In this document: positions 1 to 64,000 of the stretch, one piece after another
Layout: every line of letters starts with the position of its first letter
Position numbering within the stretch: the first letter of the stretch is position 1
Source: Nannocystales bacterium
GTDB lineage: Bacteria > Myxococcota_A > Polyangia > Nannocystales > Nannocystaceae
Assembly: GCA_050633305.1 (NCBI GenBank)
Contig: JBOEGF010000008.1
Location: 160,001 to 224,000, forward strand
Reading direction: 5' to 3'
DNA: 64,000 nt
Translations under genes and position numbers: made by a program
The notes under the pieces: model-generated
Told to the model about the DNA's origin: nothing
What the model saw: only the letters and a program-made list of their open reading frames with translations
The model's database searches: none

Positions 1-28
1 CTTCGGTCCAACGACAGAGAAACAGGCA

Positions 29-772
29 ATGGCTCGATTCAACAACAAGAAAGTTCTCATCACAGGCGGCAGCAGCGGAATCGGTCTTGCGACCGCGGAA
101 CGACTGGTCTCCGAAGGCGCTCACGTTCTCATCACCGGGAGCAATGCAGACAGACTCGCGACCGCGGCAAAACAGCTGAACGTCATGACACTCCAGAACG
201 ACGCCGGGGACCCCGAGGCGGCACCGGCTCTGGCCGAATTCGCGAAGCGAGAATTCGGTCGACTGGACGGGGTCTTCCTCAACGCCGGATTCGGCCGATT
301 TCGGCCACTGGAGGATGTCACCGCCGACGACTTCGATGCCCACTACGACGTAAACGTCCGGGGGCCCCTGCTGCAGCTCAAGTCCTTGTCCGAGGGTCTC
401 GTCGATCAAGGGGCGGTCGTGTTCAACACTTCGATCGCGCGTACGATCGGAATGGCCGGCGCCTCGGTGTACGCCTCCACGAAGGGCGCGCTGCGTACCG
501 TCGTCCGTGTCCTCGCCCGAGAATTCTCCGGTCGGGGAATCCGCGTGAACGCGGTCAGCCCTGGCCCGATCAAGAGCGACTTCCTCCGGCGTGCCGGGAT
601 GGAGCCGACCGACATCGAAGGCTTCACGGCGCAGATCGTCTCCCAGGTGCCGCTGGGAAGAATGGGCGAGCCCTCGGAAGTCGCCGCCGTCGCAGCCTTC
701 CTGCTGTCATCCGACGCCTCCTTCGTCACGGGGTCGGAGTACATCGTCGACGGTGGGTTGACCGAGCTGTAG
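29..772 (+). CDS. SDR family oxidoreductase
   Basis: TGGSSGIG Rossmann motif, NAG, YASTK catalytic YxxxK, C-terminal VDGG. Confidence 0.95.
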   Translation: MARFNNKKVLITGGSSGIGLATAERLVSEGAHVLITGSNADRLATAAKQLNVMTLQNDAGDPEAAPALAEFAKREFGRLDGVFLNAGFGRFRPLEDVTADDFDAHYDVNVRGPLLQLKSLSEGLVDQGAVVFNTSIARTIGMAGASVYASTKGALRTVVRVLAREFSGRGIRVNAVSPGPIKSDFLRRAGMEPTDIEGFTAQIVSQVPLGRMGEPSEVAAVAAFLLSSDASFVTGSEYIVDGGLTEL

Positions 773-840
773 CCACGTCGCGCGCCGTGTGCCTCGGCTG
801 GGACCGCAACAGCCGAGCTTCGCGGAACGCCTCGGCGCGC

Positions 841-2823
841 TCACCGTTGACGAAGGGGAGCTCGACACTCGCGGCGCCACGCCCATGTCGCCACGAGCAT
901 GAGGATAGGACTCCCGCCGCCCCCAGGACCCGTCCGACAGCCTCCGCCTTCTCCCGTTGCGGAGGCGCCGGTTTCAGCGGCATCACCGCTGGAACCCCGG
1001 CTCCCAATCGTACTGCTTCCTGAGGTCGGGACGCTCCCTGACGTCGTGCTTTCTCCGCCCGTACCACCGCCGCTGCCCATCCCCGACGACCCCTGGGAAC
1101 CCGTCGTCGTTCCCATGGGTGGGGTCCAGCCGACCTCCAGCACCACCGCTTCCGAGCTTCCCTGGACGTCCCAGATGTTCGTCGCGACGGCAACCACCTC
1201 CCAAGTCCCAACGGGAAACACGACCTCAGCAAACGAGAACGGAGGGACCTCGTCCACAACCGGTTGGAGTTCCCCGTTGATCGAAAGTTGAACGAACGCC
1301 GTATCGCTGCTTGTCTCGACATCGATCGTCGTCGCCAGGGAAAGCTCCTCGGTCTGGCTCGAGACGGGGTCGGAGATCACGACCGATGGCGGCGCGGTGG
1401 GGGGAACGAGCGCGGCCTCGATCGCGGCGGGAGCCTGCGGCAGCGGACCGATCCGTCCGGTATCTCCGACCGGCTGCGGCAAGCCGGTCCCTTGAAGCAC
1501 GGTCCTCATCTGGGCCGAAGTCAGCGGCTCCCCACCCTCGTCCTTCACCGCTCCCTGCACCAGTGCTGCCACCCCCGCAACGATGGGACCAGCGGAACTC
1601 GTCCCGTTGAAGACAGCCGTGTAGCTCTGATTGGGGTCATCGCCGTACATCGCGTACTGGCCATAGCCGGTCGTGAAGACCTGCTCGCCCCAACCCTGGA
1701 CATCCAGGCGCTCCCCGAATGTGCTGAAGTTCAGGCGCTCCCGCGTGCCCGGTCGGCCTGCCCCCACCATGATCGCCCCGGAGTCTCCCCGCTCCCGATA
1801 CGAGGCAAGCTCGTCGCGATCCAAGTCGAGTTCACCGTTCCCGGCAGTCGCGACCACCACCACCCCTGCATCCGCCGCCATTCGGCTCGCCATCCACACG
1901 GCTTCGTTGATCTCGGCGGGTCCCAGCAACCCCGTGAGAGGTTCGGGCGTCTGCATCTCGAGCAGGATGACGTCCCCCACAGCCGCATCAGCAGCCGCGG
2001 AGATGATCGATTCGGGTCGCCGGGAGCCCGACTCGATCGAGAGCTCAGGGTAGACCCCGAGCGTGCCACCCGGCGCGATCCCGGTGACCCCGTACCCGTT
2101 GTCCCCCGCGATCAGGACCCCGGCGACCCCGGTCCCATGCTGCTCCACACCAGGGATGCCCGCCAGCGCTTCGAGGTCTGGCGTCTGGTTGGCCTCGGGC
2201 GTCAGCGTGCCCTCGTTCCACTCTTCATGCGCGAGCAACCACGCGTACTCGATGTCCACCAGCCCCACGCCGACGCCGCGGTAGCCCATGCCCCATGCCC
2301 CGATCGCATCGACGCCAGGGTCCGAGCCGAGATAGCCCTGGAGCGCCTGGAGGTCCGGTGTCGTGGGGGCGATGTCGACAGGCGCCGGCGTCCCAACGGG
2401 ACTGACGCTGACGAACTCCACCACAGGCAAGGCCTGAAGCGCCCTCGCGTCTTCCAATGAGCCGCCGTCCACCTCAAACACGCCGAGCAGGTCGGGTTGC
2501 TCGCGGCCGCTCTTCGCTCGTGCCCGCGTGGCGAGTCGTGCAACACGCCCCGCATCGGGAAACATCGGCGTGAGGCGGAGCGAACGTTCGAGGAGCAGCT
2601 CGTTCAGCGCAACGACGTCGTGCCCGGATCCACTTCGGACCCTCGAGTCCGTCTCCCCTCGAACGGCGGCGAAGTCGGCAAACTTCACGACCACGCGGTG
2701 TGGACCTCCAACCGCCGTGAGCGGAGCCTTTGCGATCGGTCGACGGGGGCGGGCCGCCTCGGTTGGAACCGGGAGCAACGCCAAGCTTCCCGCCACCGCC
2801 AGTCCCCATGCCCGAAGTGCCAT
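841..2823 (-). CDS. Secreted S8 (subtilisin-like) serine peptidase with Ig-like domain, Ser/Gly linker and MYXO-CTERM-like tail
   Basis: Triad motifs DIEY, HGTGV, GTSSAGP. Signal peptide from ATG 2823 (MALRAWGLAVAG). C-terminal GGGC-hydrophobic-RR tail. Confidence 0.88.
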   Translation of the reverse strand: MALRAWGLAVAGSLALLPVPTEAARPRRPIAKAPLTAVGGPHRVVVKFADFAAVRGETDSRVRSGSGHDVVALNELLLERSLRLTPMFPDAGRVARLATRARAKSGREQPDLLGVFEVDGGSLEDARALQALPVVEFVSVSPVGTPAPVDIAPTTPDLQALQGYLGSDPGVDAIGAWGMGYRGVGVGLVDIEYAWLLAHEEWNEGTLTPEANQTPDLEALAGIPGVEQHGTGVAGVLIAGDNGYGVTGIAPGGTLGVYPELSIESGSRRPESIISAAADAAVGDVILLEMQTPEPLTGLLGPAEINEAVWMASRMAADAGVVVVATAGNGELDLDRDELASYRERGDSGAIMVGAGRPGTRERLNFSTFGERLDVQGWGEQVFTTGYGQYAMYGDDPNQSYTAVFNGTSSAGPIVAGVAALVQGAVKDEGGEPLTSAQMRTVLQGTGLPQPVGDTGRIGPLPQAPAAIEAALVPPTAPPSVVISDPVSSQTEELSLATTIDVETSSDTAFVQLSINGELQPVVDEVPPFSFAEVVFPVGTWEVVAVATNIWDVQGSSEAVVLEVGWTPPMGTTTGSQGSSGMGSGGGTGGESTTSGSVPTSGSSTIGSRGSSGDAAETGASATGEGGGCRTGPGGGGSPILMLVATWAWRRECRAPLRQR

Positions 2824-3066
2824 CCCCACAACTGTACCCGCCACACTCGGGCCTGAAGGCTCGCGCGATCTCGCAGGCGCCCACAGCACGGTAGGTGCGA
2901 GACGAGGCGAGCCACGTTCTCCGCAGCCGATGGCGGCCCGGGATGAAACTCCGGTCGCGACCAGTGCGCCCATCAACAGCATGTCCAAGCACGAGCACGG
3001 ACACGGACGCCAAAAAGCCCACACTCCGCTCGGGAATGTGGGCTCGGTGAGCGTTGAGGATGAGAC

Positions 3067-3234
3067 TCAGGAGCGGACCGCGGGCTCTGCCTCGACGACC
3101 CGAAGTGTCCGTCCTGGAGCGGGCACCGGCTGTCGCACGGTCCGGGGGTCCTCATCGATACTCGTCTCGCACTCGACGCGCTTGAGGACCCAGACACCGT
3201 GCTCGGGGCGGAACTCGCTTTGGAAGTCGCTCAT
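3067..3234 (-). CDS. Possible small hypothetical protein (55 aa, MSDFQSEFRPEHGVWVLKRVEC...)
   Basis: Manually translated ATG 3234 to TGA 3067. Purine-rich upstream sequence. Fills the gap between two minus-strand genes. No homology recognised. Confidence 0.35.
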   Translation of the reverse strand: MSDFQSEFRPEHGVWVLKRVECETSIDEDPRTVRQPVPAPGRTLRVVEAEPAVRS

Positions 3235-3321
3235 CTCATTTCCAACATACGGTTTCGGTGTCGGGAATCCATGTCGATGCGATTTCAGTCCGCGGCCGCG
3301 CCGCCCGAGACGAGAGCTGGC

Positions 3322-3663
3322 CTACGAAAACAGATCTTCGAACAGCTCTTCGTTGAAGCCGACGATCAGCGTCTTGCCGACTCTGAGCGTGGGCGCGCGG
3401 AGATTTCCGGTCGGCCCGAGCATCGCCGCGACCGCGTCTTCCGAGCGCAGCGCATTCCCCTTGAAGCTGGACAGCTTCTTTCCTTTGGCCACGTGCAGCG
3501 TGGAGGCTGCGGCGAGCATTTCCGTCGCGACATCACGGCCGAGCTTGCGGCTGGCCGGAACCTTCTCTTGGGCAACGAGGCCCCGTGCATCCATGAACTT
3601 GGACGCTCTTGTGCAACTCGTTCAACCGTTGCGGTGGTAGTGCCACTGGATTTTTTTTGCCAT
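3322..3663 (-). CDS. ArsC-family (thioredoxin-fold) selenoprotein, Sec at codon 14 (UxxC)
   Basis: ATG 3663 with AAAGGA RBS reads MAKKIQWHYHRNG-TGA-TSCTRASKFM, in frame with ORF 3322..3594. C-terminal LGPTGNLRAPTLRVGKTLIVGFNEE is ArsC/Spx-like. SECIS-like hairpin follows the UGA. Confidence 0.9.
3587..3606 (-). promoter_or_regulatory. Candidate bacterial SECIS element
   Basis: GCGUCCA-AGUUCA-UGGAUGC 7-bp stem. G at loop position 2. Loop starts 22 nt after the UGA at 3624-3622. Confidence 0.75.
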
Positions 3664-3697
3664 CCGGGATCCTTTCTCGTTCGTCTCGAGTTCGTGT

Positions 3698-4735
3698 TCA
3701 CAACTCGTCGCAGGCGCATCCCCAACTCTCCGGGAGAGATGGGCACGTGACCGAAGCGATCACGCGGTGGCCTTCGGAGTTCGGGTGAATGTAGTCGAAC
3801 CCTCGCAGTTCGGGGCGCATGAACCACTGCGGAACTTCGGATGCCCGCTGTGCGTCTGCAGCCAGCGCAGCCTCGTACGCATCGGGGTCGAGATCGGCGT
3901 GGGCCTTCTTCCAGGCGCGGTCTCTCTCAAACAGACGACGCATGGCGTCCACGTCCCGTGGCTCGGCGTCTTTGTGGCGGAGCTCGGAGTCGTAGAGATC
4001 GATCCCGATGTCGACGACCTCGGAGGGATCCCAGTCGACGTCCCCCTCGACGGAGCGCTTCACCGCGTAGCGACCGAGCGCATCCTTGGGATGGTTCCGC
4101 CCCGTGACGTAGTCGACGACGATACGCGTCGCCTCGGTCTTCGAGAGCCCGGCGAGCCCCTTGAACTTGCTGAGTCCGTCCTTGCCCCACGGGGTGGGAC
4201 TGAGGACAACGGCCTTCATGCCCTTGCCATGCGCCAACTCGACCAGCCCCTTGACGTAGTGGTTGGTCATCTCCGGCATCCCAATGCTGTTGAGACCCGT
4301 CGCCACGAAGGCCCAGTACTCGAACTGCTCCTCGTTGAGTTTGATGTGGCGGTTCTTGAGGACTTGCCCGCGGAAGCGCTGCTTCATCTGCAGCGCGCCG
4401 ATGCCGGTCTTGGACAGGTTCCGGATCTCGACGTTCTCGCAGACACCACCGAGTCGCTTGTGAAACGACTGCCCCGAAAATGCTCCGACGGATCCCGCGA
4501 TGACCGCGATCTTCACCGGCTTGTCGGGCTGTTTCCACCGCCACGTCGGCGCCGGCTCTTCGCTCTCCGGCAGGGGCGGAGTCGTAGCAAGAGCGGTCAT
4601 CAGACCGAGTGGGCCGAGCAGGGAAAGAGCCACGAAGGGAGTGTGCGGCGCCGTCCCGCGATGCGTCAACGATTCGACGAAAACGAGATGTGTTGACCTA
4701 GCCCTCTCGGACAACTCGGAGAGGTCGGGAGTCAT
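3698..4735 (-). CDS. SGNH/GDSL-like exported protein (start uncertain)
   Basis: Block I-like IAGSVG, block III GLNS, block V DYIHPN (DxxH). N-terminal hydrophobic stretch. Confidence 0.7.
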   Translation of the reverse strand: MTPDLSELSERARSTHLVFVESLTHRGTAPHTPFVALSLLGPLGLMTALATTPPLPESEEPAPTWRWKQPDKPVKIAVIAGSVGAFSGQSFHKRLGGVCENVEIRNLSKTGIGALQMKQRFRGQVLKNRHIKLNEEQFEYWAFVATGLNSIGMPEMTNHYVKGLVELAHGKGMKAVVLSPTPWGKDGLSKFKGLAGLSKTEATRIVVDYVTGRNHPKDALGRYAVKRSVEGDVDWDPSEVVDIGIDLYDSELRHKDAEPRDVDAMRRLFERDRAWKKAHADLDPDAYEAALAADAQRASEVPQWFMRPELRGFDYIHPNSEGHRVIASVTCPSLPESWGCACDEL

Positions 4736-4792
4736 GGATCGCCCGACGGGGGCCGCCAGACACCCACTCGGCGACCTCCGGGTCCCGCGGTG

Positions 4793-6157
4793 TCACCGCA
4801 TGGTTAGCCCGGCGGAACGACGCCGCTCCACGTAGCCGGCGATCAGCGCGTCGTACATCCACCCGCCGAGCACTTCGCGCCCCGCATGGTTGAGGTGCTT
4901 GCGGTCCGGCGCCGCCAACGGAGGCTTCTTGCGCCGCCAAGCGGCGAGACTGCCCTTGCCCCCCATCGCCGTGAAGCTGTCGAAGAACGCGCAACCAGCT
5001 TCTTCGGCGGCCTGCCGTTGCGCCTCGACCACGTCACCGAGCACGGCGGTCACGTCGAAGTCCAGGGAGCGAGCGCGATCGGTCATCGCGGTGACCAAGC
5101 AGGATGCGTCGGGTTTGCCCGCCCGCACCTTCATGATGCCTTTGACGAACTCTGCGGTGTACTGCGCTGGCTTGATCTTCTTGTTGGCGATTCGACGGGT
5201 GTCGTTGCCACCGAAGGTGAACACCAGCAGTGCGGGGTCTCGTTGCTTCACCTGCGCCGCGATGTGCTCGTCGTTCCACGCATGCATGCGCTTGGTGAAC
5301 GCACCGAGCCAGCTGAACTGGTCCCACACCAGGCCCTTGTCCGTCTCGAGCACGACACCGTAGGCGCGGACCTGACCACCACCGCCAGGGCGCACGGTGA
5401 CCGAGTGGCGCCCGTCGGCAACCTCGATCGTGTGAAACCGGTCCTCGAGGGCGTCGGCGGCGGTCTCCACAACGACCGGCTCGGCATCGTCGACCTGGAC
5501 CTTCAGCCGTCCGCCACGGCGCTGGCCGGCGTACCAAATCTCGAGGTGTGAGGAGTGACTCCCGAGTCCTTCCTTGCGGTTGCTGACCTTGGTACTGGCC
5601 CCGCCCGCGCTCCAGAATGTGGCGCCGCCGAGTCCATAGTGCCCGTCGCCTTTGCACAGGTAGCCGATGTAGCACTGCTCCCAGCCCTTCCCCTTGAGGT
5701 CGACCCAGCGGTGGATGTAGTTCGACATGTAGCGCTGAAGGAGCACCAAGCCGGCACCTCCATCGCCGAAGCGGGTTTGGAACTTGTTCCGCATGACCGA
5801 GGGCAGGTCGTCCATGCCGATCATCGACGCACCCAGATGCACGACGCGCACGACCTTGGTCTCGCCATCGTCGAGCGCAGCAAGCTGGTCGTAGAAGTAG
5901 TGGAGCGCCTCAGGGTTCTCGATCGCGTGATGCGGGGTGACCTCGTCCTCGGGGCGGGGTTTCCACATAGGCTTCTCAGGCTCCGGCTCCGCGACGACCT
6001 CGGCCTTTTTGGGCACGACAGCGGCCGCCACAGGCTTTTCGGGGGCAGCCACGGCCTGCGGGGTCGGACTCACCGGGGACTCCGACCCGCTCTCAGGCGC
6101 GGGCGACGAGCACCCCGCGAGGGCCAACACAGCAGCGACAAACGACGCTCGCATCAT
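4793..6157 (-). CDS. SGNH/GDSL lipoprotein, PatB/AlgJ-like putative acyltransferase
   Basis: Lipobox LAGC. HLGASM (block I, GAS variant), GGND, PDRKHLN. Paralog of 14040..15758. Confidence 0.85.
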   Translation of the reverse strand: MMRASFVAAVLALAGCSSPAPESGSESPVSPTPQAVAAPEKPVAAAVVPKKAEVVAEPEPEKPMWKPRPEDEVTPHHAIENPEALHYFYDQLAALDDGETKVVRVVHLGASMIGMDDLPSVMRNKFQTRFGDGGAGLVLLQRYMSNYIHRWVDLKGKGWEQCYIGYLCKGDGHYGLGGATFWSAGGASTKVSNRKEGLGSHSSHLEIWYAGQRRGGRLKVQVDDAEPVVVETAADALEDRFHTIEVADGRHSVTVRPGGGGQVRAYGVVLETDKGLVWDQFSWLGAFTKRMHAWNDEHIAAQVKQRDPALLVFTFGGNDTRRIANKKIKPAQYTAEFVKGIMKVRAGKPDASCLVTAMTDRARSLDFDVTAVLGDVVEAQRQAAEEAGCAFFDSFTAMGGKGSLAAWRRKKPPLAAPDRKHLNHAGREVLGGWMYDALIAGYVERRRSAGLTMR

Positions 6158-6160
6158 CGA

Positions 6161-7066
6161 TCAGTCTTCCTTCTTGAGTCGGCCGAGCAGCAAGCCCAGC
6201 TCGTAGCGGCGGCGGGCATCCTCATCGTTTTCGTCCTGCGTTGAGACGGCCTCGTACCCCAGACGCTCGAGCGTGGGGTTGCAGACCTTCGCCAGCATCG
6301 TCTGGGACGCGGCCGGCAGAGACTTCCACCGCGCGACACTGCGGGTGTCGACCTTGGCCCGCGCATAGGTTTTCCAGTCGCCGAACCCGACGTGCTCACT
6401 CGAGCCCAGCGCGCGTGCAACGATCCCATCGTCGTAGGCCTCATCGACGAACGCGAGCACCTCCGCGAGCACGGATTCGGGGTCCTCGGAGAGCCTCTCG
6501 TAGCGGATGCTCAGCGCATCATCGTCGTGTTCGGCGAGGTCCTCGATCGCGTTCGCCGTGTCGACCCAAGCGTGTGCAAACGCCTCGAGCGGCTGCGGGT
6601 AGCGCGTGACGTAGCGATGCAACTCCTCGACGTAGCCCCCGGTCTTGTCGGTGAGTTCAGCGATGCTGGCCGCAACGTCGAGTCCATGCCGATGCAGGCA
6701 GATGAACTTGACGTGCCCCGAGCACAGCCGGCGGATCGCAGGCACATGGAACGCGTCGAAGGCCGTCTTCTCGGCCCAACGCGTCTTGCCGGCTTTGGCT
6801 GCGTGGTCCTCGAAGAAGCCGAGGGCGAAGCGCCGCAGACGGCCCAGGACTTCGGCGTCCTCGAACCCGGCATAGCCCAGGCCCGACAACGCCCCGATCT
6901 TCAGGCCCTGCGCAAACGACTCCTCATGCAGGAACCGAGCGGCCCCACTGAGGACGTAGGTTTCCGGCGGGCACGCGATGTTCGGGTGCGCGTCGAGCAG
7001 CCGACGCAACAGCGTCGTGCCCGAGCGTGGCGTACCAAGGATGACAATCCCGGGCCGCTGCGTCAT
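6161..7066 (-). CDS. PAPS-dependent sulfotransferase (cytoplasmic)
   Basis: 5'-PSB GTPRSGTT, WAEKT, 3'-PB RHGLDVAAS, RYERL. No signal peptide. Confidence 0.93.
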   Translation of the reverse strand: MTQRPGIVILGTPRSGTTLLRRLLDAHPNIACPPETYVLSGAARFLHEESFAQGLKIGALSGLGYAGFEDAEVLGRLRRFALGFFEDHAAKAGKTRWAEKTAFDAFHVPAIRRLCSGHVKFICLHRHGLDVAASIAELTDKTGGYVEELHRYVTRYPQPLEAFAHAWVDTANAIEDLAEHDDDALSIRYERLSEDPESVLAEVLAFVDEAYDDGIVARALGSSEHVGFGDWKTYARAKVDTRSVARWKSLPAASQTMLAKVCNPTLERLGYEAVSTQDENDEDARRRYELGLLLGRLKKED

Positions 7067-7305
7067 GCCGTCTGTTCCCGCGCGAACGCGAGGATGCGGC
7101 TCACCGAGTCGAGGTTGTCGAGCGTGATGTCCTCAGGGCCCATCTTGGTGCCCGTGTGCTTCTCCAAGAAGACGAGGAGATCCACCATCGCGAACGAGTC
7201 CACGAGTCCGGTGGAGAACAACTCCGTCTCATCTTTGGCCTGGCTCAAATCGACCCGGGCCTTCTCTTCGAGGTACTGAATCAGTGCATCCCGTGTGAGC
7301 GCCAT
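7063..7305 (-). CDS. Acyl/aminoacyl carrier protein (DltC-like)
   Basis: 80 aa, acidic. FSTGLVDSFAMVDLL phosphopantetheine Ser motif. ATGA overlap with the sulfotransferase. Confidence 0.92.
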   Translation of the reverse strand: MALTRDALIQYLEEKARVDLSQAKDETELFSTGLVDSFAMVDLLVFLEKHTGTKMGPEDITLDNLDSVSRILAFAREQTA

Positions 7306-7422
7306 GACCGGCGGACCCTACCAGGCAGTGCCTAGGTTCGGAACAAACCGCGGCTACGGGCCCCCAACGCGCGAACGCCACCGGTTGAACGACGACGAGG
7401 GTTCGGAATTTGCCCTTGGAAG

Positions 7423-7438
7423 CGGCAATCGCGTTGCA
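7423..7438 (+). promoter_or_regulatory. Candidate sigma54 (-24/-12) promoter
   Basis: CGGCAATCGCGTTGCA: GG-N10-GC ending in TTGCA, about 90 nt upstream of the DUF1592-type gene. Confidence 0.4.
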
Positions 7439-7527
7439 AATCTCGGCTGGAGAATGCGCCTGTGCAGCCGATGCCTGTGGCACGGCAGGGGTTCTGTGGT
7501 CCACAATCGTCGCCAACTCGTACCGGG

Positions 7528-9299
<1,772 letters not shown>

Positions 9300-9303
<4 letters not shown>

Positions 9304-10724
9304 CAGCCATGCTCAATCGCCGACGCCTTCTCCAGGCCCTAGGCCTGGGGTCGAGTTCCCTGTTCCTACCCTCCCTGGGTCAGCGCAGCTTCGGGGACAC
9401 TGGCGACGGGCCTCCATGCCGCATCGCCTTCGTGATGACCTATCACGGCATCCTCTACGATGAGTGGAAGATGCGTCCGGGCGACGCGCCAGAGACCGGA
9501 CAATTCGACGCCGACATCTCGGGGCTGGACGCCTCCGAGTTCTCCACCATCCTCGAGCCCCTGGCGCCCTTTGCCAACCGCATGACGGTGCTCGATGGAC
9601 TCGACTTGGTCTCGGTCAAGCCCATGGGCGGAGGCATCGGGCACTTCATCAGCCCCATCAACGCCATGACCGGGGCCCGCACGGTGGGCGAAGACTCCGG
9701 TTCCCGCTCAACCGCCGTGTCGATCGACCAGCTGATCGCCGAAGGCATCGCCCGACCGGACCGGCTTCGTTCGGTGGAGGTCGGCATGCGCGACGAGCCG
9801 ATCAGCTACGCCACCGCGGGGCAGGCTCTGCCCCGAGAGACCCGTCCGGGGACGTTCTGGGACCGTTTGTTTCCCGGCGGTGCGGAGCCTGACAACGGCG
9901 CGCCGACCGTCGCCGCCCGGGTCCAGAACGGCCAGGCCTCGATGCTCGACCTCGTCGGGCAAGAATACGAAGCCCTGCAGCCGCGGCTCAGTGGTGAGGA
10001 TCGCCAGAAACTCGAGGCGCACCGGGACCTCATCCGGGACCTCGAGCAGCGCGTCGCAGGCTATGCGTCGGTCGACTGTACCGCCCCGCTGCCGCCCGAG
10101 GACGTCCTCAATGCCGACCCCGACCGCTACAACAAGGAAGCCAAGCAGTTCATGGACCTGCTCTCGGTGGCGTTCGCATGTGACCTCACCCGAGTTGCTA
10201 CGGTCGCGCTGACGCAGCTGCCCAACAGCGCGTTCGGAGCACCGGCCGGCGACGTCCACCAAGACTTCGCCCACCTGTGCGATCCGCCGAACCCGGATCC
10301 GACGGCCTACGAGCAGATGACGCGGTACCACCGCCACCACGCGACCCAGATCGCGGACTTCCTCCAGACACTCGACTCGGTGCCCGAGGGCGGCGGCACC
10401 ATGCTCGACAACACCTTGGTGGTCTGGCTCAACGAGATGGCCGACGGAACCCACAACCAGGACGTCTACCCGATGGTCCTGTTCGGCGGGTCCAACATCC
10501 CGCTGCGATGGGGTCGCTACCTGCGCTTCAACATGAACGGGCGCGTACCGCTGGGCTCGAACTTCTACAACAGCCAGCGCCCCTCTGGCATGCCTCAGAA
10601 CCGCGTCCTCGCCACGCTCGCCCAGGCTATGGGCGTGGGCCTCGACACTGTCGGCGATGCCGAAGTTGCGGCCGAGGGCGGGACGATCAACTGTAGCGGG
10701 GCCGTCGACGAGATGTTTTCCTGA
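9300..10724 (+). CDS. DUF1552-type Tat-exported protein
   Basis: NRRRLL Tat-like signal, SIDQLIA, AFACDLTRV, TMLDNT. ATGA overlap with the upstream gene, the usual partner arrangement. Confidence 0.88.
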
Positions 10725-10791
10725 CGAGCCGTTCGGCTTTTAGACCATCGCTCCGCTGTCGCGCGTATCGGCCCTCCCGAGGGACGACGAG

Positions 10792-11439
10792 ATGCGCAAG
10801 ACATGGATCATGATGTGGGTGCTGGGACTGGGTTGCGCGAGCACCGGGGAGCCAGATTCGACCGTCGAAGAGTTCTTGGCCGTAGACTCAGCCCAGAGCA
10901 GCGGCGTGCAAGCCCAGGGCTCGCCACCACCGCAAGTCCGTGCCCCCGCGCAGCTTCCGGACTCCGAAGATACGCGTTGGACGACGACCCACTACAACCT
11001 GACGATTCAGGTCGATCACCCCGCAGAGGCGCTCGGGAGGGCCAGAGCCGTCCTGCTCGAAGGTTCGGCGGCGATCACAAACTCGAGCCGACAACCCGAC
11101 AGCGCCACCCTCAACGCCACCGTTGGGCCGCAGACCTACGCCAACCTCCTCGCAGCGGTGGGAGAGCTCGGAGGCGCCATCACCAGCGAGAACTCGTCGC
11201 AGAGCAACACGGGCATTCAGGTCCGTCAGCTGCGCGAGCGCCTCGAGCTCGCTCAGCGCGCCGACGCCCAGCTCTCCGGGCGGCTGGAGGGCGTTCACGG
11301 TGACGACCTGGACGCGCTGATGTTCCTGCATGAACTCACCGCCCGCGAGCGGCAGAATCTGGAGAATCAGATCCGCTCGTACTGGGACCAGGCCGGAAAG
11401 ACCTACGTCTATTTGACGTTCCAGCGTCGCAGCGGCTGA
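10792..11439 (+). CDS. DUF4349-like lipoprotein
   Basis: Lipobox LGLGC, ferredoxin-like alpha/beta region followed by a coiled coil. Confidence 0.6.
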   Translation: MRKTWIMMWVLGLGCASTGEPDSTVEEFLAVDSAQSSGVQAQGSPPPQVRAPAQLPDSEDTRWTTTHYNLTIQVDHPAEALGRARAVLLEGSAAITNSSRQPDSATLNATVGPQTYANLLAAVGELGGAITSENSSQSNTGIQVRQLRERLELAQRADAQLSGRLEGVHGDDLDALMFLHELTARERQNLENQIRSYWDQAGKTYVYLTFQRRSG

Positions 11440-11446
11440 GCCGGCG

Positions 11447-13030
11447 TCACGACTCCAGCGTGGCCCGCAAGGCCTTGCGATCGATCTTGCCGTTGCTGTT
11501 GAGCGGGAACACCTCGAGCACTCGTAGCTGCGCGGGGACCATGTACCGCGGGAGGTGTTCCCCCATCGTGCGCAAAACGGCCTTCTCATCGAAGTCCTGC
11601 CCGGTCACGAACCCAACGATGCCCTCGGCCCCGCCGCTCTCGCTTCGTGGCCAATCGAGCGCCACCGCATCGTCCACGTCGGCCACCCGGCGCAGGACAG
11701 CCTCGACCTCGCCGAGTTCGACGCGGTAGCCACGCACCTTGATCTGAGAGTCGAGCCGGCCCAAAAAACGCAACGGTTCACCGTCCTTGCAGGGGCGGCG
11801 AACCAGGTCGCCAGTCCGATAGAAGACCTCGCTCTCCCCCGGCGGCGTCACGAACACAGCCGCAGTTTTCTCCGCGTCGCGCCAGTAGCCCAACGTGACC
11901 TGTGGACCTGCGAGCGCGAGCTCCCCGAGTTCGCCCGGCTCCACTTCGGCCAGCTCTGGCGTGAGCACCTTCGCACGCATCTGCTCGAAGGGGACTCCGA
12001 TCGGGACGACCCCGTTCTCCGCGTGCGCTTCCATGCATGAGCCCATCGGATATGCGGTGCACGCGAGTGTCAGCTCGGTCGGCCCATAGATGTTTTCGGT
12101 GACCGCACTGGGCGCGCAGTCCATCCAGGTTCGTCCGACGCTGACCGTCAGCGCCTCCCCGCAGAACAGGCTCAGACGGACGTCGGGGAAACAATCCGGG
12201 GACAGTGTCCGCGTCTCTTTCATCAGACGCGCGGTCGAGGGGACGGAGAACCACACGGTAATGCCTGCATCCACCACGTACTGGGCGGGCAACAGACGCT
12301 GCCGCATGTCAGGCACGCACAGGCAGCCGCCGACCGTCCACGGAGCGAAGAGGTCGAACAGCGAGAGGTCGAAGGTGACCTCGAACATGTGTGAGAAGCG
12401 GTCGTGCTGTCCCAGACCATAGCGATCCACCGCCCAGTCGAGGAATCGCTCGATGTTGCGGTGGGCGACCATCACCCCCTTGGGCTCCCCCGTGCTGCCC
12501 GAGGTGAACAGGAGGTAGGCGATGTCGTCAGGGCCAACCTCCGGCGCCTGCCAGGCCTTCGCCGCCAGAAGATCAGCGTCAGCGAGGACCGTGTGCCGAG
12601 CGTCGGCTTCGGCCGGATCGTAGGAGAAGCCCAGCGTGACCACGAGCAATGGCTTGGCCACGGCCGCCAACACATCCGCCAAGACACGCCGGCCACCAGG
12701 GTCAACGACCAACACGTCCGACTCGCTGCGGTCGATCATCTTGACGAGGCGCGCAGCCGGGTAGCTCGGCAGCATCGGCACGTACCCGTGCCCGCTACAC
12801 AGCGTCCCTAGGATCCCTACAAACCCCTGGAACGTCCGCTGCCCCAACACACAGCTCAGCGGGACCCCGCCCTCTGGTCTCCGCGCCATCAATGTGGCGG
12901 CGAGAGCCTTGGTCGCCTGCTCGACCTCCGCATAGGTCTGCATCTCTTCGCCGATCGTGATCGCGGGTCGCTGCGGCACACGTCGTGCGCTGTGCAGAAA
13001 TCCTTCGTGAAGGGCGCGAAAAGCACTCAT
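11447..13030 (-). CDS. Stand-alone amino acid adenylation enzyme, DltA-like
   Basis: YLLFTSGSTGEPKG, FDLS, LFCGE, YGPTE, YRTGD, QIKVRGYRVELGE, NGKIDR. Confidence 0.92.
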   Translation of the reverse strand: MSAFRALHEGFLHSARRVPQRPAITIGEEMQTYAEVEQATKALAATLMARRPEGGVPLSCVLGQRTFQGFVGILGTLCSGHGYVPMLPSYPAARLVKMIDRSESDVLVVDPGGRRVLADVLAAVAKPLLVVTLGFSYDPAEADARHTVLADADLLAAKAWQAPEVGPDDIAYLLFTSGSTGEPKGVMVAHRNIERFLDWAVDRYGLGQHDRFSHMFEVTFDLSLFDLFAPWTVGGCLCVPDMRQRLLPAQYVVDAGITVWFSVPSTARLMKETRTLSPDCFPDVRLSLFCGEALTVSVGRTWMDCAPSAVTENIYGPTELTLACTAYPMGSCMEAHAENGVVPIGVPFEQMRAKVLTPELAEVEPGELGELALAGPQVTLGYWRDAEKTAAVFVTPPGESEVFYRTGDLVRRPCKDGEPLRFLGRLDSQIKVRGYRVELGEVEAVLRRVADVDDAVALDWPRSESGGAEGIVGFVTGQDFDEKAVLRTMGEHLPRYMVPAQLRVLEVFPLNSNGKIDRKALRATLES

Positions 13031-13124
13031 GGTCCGGAGGCATTGTCATGGCAAGCGCGCCCGATGTCATGCCCAACCCGGATCTTCGGGGATCGAACGA
13101 GGCCGTCGTGTCACTTCGCTGAAG

Positions 13125-13649
13125 ATGGCCCGGTACACCCACGTCCTCGTCGTTCTCGTCCTGTCCCTCCCCGGGTGTTTTTCCGCCGACGACCCCCCGG
13201 CTGGGGTGGCGGCGGGCGAGTGTGTGCCCGACGGCGACCTGTGCTCGGTCAACGGAGATTGCTGCCTCTTCGATGGCTCTAGTCATCGTGGAGCGGCGCT
13301 GTGCGTGAGCTTCGAGGACGTCGCAGAGTGCAGTGGAACCTGATACGCCGACGGCGATTGCGACGCCGAGTGCTGTGGCTCCCTGCTCGACACCAGCAGC
13401 TACGGCGTGTGCGGCCCCTGCAGCGCCAACCCCTTCCCGCCAGCCGAGCCGCAGTCGGGCACTTGCCTCCAGGGGGTTGAGGTTTTTTGCACATGCGGCG
13501 ACGCCCTCGGGGTCCCGTGCGGAAGCGACCGTGCGCTGTTCGAGAAGAATTGCGCGTCGGGGAGTTCGTCCGCGGACACCTTCGCCTGCTGGGCTGAATT
13601 CGCGACAGGCGCCTGCGGAGATGCGCTCGATGCCTGCTCGCTCGACTGA
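13125..13649 (+). CDS. Cys-rich lipoprotein interrupted by in-frame TGA at 13341 (Sec readthrough, nonsense allele or base error)
   Basis: Lipobox LPGC. ORFs 13029..13343 and 13407..13649 share a frame and are joined by 21 sense codons. The TGA falls in CSGT-*-YADGDCDAECC. Confidence 0.7.
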
Positions 13650-13664
13650 CCGTATACTCCACGC

Positions 13665-14021
13665 ATGCGCCGCTCGAGTCTCATCGCACTGCTCGCCGCC
13701 TTGATGCTGCCTGGTTGTTTTATCGTCACCGACGACCCAGACGACGATGACAACGCCGGCGAGACCGGCAACGCGATGGAGGAGGTTCAAGTCTGTGCGG
13801 ACCCGGGCACCAACTCCGTGGAGAATGCGAACGGGGAGTGCGTCTGCCAAGAAGGGCTTGTGTGGTGCTCCGAGGACCCGGACGATGTCACGTGTTGTGC
13901 GGGAGCCTGCGGCGACCCGGGCACCAACAGCCAACTCGCCGAGGGTGACGAGTGCGAGTGCATGGCCGGCTTCGAGTGGTGTACCGACAACCCGATGGAC
14001 GTCAGCTGCTGCGCGAGCTGA
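13665..14021 (+). CDS. Small Cys-rich lipoprotein with two tandem EGF-like modules
   Basis: Lipobox LPGC. Duplicated CxDPGTNS..ECxCxxGxxWC..D...CC unit. Confidence 0.8.
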   Translation: MRRSSLIALLAALMLPGCFIVTDDPDDDDNAGETGNAMEEVQVCADPGTNSVENANGECVCQEGLVWCSEDPDDVTCCAGACGDPGTNSQLAEGDECECMAGFEWCTDNPMDVSCCAS

Positions 14022-14039
14022 CGCGTTCTCGTCGAAGTC

Positions 14040-15758
14040 CTACAGCCCCGGGAGCCCAGCGGGTTCGCCCTGCTTCGAGGGCGGCGCTTCGATCGGCACC
14101 ACCTTGGGCGTCGGCGGGGCCGGAGGCTCCGATGGGGTCTCCTCCTCCCCCCCGCCCGCGGGGGTCGGTGCGGGGGCAACGACAGCCTCGGTGTCGGCCG
14201 TTTTCTTCTCCGGTGCAGCCGCCGGGATGCCGTCTTTGTCGGCCCGGACGCGGTAGCCGACGTACGCACGCAGCAGCGCTCGGTAGAACAACTCGCCGAT
14301 GACCTGGTGGCCATTGGCGGTGGCGTGGCCCAAGTCCCCGCTCATCAACCGGGGGCTTCGCTTGTACCAACGACCCGCCGACCCATCGCCGCCCATCGCC
14401 TCGAAGGTGTCAAAGAAGGCACACCCGCTGTCCTGCGCAGCTTGCCGCTGCGCCTTGACCATCCGCGGAACAACCGCGCGCGAGACGACCTGCGCCCCCT
14501 GACGTTCCCCGTGATCGAGCGGCGCCATGACGATGCATGCCGCATCCGGCTTGGCCTTCTTCACCTTCGCGATCACGGCCCGGTACTCATCGGCGTACGT
14601 CGACATCTTCATCTTGCGAATCATGTCGTTGCCGCCAAACGTAAACACGACGAGGTCCGTGCCCCGATGTTGAAGCTGCGCGGCGAGGTGTGCGTCGTCG
14701 AACTCCATCATCCGGGTTGTGAACGCACCCACCAGCGCTGCCGAGTCCCAAACGACCCCGGGCCCGGGACGCTCCATGGTCACGCCGTACAGCCGAACCT
14801 GGCCCTCCCCCACCGACCTCACGGTGAGTTCGTGTGGGCCGTCGGGAACATCAACCGCATAGAAACGGTCCTCGAGGGTGTCGGCCGCGGTTTCAAGAAT
14901 GACCTTCTCTCCCCCGTCCACCTGGACCCGCAGGTGTCCGCCCTCTGGCTGTGCGGCGTAGTAGAGCTCGAAGCGGGACACGGCGCCCGAGCTGCGTTCT
15001 GCGTGGGGCGCAAAGTCGCTCTGGCCGCCGCCCCATGAGCTGAATGTGGTGCCGCCGAGCCCGTAGTGCCCATCGCTGCGGCACTTGTGGATGATGAAGC
15101 ACTTCTTCCACGAGTCGTTGTGGGAGAACTTTACCTCGCGATGCCGGTACGAAGTGTTCGGAGGCGCCATCAAGTGGAAGCCGTGCCCACCGTCGCCAAA
15201 GCGGTTCTGCACCCGTCTGCGAATCGCTCCGGGGATGCCGTCAACGCCAATCGACGAGTCGCCCCAGTGCATGACCCGGACCACCGTCCCCTCGATTCCG
15301 GCGTCGGCTCGCGCAAGGTTTTCGAAGAACCCGTCGAGTTCGTCCCCAGCGAACAACTCCAACGGTTTGACCGCCTTCTTGTCGTCTCCCGGACGGGCTT
15401 CGTACGGCGCCAACGTGGGCGCCTCCTCGACCTTCACGACCTCGCGCGGCGGCGAGACCAGCGGCTCGGGGTCCTTGCTGGCGAGCACCTCTTGGGCGAC
15501 CTCCTCAACCTCCTCAGCGCGCTCGGCCTCCGCCTCGATCTCATCCGCATCGAACGGCCGCCCCACGAGGTTCCAAAACGGCAGCGGCTCCCCCGACTTC
15601 CAAGGCCGCGCAAACTCCAGGTCCGGCACCACATAGGTCGCGACCAGACAGGCCGCGACGGCAGCCATCGCAGGCATGACCTGCCGCAGCATCGACATCT
15701 GCAACGCCTCAGCCTCGCCGAGTTCTTCTTCCTTCTTGAGGACGCGTGGGTTGACCAT
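14040..15758 (-). CDS. SGNH/GDSL membrane-anchored protein, PatB/AlgJ-like
   Basis: N-terminal TM segment, HWGDSS, GGND, GDLGHAT. Starts 19 nt after the MBOAT stop. Confidence 0.88.
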   Translation of the reverse strand: MVNPRVLKKEEELGEAEALQMSMLRQVMPAMAAVAACLVATYVVPDLEFARPWKSGEPLPFWNLVGRPFDADEIEAEAERAEEVEEVAQEVLASKDPEPLVSPPREVVKVEEAPTLAPYEARPGDDKKAVKPLELFAGDELDGFFENLARADAGIEGTVVRVMHWGDSSIGVDGIPGAIRRRVQNRFGDGGHGFHLMAPPNTSYRHREVKFSHNDSWKKCFIIHKCRSDGHYGLGGTTFSSWGGGQSDFAPHAERSSGAVSRFELYYAAQPEGGHLRVQVDGGEKVILETAADTLEDRFYAVDVPDGPHELTVRSVGEGQVRLYGVTMERPGPGVVWDSAALVGAFTTRMMEFDDAHLAAQLQHRGTDLVVFTFGGNDMIRKMKMSTYADEYRAVIAKVKKAKPDAACIVMAPLDHGERQGAQVVSRAVVPRMVKAQRQAAQDSGCAFFDTFEAMGGDGSAGRWYKRSPRLMSGDLGHATANGHQVIGELFYRALLRAYVGYRVRADKDGIPAAAPEKKTADTEAVVAPAPTPAGGGEEETPSEPPAPPTPKVVPIEAPPSKQGEPAGLPGL

Positions 15759-15777
15759 GGGAACTCGCGGAGAAGAA

Positions 15778-17421
15778 CTAGAACTGGAAGTAGATGAACG
15801 CGCGGGGCGAGCCGTCCATCAAACGCATGAGTCCGTAGAACAGGCCTGAAGCCGCGAGGCCGACCAGCACCCCGGGGGTCTTGCGGAACAGACCTCGGAG
15901 GTGAACGTCGACCCAACGGACCGGGGTGAAGTGATACGCGAGCCCGAGGACGAGCGCGACCCATACCCCGGTGCTGCCCAAGCCGGGGCGGACGCCCCAG
16001 GTATCGAATGTGAGCAGCGCGCCGATGAAGCGCCGCGCCGTCTCAAAGTCCGGAGCGCGGAAGAAGATCCGCGAGAGCACGACCAGGTGGAACGTGAGCA
16101 GCACGTGCACCGCCACCAAGGTCTTTCCCTTGGGCATCGGCAGCCACGCGATCACCAAGAACAGCACGCCAACGCCGCCTCCGAGAATCGAGCCTTGCTG
16201 CCAGTCGAGCTCGAGTACGTAGCGGCCAAAAGCAGCGACCGCAACACTGAGGGCCACGGTGGCGACCGGCCACCCCACGATGCCCAGCACGGTCAGCTTC
16301 CGATCGCGCATTCGGTTCCAACGGTTGAAAACCACCGCGCCGGCGTGGATGTTGGCGTAGATGACGAAGTTCCAGCTCGCCCCGTGCCACATGCCCACCA
16401 GGAACATCGTGATCCACAGCGCGTAGTAACCCCCCTTGGAGCCCAGCCGCGAGAGGATCTGGAAGAAGAGGTAGTCGCGGAGCCACGCCGACAGCGTCAT
16501 GTGCCAGCGCCGCCAGTACTCGGCAATGTCCTTGGACTGGTACGGCCGGTTGAAGTTCTCGGGCAGCGTGAAGCCCAGCATCTTGCCCAGGCCGATGGCG
16601 ATGTCCGAGTAGCCCGAGAAGTCCGCGTAGATCTGTAGCGTGTAGGCGTACAGTGCGATCAGCAGCTCGGGCGAGGTGAAGGTGTCCGGAGCATCGAAGA
16701 TACGGTCCGTGAGCGCGACGGCGATGAAGTCACCGAGCACGACCTTCTTGGCCAGACCTTTGAGAACCCGGAAGGCGCCGTCCTCGAGCCCGTCACGCGT
16801 GAAGCGAGGGCCCCGTTGCAGTTGCGGCAGGAACTCTTTCGCGCGGACGATCGGACCGGCGACGAGCTGAGGAAAGAACGCGACGAACAGCGCGAAGCGG
16901 GTGAACGAGGTCTCGGGGACCAGCCGGCCTCGCCAAACATCGATCGTGTAGCTGAGACTCTGGAACGTGTAGAAGCTGATGCCCAACGGCAAGATGACGT
17001 CGAGATGAATGACCTCGATGTCGACGCCGAACAGACCGAACACATCGGCGAAACCGGACAGGAAGAAGTTCGCGTACTTGAAGTAGGCGAGCAGGCCCAG
17101 GTTTCCGGCCAGACTCAGGTACAGCCAAACGTTTCGCTTCCGGCTCGCCGCCGCCTTGATCGCGGCGTCCTTGGACTTGAAGCCCTCGTGGTGCCGGTAG
17201 ATGGCCGACCCGCAGACGTAGTCGAGACAGGTCGAGAAGACGAGCAGGCCCGCGAAGTACGCAGGGGCCGGAGGCGGCGTGGTTTTCGGCCCAGCTGCGT
17301 AGAAGAAATAGCTCGCGACGAGGAGGAAAACGACGCGGGCCGTGGGCCGGTTCGACAACGCCCAGAACCCCGCCAAGACGGGCAGAGCGAAGAGCAGGAA
17401 GTCGAACGTGGGAAAAAGCAT
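15778..17421 (-). CDS. MBOAT family O-acyltransferase (AlgI/PatA/DltB-like)
   Basis: LPLGISFYTFQ, DFSGYSDIAIG, WRRWHMTLS, catalytic GMWHGA, C-terminal FIYFQF. Confidence 0.95.
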   Translation of the reverse strand: MLFPTFDFLLFALPVLAGFWALSNRPTARVVFLLVASYFFYAAGPKTTPPPAPAYFAGLLVFSTCLDYVCGSAIYRHHEGFKSKDAAIKAAASRKRNVWLYLSLAGNLGLLAYFKYANFFLSGFADVFGLFGVDIEVIHLDVILPLGISFYTFQSLSYTIDVWRGRLVPETSFTRFALFVAFFPQLVAGPIVRAKEFLPQLQRGPRFTRDGLEDGAFRVLKGLAKKVVLGDFIAVALTDRIFDAPDTFTSPELLIALYAYTLQIYADFSGYSDIAIGLGKMLGFTLPENFNRPYQSKDIAEYWRRWHMTLSAWLRDYLFFQILSRLGSKGGYYALWITMFLVGMWHGASWNFVIYANIHAGAVVFNRWNRMRDRKLTVLGIVGWPVATVALSVAVAAFGRYVLELDWQQGSILGGGVGVLFLVIAWLPMPKGKTLVAVHVLLTFHLVVLSRIFFRAPDFETARRFIGALLTFDTWGVRPGLGSTGVWVALVLGLAYHFTPVRWVDVHLRGLFRKTPGVLVGLAASGLFYGLMRLMDGSPRAFIYFQF

Positions 17422-17635
17422 GCCGGGCCTGGATCCGCCCGAACATAGGCAACGCGATCCAACGGGTCAAACCCGCCGTGAGAACCCGAGATCGACGAAT
17501 TCGCCCCCAGGGTGTCCCTCCGGCATGTTGGAGCCTGGACCAACCCATCTATGGGTGGCACCGATAGAGGAGATCACGCGGTGAAACCTGCACTGCGGCT
17601 CCTGGAACTAATTCCCGTCTCCCCCGAGTCATGCC

Positions 17636-20476
17636 ATGCCGATGTTGCGCGCTTCCCTCCCCGCCCTTCTCGCCGCCTCCCTCCTCGCCACCAGCTGCGG
17701 CGGAAAAATCGGGGACTCCACGGAGAACGCCGAGCTACCGACTCCGGACCGAGAGCTGCACCTCGACTCGCAAGCGGGCCTCATCGAGTTCGACAACGGC
17801 CTGCGCCTGTTCGTGGTCCCCGACCCCTACACACGCCTGGTCGAGTTCGATGTCCGGCACCACGTCGGCAGTCGCGATGACCCCGCGGGCAAGGCCGGCA
17901 TCGCCCACTTTGTCGAGCACCTGATGTTTCAGATCGGCTCCGAGGGGCCCGGGACCACCCGGCTGATGCAGGCCTTGCCGCAGCACACCTTGTTCTTCAA
18001 CGCCTTCACCTCCAGCGACGAGACCCACTACATGCACATGGGGCTCTCGGGTGAACTGGAGAACTACTTCAAGTACACCTCGCGGCGCCTGCAGTACGAC
18101 TGCGAAGAGGTCCCCGAAGCCGCGTTTGAGCGCGAGCGCGACGTGGTCCGCAACGAGCACCGCTGGCGATTCGGCGGGGCGTTCGGCTTCATCTACAACA
18201 AGGTCTTCGAGATCGCCTTTCCCGAGGGGCACCCGTATCACAGCAGCGGCGCCAGCGATGACCACCAGCTGGCATCGATCACCCCGCAGAACACCTGCGA
18301 CTTCATCCAGCGCTACTACACCGCTGGGCAGTCCGATGTCGTGATCACCGGAGACGTCGACCGTGCCGAGGTCCTCAAGCTCGCGAAGAAGTATCTGGAG
18401 CCGCTTCCCAAGCGCCCGGACGCCAAGCGGGCGCCCGTTCCTCCGCCGGCGGTCGAAGGCAAGACGGTCGAGATCGAAGCGCCGGTCAAGAAGCCAACCG
18501 CGCTGGTCTTGTTCCACATGCCCAAGCGCTTCACGCCCAACTACCTCCCGGCCCAGGCCTGCATCGAGACAATGGCAATCGCGCTGTCGTTCTTCGTCGA
18601 TCGTGGTCCGCTGGGCGTGGTCGACTCGTGGGGGTTCATGCCCGTCGGCGGCAAAGAAGCCCGGCTCTTCGGCGTGATGGTCGAGACCAAGGAGCCCGAG
18701 CAGCTCGACCGCGGCATCGACGAGGTCCTCGACGCGATCACCAAGGGCTTCTCGCCCAAGCTCGACAACAAGGACTACGCGGGAGCCTACGACTCGGCCC
18801 GGCAGCGGGCGCGGCTACAGGTCCTGGACTCCGTCGCCACCATCACGCAAAGCGGCGTGGCCTTTGCCGACTACCTGGAGGAGCCCGGCGACCGTCCAGG
18901 CTTCTATGGGGCAGACATCGCCGAGCTCAACGACCTGACCTCAGAAGATGCGCAAGCCATCGGCCGGAAGATCTTCGCGCGCAACAAAGCTCTGGTCGTC
19001 AAGGTCGTCCCCGACGGCAACGAGCCGGAGATCGAACGCGCCCAATTCGACTACAGCCCCGATGAGGAGGAGAGCCTCGGCGTTCCCGAGGACATCGATC
19101 CCGCCGAGGCACGCAGGCCCATCCCTCTCGAGGACATCGCCCCGCCCGAGGGCCAATCCCTGGAATACGAGCTCGACAACGGCATGAAGGTCGTCCTCGT
19201 GCAGAGCAGCGGTCTGCCTGTCATGGATGTACAGCTGGTCGTCGCCGCGGGAACAACCGACGCACCCAAGCAACCCGACCTCGCCCAGCTCGCCCGCAGG
19301 ATGTACGGGCCCGACTACACCCTCACCAGCAGTCGGAACCTGATGGACTTTTTCGACAAGGCCGGCGGCATCTTCGGGAGCAACACCAACGCTGGAGCCA
19401 CGACCTACAGATCCCGCGGGCTGTCGATCTACCTGGACTTCATCATCGCAGGCCTCGCGGAGCAGACCGTCAACGCGTCGTACCAGACACGTGCGCTCGA
19501 GGGCTGGAAAGCCTTCAATAAGGAGCAGCTCAAGAAACAACGCTGGCAGCAGGTCGCCAAACGCAACAACGCCTTCTACGAGGCCGTCTACGGAAAAGGC
19601 CACCCACACGTCCGCCCTCGAATCACCGACCCCAAGCAGCTTCGCGACATCAGCGTGCGCAGCCTGGAGGACTTCCGCGGCAAGCACTACCGGGCAGGCA
19701 ACAGCGCCCTGATCATCACCGGTGGGTTCGACATGGAGATGGCCATCGCATACGTGGACCGGTTCTTCGGCACGCCCGAGTTCCGCGAACGCGGCAACAC
19801 CTGGCTGGACCCATACACAGAACCCTCCGCCCCGCCCGTACCGGAGCCAACCCCCGGCGCGACCCGGGTGATGACCGAGGTCGACAAAGAGCGTGTGCAA
19901 ACCGAGGTGGAGATCGACTTCGGTCTCGCCGAGATCTACGGCGAAGACCACGCGTCGCTGATGGTGATGGCGGAGATGCTGAACTTCGGCGTGGGCCGCG
20001 TTCGTATGGAGTTGGGCGCGAGCTACGGGACCTACGCGCGGCTCGACACCGACCGGCCACGCATCCGTATCGGCGGCGCGATCGACAGCGCCCGCGCCGA
20101 CGAGGGGCTCGTCGCAATCCTCGCGGCGGTCGAGGAGTTGCGGACCCACGAGGACTTCGAGCGCCGCTTCGCCTTCGCGCGTCGCAGCGTCCTGCAGCGT
20201 ATGATCAATGCACAAGGCGACCCCAAAGAGTTCGCCAACACACTTGCCCGGGCCGTGCGAAGTGGCCGGAGCTACGCCTACTTTCGCGAGCTTGCATCGC
20301 AAGTCGCGGCGCTCAAGCCCAGCGCGGTCGAGGCGACGATCACCCGAGTGTTGAAGCCGGAGCACTCCGTGACCCTGGTGCAAGGACCCAAACTCGGCGT
20401 CGATAAGGCGGTCGAGGGCGCCAAACTGGTCGGTGTCGTCGCCCTTCCCGACGTCATCCACGACGAAGACGACTGA
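17636..20476 (+). CDS. M16 family (insulinase-like) zinc protease lipoprotein
   Basis: HFVEH inverted zinc motif, NAFT, two-half architecture (FDNGL/LDNGM), lipobox ATSC. Confidence 0.92.
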   Translation: MPMLRASLPALLAASLLATSCGGKIGDSTENAELPTPDRELHLDSQAGLIEFDNGLRLFVVPDPYTRLVEFDVRHHVGSRDDPAGKAGIAHFVEHLMFQIGSEGPGTTRLMQALPQHTLFFNAFTSSDETHYMHMGLSGELENYFKYTSRRLQYDCEEVPEAAFERERDVVRNEHRWRFGGAFGFIYNKVFEIAFPEGHPYHSSGASDDHQLASITPQNTCDFIQRYYTAGQSDVVITGDVDRAEVLKLAKKYLEPLPKRPDAKRAPVPPPAVEGKTVEIEAPVKKPTALVLFHMPKRFTPNYLPAQACIETMAIALSFFVDRGPLGVVDSWGFMPVGGKEARLFGVMVETKEPEQLDRGIDEVLDAITKGFSPKLDNKDYAGAYDSARQRARLQVLDSVATITQSGVAFADYLEEPGDRPGFYGADIAELNDLTSEDAQAIGRKIFARNKALVVKVVPDGNEPEIERAQFDYSPDEEESLGVPEDIDPAEARRPIPLEDIAPPEGQSLEYELDNGMKVVLVQSSGLPVMDVQLVVAAGTTDAPKQPDLAQLARRMYGPDYTLTSSRNLMDFFDKAGGIFGSNTNAGATTYRSRGLSIYLDFIIAGLAEQTVNASYQTRALEGWKAFNKEQLKKQRWQQVAKRNNAFYEAVYGKGHPHVRPRITDPKQLRDISVRSLEDFRGKHYRAGNSALIITGGFDMEMAIAYVDRFFGTPEFRERGNTWLDPYTEPSAPPVPEPTPGATRVMTEVDKERVQTEVEIDFGLAEIYGEDHASLMVMAEMLNFGVGRVRMELGASYGTYARLDTDRPRIRIGGAIDSARADEGLVAILAAVEELRTHEDFERRFAFARRSVLQRMINAQGDPKEFANTLARAVRSGRSYAYFRELASQVAALKPSAVEATITRVLKPEHSVTLVQGPKLGVDKAVEGAKLVGVVALPDVIHDEDD

Positions 20477-20583
20477 GAGCCCGTTCTCAGTCGTCCCACG
20501 GGCTTGCGATTCCGCACACGCCGTTCGCACACAAGGTGGTCGGAGGTCTGCAACTCCCGCACACGTACGTCGTCTTCGATGCG

Positions 20584-23346
20584 ATGGCCCGCGTGCGACG
20601 ACCCAGTGTTTGGAGTTCCAAGAGCAAACCTGCCGTAGCGCCGCTTCTCCTGTGGGGACTGAGCGCGTTGGCCGGTTGTTCGGACGACACGGGTGCCGCC
20701 GAACCGTCGGATGACGGGCCAGCGTGCATCGGCAAGTGTGACGGGTTCAACAGCATCACGGGTGCACTCCCGCTCGCCCCGCACGCCGCCACCTGGGACG
20801 GCCGAGTCCTGCTCGCCGACGTCGAAGGCGAGTGCCGTGTCGTCGCCGTTCGGCCCGACGCGATCGAGATCCGCGAAGGCGGTCTGACCTTCGGCCCCGA
20901 GGTGTTCTCCGAAGGCCTGCCCTGCCCCACGACCGTGGGCCGTCCCGCGCTCGCGATGGCCACCCCCGACGGGCACAACCCCTTTCCCAGCACCCCCGAC
21001 GGCTCTCTCGACTTCGCGGGCGCGCACCTGACCTACGACGTCACCCTACTGGAGGGCAGTGAGGCCGGCCAGCTGGTGCGCCGCGCGGGCACGCTGATCA
21101 CGACACAAGGCGAGGTCGTTTCAGCCCAATGGGATGACGAGCCCACACCCGTCGGCATCAACGGCCACAACCCTACGCTGAGCGCCGATGGTGGCCTGCT
21201 GGTGTTTGAGCGCGAGGATGGGCTGTGGTTCGCCCTCGCCCAGGGTGATGGTTTTGGGGAGCCCGCGCCGTTGAGCCGGCTGCACGAGCACGCGGCGGAT
21301 TCGGTGCGAGGCCTCCCGCTTTCAACCCGGTACCCACTCGCAAGTGAAGCCCTGCGCGCAGCCGATGGTACGCGGATCGAGGCTGGTCAAGCGCTCGTCG
21401 GTCAACGCCCCTCCCTTGGACAGGACGGCACGTCGTTGTTCTTCGAGTCCGAAGGCGGGACCCGGGTGCTCAGCCAGCGAAGTGGGTTCGCGATTCGGCA
21501 GCTCGACGGCCACATCAACGCAGGCAACGACGATGCGCCCGCATTCCACCTCAGCCTCGGACGCAGCGGCAGCGTCTACGCGCCCTACCCCGGCGCCCAC
21601 CGACTCCCCGTCCGGGAGCACCGGCTTCCCACCGTCTCCTTGTTCGGCTTCACCGAGCATGACGGAGAGTTCCAGAGCAGCTACGACGAGATCGACTTCG
21701 TCGCCTTCTCCGACCGCGACTACGTCACCTACCTGCCGATGACCGCCACCGCGCTCGCCGATGGAACGCTCGATGAGCATCAGTCGGGCGACCTCTCCGG
21801 GCGATTCAACAACGCGGTTCTCGACCCCGGCGCATCGCTCGGACACGCGGCGGTCACAGGCGCTCACGGCCAGGCGGTCTTCCTCCCCACCGGCGCAGGA
21901 CTTGTCGTCCCCGCCAGCGACAGTACCGTCGCGCCGCAACGCGGCTACAACGTCTCGATGTTCGTCCGGCCCATGGCCGACGATGTCCGCGGTCCCCTCT
22001 TGGATTGGCCCGGCGTCGTGAGCATCACGCTCGAAGACGACGGAGTCGTCATTCGTGGCACCGCCCCGGAGAGTGAACCGACCAACTCCGTCCACCCGGT
22101 GCTCGCGCGCGACACATGGACCCACGTCGCGGTCTCCTACGACGGCAACTCCGGCCGCCTGCGGACCTACATCAACGGCGAGCGGATCGCTCAAGACCAG
22201 TTTGCGCGCCGCGGATTCCCAACCGGAGATGGCGGCGCGATCACGCTCGGCCGCGCGACGGCCAGTGGCGACGGGGCCGTGCTCGCCCTGGACGAAGTGA
22301 GCATCTCCCGGGAGCTCCGGTTCGACGAGGAGGTCTATGCAGAGGCGCGACAAGAGGAGTTCTTCCGCCGCCCGATCGCGTCGATCGACCGCATCCGCGA
22401 AGAGGTCGATCTCCCGCTGGGCCTCGACGCCGAGCAGTTTGTCATGCCCGACCGAGCCAACCTGGAGGACAACGCCACCGAGCTGGGCATGCTGTTGTTC
22501 TTCGATACACGGCTGTCGAGCAACCAGGAGATCTCCTGCGCGACGTGCCACGACCCGGAGCTTGCCTTCACCGATGGCCGCCCTGTCGGCGCGGCCGTCG
22601 ATGGCAGCGACCTCACCCGGAGCACCCCGACGGTCTTCAACCGGGCGCTGTCGACCATGCAGTTCTGGGATGGCCGCTCTCCAAGCCTCGAGCAACAGTC
22701 CGTCCTCCCCATTTTCAACAGCGCCGAGATGGGGCTGACCCGGCAAGAGTTCATCGAGTACCTCGAGAGCGTTCCCGAGTACGTTGACCGGTTCAACGAT
22801 GTGTTCCGCCGCCCCCCCAGCATCTCGGCCGCAGGCTTCGCCCTCGCCGCGTTCCAGCGCACGCAGCTCGCAGGAGAGTCTCCCGTCGACCACTACGAGG
22901 CCGGCGACGCTGACGCTCTCTCCGAGTCCGAGATTCGCGGCCGCGCGCTGTTCAACGGCAAGGCCCGCTGCGTCGCCTGCCACAGCGGCTCCAACTTCTC
23001 CGACGAGCAGCTTCATGCCGTCGAGGTTTTCGAGCACACCGACCTGGGTGCGTTCCTCGTCCGCCGCGGCCGCGAGCGATTCCTCCGCACGTTCAAGACG
23101 CCGACGCTACGGAACATCGATGTCACGGCGCCATACTTTCATGATGGCTCCGCCGCGACCCTCGAAGAGGTCGTCTCGCTCTACAATGCAGGCGCTCTGC
23201 CAAACGCACAGAACGTCGACCCCGAGCTTCACCCGCTCGGCCTGACCGCAGACGAACAGACCGACCTTGTCGCGTTCCTCCGCGCGCTGACCAGCCCGAA
23301 CGCGATTCAGACATTCGACGTCCCGCTGCCCGCCCTGGCCGAGTAG
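20584..23346 (+). CDS. Di-heme cytochrome c peroxidase/MauG-family lipoprotein with LamG-like domain
   Basis: CATCH, CVACH, QFWDGR, FKTPTLRN, TAPYFHDG. LamG-like WTHVAVSYDG..YING. Lipobox LAGC. Start uncertain. Confidence 0.9.
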   Translation: MARVRRPSVWSSKSKPAVAPLLLWGLSALAGCSDDTGAAEPSDDGPACIGKCDGFNSITGALPLAPHAATWDGRVLLADVEGECRVVAVRPDAIEIREGGLTFGPEVFSEGLPCPTTVGRPALAMATPDGHNPFPSTPDGSLDFAGAHLTYDVTLLEGSEAGQLVRRAGTLITTQGEVVSAQWDDEPTPVGINGHNPTLSADGGLLVFEREDGLWFALAQGDGFGEPAPLSRLHEHAADSVRGLPLSTRYPLASEALRAADGTRIEAGQALVGQRPSLGQDGTSLFFESEGGTRVLSQRSGFAIRQLDGHINAGNDDAPAFHLSLGRSGSVYAPYPGAHRLPVREHRLPTVSLFGFTEHDGEFQSSYDEIDFVAFSDRDYVTYLPMTATALADGTLDEHQSGDLSGRFNNAVLDPGASLGHAAVTGAHGQAVFLPTGAGLVVPASDSTVAPQRGYNVSMFVRPMADDVRGPLLDWPGVVSITLEDDGVVIRGTAPESEPTNSVHPVLARDTWTHVAVSYDGNSGRLRTYINGERIAQDQFARRGFPTGDGGAITLGRATASGDGAVLALDEVSISRELRFDEEVYAEARQEEFFRRPIASIDRIREEVDLPLGLDAEQFVMPDRANLEDNATELGMLLFFDTRLSSNQEISCATCHDPELAFTDGRPVGAAVDGSDLTRSTPTVFNRALSTMQFWDGRSPSLEQQSVLPIFNSAEMGLTRQEFIEYLESVPEYVDRFNDVFRRPPSISAAGFALAAFQRTQLAGESPVDHYEAGDADALSESEIRGRALFNGKARCVACHSGSNFSDEQLHAVEVFEHTDLGAFLVRRGRERFLRTFKTPTLRNIDVTAPYFHDGSAATLEEVVSLYNAGALPNAQNVDPELHPLGLTADEQTDLVAFLRALTSPNAIQTFDVPLPALAE

Positions 23347-23381
23347 TTCGTATTCCCGCGGGGTGTTCTACCCTGCAGGTC

Positions 23382-24320
23382 GTGTCGAGCTGCCAGCAGC
23401 GCAACGAGGCGCTCGCGCGTGGACTGCGGGTGCTTCCCGGGTCCATCCCATACACGAACCGGCGCCGGCTGAACGTCGGTGGTCGGTTCGATGGCCTGAC
23501 GCTGGGCGAGTTCCTCGCGCTCCGACATCCGCATATCGACGCATCGCTGTGGCGCGGGTCGCTGGGCGCCGGCCGACTCGAACTCGACGGGCGAATCGTG
23601 CAAAGCCTCGAGCAGCGCGTCCGTGGCGGAAACCAGCTCGTGCACGTGGTCGAGTCGCAGGTCGAACCAGACGTCTCCGCCGGGCTGCGGTTCCTTCACG
23701 AGGACGACGACCTCGTAGCGCTTGCCAAGCCGGCTCCACTGCCGGTTCATCCCAGCGGGCGATTCAACAAAAACACCGTGGTCGGGCTCATTGCCGCGGT
23801 CTTCTCGGACCTGTCGCTCTTCCCCGTCCACAGACTCGATGCCGACACCACCGGCGTTCTCGTGCTCGCCAAACACCCGAGCGCGGCGCGGCAGCTCGGT
23901 GCCCAGTTCGAGGCACGGACCGTCGAGAAGCGCTACCTCGCCCGCGTCCACGGCACGTCCCCACGCCGCTTCGAGAGCACGGCTCCCATTGCCCGAGGCC
24001 CAGACTCGAGCGGGAAGCGAACGACACACTCAGGCGCCGCAGCGCTCACGAACTTCTGGACCCTCGTCCCAGGTGACCAGAGCCTCGTCGCCGCGTGGCC
24101 CCGCTCGGGAAGGACCAACCAGATCCGACTGCACCTGCTCGACGCCGGGCACCCCATCGTCGGAGACCGCGCCTACGGCCCCGACGCCGATGCTGAGTTT
24201 CAAAGCGGCGGGTCGCTGTGTCTGCACGCGGACGCGATCCGCCTGCACCACCCTTCGTCCGGGGACCGGGTTCGCTTTCACGCGCCCCGCCCTCCCTGGG
24301 CGTCAGAGTTCTTCGGGTGA
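23382..24320 (+). CDS. RluA-family pseudouridine synthase
   Basis: KPAPLPVHP, HRLDADTTG, GRTNQIRLH, PIVGD. Confidence 0.92.
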   Translation: MSSCQQRNEALARGLRVLPGSIPYTNRRRLNVGGRFDGLTLGEFLALRHPHIDASLWRGSLGAGRLELDGRIVQSLEQRVRGGNQLVHVVESQVEPDVSAGLRFLHEDDDLVALAKPAPLPVHPSGRFNKNTVVGLIAAVFSDLSLFPVHRLDADTTGVLVLAKHPSAARQLGAQFEARTVEKRYLARVHGTSPRRFESTAPIARGPDSSGKRTTHSGAAALTNFWTLVPGDQSLVAAWPRSGRTNQIRLHLLDAGHPIVGDRAYGPDADAEFQSGGSLCLHADAIRLHHPSSGDRVRFHAPRPPWASEFFG

Positions 24321-25232
24321 CGGCCCCGTGTTCAGGTGCTCGTCCCCGCGTGCCTTCGCAGCCCGCACTTGACGCATTCGCTCCCGCCGGCTCGCCCGCT
24401 GCGCGTCGTCTGTGGTTCCCACACACCGGTGGCAGCACACGCCAGCCTCGTAGTCGGGGTGCTCCAGCTCTTCCGGGGCCAGCGGCTCCAGACAGCCAAA
24501 GCACAGCACATGGCGTCCCTGCTCCAGTGCGTGGTCGACGGCCACGCGACGGTCGAACACGAAGCACTCCCCGTCCCACCGCGATTGCGCCGGGTCGGTT
24601 CGTTCGAGGTACCGGAGGATGCCCCCCTTGAGGTGATAAACCTCAGGTACACCCTCGCGCAGGAGGAGCGAAGTCGCCTTCTCGCAACGAATTCCCCCCG
24701 TGCAAAACATCGCGACCTTCTTGTGCCGCGTGGGATCGATGTTGGCTTTGACCCACGCCGGGAAGTCCCGAAAGTTCTCCGTCTCGGGGTCGACCGCCCC
24801 CACGAACGAACCAATCCTGACTTCATACGCGTTGCGCGTGTCGACGACCAGGACCTCCGGATCGTCGACCAAAGCGTTCCAGTCCTCGGGTTCAACGTAG
24901 GTCCCGACCCGCTCGAGCGGGTCGATCCCCGGAACGCCCATCGTCACAATTTCCTTCTTCAAACGGACGCGCATCCGGCCAAAAGGCGGTGCCGAGGCAT
25001 TCGCGAACTTCGCCTCCAACCCCTCGAGCCCTGGCTCACTCCGCAACCGTTCGAGGACCGACTCCACCCCCGCCGGTGGGCCGGCGATGGTCCCGTTGAC
25101 GCCCTCGGCGGCGAGCAGCAGCGTCCCAACAACCTCCCGGGACTCACATAACCGCTGCAACACTGGTTGCAAACTAACGTGGTCTTCCAACGGAACGAAC
25201 GCGTACAGCGCTGCGATTCGACATCTGCTCAC
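24303..25232 (-). CDS. trhO: tRNA uridine(34) hydroxylase TrhO (YceA, rhodanese-like)
   Basis: EGVNGT, RLKKEIVTMG, DTRNAYE, MFCTGGIRCEKA, CFVFDRR. Confidence 0.92.
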   Translation of the reverse strand: MSRCRIAALYAFVPLEDHVSLQPVLQRLCESREVVGTLLLAAEGVNGTIAGPPAGVESVLERLRSEPGLEGLEAKFANASAPPFGRMRVRLKKEIVTMGVPGIDPLERVGTYVEPEDWNALVDDPEVLVVDTRNAYEVRIGSFVGAVDPETENFRDFPAWVKANIDPTRHKKVAMFCTGGIRCEKATSLLLREGVPEVYHLKGGILRYLERTDPAQSRWDGECFVFDRRVAVDHALEQGRHVLCFGCLEPLAPEELEHPDYEAGVCCHRCVGTTDDAQRASRRERMRQVRAAKARGDEHLNTGPSPEEL

Positions 25233-25436
25233 GGCCGCGGAGGCTAGCAGCCGCTTGTATGGCGCGTAAGAGCTTCAGCCTTCGGACCCACGTCTCTTTT
25301 TTTTTGAGCTCATCTGCGCCGGCGTCCGGTCCGCGCGTTGGCGCAGCCTCACGCGCGTTGCCAAGCGACTCCCCTCGTTGTAGTCGTCTACCTTCAGTTT
25401 TCGCCCCGTTCGCGGGCGCAACCAAGGACTCTAGGC

Positions 25437-26957
<1,521 letters not shown>

Positions 26958-26977
26958 GGCAGTCGGACTCTAGACAG

Positions 26978-27015
26978 GGGGGCAGTCGGATCGAATCCGG
27001 CTGCCTCTTTCCTTT
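26978..27015 (+). terminator. Probable intrinsic terminator
   Basis: GGGGCAGTCGGAT-CGA-ATCCGGCTGCCTC stem followed by TTTCCTTT, just after the stop at 26957. Confidence 0.7.
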
Positions 27016-27071
27016 GGTTCAGGAAGGTCCAAGACGGAGCGAGTCGTTCGCGACGCTTGACCCCGCGACCG

Positions 27072-28811
27072 TCAGAAGTCGATGGAGTGGAGGATATTGA
27101 CCGGGACGTCGTACGTCGTTTCGGTCGAACCGTCCGGCCAGCGGATCGTCATCGATGTGGGAGACGCGTCGCCGAACCCGAAGTGCAGGCGAAGCATCGA
27201 TCCCGCCCCCAGACTCGAGCCGCAGATCACCTCCCGCGTCTGCGTCCTGCCAGTGTCGTCCGTGACGCTGACCCGGGCGCCCACGGCATCCGTCGACACA
27301 GTCTCGCCATCGCCGCGAAGTTCGATCTCGAGCCATGAGGCCCCGCCACCTTCGTTGTGGAACAGGGCGAACGAGTCGGCCGCATTCCCGACGAGTATGT
27401 CGACCCAGCCGTCTTCGTCGTAGTCGGCGATCGCCAACCCCTGGCTGCGGCGCGTGTCCTCGGCTCCGGCAGCATCAGGCAGTCGCAAGAACGTCCCATC
27501 GTGCATGTTCCGCAACATGACGTTGGGACGAGCCGCGCCAAAGTTGAGCTGTCCGATCGCAACGTACAGGTCAAGCCAGCCGTCGTTGTCGTAGTCGATG
27601 AACTGAGCGCCCCAGCCGTACTGGTTCCACAATTCCTCGTCGACCAGCGCTCCTGCCTGCTCGGCAACTTCAACGAAGACCGGTTGCCCCTGCGCGGCTT
27701 GGTTGTTCAGCAGCTTCATCGGGCCCAGGTCTGAAATGAAGACGTCCTGGTCACCGTCGTTGTCGTAGTCGCCGACGGCCAGCCCCATACTCCCCATCTC
27801 CAACCCCGCGCCTGAAGACGCCGAAACGTCCGTGAAGCACCAGTGACCACACCCTGGGCCATCATTTCGCCACAGGACATTCCCGCCGGCCTTGTCGTTT
27901 ACGACGTACAGGTCGACGTCTCCGTCGAGATCGTAGTCGAAGAAACTTGCCGAGAAGGCCAGCCGCGTCCGAGTCGTGATGTCGAGTACGCCAGGCATCT
28001 CACTGAACGACCCCCCACCGTCGTTGTGGAGCAGGCGATCGGGAAGCGTGATCTCGTTGTTCGCGACGTAGACGTCCAGAAGGCCGTCTCCGTCGTAGTC
28101 GCCCCACGCGGCGGTCTCTCCGTGTCCAACGTCCGCAAGGCCAGACGCCAGAGAAACGTCGGTGAATCCGCCGGCCCCATCATTGCGAAGCATCGTGTTC
28201 TCACCGAACGCGAGGAGGTACAGATCTGGGAGCGTGTCGTTGTCAAAGTCGACGAACACAGCACCGGTGCTCGCCGTCGCGGTCAACTCCATCCCCGCAA
28301 CGGGCCAAGCAATCGCATCGAACGACCCGCTCCCGGTTCCTCGGAAGAGATGGTTGGGCGCGAGTTGGCTCGTCACAACGAGATCCAACACGCCGTCGCC
28401 GTCGTAGTCGCCCCACGCTTGGCCCTCGGTCGCGAAGAGGTCGATGGACTCATGTGCCACGTCGATCCCAACCGACAAGGAGACCTCAGCGTACGTGACC
28501 GGCGCCTCCATCCCAGAGCCGGTGCTCTCCGTGTTGGTCGTCGTCCCAGTCGACAAAGGCGTCGGTGACCCGGACCCGGACGAACTCGACGCGACCCCCA
28601 TTCCGCTGGCCTCACCGGATCCATCGGTTCCAATACCTGACGTGGACGTCGTGGCGAGCACCATCCCGTCGTCGCCCGATTCGGCGTCGCTCGATGGGTC
28701 GCCGACGGTCGTCTGACTCGAGGCCCCATCCGGTTCGGACGGCAGCTCGACTTGAGCGACGTCGCTGCAGCCGGCTGCGAGCGCGATCAGGGCAGTGAGG
28801 CTTAGGCGCAT
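27072..28811 (-). CDS. CRTAC1/ASPIC-UnbV family FG-GAP repeat lipoprotein
   Basis: Repeated DYDxDGxxD motifs, C-terminal GARV...LHFGFG..IRWPDG, lipobox AAGC. Confidence 0.9.
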   Translation of the reverse strand: MRLSLTALIALAAGCSDVAQVELPSEPDGASSQTTVGDPSSDAESGDDGMVLATTSTSGIGTDGSGEASGMGVASSSSGSGSPTPLSTGTTTNTESTGSGMEAPVTYAEVSLSVGIDVAHESIDLFATEGQAWGDYDGDGVLDLVVTSQLAPNHLFRGTGSGSFDAIAWPVAGMELTATASTGAVFVDFDNDTLPDLYLLAFGENTMLRNDGAGGFTDVSLASGLADVGHGETAAWGDYDGDGLLDVYVANNEITLPDRLLHNDGGGSFSEMPGVLDITTRTRLAFSASFFDYDLDGDVDLYVVNDKAGGNVLWRNDGPGCGHWCFTDVSASSGAGLEMGSMGLAVGDYDNDGDQDVFISDLGPMKLLNNQAAQGQPVFVEVAEQAGALVDEELWNQYGWGAQFIDYDNDGWLDLYVAIGQLNFGAARPNVMLRNMHDGTFLRLPDAAGAEDTRRSQGLAIADYDEDGWVDILVGNAADSFALFHNEGGGASWLEIELRGDGETVSTDAVGARVSVTDDTGRTQTREVICGSSLGAGSMLRLHFGFGDASPTSMTIRWPDGSTETTYDVPVNILHSIDF

Positions 28812-29175
28812 TCGAAGTCTCCGCTCGCCGCGGACACGACGAACCGTACTCTCTCGTACCATGGCAGAGCTTGGCGGCGCAGCGGCGTGAACAAGATCCT
28901 GGCACGGCGCGTAGGCCGCGAGGCTCTCGGACTCCGCGCGCACGCCGGATGTCCCGTTCCGCTCGCAGCTCGGGCGCCGTCAGGTCCCCGCGACATGAGC
29001 GTCCATGACTCCGTTGTCAGCGCGGGCGCCGACCGTAGAGACGTTCACGGGCTCAGGTCAGCGGGCTCGCCGGTGCTGCCAACATACCGCCAGAGAACGT
29101 CCCCAACATCCCTCTTCGCGACGTCGAAGAACAGGACCTGCAGAGCGCCACATCCTCCCCGAAGAAAAGACCTGC

Positions 29176-30474
29176 TCACCGAGCAAGCATCTGGATCGTC
29201 GCGTCCTCGGCGAAGAAGAACGCCTCGGAGTCGAGCGCTAGCCGTTGATTCGTGACTGGAACCAGCGTTGAGTAGAGCGTGCGCGCGCCTGACCCATCCT
29301 CCGCGACATCGCGGAGGTGATTTCCATCGTCCTCGAAGTCCCACCAGGTGAGTCTGCCGTCCTCAACCAGCAGCGAGAACCCGTCGGAGAAGAACGGCGA
29401 CCCTTCCTCGAGTAGGGTCACAATGTTCGAACCATCAAGGTCGCACGCGATCAGTGAGCTCTGATCGCCATCACCGCGACACGCGAGATATATGCGTTCA
29501 TCCGCCGCCACCATCGCGTGACAACCCATTGGCGCGAGAACGGTGGTGGCCGAACCGCCACCACCACCGACACCGCGCCGCTGGATACCCGCTTCGCTGC
29601 TGAAGAATACGAACGCGCTGTTGGCAGCGACCAATGAGTCTTGCTCGAGCCCTGCGGCGTACGTTCGGTTGTCGGCACCATCCAGAGTTGTACCGAGCAC
29701 CGCGTATGTGTCGGGGTTAGGCAGCGGGACGTCATTTCGTCCCACCCAAAACACGCGATTCGAAGTCGAAGTCAGCGCCGTCGGCGTGTTGTACGTCGCG
29801 TCGAAGTCAAGGCCCTGCGCAGGTGCCCCGTTGAGCGAGATCAGACGTACAAACCCGTCGGGCATGATTCCCCCGGTGAGGACAATCCCCTCCCCGGTCG
29901 CTTCGATCTCTCGCTTCCCGGGTCCCGGATCGGGGCCGTCATCGGCGAGAATCTCCGGGTCTGGCATGAGCTGCTGCGGGATCCGCTCTAGCGTCCCGGC
30001 CGTGACGAAGTAGACGTAGTCCTCATCCGCTGCGAGGTCTCGCAGGTCCCCCTCCACAAACAGCGACACGGGCTGGCACTCCCCGGCTTCGCACTCGCCC
30101 CCTAGACAATCGTGCCCGCACTCGCCGCAGTGCAGCGGATCGGCCATCCGGTCGATCTCGCATGCCCCGGTCCCGCACGCGACCAGCGGACCCTCGCACT
30201 GGACCTCTCCAGTGCTGCTCTCTGCCCCAATTCCAGTTTCTGCGGTGTCCCCGGTGTCGGTGCCTGTGGACTCAACTCCCGTGGGAAGAGTCGCGCCGCC
30301 TCCCGAGGACGTTCCGCTCGAGCCCGGGCCGGTCACCATGCCGCCAGCCGTCGCCCCCGTGGTGTCCGTCGCTTCTCCCGCATCGGTATCACCCGGAATC
30401 GGATCCACCTGGTTCGGTGTGAAACAAGCCGGAACCAGTGCCAGAGCAAGAATGGTGGAGGGGAGTCGAAGCAT
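29176..30474 (-). CDS. Lipoprotein with Cys-rich DPxHCGxCGxxC module and beta-propeller
   Basis: Lipobox VPAC, Thr/Gly linker, DPLHCGECGHDCLGGEC, repeated propeller-like blades (DEDYVYF, SNRVFW). Confidence 0.75.
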   Translation of the reverse strand: MLRLPSTILALALVPACFTPNQVDPIPGDTDAGEATDTTGATAGGMVTGPGSSGTSSGGGATLPTGVESTGTDTGDTAETGIGAESSTGEVQCEGPLVACGTGACEIDRMADPLHCGECGHDCLGGECEAGECQPVSLFVEGDLRDLAADEDYVYFVTAGTLERIPQQLMPDPEILADDGPDPGPGKREIEATGEGIVLTGGIMPDGFVRLISLNGAPAQGLDFDATYNTPTALTSTSNRVFWVGRNDVPLPNPDTYAVLGTTLDGADNRTYAAGLEQDSLVAANSAFVFFSSEAGIQRRGVGGGGGSATTVLAPMGCHAMVAADERIYLACRGDGDQSSLIACDLDGSNIVTLLEEGSPFFSDGFSLLVEDGRLTWWDFEDDGNHLRDVAEDGSGARTLYSTLVPVTNQRLALDSEAFFFAEDATIQMLAR

Positions 30475-30619
30475 CGCGGGACCCAAGTCGGGGCACCGTG
30501 CCACGCTTCTCCCCCCCCCAAACAAGCCCGACGGCGCCCGGGGGGCAGGGGGTCCGTGCCCGTCAGAAGCCTCCTACCGCCTGCCTCCCAACCCCCTGCG
30601 AGAGCCGCTCAACCCGCGT

Positions 30620-30648
30620 TTGACACGACTCTGCCCCGTCCATAGCGT
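30620..30648 (+). promoter_or_regulatory. sigma70-type promoter positioned for a leaderless transcript
   Basis: TTGACA-N17-TAGCGT, then 7 nt to ATG 30656. No SD sequence. Confidence 0.65.
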
Positions 30649-30655
30649 TGCCTCG

Positions 30656-31780
30656 ATGGACATCAGCAGTGCCTTCGACTCGGGGAACATCGTCGTCGTC
30701 AAAGCGGACGACCCAACCGGCATCGAGCTGGAGATTCGGCCCGACGCTGGCGAGGACCACTTCCAGTGGTTTCACTATCGGGTGACGGGTTCGAAGGGCG
30801 TGCCGCTGACGATGACCATCACCAACGCGCGGCGTGCCAGCTACCCGGAAGGTTGGAAGGACTATCGAGCCTGCGCCTCGTACGACCGCGGGCACTGGTT
30901 CCGCGTGCCAACCCGGTACGAGGGCGGGGAGCTCATCATCGAACACACGCCGGAGCACGACGCGTGTTGGTACGCGTACTTCGCTCCCTACTCGCTCGAC
31001 CACCACAACGACCTCATCGCGGAGGCGCAGATGGTGGACGACGTGACGCTCAGCCGGCTCGGTGCAACGGTCGACGGTCGTGACATCGACCTGCTCACCG
31101 TCGGGGACGATGGGGACGACAAGCGCTCATGCTGGATCATCGCGCGTCAGCACCCCGGGGAGTCGATGGCGGAGTGGCTCATCGAAGGGCTGCTCGACCG
31201 ACTGCTCGACGATGAAGATCCCGTCGCTCGAGAGGTTCGCGAACGCGCATGCCTGTACATCGTCCCGAACATGAATCCTGATGGCTCGTTCCGCGGCCAC
31301 CTCCGGAACAACGCGGCGGGTAAGAACCTCAACCGCCAGTGGGAAGAGCCGAACGTACAAAGCAGCCCCGAGGTTTTCCACGTGCGCGCAGCGATGGAGC
31401 GCAGCGGCGTCGATTTTTTCCTGGATGTTCACGGGGACGAAGCCCTGCCCTACAACTTCATCAGCGGCGGCGAAGGCATCAAGTCCTGGGACAATGCGAA
31501 GGAAGAACGGGAGAAGCGATACAGCGACGCCCTTCTTGTCGCGAGCCCTGACTTTCAGACGAAGTTCGGGTACCCGGTGCCGGAACACGGCGAGGCCAAC
31601 AACACGATGGCCAGCAACTGGGTCGGCGAGCGATTCGGCTGCCTAGCCGTCACGTTGGAGATGCCATTCAAGGATACGGCCGACACTCCACATCCGCTGG
31701 GCTGGTCGCCGGAGCGGGCCCGGAAGTTCGGCGCGGCACAGCTTGACGCACTTCTCGTCGCACTCCGCGCGGCACGCTGA
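30656..31780 (+). CDS. M14 cytosolic carboxypeptidase (CCP/Nna1-like)
   Basis: FDSGN, QWFHY, YFAPYS, ARQHPGE, NPDG, NLNR, DVHGDE, TLEMPF. Confidence 0.92.
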   Translation: MDISSAFDSGNIVVVKADDPTGIELEIRPDAGEDHFQWFHYRVTGSKGVPLTMTITNARRASYPEGWKDYRACASYDRGHWFRVPTRYEGGELIIEHTPEHDACWYAYFAPYSLDHHNDLIAEAQMVDDVTLSRLGATVDGRDIDLLTVGDDGDDKRSCWIIARQHPGESMAEWLIEGLLDRLLDDEDPVAREVRERACLYIVPNMNPDGSFRGHLRNNAAGKNLNRQWEEPNVQSSPEVFHVRAAMERSGVDFFLDVHGDEALPYNFISGGEGIKSWDNAKEEREKRYSDALLVASPDFQTKFGYPVPEHGEANNTMASNWVGERFGCLAVTLEMPFKDTADTPHPLGWSPERARKFGAAQLDALLVALRAAR

Positions 31781-31890
31781 GCTGGTCGGCTTCACGGCGA
31801 TGCCATGGGGTCCCTCGGCCCCATGATCGGTGCTAATCTCGGTTTCTGGGGGACGTGAGCGCCGTTTCGGCGTGGGACGTCGGCAGCACT

Positions 31891-33552
31891 ATGAAGAGAC
31901 TGATTCAAGCAAGCTTGGTGTTGGGTGTCGGCTCGATGCCCGTCGCGGCATCGGCCGATCCAGGGCAGCTCGTCGGCATCGAGATCGACACGGTCGACGT
32001 GGACGAGGACAAGATCCCCGACAACCACTACGGCTACTGGGAGTACTTGCCCACGGACTACGACACCGTGGGCGAGCCGTTCCCGATGCTGATCTTTCTC
32101 TCGGGGATCGGTGAGAACGGCAACGGGACGCTCCCTCCTGGAGGATGCACGGGTCCGAACAACCCTGGCGAGTTCCTGTGCCGCAACCTTCGACATGGGC
32201 CGCAGATGCACCTGTGGAGCCAGCTGTACGGCGGCGGCGCGGCAGACCAATGGGACGACGAAGAGCGCCCATTCATCGTCATCTCTCCGCAAAACCCAGC
32301 GCCGCTGTTCGTCTTGGGCAACCCCTATGACCCGGCGGATATGGAGGAGTACCTCGACTTCCTGATCGCCAACTACAACGTCGACCCGCGCCGGATCTAC
32401 CTCACAGGGATGTCGATGGGCGGCTACAGCGTGTCGCTGCACGCGCTGAACGACCCCGGCCGGTACGCCGCGGTCGCGCTGCTTCCCGGTGTCGGTGCCG
32501 GCTCGCCCGACCCCGAAACGCCGGGCCCGTGCGACATGGGACGCACCGCGCTGTGGGCGTTCCACGGAGACAACGACACTGTCGAGTACTTCGACCCCGA
32601 CGACCTCGCGCGCTTCGTGCAAGATGTCGCCGACTGCCCCGAGCCACACCCCGTTGCTCAACTGACGATGTACCAGGGCGCCGGACACAACGTTTGGGCC
32701 CGGACGATCAACCCCGCGGACGGGATGGACGACCCTGTCTACGATGGCTACACGCTCCCCAACACGACCGTCATCCCGACGGTCCCCTACGACGTCGGTC
32801 TGTACACCTGGCTGCAGCAATACGACCTGCCGGAAGTCTCCGCGGGCCCTGACTTCTCGGTGACCGCCGACGAGGGCTCATTCGACATCGCGGCCTTCAT
32901 CACCGACGACGATGCGGTCACGTTCGAGTGGACGCAGACCGACGGCGACCCGCTCACGCTTTCGGGCGAAGACACCCAGACCCTCACCGTCAGCGCGCTG
33001 GTCGAAGGGAGCTACGACTTCCGGGTGTTCGCGCTCGATGCCGACGACCAGTACGACGAAGACACGGTGACGATCACGGTGCTTCCCGCTGAGGGCGGAG
33101 GTGAATCCGAGTCGGAGGGCACCACCGGCACGGACGGGACGACTTCGACCGACGGAACCACGAACGGCGAGTCCAGCACCGGAGCGAGCCCCGGCTCAAC
33201 CTCCTCCTCCGCCGATACCGAGACCAGTGGGGCTTCGGATGGCGCCACCGGTTCGTCCTCCGGTGCCGCCACGTCCGACTCGGCATCAAGTTCCTCGGGC
33301 GGCGGTACGGACAGCGGTTCCGCATCTCAGACCGCCGGCTCGGCCTCGGACTCCGCGAGCGGAGACGACTCGGCCTCGGGCAACAGCGACTCTGCTTCCG
33401 CATCCGGCAGCGACGACTCGTCAGGCGAGGACACCGACACCGGAGGGGCCAACTCCAGCGACGGTGGCTGCAACGCGGGCGGGCCCCCGCCCCAAGGGCT
33501 TTGGATGCTCGGCCTGTTCGGCCTGGCTTGCGTTCGCCGCCGCAAGGGCTGA
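31891..33552 (+). CDS. Secreted alpha/beta-hydrolase with PKD-like domain and MYXO-CTERM-like tail
   Basis: Signal peptide, GMSMGG nucleophile elbow, FHGDND, GHNVW, Ser-rich linker, GGC...hydrophobic...RRRK. Confidence 0.85.
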   Translation: MKRLIQASLVLGVGSMPVAASADPGQLVGIEIDTVDVDEDKIPDNHYGYWEYLPTDYDTVGEPFPMLIFLSGIGENGNGTLPPGGCTGPNNPGEFLCRNLRHGPQMHLWSQLYGGGAADQWDDEERPFIVISPQNPAPLFVLGNPYDPADMEEYLDFLIANYNVDPRRIYLTGMSMGGYSVSLHALNDPGRYAAVALLPGVGAGSPDPETPGPCDMGRTALWAFHGDNDTVEYFDPDDLARFVQDVADCPEPHPVAQLTMYQGAGHNVWARTINPADGMDDPVYDGYTLPNTTVIPTVPYDVGLYTWLQQYDLPEVSAGPDFSVTADEGSFDIAAFITDDDAVTFEWTQTDGDPLTLSGEDTQTLTVSALVEGSYDFRVFALDADDQYDEDTVTITVLPAEGGGESESEGTTGTDGTTSTDGTTNGESSTGASPGSTSSSADTETSGASDGATGSSSGAATSDSASSSSGGGTDSGSASQTAGSASDSASGDDSASGNSDSASASGSDDSSGEDTDTGGANSSDGGCNAGGPPPQGLWMLGLFGLACVRRRKG

Positions 33553-33558
33553 CCCTCC

Positions 33559-34485
33559 TCACCTCGCGCGCGGGCGCAACGCCTCCGGGATCGATGCTTC
33601 GAACCGGAGGCGTTTTCCGTTGCGGTGATCGAGTTCGAGCACGTGGGCATGAAGGCCCAGCCTCGCCTCGGGGGGCCAGACATCCGGCTGGCCATCAACC
33701 CCGTAGAGGTCGTCAAAGCAAAGAGGGTGCCCGCCGTGCGCGAAGTGGATCCGGATTTGGTGTTTGCGTCCGGTGATCGGACGGACCCGCACAAGGCTGG
33801 TGTCCCCGTCGGTCTCCATCCGCTCGAACGTGGTCCGGCTCGGCTTGCCATGCTGGTCGACGACCACGTTCGTCGCGTCCTCGACACGCAAGGGCCACGA
33901 CCACTCGCCGCGCTCGGGCACCACCCCATGCACACGTGCCACATACGTTTTCGCGGTGGTCCGGGCCTCGAACTGGCCGGTATAGAACGCGACGAGTTCC
34001 CGTCGGCGCGCATAGACGATCACCCCGGACGTGTTGCGGTCGAGGCGGTGGACAACCGACGGACACGCGCCCGAATCTGGAGTTTCTTCGTCGTATCGAA
34101 GCTGAAGCCGGCGCAACAGGTTCAGCGTCTGCACGCCCGCGCTCGGGTGAACAGCGAGGCCCGATGGCTTGTTGACCACCACCAGATCCTCGTCCTCGAA
34201 CGCGATGTCCAAAGGGAGTGCCCGAATCGCGTCCAAGTCCTCGACGGCCCGGGGCAAGACGATGCGCACGACGTCCCCCACCTTGAGACGTCTGGCCTTC
34301 TTGCAAACGCTGGCATTGACGGTGACCGCACGGCGGGCAACGAACGAAGCCAGCTCACCTCGCGAACGCCACGGAAGCATCGCCACGAGAACAGCATCGA
34401 CACGCATGCCAGCCTGTGAATCCGGCACCACGTGCTCGACCACCTGGTCGTCAGGCTGTGTGTCGGGCTGCGCCTCCGGCTTCAC
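33559..34485 (-). CDS. RluA/RluD-family pseudouridine synthase with S4 domain
   Basis: RVDAVL S4 domain, NKPSGLAVHP, HRLDRNTSG, GRKHQIRIH. GTG start at 34485 inferred. Confidence 0.9.
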   Translation of the reverse strand: MKPEAQPDTQPDDQVVEHVVPDSQAGMRVDAVLVAMLPWRSRGELASFVARRAVTVNASVCKKARRLKVGDVVRIVLPRAVEDLDAIRALPLDIAFEDEDLVVVNKPSGLAVHPSAGVQTLNLLRRLQLRYDEETPDSGACPSVVHRLDRNTSGVIVYARRRELVAFYTGQFEARTTAKTYVARVHGVVPERGEWSWPLRVEDATNVVVDQHGKPSRTTFERMETDGDTSLVRVRPITGRKHQIRIHFAHGGHPLCFDDLYGVDGQPDVWPPEARLGLHAHVLELDHRNGKRLRFEASIPEALRPRAR

Positions 34486-34507
34486 GCCTGCATGGTACTC
34501 ACCGCAC

Positions 34508-35035
34508 GTGGCCACGCCGATCCCGCCGAAGTTTTATACGCAGGACGCGGAGTTTCCCACCGAGATGACCCTACGCCCGATCGGCGTGGTGCGTTCTCCC
34601 CACAAAGAGCGCCACGGGACGCCGCGCCAGGCCGTGCTTCACGCCAAACCCGAGCTGCGGCCTTCGGAGGAGACGGTCCTCGAGTTGTTTCCTGGGGTGC
34701 TCACGCCACATGCAACCGAAGATCTTCAGGGCTTCGAGATGCTCTGGGTCCTGTCCTGGATGCACCTCAACCACGGGTGGAACAACAAGGTGGCGGTCCC
34801 CGGCTTCAAGAAGAAGGGGCTGCTCTCCACCCGCGCGCCACATCGACCCAATCCCATCGCGCTCTCCGCTGTCCGCCTCCTCCACGTCGAGGGTCTGCGG
34901 TTGACCATCGAGCGCACGGACCTGCTCGACGGCACGCCAATTGTCGACCTCAAGCCGTACGTGCCCTACTGCGACGCGTTCCCGGATGCCAAGGCAGGCT
35001 GGGTCGACGAACGCGGAAAAACACCCGGCAACTGA
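34508..35035 (+). CDS. trmO: tRNA m6t6A37 methyltransferase TrmO (TsaA)
   Basis: PIGVVRSP, TRAPHRPNPIALS, DLLDGTPIVDLKPYVP. Start GTG 34508 or ATG 34565. Confidence 0.9.
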   Translation: MATPIPPKFYTQDAEFPTEMTLRPIGVVRSPHKERHGTPRQAVLHAKPELRPSEETVLELFPGVLTPHATEDLQGFEMLWVLSWMHLNHGWNNKVAVPGFKKKGLLSTRAPHRPNPIALSAVRLLHVEGLRLTIERTDLLDGTPIVDLKPYVPYCDAFPDAKAGWVDERGKTPGN

Positions 35036-35039
35036 GGCG

Positions 35040-36257
35040 CTACTCGAGTCGGCCCGGCGGTAGTTCCAGCCCCGCGACAAAGTGCCGGGGCTGTTTTCCG
35101 TGGGGGACCTTCGTGCGCAACACGAACACGCCGGGTTCGTCTGCCATGTCGTTCTTCATGGCCTGACACCACGGCGCGTAGTCAGGCCAGGACTTCGCGG
35201 CTTCCTCGTGGGTCTCGCAGGTGAGCTTGCCGAAGCCGGTCCGGCGCTCTGGGTGCCCAGCGCACGTTACGGCGGTCTCCGGCCAACTCTTCGATGCACC
35301 CTCGAGGCGGTCACACCACGGGTCGCGCTTGCCGAACGGATCCGCGATGCCACCGTGCGTGATCACCAACGTGACGAGCGCGTCTTGCCCCTGTGCCTTC
35401 ACGGCAGCAAAACATCCGTCCGCCCAATCCTGAAAGCTCGCGTCGAGGAAGACGTACTCTTTGACCCGCTCGGTCCCTGAAGCCGCGACGTTGCGAAGCG
35501 CGATGCCGCCAGCACTGTGCCCCTCGGCGAGCACGCGTGGCTGGACACGCTGCTTTGGCACGCCCAACTCGGACTCCAGAACCCCTGTGGCTTGGTCCAC
35601 CATCGCGTCGAAGTCGTCGATGTAGCGTGGGTCGCCGGGCACGGCCGTCATCCACATGCGGTCGTACATCTTGTTACTCCACCCTTTCCACTCCGGCTCC
35701 ATGCGCTTTCCTGAGCTGATCGGGTACAGCAGCGCCAGGTTGTGACCACCCTTGGCCTGCACGTCGGTCACCGCATCCATCGTCTGTTGCAGTCGGTCCC
35801 AGCCGACCCACGCTTTCTTCGGCACTCCATTCTGGGGTTCGGCGATGTTCTCGGAGTAGGTGCCGTGGAAGTGGACGACCCAGTCGAACGGTTGGTCGGC
35901 TCGAACACCCGGCGGTACAAAGATCACGGTGTCGCGGCCGCCGTTGCCCCGAAGCTGCCCCACCCAGACCGACCCCTCGGTCTCGAGTGCATCCGAGAAG
36001 GCGATCAGACCCGGACGCGCGGACGCTGCGACGAGCCGAGCCCCGGAAGGAACGTTCGAGGGCGGAGGCTCTGCTTCTGATTCGTCTTCTGCTTCTTCCG
36101 GGGCCGGCGCAGAGACCGGGGTCGGGGGCTCGAAGGGCGGTTCGCTCTCCGCCTCGACGGCAGGCGTGACGGCCGGCGGGGGAGCCGTGGGAGCCTCTTC
36201 GGGCTCACGGGGTCCGCCGCAGCCCACGGTCAATACCGCCAACAGGAGCCATCGCAT
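35040..36257 (-). CDS. Hypothetical lipoprotein, alpha/beta-hydrolase-like
   Basis: Lipobox TVGC, HFHG, GHSAGG, FLDA. Confidence 0.7.
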   Translation of the reverse strand: MRWLLLAVLTVGCGGPREPEEAPTAPPPAVTPAVEAESEPPFEPPTPVSAPAPEEAEDESEAEPPPSNVPSGARLVAASARPGLIAFSDALETEGSVWVGQLRGNGGRDTVIFVPPGVRADQPFDWVVHFHGTYSENIAEPQNGVPKKAWVGWDRLQQTMDAVTDVQAKGGHNLALLYPISSGKRMEPEWKGWSNKMYDRMWMTAVPGDPRYIDDFDAMVDQATGVLESELGVPKQRVQPRVLAEGHSAGGIALRNVAASGTERVKEYVFLDASFQDWADGCFAAVKAQGQDALVTLVITHGGIADPFGKRDPWCDRLEGASKSWPETAVTCAGHPERRTGFGKLTCETHEEAAKSWPDYAPWCQAMKNDMADEPGVFVLRTKVPHGKQPRHFVAGLELPPGRLE

Positions 36258-36305
36258 GTCGGGGCAGTGTAGCCCCGCGGCGAACGAGCAGGCACCATCC
36301 CTGCC

Positions 36306-37712
36306 ATGAGCGAGTCGAAGACGGGCTTCAGCCGTGCGTTCTGGGTGGCCAACGTGGTCGAGCTCCTCGAGCGGGCGGCCTGGTACGGGGTGTTCGTCGC
36401 GATCACGCTCTACCTCAGCCGCATCCTCGCATTCAGCGACATCGAGGCAGCGACGGTCTCGGGCGTGTTTTCAGCGGGCCTCTACCTCCTGCCCACGTTC
36501 TCCGGCGCCTACGCAGACCGCATCGGATTCCGTCGGGCGCTGCTGCTCGCGTTTGGTCTGCTCACGCTCGGCTACGGTGGCATGTGGCTGCTGCCCACGT
36601 TGCTCGAGAGCGCAGGCCTGGTCAGCTACGGCCGGGATGTCACGTTCTCCGGCCTGCAGAACACCGGTCACAAATGGCTGTTCATCCCTGTGATGACGTT
36701 CGTCATGATTGGCGGCTCGTTCATCAAGTCCGTGATCACGGGGACGGTGGCCAAGGAGACCACCGCGGCAAACCGAGCGCGCGGTTACTCCATCTTCTAC
36801 GCGCTGGTCAACATCGGGGCATTCGGGGGCAAGACCATCGTCAAACCCCTCCGAGAGAGCATGGGCAACGAGGGGCTGATCGCGCTCAACCTGTTCGCAG
36901 CCGGCATGACGCTGGTCGCGTTCACCTTGGTGTTGTTCCTCTACAAAGCTCGGCCGGGCCAAGGTGAGGGCAAGTCCGTCGCGGAGCTGTGGGGCGCGCT
37001 GGGCGGGGTGCTCGCCCAACGTCGGCTTGTCCTGCTGATCGTCATCATCACGGGCTTCTGGATGGTCCAGCACCAGCTCTACGCGACGATGCCGAAGTAC
37101 GTGCTGCGGATGGCAGGCGAAGACGCATCTCCGTCTTGGTACGCGAACGTCAACCCAGCGACGGTGGTCGTGACGATCGGCGCCGTCACGGCGCTGATGA
37201 AAAACCGTTCCGCCCTCACCTCGATGACGGTGGGCATGTTCGTGATGCCGTTCTCCGCCTTTGCCATGGCGGCCGGAAACATGACCGACGGAAGCCTCAT
37301 CCTCGGAATGCACCCGGTCGCCTTGATGATGATCGTCGGCATCATGTTCCAGGGCATGGCCGAGAGCTTCATCTCTCCGCGCTTTCTCGAGTACTTCTCG
37401 CTGCAGGCCCCCAAGGGCGAGGAGGGCCTCTACCTCGGGTTCAGCCATCTGCACTCGTTCCTCGCGTCACTGCTTGGGTTCATCACCTCGGGCTTCCTGC
37501 TCGAGGCGTTCTGCCCGGACCCCAAGACACTCTCCGCGGCCGACCAGGCACAGCGCGTCGCCGCACTCGCGGGCGAGGGCGCGATGCCCCAGGCCTATGC
37601 GCACGCCCACTACATCTGGTTCGTCTTCGTCGGCATCGCCGCGGTGGCTGCGATCGCCCTGGTGATCTACGGCCGCCTCGCGCCCGAGTCTGGCTCCGAA
37701 CCCGAGTCGTAG
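36306..37712 (+). CDS. MFS transporter, POT/peptide transporter-like
   Basis: ELLERAAWYG (ExxERxxxYG), ADRIGFRR, FYALVNIG, many TM segments. Confidence 0.9.
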   Translation: MSESKTGFSRAFWVANVVELLERAAWYGVFVAITLYLSRILAFSDIEAATVSGVFSAGLYLLPTFSGAYADRIGFRRALLLAFGLLTLGYGGMWLLPTLLESAGLVSYGRDVTFSGLQNTGHKWLFIPVMTFVMIGGSFIKSVITGTVAKETTAANRARGYSIFYALVNIGAFGGKTIVKPLRESMGNEGLIALNLFAAGMTLVAFTLVLFLYKARPGQGEGKSVAELWGALGGVLAQRRLVLLIVIITGFWMVQHQLYATMPKYVLRMAGEDASPSWYANVNPATVVVTIGAVTALMKNRSALTSMTVGMFVMPFSAFAMAAGNMTDGSLILGMHPVALMMIVGIMFQGMAESFISPRFLEYFSLQAPKGEEGLYLGFSHLHSFLASLLGFITSGFLLEAFCPDPKTLSAADQAQRVAALAGEGAMPQAYAHAHYIWFVFVGIAAVAAIALVIYGRLAPESGSEPES

Positions 37713-37713
37713 T

Positions 37714-39528
37714 CTACGACCCTCGGACGCGAGACAGGGCGTACCGCTCGACCAACGCCAGCAGCTCCTCGCCCATCGCCGCGACGGTCGACTCCCGCAT
37801 CCCCGGAACACGTCGCAACTCGTCCAAGGTTTGCGGCCGCACGCGGTCGATCCCGACCAGCGTCCGCCGGGCCATGAGCGCAGACGGCCGGACATCGAGT
37901 TCGCGCGCCTTGGCGCGACAGGCTCGGTCGAGTTCGGGTGCGATCGACGTCGACCCGGATGTGGGCGGCGGGAGGGCACGGTCCCGGAACGACAACTCAT
38001 CGTCATCGACCCCGGCCAGCGCCACAGTGGGCCCCCGCTGGCCCCTTCGCCGCCGCAGCACGCCTTCGAGGACAAGGTCATCGAGCGCCTCGAGCACGGC
38101 CGCGTCATCGTGTCTCTGCAATGCCCCGAGCTCGGGCAAGGTCAACAGGTCGGCCTTGGAGAGTCGCTTGACTTCCCAGCCCCGCAGCGCCCGAGAGAGC
38201 GCCTCGATCAAGACCGGGCGCCCCAACCGACGCAGTGCCCGGACCACGGTCTTGCGGTCCGCCTTCGTCAGCGGCTTGCGTCGTTTCGGCGCTGGCGCGC
38301 GCTTGAGGGATGGCTTGCAAACGTCGCACCGTCCGCAGAGGTCCTCCCCTGGCTCGCCCTCGAGGTACTCGCACAGCGACTGCTGGCGGCACATGCTGTC
38401 CGTCTGAGCGTAGTGTTCCAAGGCGCTGAGCGCTTCACTCGACCCGGCAAGATGACGCTGAATGCGAACGTCGTCGTCGCCGAAGTACAGCACGCAGCGG
38501 GCAGACTTGCCGTCTCGCCCTGCCCGGCCCGCCTCCTGATAGTACGCCTCAGGGCTGCCTGGTGCCTGAAGGTGAACGACCACCCGAACGTCGGGAAGAT
38601 CGACCCCCATGCCGAATGCACTTGTCGCCACGAGCACGCGGGCCTTGTTGGTCTCGAAGGCACGCTGCGCCCGATCGCGAGCCTTCGCGTCGCGCCCTGC
38701 ATGGTAGCCCGCCACCGGGTAGCCCTCTGCTCGCAGGCGGTGGGTCACCGCATCGACGGCGTCGCGGGTCGAGCAGTAGACGATCGCGCGTCCGCCCAGC
38801 GGCCCATCGCGAAGCTTCAATCGGTCGAGTTCGTGGCGCAATGCGTGAACACGGTCGTGTTCCGGTTCGAAGCAGCGCACCACAAATGCCAGGTTCTTGC
38901 GGGCGAAGCTGGCCGTGACCCGCTCCGGCTCGCGCAGCCGAAGCCGGTCCACGACCTCAGCCAGGGTTCGAGGTGTCGCGGTCGCGGTGAGGGCAACAAC
39001 TGGGACATCGAGCCTCCCGCGCAGCTCGCCAAGCCGCATGTAGTCTGGACGAAAATCGTGGCCCCACTGGCTGATGCAGTGCGCCTCGTCGATCGCCAAC
39101 ATCGACACATCGCCCGCCTCCAGTCGCTGACGGAACTCCTCGGTCGCGGCTCGCTCCGGGGACACGTACAGCAGGTCGAGCGTCCCTTGTTCGAACGCCT
39201 CGATCGTCTCGATGCGCTGCTCGGGCGTGCGATGACTGTGCAGCGCGGCGGCCCGCACCCCCTTGCCCCGCAACTGCGACACCTGATCGTCCATCAACGC
39301 GATCAGTGGCGAGACGACGACCGCCGTGCCGCGTCCACGACGACGCGCCACCATGGCCGGGACCTGGTAACACAGCGACTTGCCACGCCCCGTCGGCAAC
39401 AACACCACGACGTCGCGACCGGCCACGGCCGCCTTGACGGCGTCTCGTTGCCCGGGGCGAAACCTCGGATGGCCGAACACCTCCCGCAGCACGGCAGTGG
39501 CGTCAGCCTGCGATCCCAATCGAGGCAT
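37714..39528 (-). CDS. recQ: RecQ-family ATP-dependent DNA helicase
   Basis: [36 protein letters not shown], Zn site CR..C..CGRCDVC, HRDC-like C-terminus. Confidence 0.93.
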
Positions 39529-39573
39529 CTAAGGGGCCACGAGAGACGTCGTGTTGGGTGTCACCAGAGGCTC

Positions 39574-41370
39574 CTAACGCTTGAGTCGTCGTAGGCCCGC
39601 GGGCGGAGGGGGCTTCTTCGGCGTCGGGATTCCTGGCACCTTGGGTGCCGCAGGCGGGCCAGGCTTGGCGTCCGCTCTCGCGACCGTTTGCGACTCTGGC
39701 TTCGGCTTCCCCGCGGTGTCGACTTCGGCTGTGGACGGCGGCTTGGGAGCGTCCGATGCCTTCGCCTCCGCGCTCTCAGCCGGAGCCGATGCGGGCTTGC
39801 CAGGGCTGAGGTTCTCCACGGACCCGAGGTCACGGGTCGGCAGCTCGCCGTCACTGTTCTCGTCCGTATCCTCGAAGTCTTCGGGCTCTTCGGAGACCTC
39901 GAGGTCGGTGAGCGAGATGTCTTGTGTGTCGTCCGGCACCAACAACTCGGCGGGGATGGCCGTGTAGGCTCGCGTGGCCTTGTCCTCGAGCGGATCGACC
40001 TCGATCTCTCCCGCCGATGCTTCGAGCTCCGGAGGCGTGGCTTGCTTCTGCTTGATCGCAGTCCCCTTGCCACCACTCCTCGTTGCCGATGTCGTGACTT
40101 TCTCGGGCGGCTCGAAGACCTCAGGCACACGCAAGCGAGACGCGAACGCCTCGGGCACCGACGCGAGGTGAGCCGCCAGCGCCTGACGCGTGATCCACTT
40201 TTCTTCGCGACGATCCCCAACCTCGACCTTGATGGTGAGTTCCTCGGTGTTGGGACTGTGCTCCATGATCGTGCGAATCATCGGGCGGTAGTGCTCGAGA
40301 ATCCGTTCGGCCACATTCACGTATCCCGCAGGAGATTCGACGGGCTCGTCTCGCAGCGCATAGCTCAAGCTGCGAGCGGGAGAGGCCACGACGCGTGCCA
40401 CCTCGGCTTGCATCGCATCCCACAGCCGTTGCATCACCTCCCCGTCCTCCTCGGGAAGCTGGTTCCCGGTACCGTCCGCCAACTCGCCCCGCCCGACTAC
40501 CCGACCCTCGGAGAGTCCGAGGCCCAGACGCAAGGTCACCGGGCCCGCGGCCTTCTTCGCCAACTCGAGCCGCATCGAGTCCGAGCCGACCCGCGCAGCC
40601 GAGATCACGAGGTCGTCGAGGCTGACGTGTGCGGGCTCCTCGGTCCGTCGTAACAGGGTCTTCTTCGTGCCGACCTGCAGCGTCGAGCCCTTGCCGAGCA
40701 GACTCTTGACCTTGCGGGGCTGCTCGCTCTGCGTGTCCTCCAGCTGAAGCTCAGCTCGGAGCCCAGGCAGGAGTTCGAGCTTTGTCGTGTCGAGGTAGCC
40801 GCTCTCTGTCCCACCTTCGAGGTCGCGCCGTACTTGACGCTGCGTCGGCTGCCCACGCAAAGGCAACGCGAAACGGTCCAGTGAAGCGAGCATCTGCTTG
40901 TGAAGCGTGTCGATCCGGCTGCGAAACTCAGCGACCTGCGCATCGCGAGCCTTCTTGTACTGCGCGAGCCAGCCATCGACCTGAGCCCCAAGAGCATCGA
41001 CGGCTTGGTGCCCGTGCTCTTTCATCTCCGCCCGGGACGCGTCCTTGACTGCGTCCAACAGTCCGGACTCCCCCACCCGGCGAAAGCGCTGGAGCTGCTC
41101 GGAGATCTCCGAGAAGCTCTGCTCCGCGGCCTCGAGCTGACGCCAGAGGTCTTCGGTGTCCTCGTGCGCGATGCTCACGTCGCGCGCAAACAGGCAGACC
41201 TCGACGACGGTGTCGAGGATGTTGCTGGGGAGCTGGGACGCGGTGGAATCGCCCAGCAGGACACGCGTAGCCTGACCGGTCAACCGCGGCAGAGTACCAG
41301 CATCAGCGAGGGCCGGCCTGTGCACGGGATGGGCCGCTGCGGGCGAAACGCCACGATGCGTCGGCCCCAC
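39574..41370 (-). CDS. Hypothetical protein (coiled-coil N-terminus, acidic/Pro-rich tail); start uncertain
   Basis: Long ORF with protein-like composition. No family recognised. Confidence 0.7.
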   Translation of the reverse strand: MGPTHRGVSPAAAHPVHRPALADAGTLPRLTGQATRVLLGDSTASQLPSNILDTVVEVCLFARDVSIAHEDTEDLWRQLEAAEQSFSEISEQLQRFRRVGESGLLDAVKDASRAEMKEHGHQAVDALGAQVDGWLAQYKKARDAQVAEFRSRIDTLHKQMLASLDRFALPLRGQPTQRQVRRDLEGGTESGYLDTTKLELLPGLRAELQLEDTQSEQPRKVKSLLGKGSTLQVGTKKTLLRRTEEPAHVSLDDLVISAARVGSDSMRLELAKKAAGPVTLRLGLGLSEGRVVGRGELADGTGNQLPEEDGEVMQRLWDAMQAEVARVVASPARSLSYALRDEPVESPAGYVNVAERILEHYRPMIRTIMEHSPNTEELTIKVEVGDRREEKWITRQALAAHLASVPEAFASRLRVPEVFEPPEKVTTSATRSGGKGTAIKQKQATPPELEASAGEIEVDPLEDKATRAYTAIPAELLVPDDTQDISLTDLEVSEEPEDFEDTDENSDGELPTRDLGSVENLSPGKPASAPAESAEAKASDAPKPPSTAEVDTAGKPKPESQTVARADAKPGPPAAPKVPGIPTPKKPPPPAGLRRLKR

Positions 41371-41457
41371 GTAAACAGCCAGAAACGGCCTTGTACGGCG
41401 CTTTCCGTCGCGATGAGGGGGTCGCGGACGCGGACGCTGCTACAACCAGGCTCGGCG

Positions 41458-42039
41458 ATGGCGCCCAAGGACCGACGCACCTTCTCGTTCCGGGTCGAGC
41501 TGGGATCGGACGCGCTGTGGGAGCACCTCTGTGCGCACGAGGAGGTGCGGGCGAGTGACGACCCCGCACCCGGCCCCTCACCCCCGCACGGCGCTCCGTT
41601 CCTCGTCGCCCGCAGCGGTCCCGACGAGCTCCGGCTACGTCGATGGGCGGGCCCTGCGGACACACCGTCACCGATCGTCGTCGTGGACCTCGAGGACGAC
41701 GAACGCGGGTGCACGGTCTACGGCCGAATCGAATCAGGCACCCCCGGATCGCTGGTCGGCACCGGTCCTCACTGGAAGCGCTACATCCTCCCAGGGGTAG
41801 CCCTGCTGGTGACGCTCAGCATCGGCGGGGCGATTCTCGGCGGGGGCTGGGCCGCGATCGCCCTTCCCTTGCTTCTGTTGCTCTTTGGTGTGCCCGCGGG
41901 CGCCGTCATGCTGCCGCTGCTGATGCTGTGGAATCAGCAGTCTCGCGCGACACAGACGGAGGCCCTGTGGGGCCTCATCGGCGAGGTTTTCACGCCGCTG
42001 GCCCTCCCTGAAGAAGAAGACCCCTCCCCGTTCCGCTGA
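41458..42039 (+). CDS. Hypothetical membrane protein (2 TM)
   Basis: C-terminal hydrophobic hairpin. Start ATG 41458 chosen to avoid overlap. Confidence 0.65.
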   Translation: MAPKDRRTFSFRVELGSDALWEHLCAHEEVRASDDPAPGPSPPHGAPFLVARSGPDELRLRRWAGPADTPSPIVVVDLEDDERGCTVYGRIESGTPGSLVGTGPHWKRYILPGVALLVTLSIGGAILGGGWAAIALPLLLLLFGVPAGAVMLPLLMLWNQQSRATQTEALWGLIGEVFTPLALPEEEDPSPFR

Positions 42040-42100
42040 AGCACGGCGCCGCGGCGGCACCGGCTGGACAAATCGCCCGGCGCGCGCAACAAGGCTACCG

Positions 42101-42418
42101 ATGAGGAAGTCGTTCTCGCTCGAACACCCCAAACACAAGCCAGCCCGGGTGGTCGAGAACATCAAGCACCAGCTCCGGAAGTACATCAAGCGGGAGCGCG
42201 GCAAGACTCTTCCCGAGGACATGGACTTCTGGGCCTTCGACTGCAAGATCGGACGCGAGAGACCCGAACGCACGTTGACGGAGAAAGAGCTCGGAAAGGC
42301 GATCGACGATGCGGCCGCCGAGGGCTGGGAGAGCGTCCACGTGGAGCTGATCGCAACCCCGGTCAAGCGTCTCGGCAAGAAGCCTGTTCCCGACAGTCCC
42401 GAGAACCCGGACGAATAG
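42101..42418 (+). CDS. DUF6172-like small protein
   Basis: IKHQLRKYIKRERGKTLPEDMDFWAFDCKIG resembles this family. Confidence 0.75.
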   Translation: MRKSFSLEHPKHKPARVVENIKHQLRKYIKRERGKTLPEDMDFWAFDCKIGRERPERTLTEKELGKAIDDAAAEGWESVHVELIATPVKRLGKKPVPDSPENPDE

Positions 42419-42572
42419 ACACGCACTGGGCCCATGGTGCTGCCCATCTGGGGGACGCACCGAGGCATGCGTCGGGTCCCGTGCGGCAAACACCCGTGCC
42501 CCCTGTCGGATCCTCGGCCGCCCGGTGTAGTTTCCGCCTCATGCGTAGGTCGGTTCGACGAGGCGTTCAGCC

Positions 42573-43487
42573 ATGATGGTCAGCAACGGAGGCTCGGTCC
42601 TCCGCCTGTTCCAATGGCAATGGAAGAACTCGCTGTGGTTCATCTGCGCGGCGATGCTCATCGTCGTGCTCCACGATGTTGCCGGATTTGGCTGGTTGCA
42701 GCTTCCGACGGTCCCGGTTGCGGTCATCGGCGGTGCGCTCGGCATCTTCGTCAGCTTCCGGACGAACTCGGCCTACGACCGTTGGTGGGAGGGGCGCAAG
42801 TTGTGGGGACGCATGATCAACACATCGCGTCACTTCAGTTCGCAGATCATGTCGTACCTCCCGAAGCAAGACGGCAAGGCCACCCAGGTCCAGCAGGACA
42901 TCGTGCGTCGACACGCGGCCTACGTTCACGCACTGCGGTCCCTGCTCCGGGTCCAGGATCCATTCGAGGACGAGGACTTCCTTCGAATGCTGCCCGGCGA
43001 GGTCGAGCCATGGCGTCACGAAAGCAACCTGACCCACGCGCTTCTCGCCAAGCAGCTCGACGCTTTGGTCGCGCTGCACGACGCGGGTTCGCTGGACGCT
43101 TTTCGACTCTCGGATCTCGACGAGAGCCTGAAGCACCTGCTCGACATTCAGGGCGGCTGTGAGCGCATCAAGAAGACACCGATGCCGCGCGGCTACAGCT
43201 TCATCGCCGAGCGCCTCATCCTCACCTTCGGGATCCTGTTCCCGCTGAGCGTCGTCCCTACGCTCAGCTGGGCCGCGATCCCAATCAGCCTCATCGTGTG
43301 CCTGGCGTTCGGCCTGATCAGTGAGGCTGGCCGGGTTCTGGAGGACCCATTCACGATGTTCTTCAACGGTCTGCCGTTGTCCTCGATCAGTCGGATGATC
43401 GAGGTGAACCTCGAAGACCGTCTCGGCACTCCGAAGGACGCACAGCCGGCCCTGATCGGCGTCGACCAGCGCGGCATCCTGATGTGA
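42573..43487 (+). CDS. Bestrophin-family ion channel
   Basis: FRTNSAYDRWWEGRKLWG, GGCERIKKTP, LEDPF. Confidence 0.93.
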   Translation: MMVSNGGSVLRLFQWQWKNSLWFICAAMLIVVLHDVAGFGWLQLPTVPVAVIGGALGIFVSFRTNSAYDRWWEGRKLWGRMINTSRHFSSQIMSYLPKQDGKATQVQQDIVRRHAAYVHALRSLLRVQDPFEDEDFLRMLPGEVEPWRHESNLTHALLAKQLDALVALHDAGSLDAFRLSDLDESLKHLLDIQGGCERIKKTPMPRGYSFIAERLILTFGILFPLSVVPTLSWAAIPISLIVCLAFGLISEAGRVLEDPFTMFFNGLPLSSISRMIEVNLEDRLGTPKDAQPALIGVDQRGILM

Positions 43488-43524
43488 TCTTGCGCCGGGG
43501 CCCGGGCCTGGTAAGTCTCCGCCC

Positions 43525-44268
43525 ATGACCGCGTGGGCAGTGCTCCGATTCTGCAAGTTCATCAGCGTCGCGCTGCTGACGGCCGCGGTTCTCGGCGGCA
43601 TCTTCGGGGGGACGCCCTCGGCCCGACGCCGAGCGAGTCTCTTCCTGGGAACATGTTCGATCATCGGGGTGCTCGTGTTCGGCTACGCCCTGACCAAGAA
43701 GGTCGGCGCGTCGATCGGTGACCCCTGGGTCTCGCGCGCTCTGTTCGCAGGCCTGCTCGGCTACGGGGCCGCATGCTGGACAGCAACCGCGCAGCGGGTT
43801 CGCCCGGTCCCCGCAGCCCTCGCCCTCACCGGTCTCCTCGGTGCGTTCGGATGGATGAGCGCACGCAACTTGGAGCACGCCTGGCTCCTCGGCCTCGCAC
43901 TGCCCGCGGCCATCGCCACCCCCGCGGCCATCTTCGCGGCTCGTCGGTCGACCGCCGAGGATCCCGAGAGCGAAGCGTCCGATGCCACGACACAGTGGTT
44001 TTCCTGGCTCGCCCGGGCCGAGGGTGTGTCTCTGCTCATGCTGTTCGGTGTCTACATGCCGCTCAAGCACGGCGCCGGCATCGTCCTCGACGGCGGCCAG
44101 GGATGGTTTGGCTGGGCCCACGGAGTGTTTCAGCTCATCTTCATCGTCGCCCTCGTCGTCACAGGGCGCGTCCGGCGTTGGAGTGTCGCTCGGCAGGCCG
44201 TCGGCTTTGTGGCCAGCCTGATTCCACTGGGGACGTTCTGGTTCGAGCGACACGTTCGCCCGGACTGA
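43525..44268 (+). CDS. Membrane protein with C-terminal DUF3817-like domain
   Basis: [23 protein letters not shown]. Confidence 0.75.
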
Positions 44269-44327
44269 CAACCCCGCCGCGTAACAGCCGCGTCCGCGCG
44301 CGCGTTTCGATCAACATCGAACCCGCG

Positions 44328-44798
44328 ATGCCTGCGCCCAAGCTCGTCCCCCCGTTTACCCACGAGACCGCTCTCGCGAAAGTCCGCGCCGCAGAGGACG
44401 CGTGGAACAGCCGCGACGCACAACGCGTCTCGATGGCCTACTCGCTCGACAGCCACTGGCGCAACCGCGCTCAGATCTTCAAGGGCCGCGAAAACATCCG
44501 TGCATTCCTGGAGGGCAAGTGGGACCAGGAGCTCGACTACCGCCTGGTCAAGGAGCTGTGGGCATTCGGAGACAACCGCATCGCCGTTCGATTTCAGTAC
44601 GAATGGCGCGATGCCGCCGGACAGTGGTTTCGGGCGTACGGCAACGAGCTGTGGGAGTTCGATGACGAGGGCCTGATGCGGCGGCGCGAGGCGAGCATCA
44701 ATGACCGAAAGATCTCCGAGAAGGCGCGGCGGTTCCACTGGGACGCATCCGCACCCCGGCCTGAGGACCATCCCGGCCTCGTGGACTCCCCCGAGTAG
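44328..44798 (+). CDS. DUF1348 / NTF2-like (SnoaL-like) protein
   Basis: [41 protein letters not shown]. Confidence 0.9.
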
Positions 44799-44864
44799 CG
44801 TCTCGCTCCGTTCGTGAGCCCACCCGCCGTGTTCGACAGCTCGGGCTTGCTACCCTCACCCAGC

Positions 44865-45569
44865 ATGGACACCGTGACGATCGACAGCCGCTTCAACGGA
44901 CCCGACGGGTCGGCGAACGGTGGATACGCCTGTGGGGTCGTCGCCGACTTGATGACCCAAGACGCCACGGTCCGGCTTCGAGCCAAGCCGCCTCTCGACA
45001 CGCCCCTGAGCGTTGTCCGAACGGACACAGGCATCGAGCTTCACCACGGGGAGACCTTCGTGGCCCAAGGCGTTCCGTCCACGACAACATGGGAGGATGT
45101 GCCGCCCCCCCCGTCCTTCGAAGAGGCTCGGGCCGCCCAAGAGCGATACACGGGCTTTCATACCCACGTCTTTCCCCGATGTTTCGTCTGCGGCCCCGAA
45201 CGTGAGGCTGGGGACGGGCTCCGCCTGTTCGCCGGACCGCTCGAAGACCGGCCGATCGCAGCCTGCACCTGGACGCCCAGCGCCGGACTGCTGACCTCCG
45301 ATGGCACGATCGATCCCCTCTTTGTTTGGGCGGCCCTCGACTGCCCGAGCTTCTTCGGGCTGAAGGTCCCGTACGACAAACTCTTCCTGCTCGCCGAGAT
45401 GACCGCCAAACTGGGGCGCCCCGTTCCGGGCGACGAACCCCTGATCGTCTACGGATGGGGCCGTACCACGCAGGGGCGCAAGCACTACGCCGGCGCCGCG
45501 ATCGCGACCGCAGACGGCACCGTGCTCGCGCAAGCACAGCACCTGTGGATCGAAACCCGGCCTGGGTGA
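44865..45569 (+). CDS. Double hotdog-fold thioesterase-like protein
   Basis: FNGPDGSANGGY, CFVCG, WAALDCP. Confidence 0.8.
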   Translation: MDTVTIDSRFNGPDGSANGGYACGVVADLMTQDATVRLRAKPPLDTPLSVVRTDTGIELHHGETFVAQGVPSTTTWEDVPPPPSFEEARAAQERYTGFHTHVFPRCFVCGPEREAGDGLRLFAGPLEDRPIAACTWTPSAGLLTSDGTIDPLFVWAALDCPSFFGLKVPYDKLFLLAEMTAKLGRPVPGDEPLIVYGWGRTTQGRKHYAGAAIATADGTVLAQAQHLWIETRPG

Positions 45570-45603
45570 AACCCGACGGGCTTTGCCGTACCATCACGAA
45601 CCG

Positions 45604-47577
45604 ATGTGGGAGTACTTCGTCCAGACGTCCGACGGCCGGGTCCGCCAGATGTCGGAGGCGAGTCTCCGTAGCAAACTCCGCCGAGGCAAGTTCACCGGCC
45701 TCGAGTTGGCTCGACGTGCCGACGACCCCAGCTGGCGGAAGCTGGGCGAACTGCATCTGTACTCCCAGGAGGTTGCCTTCGAGGGCGACCCGATCGACCA
45801 CGCGCGACACAAGACCGTCAACGGCTGGATGGTCCACGCGCTGGTGTTCCTGGCGGTGAATGTCGTCACGGGTTTCCCAACGCCCCTGCTCATCTTCTGG
45901 GGGCTCGGCGTGTTCATGCATGGCAGGAACAGAAACGTCCTGCACCACGCCAAGATCCTCAACGAAGCTGGGCGACTACCCGTGATCGGGAGCTGGAACG
46001 GCAAGAAGCCGCAGGCACTCCCCGCAGGGCAGACCGCGTACCAAAGCGGCGGCACGGTGCCCCCCATGGCACCCGCCCCACAGGCCGGACCTCCGGTCGC
46101 TCCAGCCGCACTCATCCCCGCTGCCCCCGCTCCTCTCCCTGCCCGGGCGACCGGCCCCAGCGAGATCGGATACGAGCCCACCGTCGGCCGTACTCGTAAC
46201 GCGAGCACAACCGGCCGCGACCTCGAGCAACGCCAACTCGAGGCCTCCGTCCGGGGCAAGCTGTTCGGGAGTGAGTCCACAGCCCCGGTCCAGATCGGCC
46301 GCTACCGACTTGGCGAGCGCCTCGGCGCGGGCGGCATGGGCATCGTCTTCGCCGCACAGGACACATCCCTCGACCGCCCGGTCGCGCTCAAGCTTCTGCG
46401 CCCCGGCTATGAGATGGATGCGGCCGCGGAGCGTTTGCAGCGAGAAGCCCGCGCCATGGCTCGGCTCTCTCACCCCAACGTCGTCACGGTGTTCGACGTC
46501 GGCACTCATGAGGGGGCCGTCTTCGTCGCGATGGAGAAGGTCGAGGGCGGAACGCTTCGCGATTGGCTGCGGGAGCCCCGACCCACCGCCGACATCATCG
46601 ACGTCCTCGACCAGGCGGCTGGCGGACTCGGAGCAGCCCACGGCGCAGGCTTGGTCCACCGCGACTTCAAGCCCGAGAATGTGATGGTCGGCAACGACGG
46701 CCGTGTTCGAGTGCTCGACTTCGGGCTCGCAAAGCCCAGCGACCCCGGCAACACGGCGGACCTCCTCACTCAGACCGGCACCATGCTGGGGACGCCGCGA
46801 TACATGGCGCCCGAACAGTTCCGCGGAGAGGACGCCGACGCACGTTCCGACCAGTTCGCGTTGGGGGTCGTCTTCTACGAGGCGCTGTACGGCGTGCACC
46901 CCTACCAGCCGAAGGACGACCGCCCGCTGCCTCGGGCTGTGTTGGCCGGCAAACTCCGCGACACGCCGATCCGCATCGACATCCCCCCGGCCGTCCGCAC
47001 CGCGGTGCTCCGCGCCGTGGCCCACGACTCCGACGCCCGGTTCGACTCGGTCGAAGCGCTTGCAGAGGCTTTGGGCCCCCGTCCCACGACCTCCGACGGC
47101 TTGGCATCCCTCGCCGCCGCCAGCCGTCGCCTGCTCTCGCGTCGCCCAGCCGAACAAGCAGCGCCGCTGCTCAAGGCTCTCGATGACCTCGAGCGGACGG
47201 TCGCGACCCTCGATGAGCGCGTGGCAACCCTCCTCCGGCAAGCCCCCTCCTCGGAACGAGAGGAGGTCGAACGCGAACTCAACCTCGCCCAGGTCGCCTT
47301 CGACTCCGCCACGGCCGACGACGAGCTCAGCCTCTTCGCAAGCCAGCGAGATGCGCTTCGTGACCGCATCGAGGGGTTGGAAGCTGCACACGGAATGCTC
47401 GGAAAGCTCCGAACCCGTCGCGGCATCGCCCAGACGCAGCTCGAGCAGCTGCACCTCGATCTCGTCCGAGCCCAAGCCTCGGACACCGCTGACCTTCCCG
47501 ACCTGACCGGACCTCTGCAAGAGCTTCGATTCCAGGTCGACGCCGCCGCCGAGGTGGAGGAGCTGTTGCAACGATGA
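45604..47577 (+). CDS. Ser/Thr protein kinase with N-terminal 2-TM module and C-terminal coiled coil
   Basis: LGAGGMG, VALK, HRDFKPEN, DFG, GTPRYMAPE. N-terminal HALVFLAVN..WGLGVFMH. Confidence 0.92.
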   Translation: MWEYFVQTSDGRVRQMSEASLRSKLRRGKFTGLELARRADDPSWRKLGELHLYSQEVAFEGDPIDHARHKTVNGWMVHALVFLAVNVVTGFPTPLLIFWGLGVFMHGRNRNVLHHAKILNEAGRLPVIGSWNGKKPQALPAGQTAYQSGGTVPPMAPAPQAGPPVAPAALIPAAPAPLPARATGPSEIGYEPTVGRTRNASTTGRDLEQRQLEASVRGKLFGSESTAPVQIGRYRLGERLGAGGMGIVFAAQDTSLDRPVALKLLRPGYEMDAAAERLQREARAMARLSHPNVVTVFDVGTHEGAVFVAMEKVEGGTLRDWLREPRPTADIIDVLDQAAGGLGAAHGAGLVHRDFKPENVMVGNDGRVRVLDFGLAKPSDPGNTADLLTQTGTMLGTPRYMAPEQFRGEDADARSDQFALGVVFYEALYGVHPYQPKDDRPLPRAVLAGKLRDTPIRIDIPPAVRTAVLRAVAHDSDARFDSVEALAEALGPRPTTSDGLASLAAASRRLLSRRPAEQAAPLLKALDDLERTVATLDERVATLLRQAPSSEREEVERELNLAQVAFDSATADDELSLFASQRDALRDRIEGLEAAHGMLGKLRTRRGIAQTQLEQLHLDLVRAQASDTADLPDLTGPLQELRFQVDAAAEVEELLQR

Positions 47578-47912
47578 TCCCCGTAGGAATCGAACCCGAC
47601 GTTCGCCGTGACCTGTTCGGCGGTACTGGAGCCGTCAAGGTCTACAACCTGGACCCCTCGCCCATGCCTCCGTTTGCCGCCGCGCTGTGGTGCGAGCTCC
47701 AAGCCGGCGGCACCGTGGGACGGCACCGCCAAGAGCACTGCCCGGAGATCGTCCTGGGTCTCGAAGGCGACGGAGAAGCCACAGTGGGCGACCAAAGCCA
47801 CCCGCTGAACGCTGGGAGCGTTGTCCAGCTCCCGCTAGGCAGCGTCCTGGCCATCCGCAACCTCAGCGCCGACAGCCCGCTGCGCTATCTGATCATCAAG
47901 GCTTCGGGCTAG
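47574..47912 (+). CDS. Cupin domain protein
   Basis: VGRHRQEHCPEIVLGLEGDG cupin motif. ATGA overlap with the kinase. Confidence 0.8.
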   Translation: MIPVGIEPDVRRDLFGGTGAVKVYNLDPSPMPPFAAALWCELQAGGTVGRHRQEHCPEIVLGLEGDGEATVGDQSHPLNAGSVVQLPLGSVLAIRNLSADSPLRYLIIKASG

Positions 47913-48498
47913 CCCCAGAGGGTCGCGGCTCCGTCGGCTCACCAACGAACCGGGCCAACGCCTCGTCCTGAAGGTCAGGGGGAAGACCATCAAACGCGGT
48001 GACACCCGAGCGGAGTCCCTGCTCGAGTTCGGCGAGCCGCAAGCGGTCGCCCTGGGGTGGCCGGGTCGGCAGCGCTTCGCCGCGAAGCTCGGCGGACAAC
48101 CGAGCCATCGACGCTTGAAAGGCATCGATGTCCTTGCTGGAAGCGTTTGCGCGTTCGAGCGCTCCCACTCCTGCGGCCATGTCGACCGCGCTCACGTGGC
48201 CGCGCTCGCGAGCGTCGGCCTCGACCTGCGAAAGGTGGAGAGCCAACGCCTCCTCGGTCCGCGGAGGACCCACTCGTTCCGATTCCATCGTCTCGCGCAT
48301 CCGGTCCCTCATCGAGACACGCCGCACGAATTCTCGTTGCGCCGCATCGGGGGTCGTGGCCTGAATCGACGGATGGGTGGATGCGCGTGACTCGACCGAC
48401 CGCGGTGTCCGACTGCCCGTCCCGACCACCGACAGAGTGAAGCCTGTCGTGAGGACGGCGCTGCCCAGAGCAACCACGATGAAGAGCTTGGCGTGCAT
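47896..48498 (-). CDS. Hypothetical N-terminally anchored helical protein
   Basis: ATG 48498 with GAGG upstream. Hydrophobic N-terminus (MHAKLFIVVALG). Confidence 0.6.
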   Translation of the reverse strand: MHAKLFIVVALGSAVLTTGFTLSVVGTGSRTPRSVESRASTHPSIQATTPDAAQREFVRRVSMRDRMRETMESERVGPPRTEEALALHLSQVEADARERGHVSAVDMAAGVGALERANASSKDIDAFQASMARLSAELRGEALPTRPPQGDRLRLAELEQGLRSGVTAFDGLPPDLQDEALARFVGEPTEPRPSGASPKP

Positions 48499-48547
48499 CT
48501 CATGACCTCGTCGGGGTGGCACGCGAAGGGCTCGGGGCCGAGGAGAG

Positions 48548-48970
48548 CTAGTCGGCATAGAACGAGACCGTTCGACCGCAGGCGTAGCTGCCCCCCCAAG
48601 GACTCGACGACGTCTGACAGTAGTACTGCCGCTCGTAGACCCGGATGCCTGACTCCACAGCCCGAACCAGACCCGCGAAGAGGGCGGCCAAGGCCGTGTC
48701 TCCGTACTGGTGGTACGGACCGGCGCAGGCGGTGGATGATGCGCCCTCGCTGCAGTACCGGCGCGTCGCGACATACGAGCCCTCGCACGCCGGCTCCGTG
48801 TAGTAGCTGGCGGTCACCGAACCGTGATCGCCGTGCCCGTAGGCGGCCGAGGGGTCATACGTCACGCCGCATGGGAACACGTAGGCGTCCGCACGCGCCG
48901 TAGACGGAGCGGTGAACAACGCCGCCAGCGCGCCCGCAACAATGAACTTCTGAGTCTTCGAGGTCAGCAT
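48548..48970 (-). CDS. Small secreted Cys/Tyr-rich protein
   Basis: Signal peptide ending ARA, 6 Cys, Tyr-rich mature part. Confidence 0.7.
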   Translation of the reverse strand: MLTSKTQKFIVAGALAALFTAPSTARADAYVFPCGVTYDPSAAYGHGDHGSVTASYYTEPACEGSYVATRRYCSEGASSTACAGPYHQYGDTALAALFAGLVRAVESGIRVYERQYYCQTSSSPWGGSYACGRTVSFYAD

Positions 48971-49083
48971 GTCGGCTTCGAAGGGTTGGTACCGCTCGGC
49001 GCCTACGCGTTCCCGCTCGACGCCGGAAACCTGAGGACGGAGCACAAACCGTGTGGCGAGACCGACCAGCGTCTCGGGTTGGC

Positions 49084-49743
49084 CTAGCGGGGAGGAAAGT
49101 TCGCCCCGTCCGGGGCACCCGCATCAAACCACGCCTCGAACAACGCCTTGTCGGCCTCGGTGATCACGCCATCTTCACCTTCGACGCCACACTCGAACGC
49201 GGGCATCGGGACGGGCATCTGATCCACCACCCGAACCGCCGTGGCTTCCCAGACCATTCTGTCCTCGAAGCCCATCGGAAAGATACCGACGAACGGGACA
49301 TGAAAGTCTGCCCACGTGTTGATGAGGACCGTGTCGGACATATAGTCGACGTTCACGTCGGGGTCGTCCGAGTAGTGGCAGCCGCAGTTTCGCAGCAAGG
49401 CTTCGCCGATCACCGTCGGGAGCAACCCCTCCTCGTCGCCCATCTCGACGATGGATGGATCGGCAAGCGGATCGACCGCCTCGAGCGAACACAGGGCCGG
49501 GGGCGGGGGCGGTCCCGTGGTGGGGTCGACCGTCGTCGGTGCCGCCGTACTGCCGTCGGCGACCGTGCTCGACGAGGCCGCCTCGCTCGAACTGGCCATC
49601 TCCACACCCGAGGAGGTCGAGCTGGTTGCGGGGCCCGTCCCCGTGGGGCCCGCAGTTTGGGAAGAGTCGTCGCCCCCGCATCCCCCGCCTACCGAGGTAG
49701 CGAGAGCGACGAGGGCGACAAGCACCGCAACGCGATCGTGCAT
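49084..49743 (-). CDS. Lipoprotein with cytochrome-c-like C-terminal domain (CxCH motif)
   Basis: GGGC lipobox-like site, NCGCH, MPVPMP, ITEADKALFEAWFDAGAP. Confidence 0.65.
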   Translation of the reverse strand: MHDRVAVLVALVALATSVGGGCGGDDSSQTAGPTGTGPATSSTSSGVEMASSSEAASSSTVADGSTAAPTTVDPTTGPPPPPALCSLEAVDPLADPSIVEMGDEEGLLPTVIGEALLRNCGCHYSDDPDVNVDYMSDTVLINTWADFHVPFVGIFPMGFEDRMVWEATAVRVVDQMPVPMPAFECGVEGEDGVITEADKALFEAWFDAGAPDGANFPPR

Positions 49744-49748
49744 CAGTC

Positions 49749-51107
49749 CTAGCCCGGAGGCTCGACGAAGTCGGCCAAGTCGCCGCCGCCGAGTTCGTAG
49801 AGATCGGAGCCGCCCGTTGCCCAGAAGTGGTTGATCGGACCAAAGCCCATGCCCTCGACCAGAGAGCCAGCGGTACCGCCGTACTCGAACAGGTTCTCCT
49901 GCACCCAGCCCAACGTCGGATCCTTGCGGTACTGACCAATGAAGTCCGAGGTCATGTCGGAGACGTAGACATACGGCACCCCAGTGTTGGGGTCGGTCAC
50001 GATCTCGAGGCCGTCCATGTGATCGCCAGCCATGTTCGGGAAGTCGAACGCGATGCCCCACGTCGCGCTGACGGGGTCGTACTGAATGACCCGGCGCTGC
50101 GACTCGCTCGCCGCGTACCACTGGTCGAAGACCTCGTCGTACCCGATCATGGAGAGGCGGTTGATCCAGCCGGGCCGCGCGAGTTGGACCGTCGCCACAG
50201 AGGTGGCGAAGTCGAACTCGGTCAGCTCGTTGCCACCGACAAAGAGGGAGGTTGGGGTGATGAACAGCTCGTTGATCGAGCCCGACAACGAGTTGGGGTA
50301 GGCGATGTTCTCGAGGAACACCAACGTCCGCGTCTCGATGGGACCCGTCTCGTCCGGGTTGTCCGGGTGCTGGTTGGGCTCGAACACCCCGTCGCCGTCG
50401 CTGTCCATTCCCGTAACCTGGTAGACGTCGATGCCGCCCGACGAGCTGGTGACGTAGAGTTTATCGTCGATGCCATCGACATCGTAGCCGCCACGAAACT
50501 CGGTGCTCGTGTTGAAGTAGGCGAACTGGTAGTAGACACCCGTCGGCTTCTCGCCGCCGATGACCGAGGTGGGCGTACAGGCGCCGAGCTCGATGCTACA
50601 GACCTCTCCCGAGGTGGGCTCACACGTATCGACGGGCTGCCACACCGGCGGAGAGACGGCGGTGTTGCACTCCATCACTTGAGCGCCGACGCAGTCGAAC
50701 TGCCCCTCGAGACACGGCACGCAGCCAATGCTCTCGATGCAGTAGCCCGGGACGCAGGTCTCGGTGCCCACAACCGAACCAGAACCATCGCAGCTGTATG
50801 CGTTGCCTTCGGCGCAGTAGGTCCCCGCGGCCTTGCCCATGCACTGCCCGCCATCTCCGACGTCAAATGCCGGACCACTGTCGGCGCCCCCGCTGCTGTC
50901 TCCCGCGGAGTTTCCGCTGTTGCCCGAGTTCCCGCTATTGCCCGAGTTCCCGCTGTTGCCCGAGTTCCCACCCGAGGACCCACCGCTGGCGGTAGGCGCG
51001 GTGGACACGCCAGTGAGGCCATCCGTCGCACCCGTGTCCGCGGGCGCGCTCGAAGCCGAACAGGCCGCCGTTGCGGCGATCAAAATCAACAGTCGTTCCT
51101 TGTGCAT
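49749..51107 (-). CDS. Lipoprotein with GNS repeats, Cys-rich modules and putative beta-propeller
   Basis: Lipobox TAAC, (GNS)7, Cys-rich region, beta-rich C-terminus. Confidence 0.8.
   Translation of the reverse strand: MHKERLLILIAATAACSASSAPADTGATDGLTGVSTAPTASGGSSGGNSGNSGNSGNSGNSGNSGNSAGDSSGGADSGPAFDVGDGGQCMGKAAGTYCAEGNAYSCDGSGSVVGTETCVPGYCIESIGCVPCLEGQFDCVGAQVMECNTAVSPPVWQPVDTCEPTSGEVCSIELGACTPTSVIGGEKPTGVYYQFAYFNTSTEFRGGYDVDGIDDKLYVTSSSGGIDVYQVTGMDSDGDGVFEPNQHPDNPDETGPIETRTLVFLENIAYPNSLSGSINELFITPTSLFVGGNELTEFDFATSVATVQLARPGWINRLSMIGYDEVFDQWYAASESQRRVIQYDPVSATWGIAFDFPNMAGDHMDGLEIVTDPNTGVPYVYVSDMTSDFIGQYRKDPTLGWVQENLFEYGGTAGSLVEGMGFGPINHFWATGGSDLYELGGGDLADFVEPPG
50907..50969 (-). repeat. 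Seven 9-bp units encoding (Gly-Asn-Ser)7 with 18-bp higher-order period
   Basis: Alternating GGGAACTCG and GGCAA[C/T]AGC units. Confidence 0.9.
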
Positions 51108-51247
51108 CGATACCCCCTCGGGACAGCGTCCCGCGTGGGCGTAATCCTACCTTGAGGGACACCGGCAGAACAACGATGCCAGGCGCCGTACGTCGGCATC
51201 TCGCCAAAAAAGTGTGGTGGATGCAGATCGCGTAACGCCGCCTGGGG

Positions 51248-51805
51248 GTGGGAGACACCAACAGTGTCGCCCAACACCCGGAGTCGCTACGCTGCTTCGC
51301 AGTGTCAGGGTCGGAGATCAATCCGGTGCTCCGGCGTCACGATGCGTTGGGTCTCATCGCGACCCACAAGAACCTGGTCGCGTCGATGCATTGGGGTCGC
51401 ACGACACTTGGGCACGTGGACGAACTCGCCCAATCGGTCGCGGAGCTGGTCCGGCTCCACGAACGGTTCGTCACGGTCGTCGTTGTCACAGGTGCTGACC
51501 TCATGCACGCCCCCGACCCGGCGACACGCGCCCGCCTCCGGCAACTCGTTGAAGACACGGCGCAGACCGGGCTCGGGACGGCGTTCGTCGTGACCCGAGG
51601 CGGGTTTCTAGGCAGCGCGGTCGTCTCCCTGCTCAGCGGCCTGTTCGTCCTCTCTCGGTCCCGCGAGCCCAACCGGGCGTTCCGTACGACTACGGCGGCC
51701 GCGCCGTGGCTCCAGGATCTGCTCACGGACGGCGCCCCACCGTGGCAGCCCGGAGAGGTTGCGCGGACGTTGGAGACGATCACCGCACTGCGCGCCGCGG
51801 GGTGA
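51248..51805 (+). CDS. Hypothetical STAS/SEC14-like myxobacterial protein (start uncertain)
   Basis: APDPATRARL...GFLGSAVVSLLSGL...F.T...A..WL pattern. Confidence 0.6.
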   Translation: MGDTNSVAQHPESLRCFAVSGSEINPVLRRHDALGLIATHKNLVASMHWGRTTLGHVDELAQSVAELVRLHERFVTVVVVTGADLMHAPDPATRARLRQLVEDTAQTGLGTAFVVTRGGFLGSAVVSLLSGLFVLSRSREPNRAFRTTTAAAPWLQDLLTDGAPPWQPGEVARTLETITALRAAG

Positions 51806-51810
51806 ACAAC

Positions 51811-53343
51811 CTACATGCCGCGCACGTCGTCGTGGACAACCAACGTCCACTCGAAAGCGTAGGTCGTTTCGCCGAATCCTCGAACCTCGAGGGTCTTGGC
51901 CACGATGCCGTCGGCGTCTCGCGTCCCCCCTTGCAACGGGCCGACCTCGACCTCGACCTTGTCGATTTCCGAGACCACCACCCGTTCTTGCAACCTGACC
52001 TCGTGGGGCTGAGCGCCCAGGTTGCTGATCGTGACACGGACGGTGCGGGGCTTACGAACCCACGAGCTCAACGGCTTGCGAGTGTGCTCAGCGGGTTCAA
52101 CCTTGCGATGGACCCTGAGGTCCGGGTTGGGACCCCACCCCAGCTCGAAGCTCTCCCCTGGCGCAACGAACAGCGTCGAGGTTCGACCCACGAATCCACC
52201 ATACCGCCGCAGCTCAACCGGGCCAGCGAGCAGCGGATGCGGACCGTGGTGTGTTTGGGTCGTGCGCAGGAGCACCGCCTCGACCTTCTCGGGGCGACAG
52301 ACCAGCTCGGTCCGAGCTTCAGACTCGAACGAGAACAACGGCACATGATGCGGACGGCCGTTGCTCGACACGGTGCGTGGACCCTCAGCCTTGAGCGCGA
52401 CGGGTTCACCGCCATCGTCAACACCGGGCATCTCGTCCCGGACCTCCGCGGCCCCTTCCCCGGTCGTCGAAATGACCTGGTCCCGAGCTTGTACCGAAAC
52501 CGCTTGGGTCTTTGCCTTGAGGGAGAGTGTATCCGTCTCGAGCCGTGGCGCGGTGGACCCCAAGGACGGACGCTCGGTCGAGAATGAGACTTCTGCATCC
52601 GTCCAATCCTCGCCGGTCGCTTGCCAGACACACGCCTGGGCCTCGAACAGAACACCCCCTTCCGGTTGCAGGGTCGCGACGTGAGCCGGGCGCCAGAGTG
52701 CACCGCCGACGGCGTAGCGAAGCGTCAACTCGATGCTCGACGGTCCATCGGCCTCGACTTGGATCTCCAGTTCAAACTGCCCAACGACGGAGCGGGTTTC
52801 GTCGTCGATCGACTCCTGCATGCGAAGCGCCTCGGACAAGGCCCTCTGAGCCCGAATCCGTCGGCGCTCGCTGTCGACGCGAGCATCCACCGCCTCACCA
52901 AGTTTTTCGCGCAGCATCGCGATCGCCGCCAGTCTCTTCGAGACGTCCCGACCCAGCGCGATGTCCTGGGACAACTCGGCCAAGAGAAGCGCCTCGACCT
53001 CCCGGGTCGCCGCAAGGGCCTCGCTGGAGACCTCAAACCGGAACTGAGTATCTTCGACCGCTGAACGACGCTCAGTCTCCACCCCCATCCAGTGCGCAAC
53101 ACGATCGCGCTGCGCCTCCTTGGTCGTCGCAGCGTGTCGAACCACGCGAGCTTGAACGACACGTCCGCCCGCAGAAGCCTGGGCACTGAGCGTCTTGTCG
53201 ACGACCACCGCGGCCACGTCGGGCACGCACAGCGTGTGCAACCCCGCGGGGAGTTCCACCGATCCGCTACGGGTAACCAACGCACGGTCCTCGAGCACGG
53301 TGACCTGTGTGATGGGGAGTTCGATGCTGGTTGCGTCGCTCAT
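51811..53343 (-). CDS. DUF4140/DUF4139 (MuiA-like) protein
   Basis: ITQVTVLEDRALVTR, QATGEDW, LLAGP, ERVVVSE. Confidence 0.88.
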   Translation of the reverse strand: MSDATSIELPITQVTVLEDRALVTRSGSVELPAGLHTLCVPDVAAVVVDKTLSAQASAGGRVVQARVVRHAATTKEAQRDRVAHWMGVETERRSAVEDTQFRFEVSSEALAATREVEALLLAELSQDIALGRDVSKRLAAIAMLREKLGEAVDARVDSERRRIRAQRALSEALRMQESIDDETRSVVGQFELEIQVEADGPSSIELTLRYAVGGALWRPAHVATLQPEGGVLFEAQACVWQATGEDWTDAEVSFSTERPSLGSTAPRLETDTLSLKAKTQAVSVQARDQVISTTGEGAAEVRDEMPGVDDGGEPVALKAEGPRTVSSNGRPHHVPLFSFESEARTELVCRPEKVEAVLLRTTQTHHGPHPLLAGPVELRRYGGFVGRTSTLFVAPGESFELGWGPNPDLRVHRKVEPAEHTRKPLSSWVRKPRTVRVTISNLGAQPHEVRLQERVVVSEIDKVEVEVGPLQGGTRDADGIVAKTLEVRGFGETTYAFEWTLVVHDDVRGM

Positions 53344-55445
53344 CCGTCCCTCCTGTTTCCGCCGACCAGTTCCGAGCCTCCCGGCACACGCACGGTCCAC
53401 GTCGCTGCAAGGGTCTGCTTTTCACCGGCCGGCACCTGGAGGCACCAACGCCGTCCCCCCTGCAGCGGGTCGTCCTTCGGCTTGTAGTGGTCCCATGGGG
53501 GGTCGACATTGGACTCCTCCACCTCGATGTCTTCCTCGTCGGACGCTGGAACCGGAACGCGTTCGCGGACCTCGATCAAGGCAGATGCGGGCAACAAGTT
53601 CTGCACATCGAGCACGATTCGGTGCGCGTAGGTGTTGTGCTTCTTGATCAAGCCCTCGGAGTCCTCGGAGAAGCTGACGTTGCGCGCAACCTTGATCGCT
53701 TGCTCAACGCCCAGCCCGACCTCAAAGCGGGCCCCGACCCCGACCGCATCCAGCGTCGCGGTCAGCAGGAAGACGTCGCGCTCGTAGACATCGAGCGGAC
53801 CCTCCGGGAGCGGTTGGCTCAGCGTGCTGCGACCGGCCAGGGTTCGAAAGACATCGAGACTGACACCGGGCACGCAAACGTGCGCACGGGAGGTTTGGAC
53901 GGTGGCCTCGAGCACCGACACAACGTGGGTCTGAGCGTCGCTGGGAATGTTCACCGCGGTGCCGCACACGTAGGCGTACGCGTGCCCGGCCTCCGCCTGA
54001 ACCCAGCTGTGCCCCGCGGGTGCCGAGCACGAGAAGCCCCTCGCGCGCTCGGTCGCCGCCGACACGAGCTCAGACAGCCGCGCCTGGTCGGCGCCAACAC
54101 TGGAGAAAACACCAACCCTTTGAAGCCGACCGCGGCCGAGTTCGAAGGGCATCGGGAGCCGCAGTCGCCCATAGTCGAACCAGGAGCGCCCCAGCCCGAC
54201 TTCGGGCTCGTGCACCGCGATGGCCGGTTCCGGAGGCTCGTCCATGAACGCATCGATCTCCGCCAGTTCTTCCCCCCCGCCGGCATCCATCATCGGGGCG
54301 GGTTCCGAACGCGGGGCCGCTTTCTTGGACTTCCGAGCGCGACCGAAGACAGGCGCCGCGGCTGGGGGCGGCATCGGTGCCCCGGAGGCGCCCGGCGCCA
54401 TCGCCATGCTCTGTTGTGGCGCCGGCGGGGACGCAGGCCGAGCCCGACGTGCGGGTGCGGGTTTCTTGGGGGTCGGTGCCGCGCTCCCGGCGAGCATCCT
54501 CGCGCCGAACGACGCGGGCAGCTCCAGCCCATCCATCTGCCGGTCGTGGTCGGCGTACAACGCTTCCGGGTCGGGCGGCGGCTCACGCCATCCTGCGCGC
54601 GCCACGGGAGGCTGCGATCGGCCAACACGCAGCGCATCCAGCCGCGGGAGATCGTGCCACGCCTGCCACGACGCGGTTGACACCGTGAGCGCGGCGCCCG
54701 ACCAGTCTTCACCGGTTTGCTGGGCGACCACGGCCCGTAGCTCCAGCGTTGCGCGCGTATCGTTCCCCAACCGGAGCGTATAGGAGGGCGCCCAACGAGC
54801 CCCAGGGACCCGGTAGCTCAGCTCGATCGGAACCTCATCGGTCGCCTCTCCTGGACTCACGCGCAATGTGACCCGCTTGCGAGGCTCGAAGCTCCGAAGA
54901 TCGCGATCGGACGACGACACCTGTTGCCGGTCCATCAACGCACGAAGGCTCTCCTCTGCCTGGTCGAGGGCGACCCGTTGCTCGGCGAGGGTTGTTTGCA
55001 TCTCAACCAAGGTTTGCCCACGCAACGCCAACCAAGCGAGACGACCTTGCGTCGGGTCGTGGGTTGGACGCTGGTCCTTGTGCTCGCCGACCCGCGGTCG
55101 CAACTCAACGGCCCGCAGCGCTTCGATGGACGCCGAGGTTTCCTGCAGCCGGCCTCGTGCTCGGTCGCGGGCAGCCGTGGCTTCGGACAACTCCACCTCG
55201 TCGCTGGGCTGGGCGGTCTCGTCCTGGATCGGGGCGTGGACGTCGACCTGGACGTCGGACACGGACCACCCAGCCGCTGCTGCGGCAGTACCAAGTTCGA
55301 CCCGAACCGACTCGTCGTCGAGGCACAGCGGCAGGCCATCGAGAATCACCTCTCCCGCACGAGGCTGCGCATGGGCGACCCGCGTGACCACAGCCCCCCG
55401 CTGGAACACGATCACCGCCGATACTGAGGACGCCAGAGCGGACAT
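53340..55445 (-). CDS. DUF4140/DUF4139 (MuiA-like) protein
   Basis: VIVFQRGAVVTR, WAPSY, QQTGEDW, ERVPV. ATGA overlap with the downstream paralog. Confidence 0.88.
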   Translation of the reverse strand: MSALASSVSAVIVFQRGAVVTRVAHAQPRAGEVILDGLPLCLDDESVRVELGTAAAAAGWSVSDVQVDVHAPIQDETAQPSDEVELSEATAARDRARGRLQETSASIEALRAVELRPRVGEHKDQRPTHDPTQGRLAWLALRGQTLVEMQTTLAEQRVALDQAEESLRALMDRQQVSSSDRDLRSFEPRKRVTLRVSPGEATDEVPIELSYRVPGARWAPSYTLRLGNDTRATLELRAVVAQQTGEDWSGAALTVSTASWQAWHDLPRLDALRVGRSQPPVARAGWREPPPDPEALYADHDRQMDGLELPASFGARMLAGSAAPTPKKPAPARRARPASPPAPQQSMAMAPGASGAPMPPPAAAPVFGRARKSKKAAPRSEPAPMMDAGGGEELAEIDAFMDEPPEPAIAVHEPEVGLGRSWFDYGRLRLPMPFELGRGRLQRVGVFSSVGADQARLSELVSAATERARGFSCSAPAGHSWVQAEAGHAYAYVCGTAVNIPSDAQTHVVSVLEATVQTSRAHVCVPGVSLDVFRTLAGRSTLSQPLPEGPLDVYERDVFLLTATLDAVGVGARFEVGLGVEQAIKVARNVSFSEDSEGLIKKHNTYAHRIVLDVQNLLPASALIEVRERVPVPASDEEDIEVEESNVDPPWDHYKPKDDPLQGGRRWCLQVPAGEKQTLAATWTVRVPGGSELVGGNRRDG

Positions 55446-55568
55446 GCCTGGCAGTGTGGCACCGATGGCACGTAGCGCACGACATGGATGTCAGACCGCG
55501 ACCCCGAGGCCGGATGCAAATGCCTTCTTTCGGAAAACAAACACAGGAATGATCGAATGCCGCGTGGC

Positions 55569-55584
55569 TGGCACTCCCCATGCA
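55569..55584 (+). promoter_or_regulatory. Candidate sigma54 (-24/-12) promoter
   Basis: TGGCACTCCCCATGCA (GG-N10-GC), preceded by an A/T-rich tract at about 55517-55555. Confidence 0.5.
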
Positions 55585-55649
55585 CAGGCTTCATGACGAC
55601 GGCCGCCCCTGGCCGAGCGACCGACCGAACCCCGCTGGAAGAACGACCG

Positions 55650-57257
55650 ATGCGCACAACCACGTTGGCTTACCCAATCGCACTTCTCACGACTCTCGTA
55701 CTGCTGGGCCCGGGTTGCTACGCACCCGGCGATGAGGCGTCCGGAGCCCAGGCCAACAACACGAGCGCAGGCGGGGTCGATACCGGCCCGAGTGGGGGCA
55801 CAGGGGGGTCGAACGACAGCGGCGCGAGTTCGGACACCGCGGCCACCGGATCTCCGGGCGGCACCGGAGGATCCGACGAGCCGGACCCCGAACCGGACCC
55901 CGAAGACTCGGGTGAAGAGGGCAGCAGCTCCAGCGGAACCTCGACCGGGGAGCCCGCGTGCGACGACCAGACCGCGGTCGAGCTGTACCTCTCGCCCGAT
56001 GACTCCAACTCCATGTCCTCCCCGGTTCAGGTCCGTTCGAAGGTCCTCAGCCCCGGAAGCAGCATCGCCGGGGCTCCGATCCGAGTGTGGGAGTTCCTCA
56101 ACTACTACACGTTCGACTATCCCGCGGCCGAACCGGGGACACTCGCGCTGCACACCTCGTTGCTGCGCGAAGACGACGCGCCCGAAGGGGAGTTCAAGCT
56201 CCAGATCGCCGTCACCAGTCCTGCGCTCGACAACACCGACCGCGCCAAGATGAACCTGACGCTCGTGCTCGACGAGTCGGGCTCCATGTCGGGCGCGCCG
56301 ATGTCTCTGCAACAGGAGACCTGCCGGGTCATCGCCAGCAGCCTTCGCGACGGGGACATCGTGTCGGTCGTGGGCTGGGATACCTCCAACGCGGTCAAGC
56401 TGGCCGGGCATGAAGCCTCGGGGCCCGACGACCCTGTGCTCCTCGACACCTGCAACGGCCTCACGGCGGGCGGCGGCACCGACCTCCACGGCGGCCTGGT
56501 CGCGGGCTACGACCTCGCGGAGCAGTTCTACGACAACACCCGCATCAACCGTATCGTCTTGATGAGCGACGGTGGAGCCAACGCCGGGATCACCGATGAA
56601 GAGCTGATCGCACAACACGCGGGCTCGCACGACCAAGACGGGATCTACATGGTCGGCGTCGGCGTTGGGGAGGGCAACTACAACGACCTGTTGATGGACC
56701 ATGTCACCGACATCGGCAAAGGTGCCTCCGTGTTCATCGATAGTCTCGACGAGGCGCAGAAGGTCTTTGGAGACCGATTCGTCAGCACGATGGCCGTGGC
56801 CGCTCGCGACGTCCAGGTCCAACTCGACATGCCACCAGGCTTCGAAATCGTGAAGTTCAGCGGCGAGGAGTTCAGCGCGATTCCCGAGGAGATCGAGCCC
56901 CAGCACATCGCCCCCAACGACGCGATGGTCTTCCACCAGAGCATCGCGACGTGTGCCCCCGAGCTCGCAGGCGAAGATGCCGAGATCACGGTGACCGCTC
57001 GCTTCCTCAACGCGGTCACGTTCGAAGCTCAAGAGGTCACTCGCACCGTCACCGTCGGGGAGCTGCTCGGGCAATCGGACCCACAACTTCTCAAGGGCGC
57101 CGCGATCTTCGCGTATGCCGAGGGCCTGAAGCTCGTGCGCGATGAGGGCGACAACACCGGCATCGCGGCGGCGTTGACAGCCCTGGAGCGCGCCGAGGAC
57201 GTCCTGCCCGGCGATGCCGACCTCGCGGAGATGCGCAGCGTCCTCGAGGCCATGTAA
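55650..57257 (+). CDS. VWA-domain (YfbK-like) lipoprotein
   Basis: Lipobox GPGC, EFLNYY, MIDAS DESGS, GGTD, MSDGGAN. Confidence 0.9.
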   Translation: MRTTTLAYPIALLTTLVLLGPGCYAPGDEASGAQANNTSAGGVDTGPSGGTGGSNDSGASSDTAATGSPGGTGGSDEPDPEPDPEDSGEEGSSSSGTSTGEPACDDQTAVELYLSPDDSNSMSSPVQVRSKVLSPGSSIAGAPIRVWEFLNYYTFDYPAAEPGTLALHTSLLREDDAPEGEFKLQIAVTSPALDNTDRAKMNLTLVLDESGSMSGAPMSLQQETCRVIASSLRDGDIVSVVGWDTSNAVKLAGHEASGPDDPVLLDTCNGLTAGGGTDLHGGLVAGYDLAEQFYDNTRINRIVLMSDGGANAGITDEELIAQHAGSHDQDGIYMVGVGVGEGNYNDLLMDHVTDIGKGASVFIDSLDEAQKVFGDRFVSTMAVAARDVQVQLDMPPGFEIVKFSGEEFSAIPEEIEPQHIAPNDAMVFHQSIATCAPELAGEDAEITVTARFLNAVTFEAQEVTRTVTVGELLGQSDPQLLKGAAIFAYAEGLKLVRDEGDNTGIAAALTALERAEDVLPGDADLAEMRSVLEAM

Positions 57258-57265
57258 GGAGCCCA

Positions 57266-57295
57266 ACGAGTGTCGCCGGGCCTGGCGACACTCGT
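57266..57295 (+). terminator. 12-bp perfect hairpin after the VWA gene
   Basis: ACGAGTGTCGCC-GGGCCT-GGCGACACTCGT. No U-tract. Confidence 0.5.
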
Positions 57296-57324
57296 CCACC
57301 TCTCACGGCCTCGGCGTGGGCTCG

Positions 57325-57352
57325 AAAAGAGAGCTCCGGCCGGGGCTCTCTT
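57325..57352 (-). terminator. Probable intrinsic terminator for the minus-strand efflux operon
   Basis: AAGAGAGCCCC-GGCC-GGAGCTCTCTTTT immediately after the stop at 57357. Confidence 0.6.
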
Positions 57353-57356
57353 CGGG

Positions 57357-58067
57357 CTAGGGGAGGACGGTTGAGATCGAAAACTGGAACCGCCAACCGT
57401 CGGCGCCGGCGATGTTTCCGTCCCCACGGACCGAGAGTGCATCTCCAGACTCCTCGGGCCAGCTGTCGACTTGGAGGGTCCCGTCCGCCGACTGGTTGCT
57501 GGTATCGAAGGCTGTCGTGCCAGCGCCTTCCTGCAGGCCGTACGACAATGCGTTGGGAGCGCTGATGCCACTGCCGGGTTCGCCAAAGTCCGAGCCGAGG
57601 TCGTAGGTCCCCGAGTCTTCGACCTGAACCCGCAGCGTGCTCGCCCAGTCCTCCCCATCCATCATGGCACCGAACTGCAGCCGCAGGACCCAACTCGTGG
57701 CCGTGGGGAACATGCAGATCGTGCCCAACGGCGTTGTGGGGATGTCGTCTCCGGCGACTTGAAACACCGGCAGGTCCGCTTCGAACTCGGTGATCAAGAC
57801 ACCCCCTCCCCCTTCACAGTCGAACGGGTCGCCGGGACCGTCGGTGTCGGAGTCCGACTCGCCCACGGTCGCAGAGACCTCGCCTCCGCTCGACGCAGAC
57901 GTCGACGCCGCGGCCCCGGTTGAAGCGGCCCCGGTTGAAAGACCGGTCATCTCAGCGGTCGCGCCACTGCTGGTGTTGCTCTCGGGGGCGGGGTCTTCAT
58001 CACACCCGGTCAACGGAAGAATCACGACGCCGCACAGGATCATCGTCGGTCCAACTCGATACGTCAT
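57357..58067 (-). CDS. Hypothetical lipoprotein downstream of the efflux pump
   Basis: Lipobox LTGC, Ser/Thr linker, beta-rich domain. Starts 13 nt after the czcA-like stop. Confidence 0.7.
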   Translation of the reverse strand: MTYRVGPTMILCGVVILPLTGCDEDPAPESNTSSGATAEMTGLSTGAASTGAAASTSASSGGEVSATVGESDSDTDGPGDPFDCEGGGGVLITEFEADLPVFQVAGDDIPTTPLGTICMFPTATSWVLRLQFGAMMDGEDWASTLRVQVEDSGTYDLGSDFGEPGSGISAPNALSYGLQEGAGTTAFDTSNQSADGTLQVDSWPEESGDALSVRGDGNIAGADGWRFQFSISTVLP

Positions 58068-58080
58068 GGACTCGGACTTA

Positions 58081-61000
58081 TCACGGGCTGTCATCGGCCC
58101 CGGGTGTGCAAGAGCGGTTTTCTCCAAGCCAAGCGTAGACCGCCGGCAAGACAAGAAGTGTGAGAGCGGTCGAAGTGACCAATCCACCAATGACCACCGT
58201 GGCCAACGGCCGCTGGACCTCCCCACCCGCCGTGGAGGCGATGGCCATCGGAACGAACCCAAACACGTCGGTGAGCGCGGTCATCAACACGGGCCGAAGC
58301 CGCTCCAGAGCCCCCGCGCGGCAGGCCTCCTCCAGCGGCGTGCCCGAGTCCTGTAGCCCGCGGATGTGTGACACCAAGACGACACCGTTGAGTACAGCGA
58401 TCCCGAACAATGCGATGAACCCCACGCCAGCGGAGATCGACAGCGGCATGCCGCGAACGTAGAGCGCGAACAATCCGCCCGTGGCCGCAAGAGGGATGTT
58501 GAGATAGATCAGAAGCGCCGGCCGACCCGCCCCGTAGTTGACCTGCAGAAGCAGGAAGATCAACAGCATCACCACTGGGACCACCACCGAGAGTTGCTCG
58601 GTTGCAGCGCGGAGGTTCTCAAACTGGCCCCCCCATTCCAGAACATACCCCGTTGGGAGCGGTACCTTTTCGTCCACAACACGTTGCGCCTCTGCGACGA
58701 AGCCGGCGAGGTCTCGACCCCGTACGTTGGCCTGAACTACCAGTCGGCGCTGGACATTCTCTCGCTCGATTCGAGCGGGGCCATCCTCGGTGACCAACTG
58801 TGCGAGTTCCCCCAACGGAACGAGTGCCCCCGATTCGGTCGAGATCGGGATCCGCCGGATCGTGTCCAAGCCGGATCGGGACTCTTCGGGGAAACGAACC
58901 TGAAGGGCGAACCGCCGCTGCCCACGAAAGACCTCACCGACGCGCAGCCCCCCCATCGCCGAAACCGCGTCGAGAACGTCGGAGGCATTGGCCCCGTGCC
59001 GCGCCAACGCCTCCCGGTCGACCCGAATCGTCAGAAACGGAAGCCCGGTCGACCGCTCCGCCGCGACATCGGCGGCGCCGGGAACGCCGGAGATCGCCTC
59101 AGCGACCGCTTCTCCTAGCGAGGCAAGTTTGGTCAGGTCCTCTCCGTAGAGAACCAAAGCCACGTCCGAACGCACCCCGCTGATCAGCTCATTCGTCCGC
59201 AGCTCGATCGGCTGCGAGAACGTGAACCGCATGCTGGGGAACTCCGAGTCGACCATCGCCGATATCGATTCGACCAGGGTCGCCTTGTCGGGCGCCTCCC
59301 ACCCCTCGCTCGGCCGGAGCAGCAGGTAGGTGTCGGAGGTCTCAGCGCCCATGGGGTCGGTTGCGATCTCGGCCCGCCCGGTCCGTGTGACAACGGAGTC
59401 AATCTCCTCCGGAAACCGCTCGAGCAGCTCCCGTTCCAGCCTCGAGGCGATCGCCGAAGACTCCTCGAGCGACACCGAGGGAAGCCGCCTCGATTGCATC
59501 GCGATCGAGCCCTCGTCCAGCTTTGGGATGAACTCGGCACCGAGTTGCGGAACGATCGAGAGGGAGCCCACGAAGGTCGCGACCGCGACTCCTGCGGTGA
59601 TCTTGGGGTGACGCAGGGTTCGTAACAACACCGGCGCATACAACCGGGTGGCCGCACGAACCATCCACGTCTCCCGCTTCGATCCTGAGCCGCGCAGCAC
59701 CACGCTCGCAGCCGCAGGGACGAAGGTCACGGACAGCACCAACGAGGCCGCCAGCGCGAAGATCACCGTGAACGCCATCGGACGGAACATGCGGCCTTCG
59801 ACCCCCTCGAGGCTCAGGACCGGCAGGTAGACGATGATGATGATCCCCACCGCGAACGTCACGGGGCGAGCGACCTCCAGGACCGCGCGCCGAACAGAGG
59901 TCCGGGTGGCCTCGGTCCGCTGCTGGTCGATGACACGGACGCAGTTGTCCACCACGACCACCGCCCCGTCGACGATGAGCCCGAAGTCGAGCGCGCCAAG
60001 GCTCATCAGGTTGCCCGCCACCCCCGTCGCGCGCATGCCGATGAATGTCGCGAGCATCGCAAGCGGAATGACGCTGGCCACGATCAGGCCCCCGCGCACA
60101 TTCCCGAGCAGCAGCAGAAGCACGACCACAACCAACACACCTCCCTCGACCAAGTTTGTCGCAACCGTCGAGATCGTCCGGTCGACCAGCTCGGTCCGAT
60201 CGTAGAACGTCTCGAGCGTGACCCCTGGAGGCATGCTCGACTGGATCTCGTCCATCTTGGCCCCGACGGCGCGGGAGACCTCTCCGGGGTTTTCGCCGAT
60301 GAGCATCATCACCGTCCCGGTGACGACCTCACCACGGCCATCCCGGGTCACCGCGCCCTGCCGCACCATAGGGGCGACGCGGACCGTTGCCACATCGCGA
60401 ACGAGAACCGGGGGTCCCCGCTGCGGAGTCGCAACGAGGACCGACTCGATATCGGAGAGGTTCTCGAGCAAGCCGACGCCGCGAATGATCCGCTGCTCTC
60501 CTGCGTGCTCAATGTACGCGCCACCTGCGTTGGTGTTGTTGTCGTCAAGCGCGGCAAGCACCGTGTCCAGCCCAACGCCGTGCGCCTGCAGGAGGTCGGG
60601 GTTCACCTGCACCTCGTAGGTTTCGAGCTCGCCCCCGAAGGGGTTCACCTCGACGACCCCGGGAACGGAGCGCAGATGATGTGCAACCTGCCACTCCAAG
60701 ACCGTCCGCAGCTCCATCGCAGACCAACAGACACCACTGTCGTCTGTCTCGGGAGCACACATCGGGTCGCCGCGAACCTCAAACAGGACGATCTCTCCCA
60801 GGCCACTCGACATGGGACCCATGGCCGGCTCGCCATAGCCCTCCGGGACTGCCTCGCGCGCGGCCGCCATGCGTTCCTCGACCTGCTGCCTGGCTTCGAG
60901 GACGTCTGTGCCCTCCTCGAACGCGATGGTGACGACGGAGATACCGAACCTCGACAGGCTCCGAAGCTGCTCCACCCCAGGCAACCCACTCATGACGTTC

Positions 61001-61239
61001 TCCACCGGGTACGTGACGAAGCGCTCGATCTCCAACGGACTCAGAGCAGGCGCGCTCGTCATGACCTGAACCTGGACGTTGGTCACGTCCGGCACCGCGT
61101 CGATCGGGAGCGCCTTCATCGCGCGTACTCCCACCACACCGACCAAGAGGACGAGGAAGATCACCACCCACCGGTTCTGCAGCGACATGTCTACGACCGT
61201 GGCGAGTAGCCCGGAGCGCGGTGTGGTTCTAATGCCCAT
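58081..61239 (-). CDS. czcA: CzcA/CusA-family heavy-metal RND permease
   Basis: LPIDAVPDVTNVQVQ, NLMSLGALDFGLIVDG, EGRMFRPMA, RLRPVLMTA, EVQRPLATVVIGG. Confidence 0.95.
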   Translation of the reverse strand: MGIRTTPRSGLLATVVDMSLQNRWVVIFLVLLVGVVGVRAMKALPIDAVPDVTNVQVQVMTSAPALSPLEIERFVTYPVENVMSGLPGVEQLRSLSRFGISVVTIAFEEGTDVLEARQQVEERMAAAREAVPEGYGEPAMGPMSSGLGEIVLFEVRGDPMCAPETDDSGVCWSAMELRTVLEWQVAHHLRSVPGVVEVNPFGGELETYEVQVNPDLLQAHGVGLDTVLAALDDNNTNAGGAYIEHAGEQRIIRGVGLLENLSDIESVLVATPQRGPPVLVRDVATVRVAPMVRQGAVTRDGRGEVVTGTVMMLIGENPGEVSRAVGAKMDEIQSSMPPGVTLETFYDRTELVDRTISTVATNLVEGGVLVVVVLLLLLGNVRGGLIVASVIPLAMLATFIGMRATGVAGNLMSLGALDFGLIVDGAVVVVDNCVRVIDQQRTEATRTSVRRAVLEVARPVTFAVGIIIIVYLPVLSLEGVEGRMFRPMAFTVIFALAASLVLSVTFVPAAASVVLRGSGSKRETWMVRAATRLYAPVLLRTLRHPKITAGVAVATFVGSLSIVPQLGAEFIPKLDEGSIAMQSRRLPSVSLEESSAIASRLERELLERFPEEIDSVVTRTGRAEIATDPMGAETSDTYLLLRPSEGWEAPDKATLVESISAMVDSEFPSMRFTFSQPIELRTNELISGVRSDVALVLYGEDLTKLASLGEAVAEAISGVPGAADVAAERSTGLPFLTIRVDREALARHGANASDVLDAVSAMGGLRVGEVFRGQRRFALQVRFPEESRSGLDTIRRIPISTESGALVPLGELAQLVTEDGPARIERENVQRRLVVQANVRGRDLAGFVAEAQRVVDEKVPLPTGYVLEWGGQFENLRAATEQLSVVVPVVMLLIFLLLQVNYGAGRPALLIYLNIPLAATGGLFALYVRGMPLSISAGVGFIALFGIAVLNGVVLVSHIRGLQDSGTPLEEACRAGALERLRPVLMTALTDVFGFVPMAIASTAGGEVQRPLATVVIGGLVTSTALTLLVLPAVYAWLGENRSCTPGADDSP

Positions 61240-62380
61240 GACCCGCTCCGATCGACCGCTTGAGCAGGACTGACTTGAGCAAGAAGATCCCGCTCGTCAC
61301 GACCTCTTCCTCCTCGGAAAGGCCCGCCCGCACCTCGACGACCCCATCGACGGCCGAACCCGTCACAACGTCACGTGCGACGAATTCTCCGGAAGCCTCG
61401 CCTCGTACAAACACCACCGACCGGTCACCCACGGTGGACACAGCGACGCTCGGAACGGTGAGAACTTCCCGCGCTTCGACCCCCTGGGGGTCCTCCTGCA
61501 ACGCCATTGTGCCGAACATGCCCGGCCGCAGTTCGAGCGCTGGGTTCTTCAGGACCATCCGCACCGCCAAGGTTCGCGTCTCAGGGTCCAGCGTGGGCGC
61601 GATGTAGTCCACGACGCCGCTCCAAGCTTTCTCCGGATGGGCGATGAATGTCGCCTCGCCGCGCATGCCCACGGACACATCCCCAATTTGCTGCTCGTAG
61701 ACGCGCCCGACGACCCAAACGGATTCGAGGTTCGCGACCACAAACGGGTCCGACGTCTCGTCGACGTACTCTCCTAGACCCGCGTGCCGTTCAACGATGG
61801 TTCCGTCGATCGTGCTGGTCAGTGCAAGCGCCACACCCGAGCCGCGGCTCCGATCGTACACGCTGAGCGCAGAGCGGATCGCGGCGACCTCGGCTCCGGC
61901 CTGCTCGGCCCGGGACCGAGCCTCGGTCTTGGTCTTGAGGGCCGAGATTCCCGCCCCGACCAATGCCTCAGCCCGCGCAAGACCTGCATCGGCCGCCCTC
62001 TTCCGTGCTTGCGCAGCCCTCAGCGCGCCACGACGACGCCCGAGGTCCGCGCTATCGACGGTGGCCAGCACGTCGCCACGTTTCACCCGCTGACCCAGCG
62101 TGACCCTCGGATCTCGGAGCCGCCCAGGGAGCAGTGGCGATACGTGGGCTACCTGGTCCGAGTTGATCTGGACGTCAGCTGGAACCCTCAGCGAGCCAAG
62201 CAGCACCCGACGGACCGCCCGCTCGGTTCGAACCCCGTTGCGTTCGAGCACGTGCGGGGCAATGTGCACTCGGCTCGACCGCGCCTCGTCGCGATGCTCG
62301 TCATGCGTCTCCTCGAGTCCCGGCGCGCCGCCACACGCGAACGAGAAAACGCCCCATACAAGCAAACGTCGGGAACTCAT
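61229..62380 (-). CDS. czcB: CzcB-like RND periplasmic adaptor
   Basis: Lipoyl/barrel-sandwich motifs (GQRVKRGDVL, TRTLAVR, LRPGMFG). His-rich ends. Confidence 0.9.
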   Translation of the reverse strand: MSSRRLLVWGVFSFACGGAPGLEETHDEHRDEARSSRVHIAPHVLERNGVRTERAVRRVLLGSLRVPADVQINSDQVAHVSPLLPGRLRDPRVTLGQRVKRGDVLATVDSADLGRRRGALRAAQARKRAADAGLARAEALVGAGISALKTKTEARSRAEQAGAEVAAIRSALSVYDRSRGSGVALALTSTIDGTIVERHAGLGEYVDETSDPFVVANLESVWVVGRVYEQQIGDVSVGMRGEATFIAHPEKAWSGVVDYIAPTLDPETRTLAVRMVLKNPALELRPGMFGTMALQEDPQGVEAREVLTVPSVAVSTVGDRSVVFVRGEASGEFVARDVVTGSAVDGVVEVRAGLSEEEEVVTSGIFLLKSVLLKRSIGAGHGH

Positions 62381-63780
62381 CGCACACCTGCTACGGGCTC
62401 AATGGGGCCCACAAGGAGCTCCAGCTCAGCAAGCGCAACGTGATACTCGGCGCGTACGCTCAAAACCTGCTCTCGGACGGTCCACAGTCGCTGCATCGAT
62501 CGGGCGACGGACGAAAAGTCCTCCTCCCCGGCTTCATATGCGGACTGCAGCGCCTCCAGAGAATCATCGAAGATGGCGACGACATCGGTCTGCAAACGCA
62601 GAGACCGCCGCCACGACGCGTCAGCGTGCACGCTGGCCACGCGGACCAACGTGTCGAGTTCCTGTAGTAACACCCGTCGCTCGGCACGTGTCACCTCGGC
62701 CTCGGCCGTGCGGCGTGCCACCTCACCTCGCCCGCCTCGGAACGCGGGGATTGCCAGTGCCACCGTTCCCATCACCGCGATGGGGGCAGGGTTCGGACTT
62801 CCCCGTTGAGCACTTGCACCTTCCCGAGCAACGCGGACCCCTAGCGTAGGCGCGGGACGAGTGTTCCGCTGTGCCACCCTCACCCGGGCCTCTGCAAGAC
62901 CGACGGCTGCGTTGGCTCGGGCCACCTGCGGACTGTCCCCTCGGTCCTCGAGGCCCCAAGCGGCCCGATCGCCGAAGACCGAGCTTGGCATGGCGGCACC
63001 TTCTGGGCGCAGCGCTCGGTCCGAAACCCCAGCCGCCCGAGCCAACGACAGATACGCCGCCGTGGCTTTCGCTTCAGCCCTCGTGCACGCATTTCGGGAC
63101 CAGGCAACTTCCGCCTTCGCCAGGTTCAGCGCCATGCCAGATTCTTCTCCCTCCGCGACTTTCTTGGCTGCCATCGCCTCGAGGGTTTCGGCCAGCGTTT
63201 GTCGCTGTTGGGCGAGAATGAGTTCCTCCTGGGCCAGCTGGGCGGTCGAAAACGCCAGATGGACGTCGGCGTGTACCGCCCAAGCCGCAACCTCGACCGC
63301 CGCGGCCAGCGTCAACTGCAACTGGCGCGCGGCTTCGATCCGGGCCCGGCGTTGACCGCTGAATTCAAACCGCTGAGAGACCGCAACCTCGACCTCGAGG
63401 CCCGCCGCCCCCTCTCGTCCCCGCGTCCCGAGTCCGAGTACGACCACGGGGTCGTAGCGAAGCAAGCTGGCGGCCTCCCGCTCGGCCTCTCCGAGATTCG
63501 CACGTGCCCGCGCGATGAGGAGCTCCGCGGCATGCTGTTGAGCATGGGCCGAGACCTGCCGAAGGGTCACCGTGCCGCTGCTTGGAAGCTGCACGTCGAG
63601 CACAGTGGATGAGGATTGAGGCGGACCGTTGTAGGTCGGAGACGAGGTTCCCGCCATGGGCGAGGCCGAGCAGGCCCCAAGGGCGAGGGCCAAGATCGGC
63701 CCCCACGAGAGATCGAGAAAGCGGAACGGGAAAGACCCCGCCGCACAGACAGTTTTGAACACGAGATGCTCCGGGCCCAC
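62377..63780 (-). CDS. czcC: TolC/CzcC-family outer membrane factor (start uncertain)
   Basis: Two OEP-type helical repeats, AYEAGE, lipobox LGAC. Overlaps czcB by 4 nt. Confidence 0.85.
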   Translation of the reverse strand: MGPEHLVFKTVCAAGSFPFRFLDLSWGPILALALGACSASPMAGTSSPTYNGPPQSSSTVLDVQLPSSGTVTLRQVSAHAQQHAAELLIARARANLGEAEREAASLLRYDPVVVLGLGTRGREGAAGLEVEVAVSQRFEFSGQRRARIEAARQLQLTLAAAVEVAAWAVHADVHLAFSTAQLAQEELILAQQRQTLAETLEAMAAKKVAEGEESGMALNLAKAEVAWSRNACTRAEAKATAAYLSLARAAGVSDRALRPEGAAMPSSVFGDRAAWGLEDRGDSPQVARANAAVGLAEARVRVAQRNTRPAPTLGVRVAREGASAQRGSPNPAPIAVMGTVALAIPAFRGGRGEVARRTAEAEVTRAERRVLLQELDTLVRVASVHADASWRRSLRLQTDVVAIFDDSLEALQSAYEAGEEDFSSVARSMQRLWTVREQVLSVRAEYHVALAELELLVGPIEPVAGVR

Positions 63781-63878
63781 TCGAGCCGGTCAAGGAGAAA
63801 CACGCGCGATACAGCCAACCAACGGCCGCACACTCTGCGGCGTCGTTCGATGGACGCACCACTCCTAAGGGAGGCGGT

Positions 63879-63998
63879 TCAGGCCGTGGGCGGACGGTCG
63901 AGCCGCGCGCCGTATCCAGACGCAGCGGCCCCGGAGTGTTGGGGCAGCTCCGAGCCGGTGGACCCCGACAAAGCGCCGAGGTCCAGCTCTGCGTCCGA
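63879..63998 (-). CDS. 3' end of an ORF running off the window, ending ...GYGARLDRPPTA* (CzcI/DUF2946-like leader candidate)
   Basis: Manually translated open frame from 63998 to TGA 63881-63879. C-terminal RPP motif directly upstream of czcC. Confidence 0.5.
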   Translation of the reverse strand, partial: SDAELDLGALSGSTGSELPQHSGAAASGYGARLDRPPTA

Positions 63999-64000
63999 GA

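Follow-up and report, generated by a model that had tools for sequence, protein, structure and literature searches.

A carrier-linked sulfotransferase cassette in Nannocystaceae with predicted sulfation and export of an aminoacyl unit to the cell envelope

Carrier-fed aminoacylation of the envelope is already known in diderm bacteria, namely from the Alm system of Vibrio cholerae and the dra system of B. pertussis. Like the Dlt pathway, these systems add a free amine and therefore positive charge. The sulfotransferases of CurM and olefin synthase act on ACP-bound substrates: O-sulfation of a beta-hydroxyacyl chain prepares it for decarboxylative elimination, which a thioesterase carries out. 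According to a previous study, MBOAT/SGNH pathways other than Dlt have no carrier and use acyl-CoA as the donor (PMC12148441); the same study defined the FxYxxF acyl-shuttle motif and described Ape1 as an esterase, not a transferase. In sulfazecin biosynthesis, SulN uses PAPS to N-sulfonate a carrier-bound amine in trans (PMC11298585). A literature search of limited reach, with incomplete coverage of Dlt, returned no description of a cassette like the one analysed here, and an N-sulfo-aminoacyl ester substituent was not found in the literature searched.

Organization and conservation of the cassette

The window, a 64,000-nucleotide stretch from a Nannocystales bacterium, carries the following genes of the cassette and two inserts.

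15778..17421, minus strand: MBOAT membrane acyltransferase of PatA/AlgI type, 547 aa (PF03062, E 3e-21; DltB structures, E 2e-30)
14040..15758, minus strand: SGNH1, 572 aa, Ape1-like, with an N-terminal membrane anchor at aa 27-45 (PF13472; PDB 4K3U; hydropathy)
13125..14021, plus strand: insert 1, three small Cys-rich ORFs (13125-13343, 13407-13649, 13665-14021) with no convincing Pfam match, outside the system
11447..13030, minus strand: stand-alone amino-acid adenylation enzyme, 527 aa (PF00501; TIGR01733, 332 bits against a cut-off of 317)
7462..11439, plus strand: insert 2, a DUF1592/1588/1595/1587/1585 protein, a DUF1552 protein and a DUF4349 lipoprotein (Pfam), outside the system
7063..7305, minus strand: carrier protein, 80 aa, phosphopantetheine site Ser37 (PF00550 above cut-off)
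6161..7066, minus strand: PAPS-dependent sulfotransferase, 301 aa (Sulfotransfer_3, PF13469, E 9e-25)
4793..6157, minus strand: SGNH2, 454 aa, Ape1-like, lipoprotein-type N-terminus with LAGC (PF13472)
3698..4735, minus strand: SGNH3, at most 345 aa, true start probably later (weak PF13472 match, E 0.007)

The first-pass annotation had proposed these seven minus-strand genes in this order; all of the ORFs are intact, and their families are matched by Pfam and NCBIfam profiles. The spacings that it gave are also correct, with 19 nt between MBOAT and SGNH1, a 4-nt overlap (ATGA) of carrier and sulfotransferase, and 3 nt between sulfotransferase and SGNH2. As a single run, the cassette holds in its order but not in its contiguity, because two blocks of plus-strand genes intervene. 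SGNH1 and the adenylation enzyme are separated by 1,009 nt with small Cys-rich ORFs, and the adenylation enzyme and the carrier by 4,141 nt with three genes (DUF1592/1588-type, DUF1552 and DUF4349). None of 13 relative loci has the insert 2 genes, while of insert 1 only the third ORF is present at the same site elsewhere, in three same-genus relatives.

A lack of co-occurrence in relatives had been set beforehand as a result that would refute the proposal, but the cassette proved to be kept in Nannocystaceae. In all 27 Myxococcota loci from the genome collection, the carrier immediately precedes the sulfotransferase, and 15 of the 27 hold all five core genes (MBOAT, SGNH, adenylation enzyme, carrier, sulfotransferase) in the order of the window, the counted loci being related by kinship and hence non-independent. 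The adenylation enzyme and the carrier are less than 200 nt apart in 13 of those 15. Unlike the carrier-sulfotransferase pair, the other junctions of the cassette are interrupted in several genomes, where the gaps measure 2.6 to 45 kb. An SGNH2 orthologue was seen in 17 and SGNH3 in seven of the 27 stretches, several of them on short contigs; both are likely accessory genes. Among the family's genomes at least 90% complete (n = 15), orthologues of adenylation enzyme and sulfotransferase are both present in eight and both absent from seven. Outside Nannocystaceae the cassette is sparse, as it was detected in 6/400 other genomes of the phylum, 1/400 genomes of a second phylum sample and 0/300 other Caulobacteraceae genomes (in each case, only 5 to 7 candidates were scored for every genome). 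Cultured organisms with cassette genes include Enhygromyxa salina and Paraliomyxa miuraensis, and the host is taken as a diderm on the basis of named relatives.

The split of the operon by two opposite-strand inserts might indicate that the system is genuine in relatives and that the copy in the window is decaying, and promoter-like matches in front of the MBOAT and adenylation genes are no more frequent than chance predicts (2 versus 1.5 expected). Nevertheless, the seven ORFs are full length with intact catalytic residues, the proteins share 83-98% identity with those of the closest relatives, and other genomes are split at the same two junctions, which makes decay highly improbable.

The carrier-linked sulfotransferase clade

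Residues Arg14, Glu35, Lys100, Arg126 and Ser134 of the sulfotransferase are invariant in 45/45 aligned sequences, and we take them to be those of the 5'-PSB loop, the 3'-PB motif and the catalytic Glu and Lys. Together with the fold (Z 16-21), these features identify a PAPS-dependent sulfotransferase. Hydropathy shows neither a signal nor a membrane segment, two APS kinases in the genome of the Nannocystales bacterium indicate PAPS-making capacity, and cysD/cysN-like genes stand next to one locus of the clade. In the fold comparison, TPST1/2 were nearest (Z 20.7, rmsd 3.2, 245 aligned), followed by the sulfotransferases of olefin synthase (Z 17.0) and CurM (Z 16.1), which are the nearest bacterial folds; the remaining folds scored Z 13.4 or lower.

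Of 56 non-redundant loci whose upstream sequence extends to 1.7 kb or more, 54 have a carrier within 2 kb of the clade sulfotransferase (34/34 Nannocystaceae-like and 20/22 other). In one of the two exceptions the carrier is fused into the same chain, and in the other it is located elsewhere in the genome. On the other hand, none of the nine other PF13469 genes of the window's genome is within 2 kb of a PF00550 match, none of four weaker sulfotransferases outside the clade has a carrier nearby (short flanks), and neither a carrier nor this sulfotransferase was found at 15 plain MBOAT-SGNH paralogue loci. Fusions of the sulfotransferase (ST) were detected in 10 of 14 long proteins scanned, namely two A-ST, two decarboxylase-ST and six ST-A-T-AT3 proteins, and the host of one AT3 fusion, Thalassotalea sp. 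Y01, is cultured. All 42 carrier-linked rows fall into one clade (SH-aLRT 99, in a quick tree with row L147 in the wrong frame). The head is kept while the exit enzyme varies among fused-shuttle MBOAT, DltX/DltB-type MBOAT, AT3, LpxL-like and GNAT enzymes; a DltB-size MBOAT with a DltX-like ORF accompanies the clade sulfotransferase at six loci (L113, L146, L148-L151). The sulfotransferase clade tracks the carrier rather than the exporter. The coupling of sulfotransferase and carrier proposed in the first-pass annotation gains much stronger support from the gene fusions, the retention across five exit enzymes and the negative controls than adjacency alone would give.

The predicted sulfotransferase-carrier complex gives weak support, with a score of 0.36 versus 0.00 for the best control (77% or higher agreement of contacts and a partner pLDDT of 79 or more), a mark reached by 116/157 solved and 2/215 mismatched pairs, with only 18 of the solved pairs and both mismatches at 0.60 or below. 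This weak score may reflect the predictor's memory of CurM-like complexes.

Alternatively, the sulfotransferase could act off the carrier, sulfating in the cytoplasm either a lipid-linked glycan precursor or a tyrosine of a protein, with the rest of the cassette performing a plain Dlt-like aminoacylation of the same polymer. This would agree with the O-sulfating tyrosylprotein sulfotransferases being the closest structures, with a weak match of the NoeE model, and with several clade members situated in polysaccharide loci, among genes for GT4, Wzx and Wzy. It is unlikely, since the sulfotransferase stays with the carrier as exit enzymes change and forms fusions with A, T and decarboxylase domains, while carrier-less glycan-locus sulfotransferases group outside the clade.

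The loaded unit and its predicted export

The pocket of the adenylation enzyme is formed by D221, L222, F225, F261, L288, C290, I314, L322, A323 and K515, and the nearest solved pockets are those of 8K4R, 6AKD, 4OXI and DltA. Its code (DLFFLCILAK versus DLMTLCTVAK in 3DHV) exactly matches no solved enzyme, and the enzyme falls short of the DltA family models (TIGR01734, 260 of 560 bits; NF003417, 269 of 476). The carrier has Asp36-Ser37 invariant in 45/45 aligned sequences besides its PF00550 match, and is below the cut-off of the DltC equivalog models. Judged by the resemblance of its pocket to solved ones and by specificity codes, the unit in the window is likely Gly or D-Ala, though the small pocket can admit serine. 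The Gly-type code suggests Gly as the unit of the fusion proteins, and pocket residues at other loci suggest decarboxylated Asp or Glu. At many loci a BtrK-like PLP decarboxylase gene neighbours those of the carrier and the sulfotransferase.

The sulfate might also go to an oxygen of the carrier-bound unit. The three nearest folds all belong to O-sulfotransferases, and a serine or small hydroxy acid, with serine able to fit the small pocket, could be O-sulfated on the carrier and exported as such or eliminated to an unsaturated acyl group in the style of CurM and olefin synthase. Yet the Gly-type code of six fusions and the decarboxylase partners yield units with no hydroxyl, leaving only the amine, and Pfam detected no thioesterase or eliminase in the window cluster, so that O-sulfation appears unlikely.

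The MBOAT carries His346 in a WHG motif and a C-terminal FIYFQF acyl-shuttle motif, both present in 21/21 aligned cluster copies, window included. With an adjacent extracytoplasmic SGNH protein bearing a Ser-Asp-His triad, it belongs to the MBOAT-SGNH class. It does not correspond to a short DltB with a separate DltX, because it is 547 aa long with FIYFQF fused and reaches 174 of 375 bits against TIGR04091; nor does it appear to be a carrier-free, acyl-CoA-fed enzyme, as carrier and adenylation enzyme are linked in 15/27 loci. SGNH1 matched PDB 4K3U (E 7e-11 over aa 156-492), with Ape1 as the structural match, and its triad Ser168/Asp475/His478 is invariant in 8/8 aligned rows; it is likely the transferase. 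SGNH2 is paralogous to SGNH1 (about 44% identity, triad intact) and has a weak, below-cut-off DUF459 match. In SGNH3, Ser82/Asn149/Asp314/His317 are invariant in 8/8 aligned sequences, and the structure predicted for it, at low confidence (pLDDT 56), resembles those of SGNH esterases (best E 9e-4). Both SGNH2 and SGNH3 probably have accessory roles, as a second transferase or as editing esterases. The SGNH proteins have no DltD match in Pfam or NCBIfam, AlgX models match neither SGNH1 nor SGNH2, and no PatB structure is among the SGNH1 structure matches listed. In peptidoglycan O-acetylation (OAP) clusters, a PatB-type transferase and an Ape1 esterase work on C6 of MurNAc. The first-pass annotation had also envisaged a relay through several SGNH transferases, an idea that lost its support because SGNH1 and SGNH2 are Ape1-like with no DltD or AlgX match and two of the three SGNH proteins are likely accessory.

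The window cluster contains no glycan-synthesis or polysaccharide gene, and the context therefore does not name the acceptor. An N-sulfated unit could go to a lipid (lipid A or an aminolipid) or a lipoprotein, or to a small molecule that is released, in line with this lack of polysaccharide genes, with a Caulobacteraceae locus that pairs the same head with an LpxL-like, AlmEFG-like exit enzyme, and with the dra target of B. pertussis, an unidentified outer-membrane component (PMC9410548). However, characterised MBOAT-SGNH pairs with FxYxxF modify envelope polymers (PMC12148441), and SGNH1 and SGNH2 align along the full length of Ape1, which binds peptidoglycan via CBM35; a non-glycan acceptor is thus quite unlikely.

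Proposed pathway and comparison with known systems

The best reading, with chances slightly better than even, is that the unit is N-sulfated on the carrier and that the resulting N-sulfo-aminoacyl group is exported to a glycan of the envelope. As in the known families, the adenylation enzyme would form an aminoacyl-AMP and then a thioester on Ser37 of the carrier. The cytoplasmic sulfotransferase would add sulfate from PAPS to the amine of the carrier-bound unit. Through His346, the MBOAT would acylate the FIYFQF tyrosine, from which the group would pass to Ser168 of SGNH1 and on to the acceptor hydroxyl, again by analogy with known families. In this way, the N-sulfo-aminoacyl group would cross the inner membrane and end up on an envelope glycan in the periplasm, with peptidoglycan the likeliest candidate. 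From comparative genomics only, sulfation probably takes place on the carrier, nitrogen has an even chance of being the sulfated atom, and an envelope glycan would be the acceptor, the likeness to Ape1 being the sole pointer to peptidoglycan. More tentatively, with odds somewhat short of even, the whole clade may be a carrier-dependent N-sulfotransferase head that makes sulfamates of Gly, D-Ala, beta-Ala or GABA on the carrier and feeds at least five kinds of acyltransferase, in Nannocystaceae O-acylating peptidoglycan with sulfamate.

The sulfotransferase clade, previously unannotated, hereby gains a function hypothesis. If the proposal is true, sulfation of the amine before export would turn the logic of Dlt, Alm and dra into a route for negative charge, and periplasmic polymers would gain sulfate with no PAPS crossing the membrane. 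Peptidoglycan O-acylated with a sulfamate would reverse the charge logic of Dlt and would represent a cell-wall substituent of a new kind. N-sulfo-aminoacyl esters are labile and would be lost in standard alkaline extractions. Contrary to a statement in PMC12148441, PatA-type MBOATs with fused shuttles also appear able to be carrier-linked.

Among the systems that sulfate carrier-bound substrates, SulN provides a precedent for the reaction predicted for the cassette; its substrate is an NRPS tripeptide released as an antibiotic, whereas that of the cassette would be a single residue with predicted export by a membrane acyltransferase. The elimination partner of the CurM and olefin-synthase sulfotransferases has no counterpart in the cassette. 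Peptidoglycan O-acetylation by PatA/PatB/Ape1 (and AlgI/J/X) resembles the cassette in the PatA-type MBOAT with fused FxYxxF and the SGNH proteins matching Ape1 structures, while the cassette differs in linking its MBOAT to an adenylation enzyme, a carrier and a sulfotransferase, and in having no PatB structure among the matches listed for SGNH1. Lipid A glycylation by V. cholerae AlmEFG likewise combines an adenylation enzyme, a carrier and an acyltransferase in a diderm, with a pocket (4OXI) similar to that of the window, and in a Caulobacteraceae relative the pocket code is almost identical and the partner enzyme is LpxL-like. Alm has no sulfotransferase, and the window uses MBOAT-SGNH rather than LPLAT. 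The Dlt pathway (DltXABCD, teichoic acid D-alanylation) shares the stand-alone adenylation enzyme, carrier, MBOAT, FxYxxF tyrosine shuttle and extracytoplasmic SGNH protein, and the complete DltX/DltB/DltD-like arrangement occurs at related loci that carry this sulfotransferase. Unlike Dlt, the cassette of the window has the shuttle fused to the MBOAT, Ape1-like SGNH proteins, an additional sulfotransferase and a diderm host, and its matches to the DltA, DltB and DltC models are all below cut-off. The substituent added by Dlt is cationic, whereas that predicted for the cassette is anionic.

Gene content and conservation of the cluster

The seven minus-strand genes of the cluster (MBOAT, SGNH1, adenylation enzyme, carrier, sulfotransferase (ST), SGNH2, and SGNH3) were all found as open reading frames where and in the order that the first-pass annotation had placed them, with a codon-position GC typical of genes (genome 66% GC). 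The proposed families were recovered by Pfam and NCBIfam as MBOAT, SGNH, amino-acid adenylation enzyme, carrier, sulfotransferase, SGNH, and a weak SGNH match. The intergenic gaps from MBOAT to SGNH3 are 19, 1,009, 4,141, -4, 3, and 57 nt. A contiguous seven-gene operon is ruled out in this genome, because the two large gaps (1,009 and 4,141 nt) are filled by opposite-strand genes absent from the first-pass annotation: the first holds small Cys-rich ORFs, the second three genes of DUF1592-type, DUF1552, and DUF4349 families. Comparison with relatives led us to reject both inserts as components of the system; the second insert includes the following pair:

7462-10724, plus strand: DUF1592/1588/1595/1587/1585 lipoprotein and DUF1552 protein, an insertion into the cluster seen in the window's genome only, among the genomes compared

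A promoter scan of the cluster gave matches at chance level only.

Orthologues of ST are present in 13 of 23 same-family genomes (62-91% identity), and those of the adenylation enzyme likewise in 13 of 23, a fourteenth match being a 36% NRPS match. Among the 15 family genomes that are at least 90% complete, eight possess both genes and seven possess neither. Scanning a species-level genome collection yielded 28 loci, 27 of them from Myxococcota. Synteny is kept there, with the carrier directly upstream of ST in 27/27 Myxococcota loci and the five core genes (MBOAT-SGNH1-adenylation enzyme-carrier-ST) ordered as in the window in 15/27, a count limited by short contigs; in 13 of these 15, the gap between adenylation enzyme and carrier is below 200 nt. 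SGNH2 and SGNH3 are present in 17 and 7 of the 27 loci, respectively (counts again limited by short contigs). Insertions of 2.6 to 45 kb recur in relatives at the SGNH1/adenylation gene or the adenylation gene/carrier junction, unlike the carrier/ST junction, which is free of insertions. As judged from these comparisons, the cluster is a real and conserved system.

Several neighbors were also observed. A 90-aa ORF after SGNH3 (3322-3594, minus strand), which we take to be ArsC/Spx-like, has no Pfam match and is conserved in four same-genus loci. A protein of 936 aa (20536-23346, plus strand), which carries a LamG-like domain and, C-terminally, a di-haem domain of MauG/MbnH type, lies behind a two-lobed M16 peptidase, and this order is kept in same-genus relatives. 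Two DUF4140/DUF4139 proteins stand in tandem at 51811-55445 (minus strand), followed by an RND efflux trio at 58081-63780.

Association of the sulfotransferase with the carrier

The ST has no hydrophobic segment, and its PAPS-binding and catalytic positions are invariant in 45/45 aligned rows. The folds nearest to its model (pLDDT 76) are tyrosylprotein sulfotransferases (Z 19.5-20.7), followed by an olefin-synthase domain (Z 17.0) and a CurM domain (Z 16.1), with all others at or below 13.4. Two APS kinases are encoded in the window's genome, and its nine other PF13469 genes are all more than 2 kb from any PF00550 match, the nearest being about 13 kb away. Querying plasmids with ST gave no match at 1e-15.

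Across differing exit enzymes, ST follows the carrier, not the exporter. After removal of sequences with at least 95% identity and with at least 1.7 kb upstream required, 56 of 76 loci were kept, among which a carrier is found within 2 kb of ST in 34/34 Nannocystaceae-like and 20/22 other loci, although these loci are kin-related and the counts are not independent trials. The two exceptions are L145, where the carrier is in the same chain, and L147, where the genome encodes a single carrier of the family, at a distance of about 530 kb. Four weaker STs (177-200 bits vs at least 368 for full-length clade members) are located in glycan loci that lack a carrier. A quick tree, in which the mis-framed L147 row was ignored, places them apart from the 42-row carrier-linked clade (SH-aLRT 99).

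The 28th locus (L061, a Caulobacteraceae MAG, 7903-13362) comprises a carrier, an AlmE-like adenylation enzyme, a 44%-identical ST, an LpxL/VexE-like acyltransferase, and a SqdB-like gene, with no MBOAT within 20 kb; a Caulobacteraceae survey found this type of locus in the seed genome only (1/301, 0 of 300 others). Further layouts came from sixty metagenome loci and two 401-genome phylum samples, the latter with five candidates scored per genome and misses possible. DltX-like ORFs lie beside short, DltB-size MBOATs in six loci of diderm Myxococcota and Pseudomonadota (L113, L146, L148, L149, L150, and L151); they end in F(R/A/F)Y(A/Q)(G/A)F, e.g., FRYAGF, the partners are unannotated DltD-like proteins, and cysD/cysN-like genes adjoin one such locus. 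Contigs of 40% GC carry fused-shuttle MBOATs with ST. At two loci of this GC content (L077:729-11562 and L113:347-12388, the latter with several frame breaks), ST and one or two MBOATs are followed by an NRPS that starts with a second, different ST domain (ST-C-A-T). Polysaccharide loci supply GNAT-fold partners; there, carrier and ST are often separated by a BtrK-like PLP decarboxylase (TIGR03099-like, scoring under the cut-off). Nine loci (L072, L079, L081, L089, L092, L096, L100, L101, and L104) combine adenylation enzyme, carrier, this decarboxylase, and ST with a GNAT-fold or unannotated partner; several of them are situated inside polysaccharide loci. The combination is related to the exosortase-A-associated TIGR03098/TIGR03099 pair.

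Fusions were searched among 1.84 billion representative sequences, and 14 long proteins of the ST clade were domain-scanned, giving two A-ST fusions (A, adenylation; T, carrier), two decarboxylase-ST fusions (one from Aestuariibacter halophilus), six ST-A-T-AT3 single chains (one from Thalassotalea sp. Y01, with a T domain that narrowly misses the cut-off), and four proteins with ST domains only. The six chains (P0132, P0135, P0137, P0140, P0148, and P0160) and L145:10983-15305 are ST-(condensation remnant)-A-T-AT3 proteins of 1,230-1,460 aa with a glycine-type pocket, the AT3 part of L145 being undetected by Pfam at E 0.005. A single chain that would activate, tether, sulfate, and export is the clearest sign that sulfate is placed on the tethered unit. 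The predicted ST-carrier complex (0.36 vs 0.00 for the best of three controls; predictions scoring in this band are mostly wrong unless the pairing was already likely) weakly backs the same pairing. On this comparative evidence, ST probably acts on the carrier-bound unit.

Predicted loaded unit and export arm

The adenylation pocket in the window reads DLFFLCILAK and hardly varies among the enzymes of Nannocystaceae, of three DltB-type loci, and of one A-ST fusion. By pocket region, the nearest structures are 8K4R and 6AKD, presumably VinM and IdnL7 (L-Ala), 4OXI, presumably AlmE (Gly), and DltA, taken here as specific for D-Ala. The window's pocket has its two Phe in common with 8K4R/6AKD, and Leu236, Cys301, and Ala331 (GrsA numbering) in common with 4OXI/DltA. 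Since Cys301 disfavours L-Ala, this sharing points to Gly or D-Ala as the putative substrate, and Ser may also fit. The L061 pocket, DLHLYCLVVK, is close to DLHLFCLIAK of 4OXI. Hand reading of aligned segments gave DILQLGMIWK for the AT3 fusions (in one column the aligner had placed a Cys), a sequence that we take to be a glycine code. Decarboxylase-linked adenylation enzymes have an Arg in the pocket, which by analogy fits Asp/Glu tethered by the side chain and then decarboxylated to beta-Ala or GABA, with BtrK as our assumed model for decarboxylation of the tethered unit. Each of the three unit types would present an amine and lack a hydroxyl, which suggests N-sulfation, and we regard the chances of such sulfamate chemistry as evenly balanced. 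In-trans N-sulfonation of a carrier-bound unit has a precedent in SulN (PMC11298585).

The cluster MBOAT keeps the WHG histidine and terminates in FIYFQF. According to PMC12148441, PatA acylates the Tyr of FxYxxF, after which an SGNH serine receives the group, and MBOAT/SGNH pathways other than Dlt are stated to lack a carrier. Two plain MBOAT-SGNH pairs are encoded elsewhere in the window's genome (G000:C18:272900-276150, L124; G000:C2:46000-48600, L127). Their partners are Ape1-like and AlgX-like, and two further orphan Ape1-like SGNH genes are on contigs C5 and C27. In 15 plain-paralogue loci (5-20 kb each), neither a carrier nor a cluster-type ST was found, and an AMP-binding match occurred in one. 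Given its 52-61% identity to plain paralogues, the cluster MBOAT probably arose by duplication, the copy being recruited to the carrier head.

Residues 156-492 of SGNH1 match PDB 4K3U (E 7e-11) and, weakly, 8GKD/8GLD, entries described as GDSL/SGNH proteins that we take to be Ape1 esterases. Despite these esterase-like relatives, SGNH1 is likely the transferase, because it has an N-terminal hydrophobic anchor and, in both cluster and plain loci, comes after MBOAT. Ser-Asp-His is kept in SGNH1, SGNH2, and SGNH3 (the SGNH3 model sufficing for a fold call only). A relay through three SGNH transferases is unsupported, because SGNH2 and SGNH3 vary in presence and placement. Arg381 of SGNH1 occurs in 21/21 cluster vs 2/15 plain copies; as a putative sulfamate-binding residue it is given little weight, since Arg is common at this position in SGNH enzymes. 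The putative acceptor is the weakest link, the likeness to Ape1 being the sole pointer to peptidoglycan.

Comparison with known systems

Carrier-fed aminoacylation is known in diderms from Alm (PMC3783018) and dra (PMC9410548). No paper was found in which a sulfotransferase is joined to an MBOAT, AT3, or LpxL-like system fed by a carrier; the MBOAT-cluster survey of Schultz et al. 2023 (Nat Microbiol), which lay outside the search, may mention such loci. The L061 locus looks like AlmEFG with a sulfotransferase added. The cluster resembles Dlt in its working logic, yet it is not Dlt, as its proteins do not satisfy the DltA, DltB, DltC, and DltD models. With novelty claimed only relative to the literature searched, the cluster would represent a variant of the known carrier-fed, Dlt-like systems.
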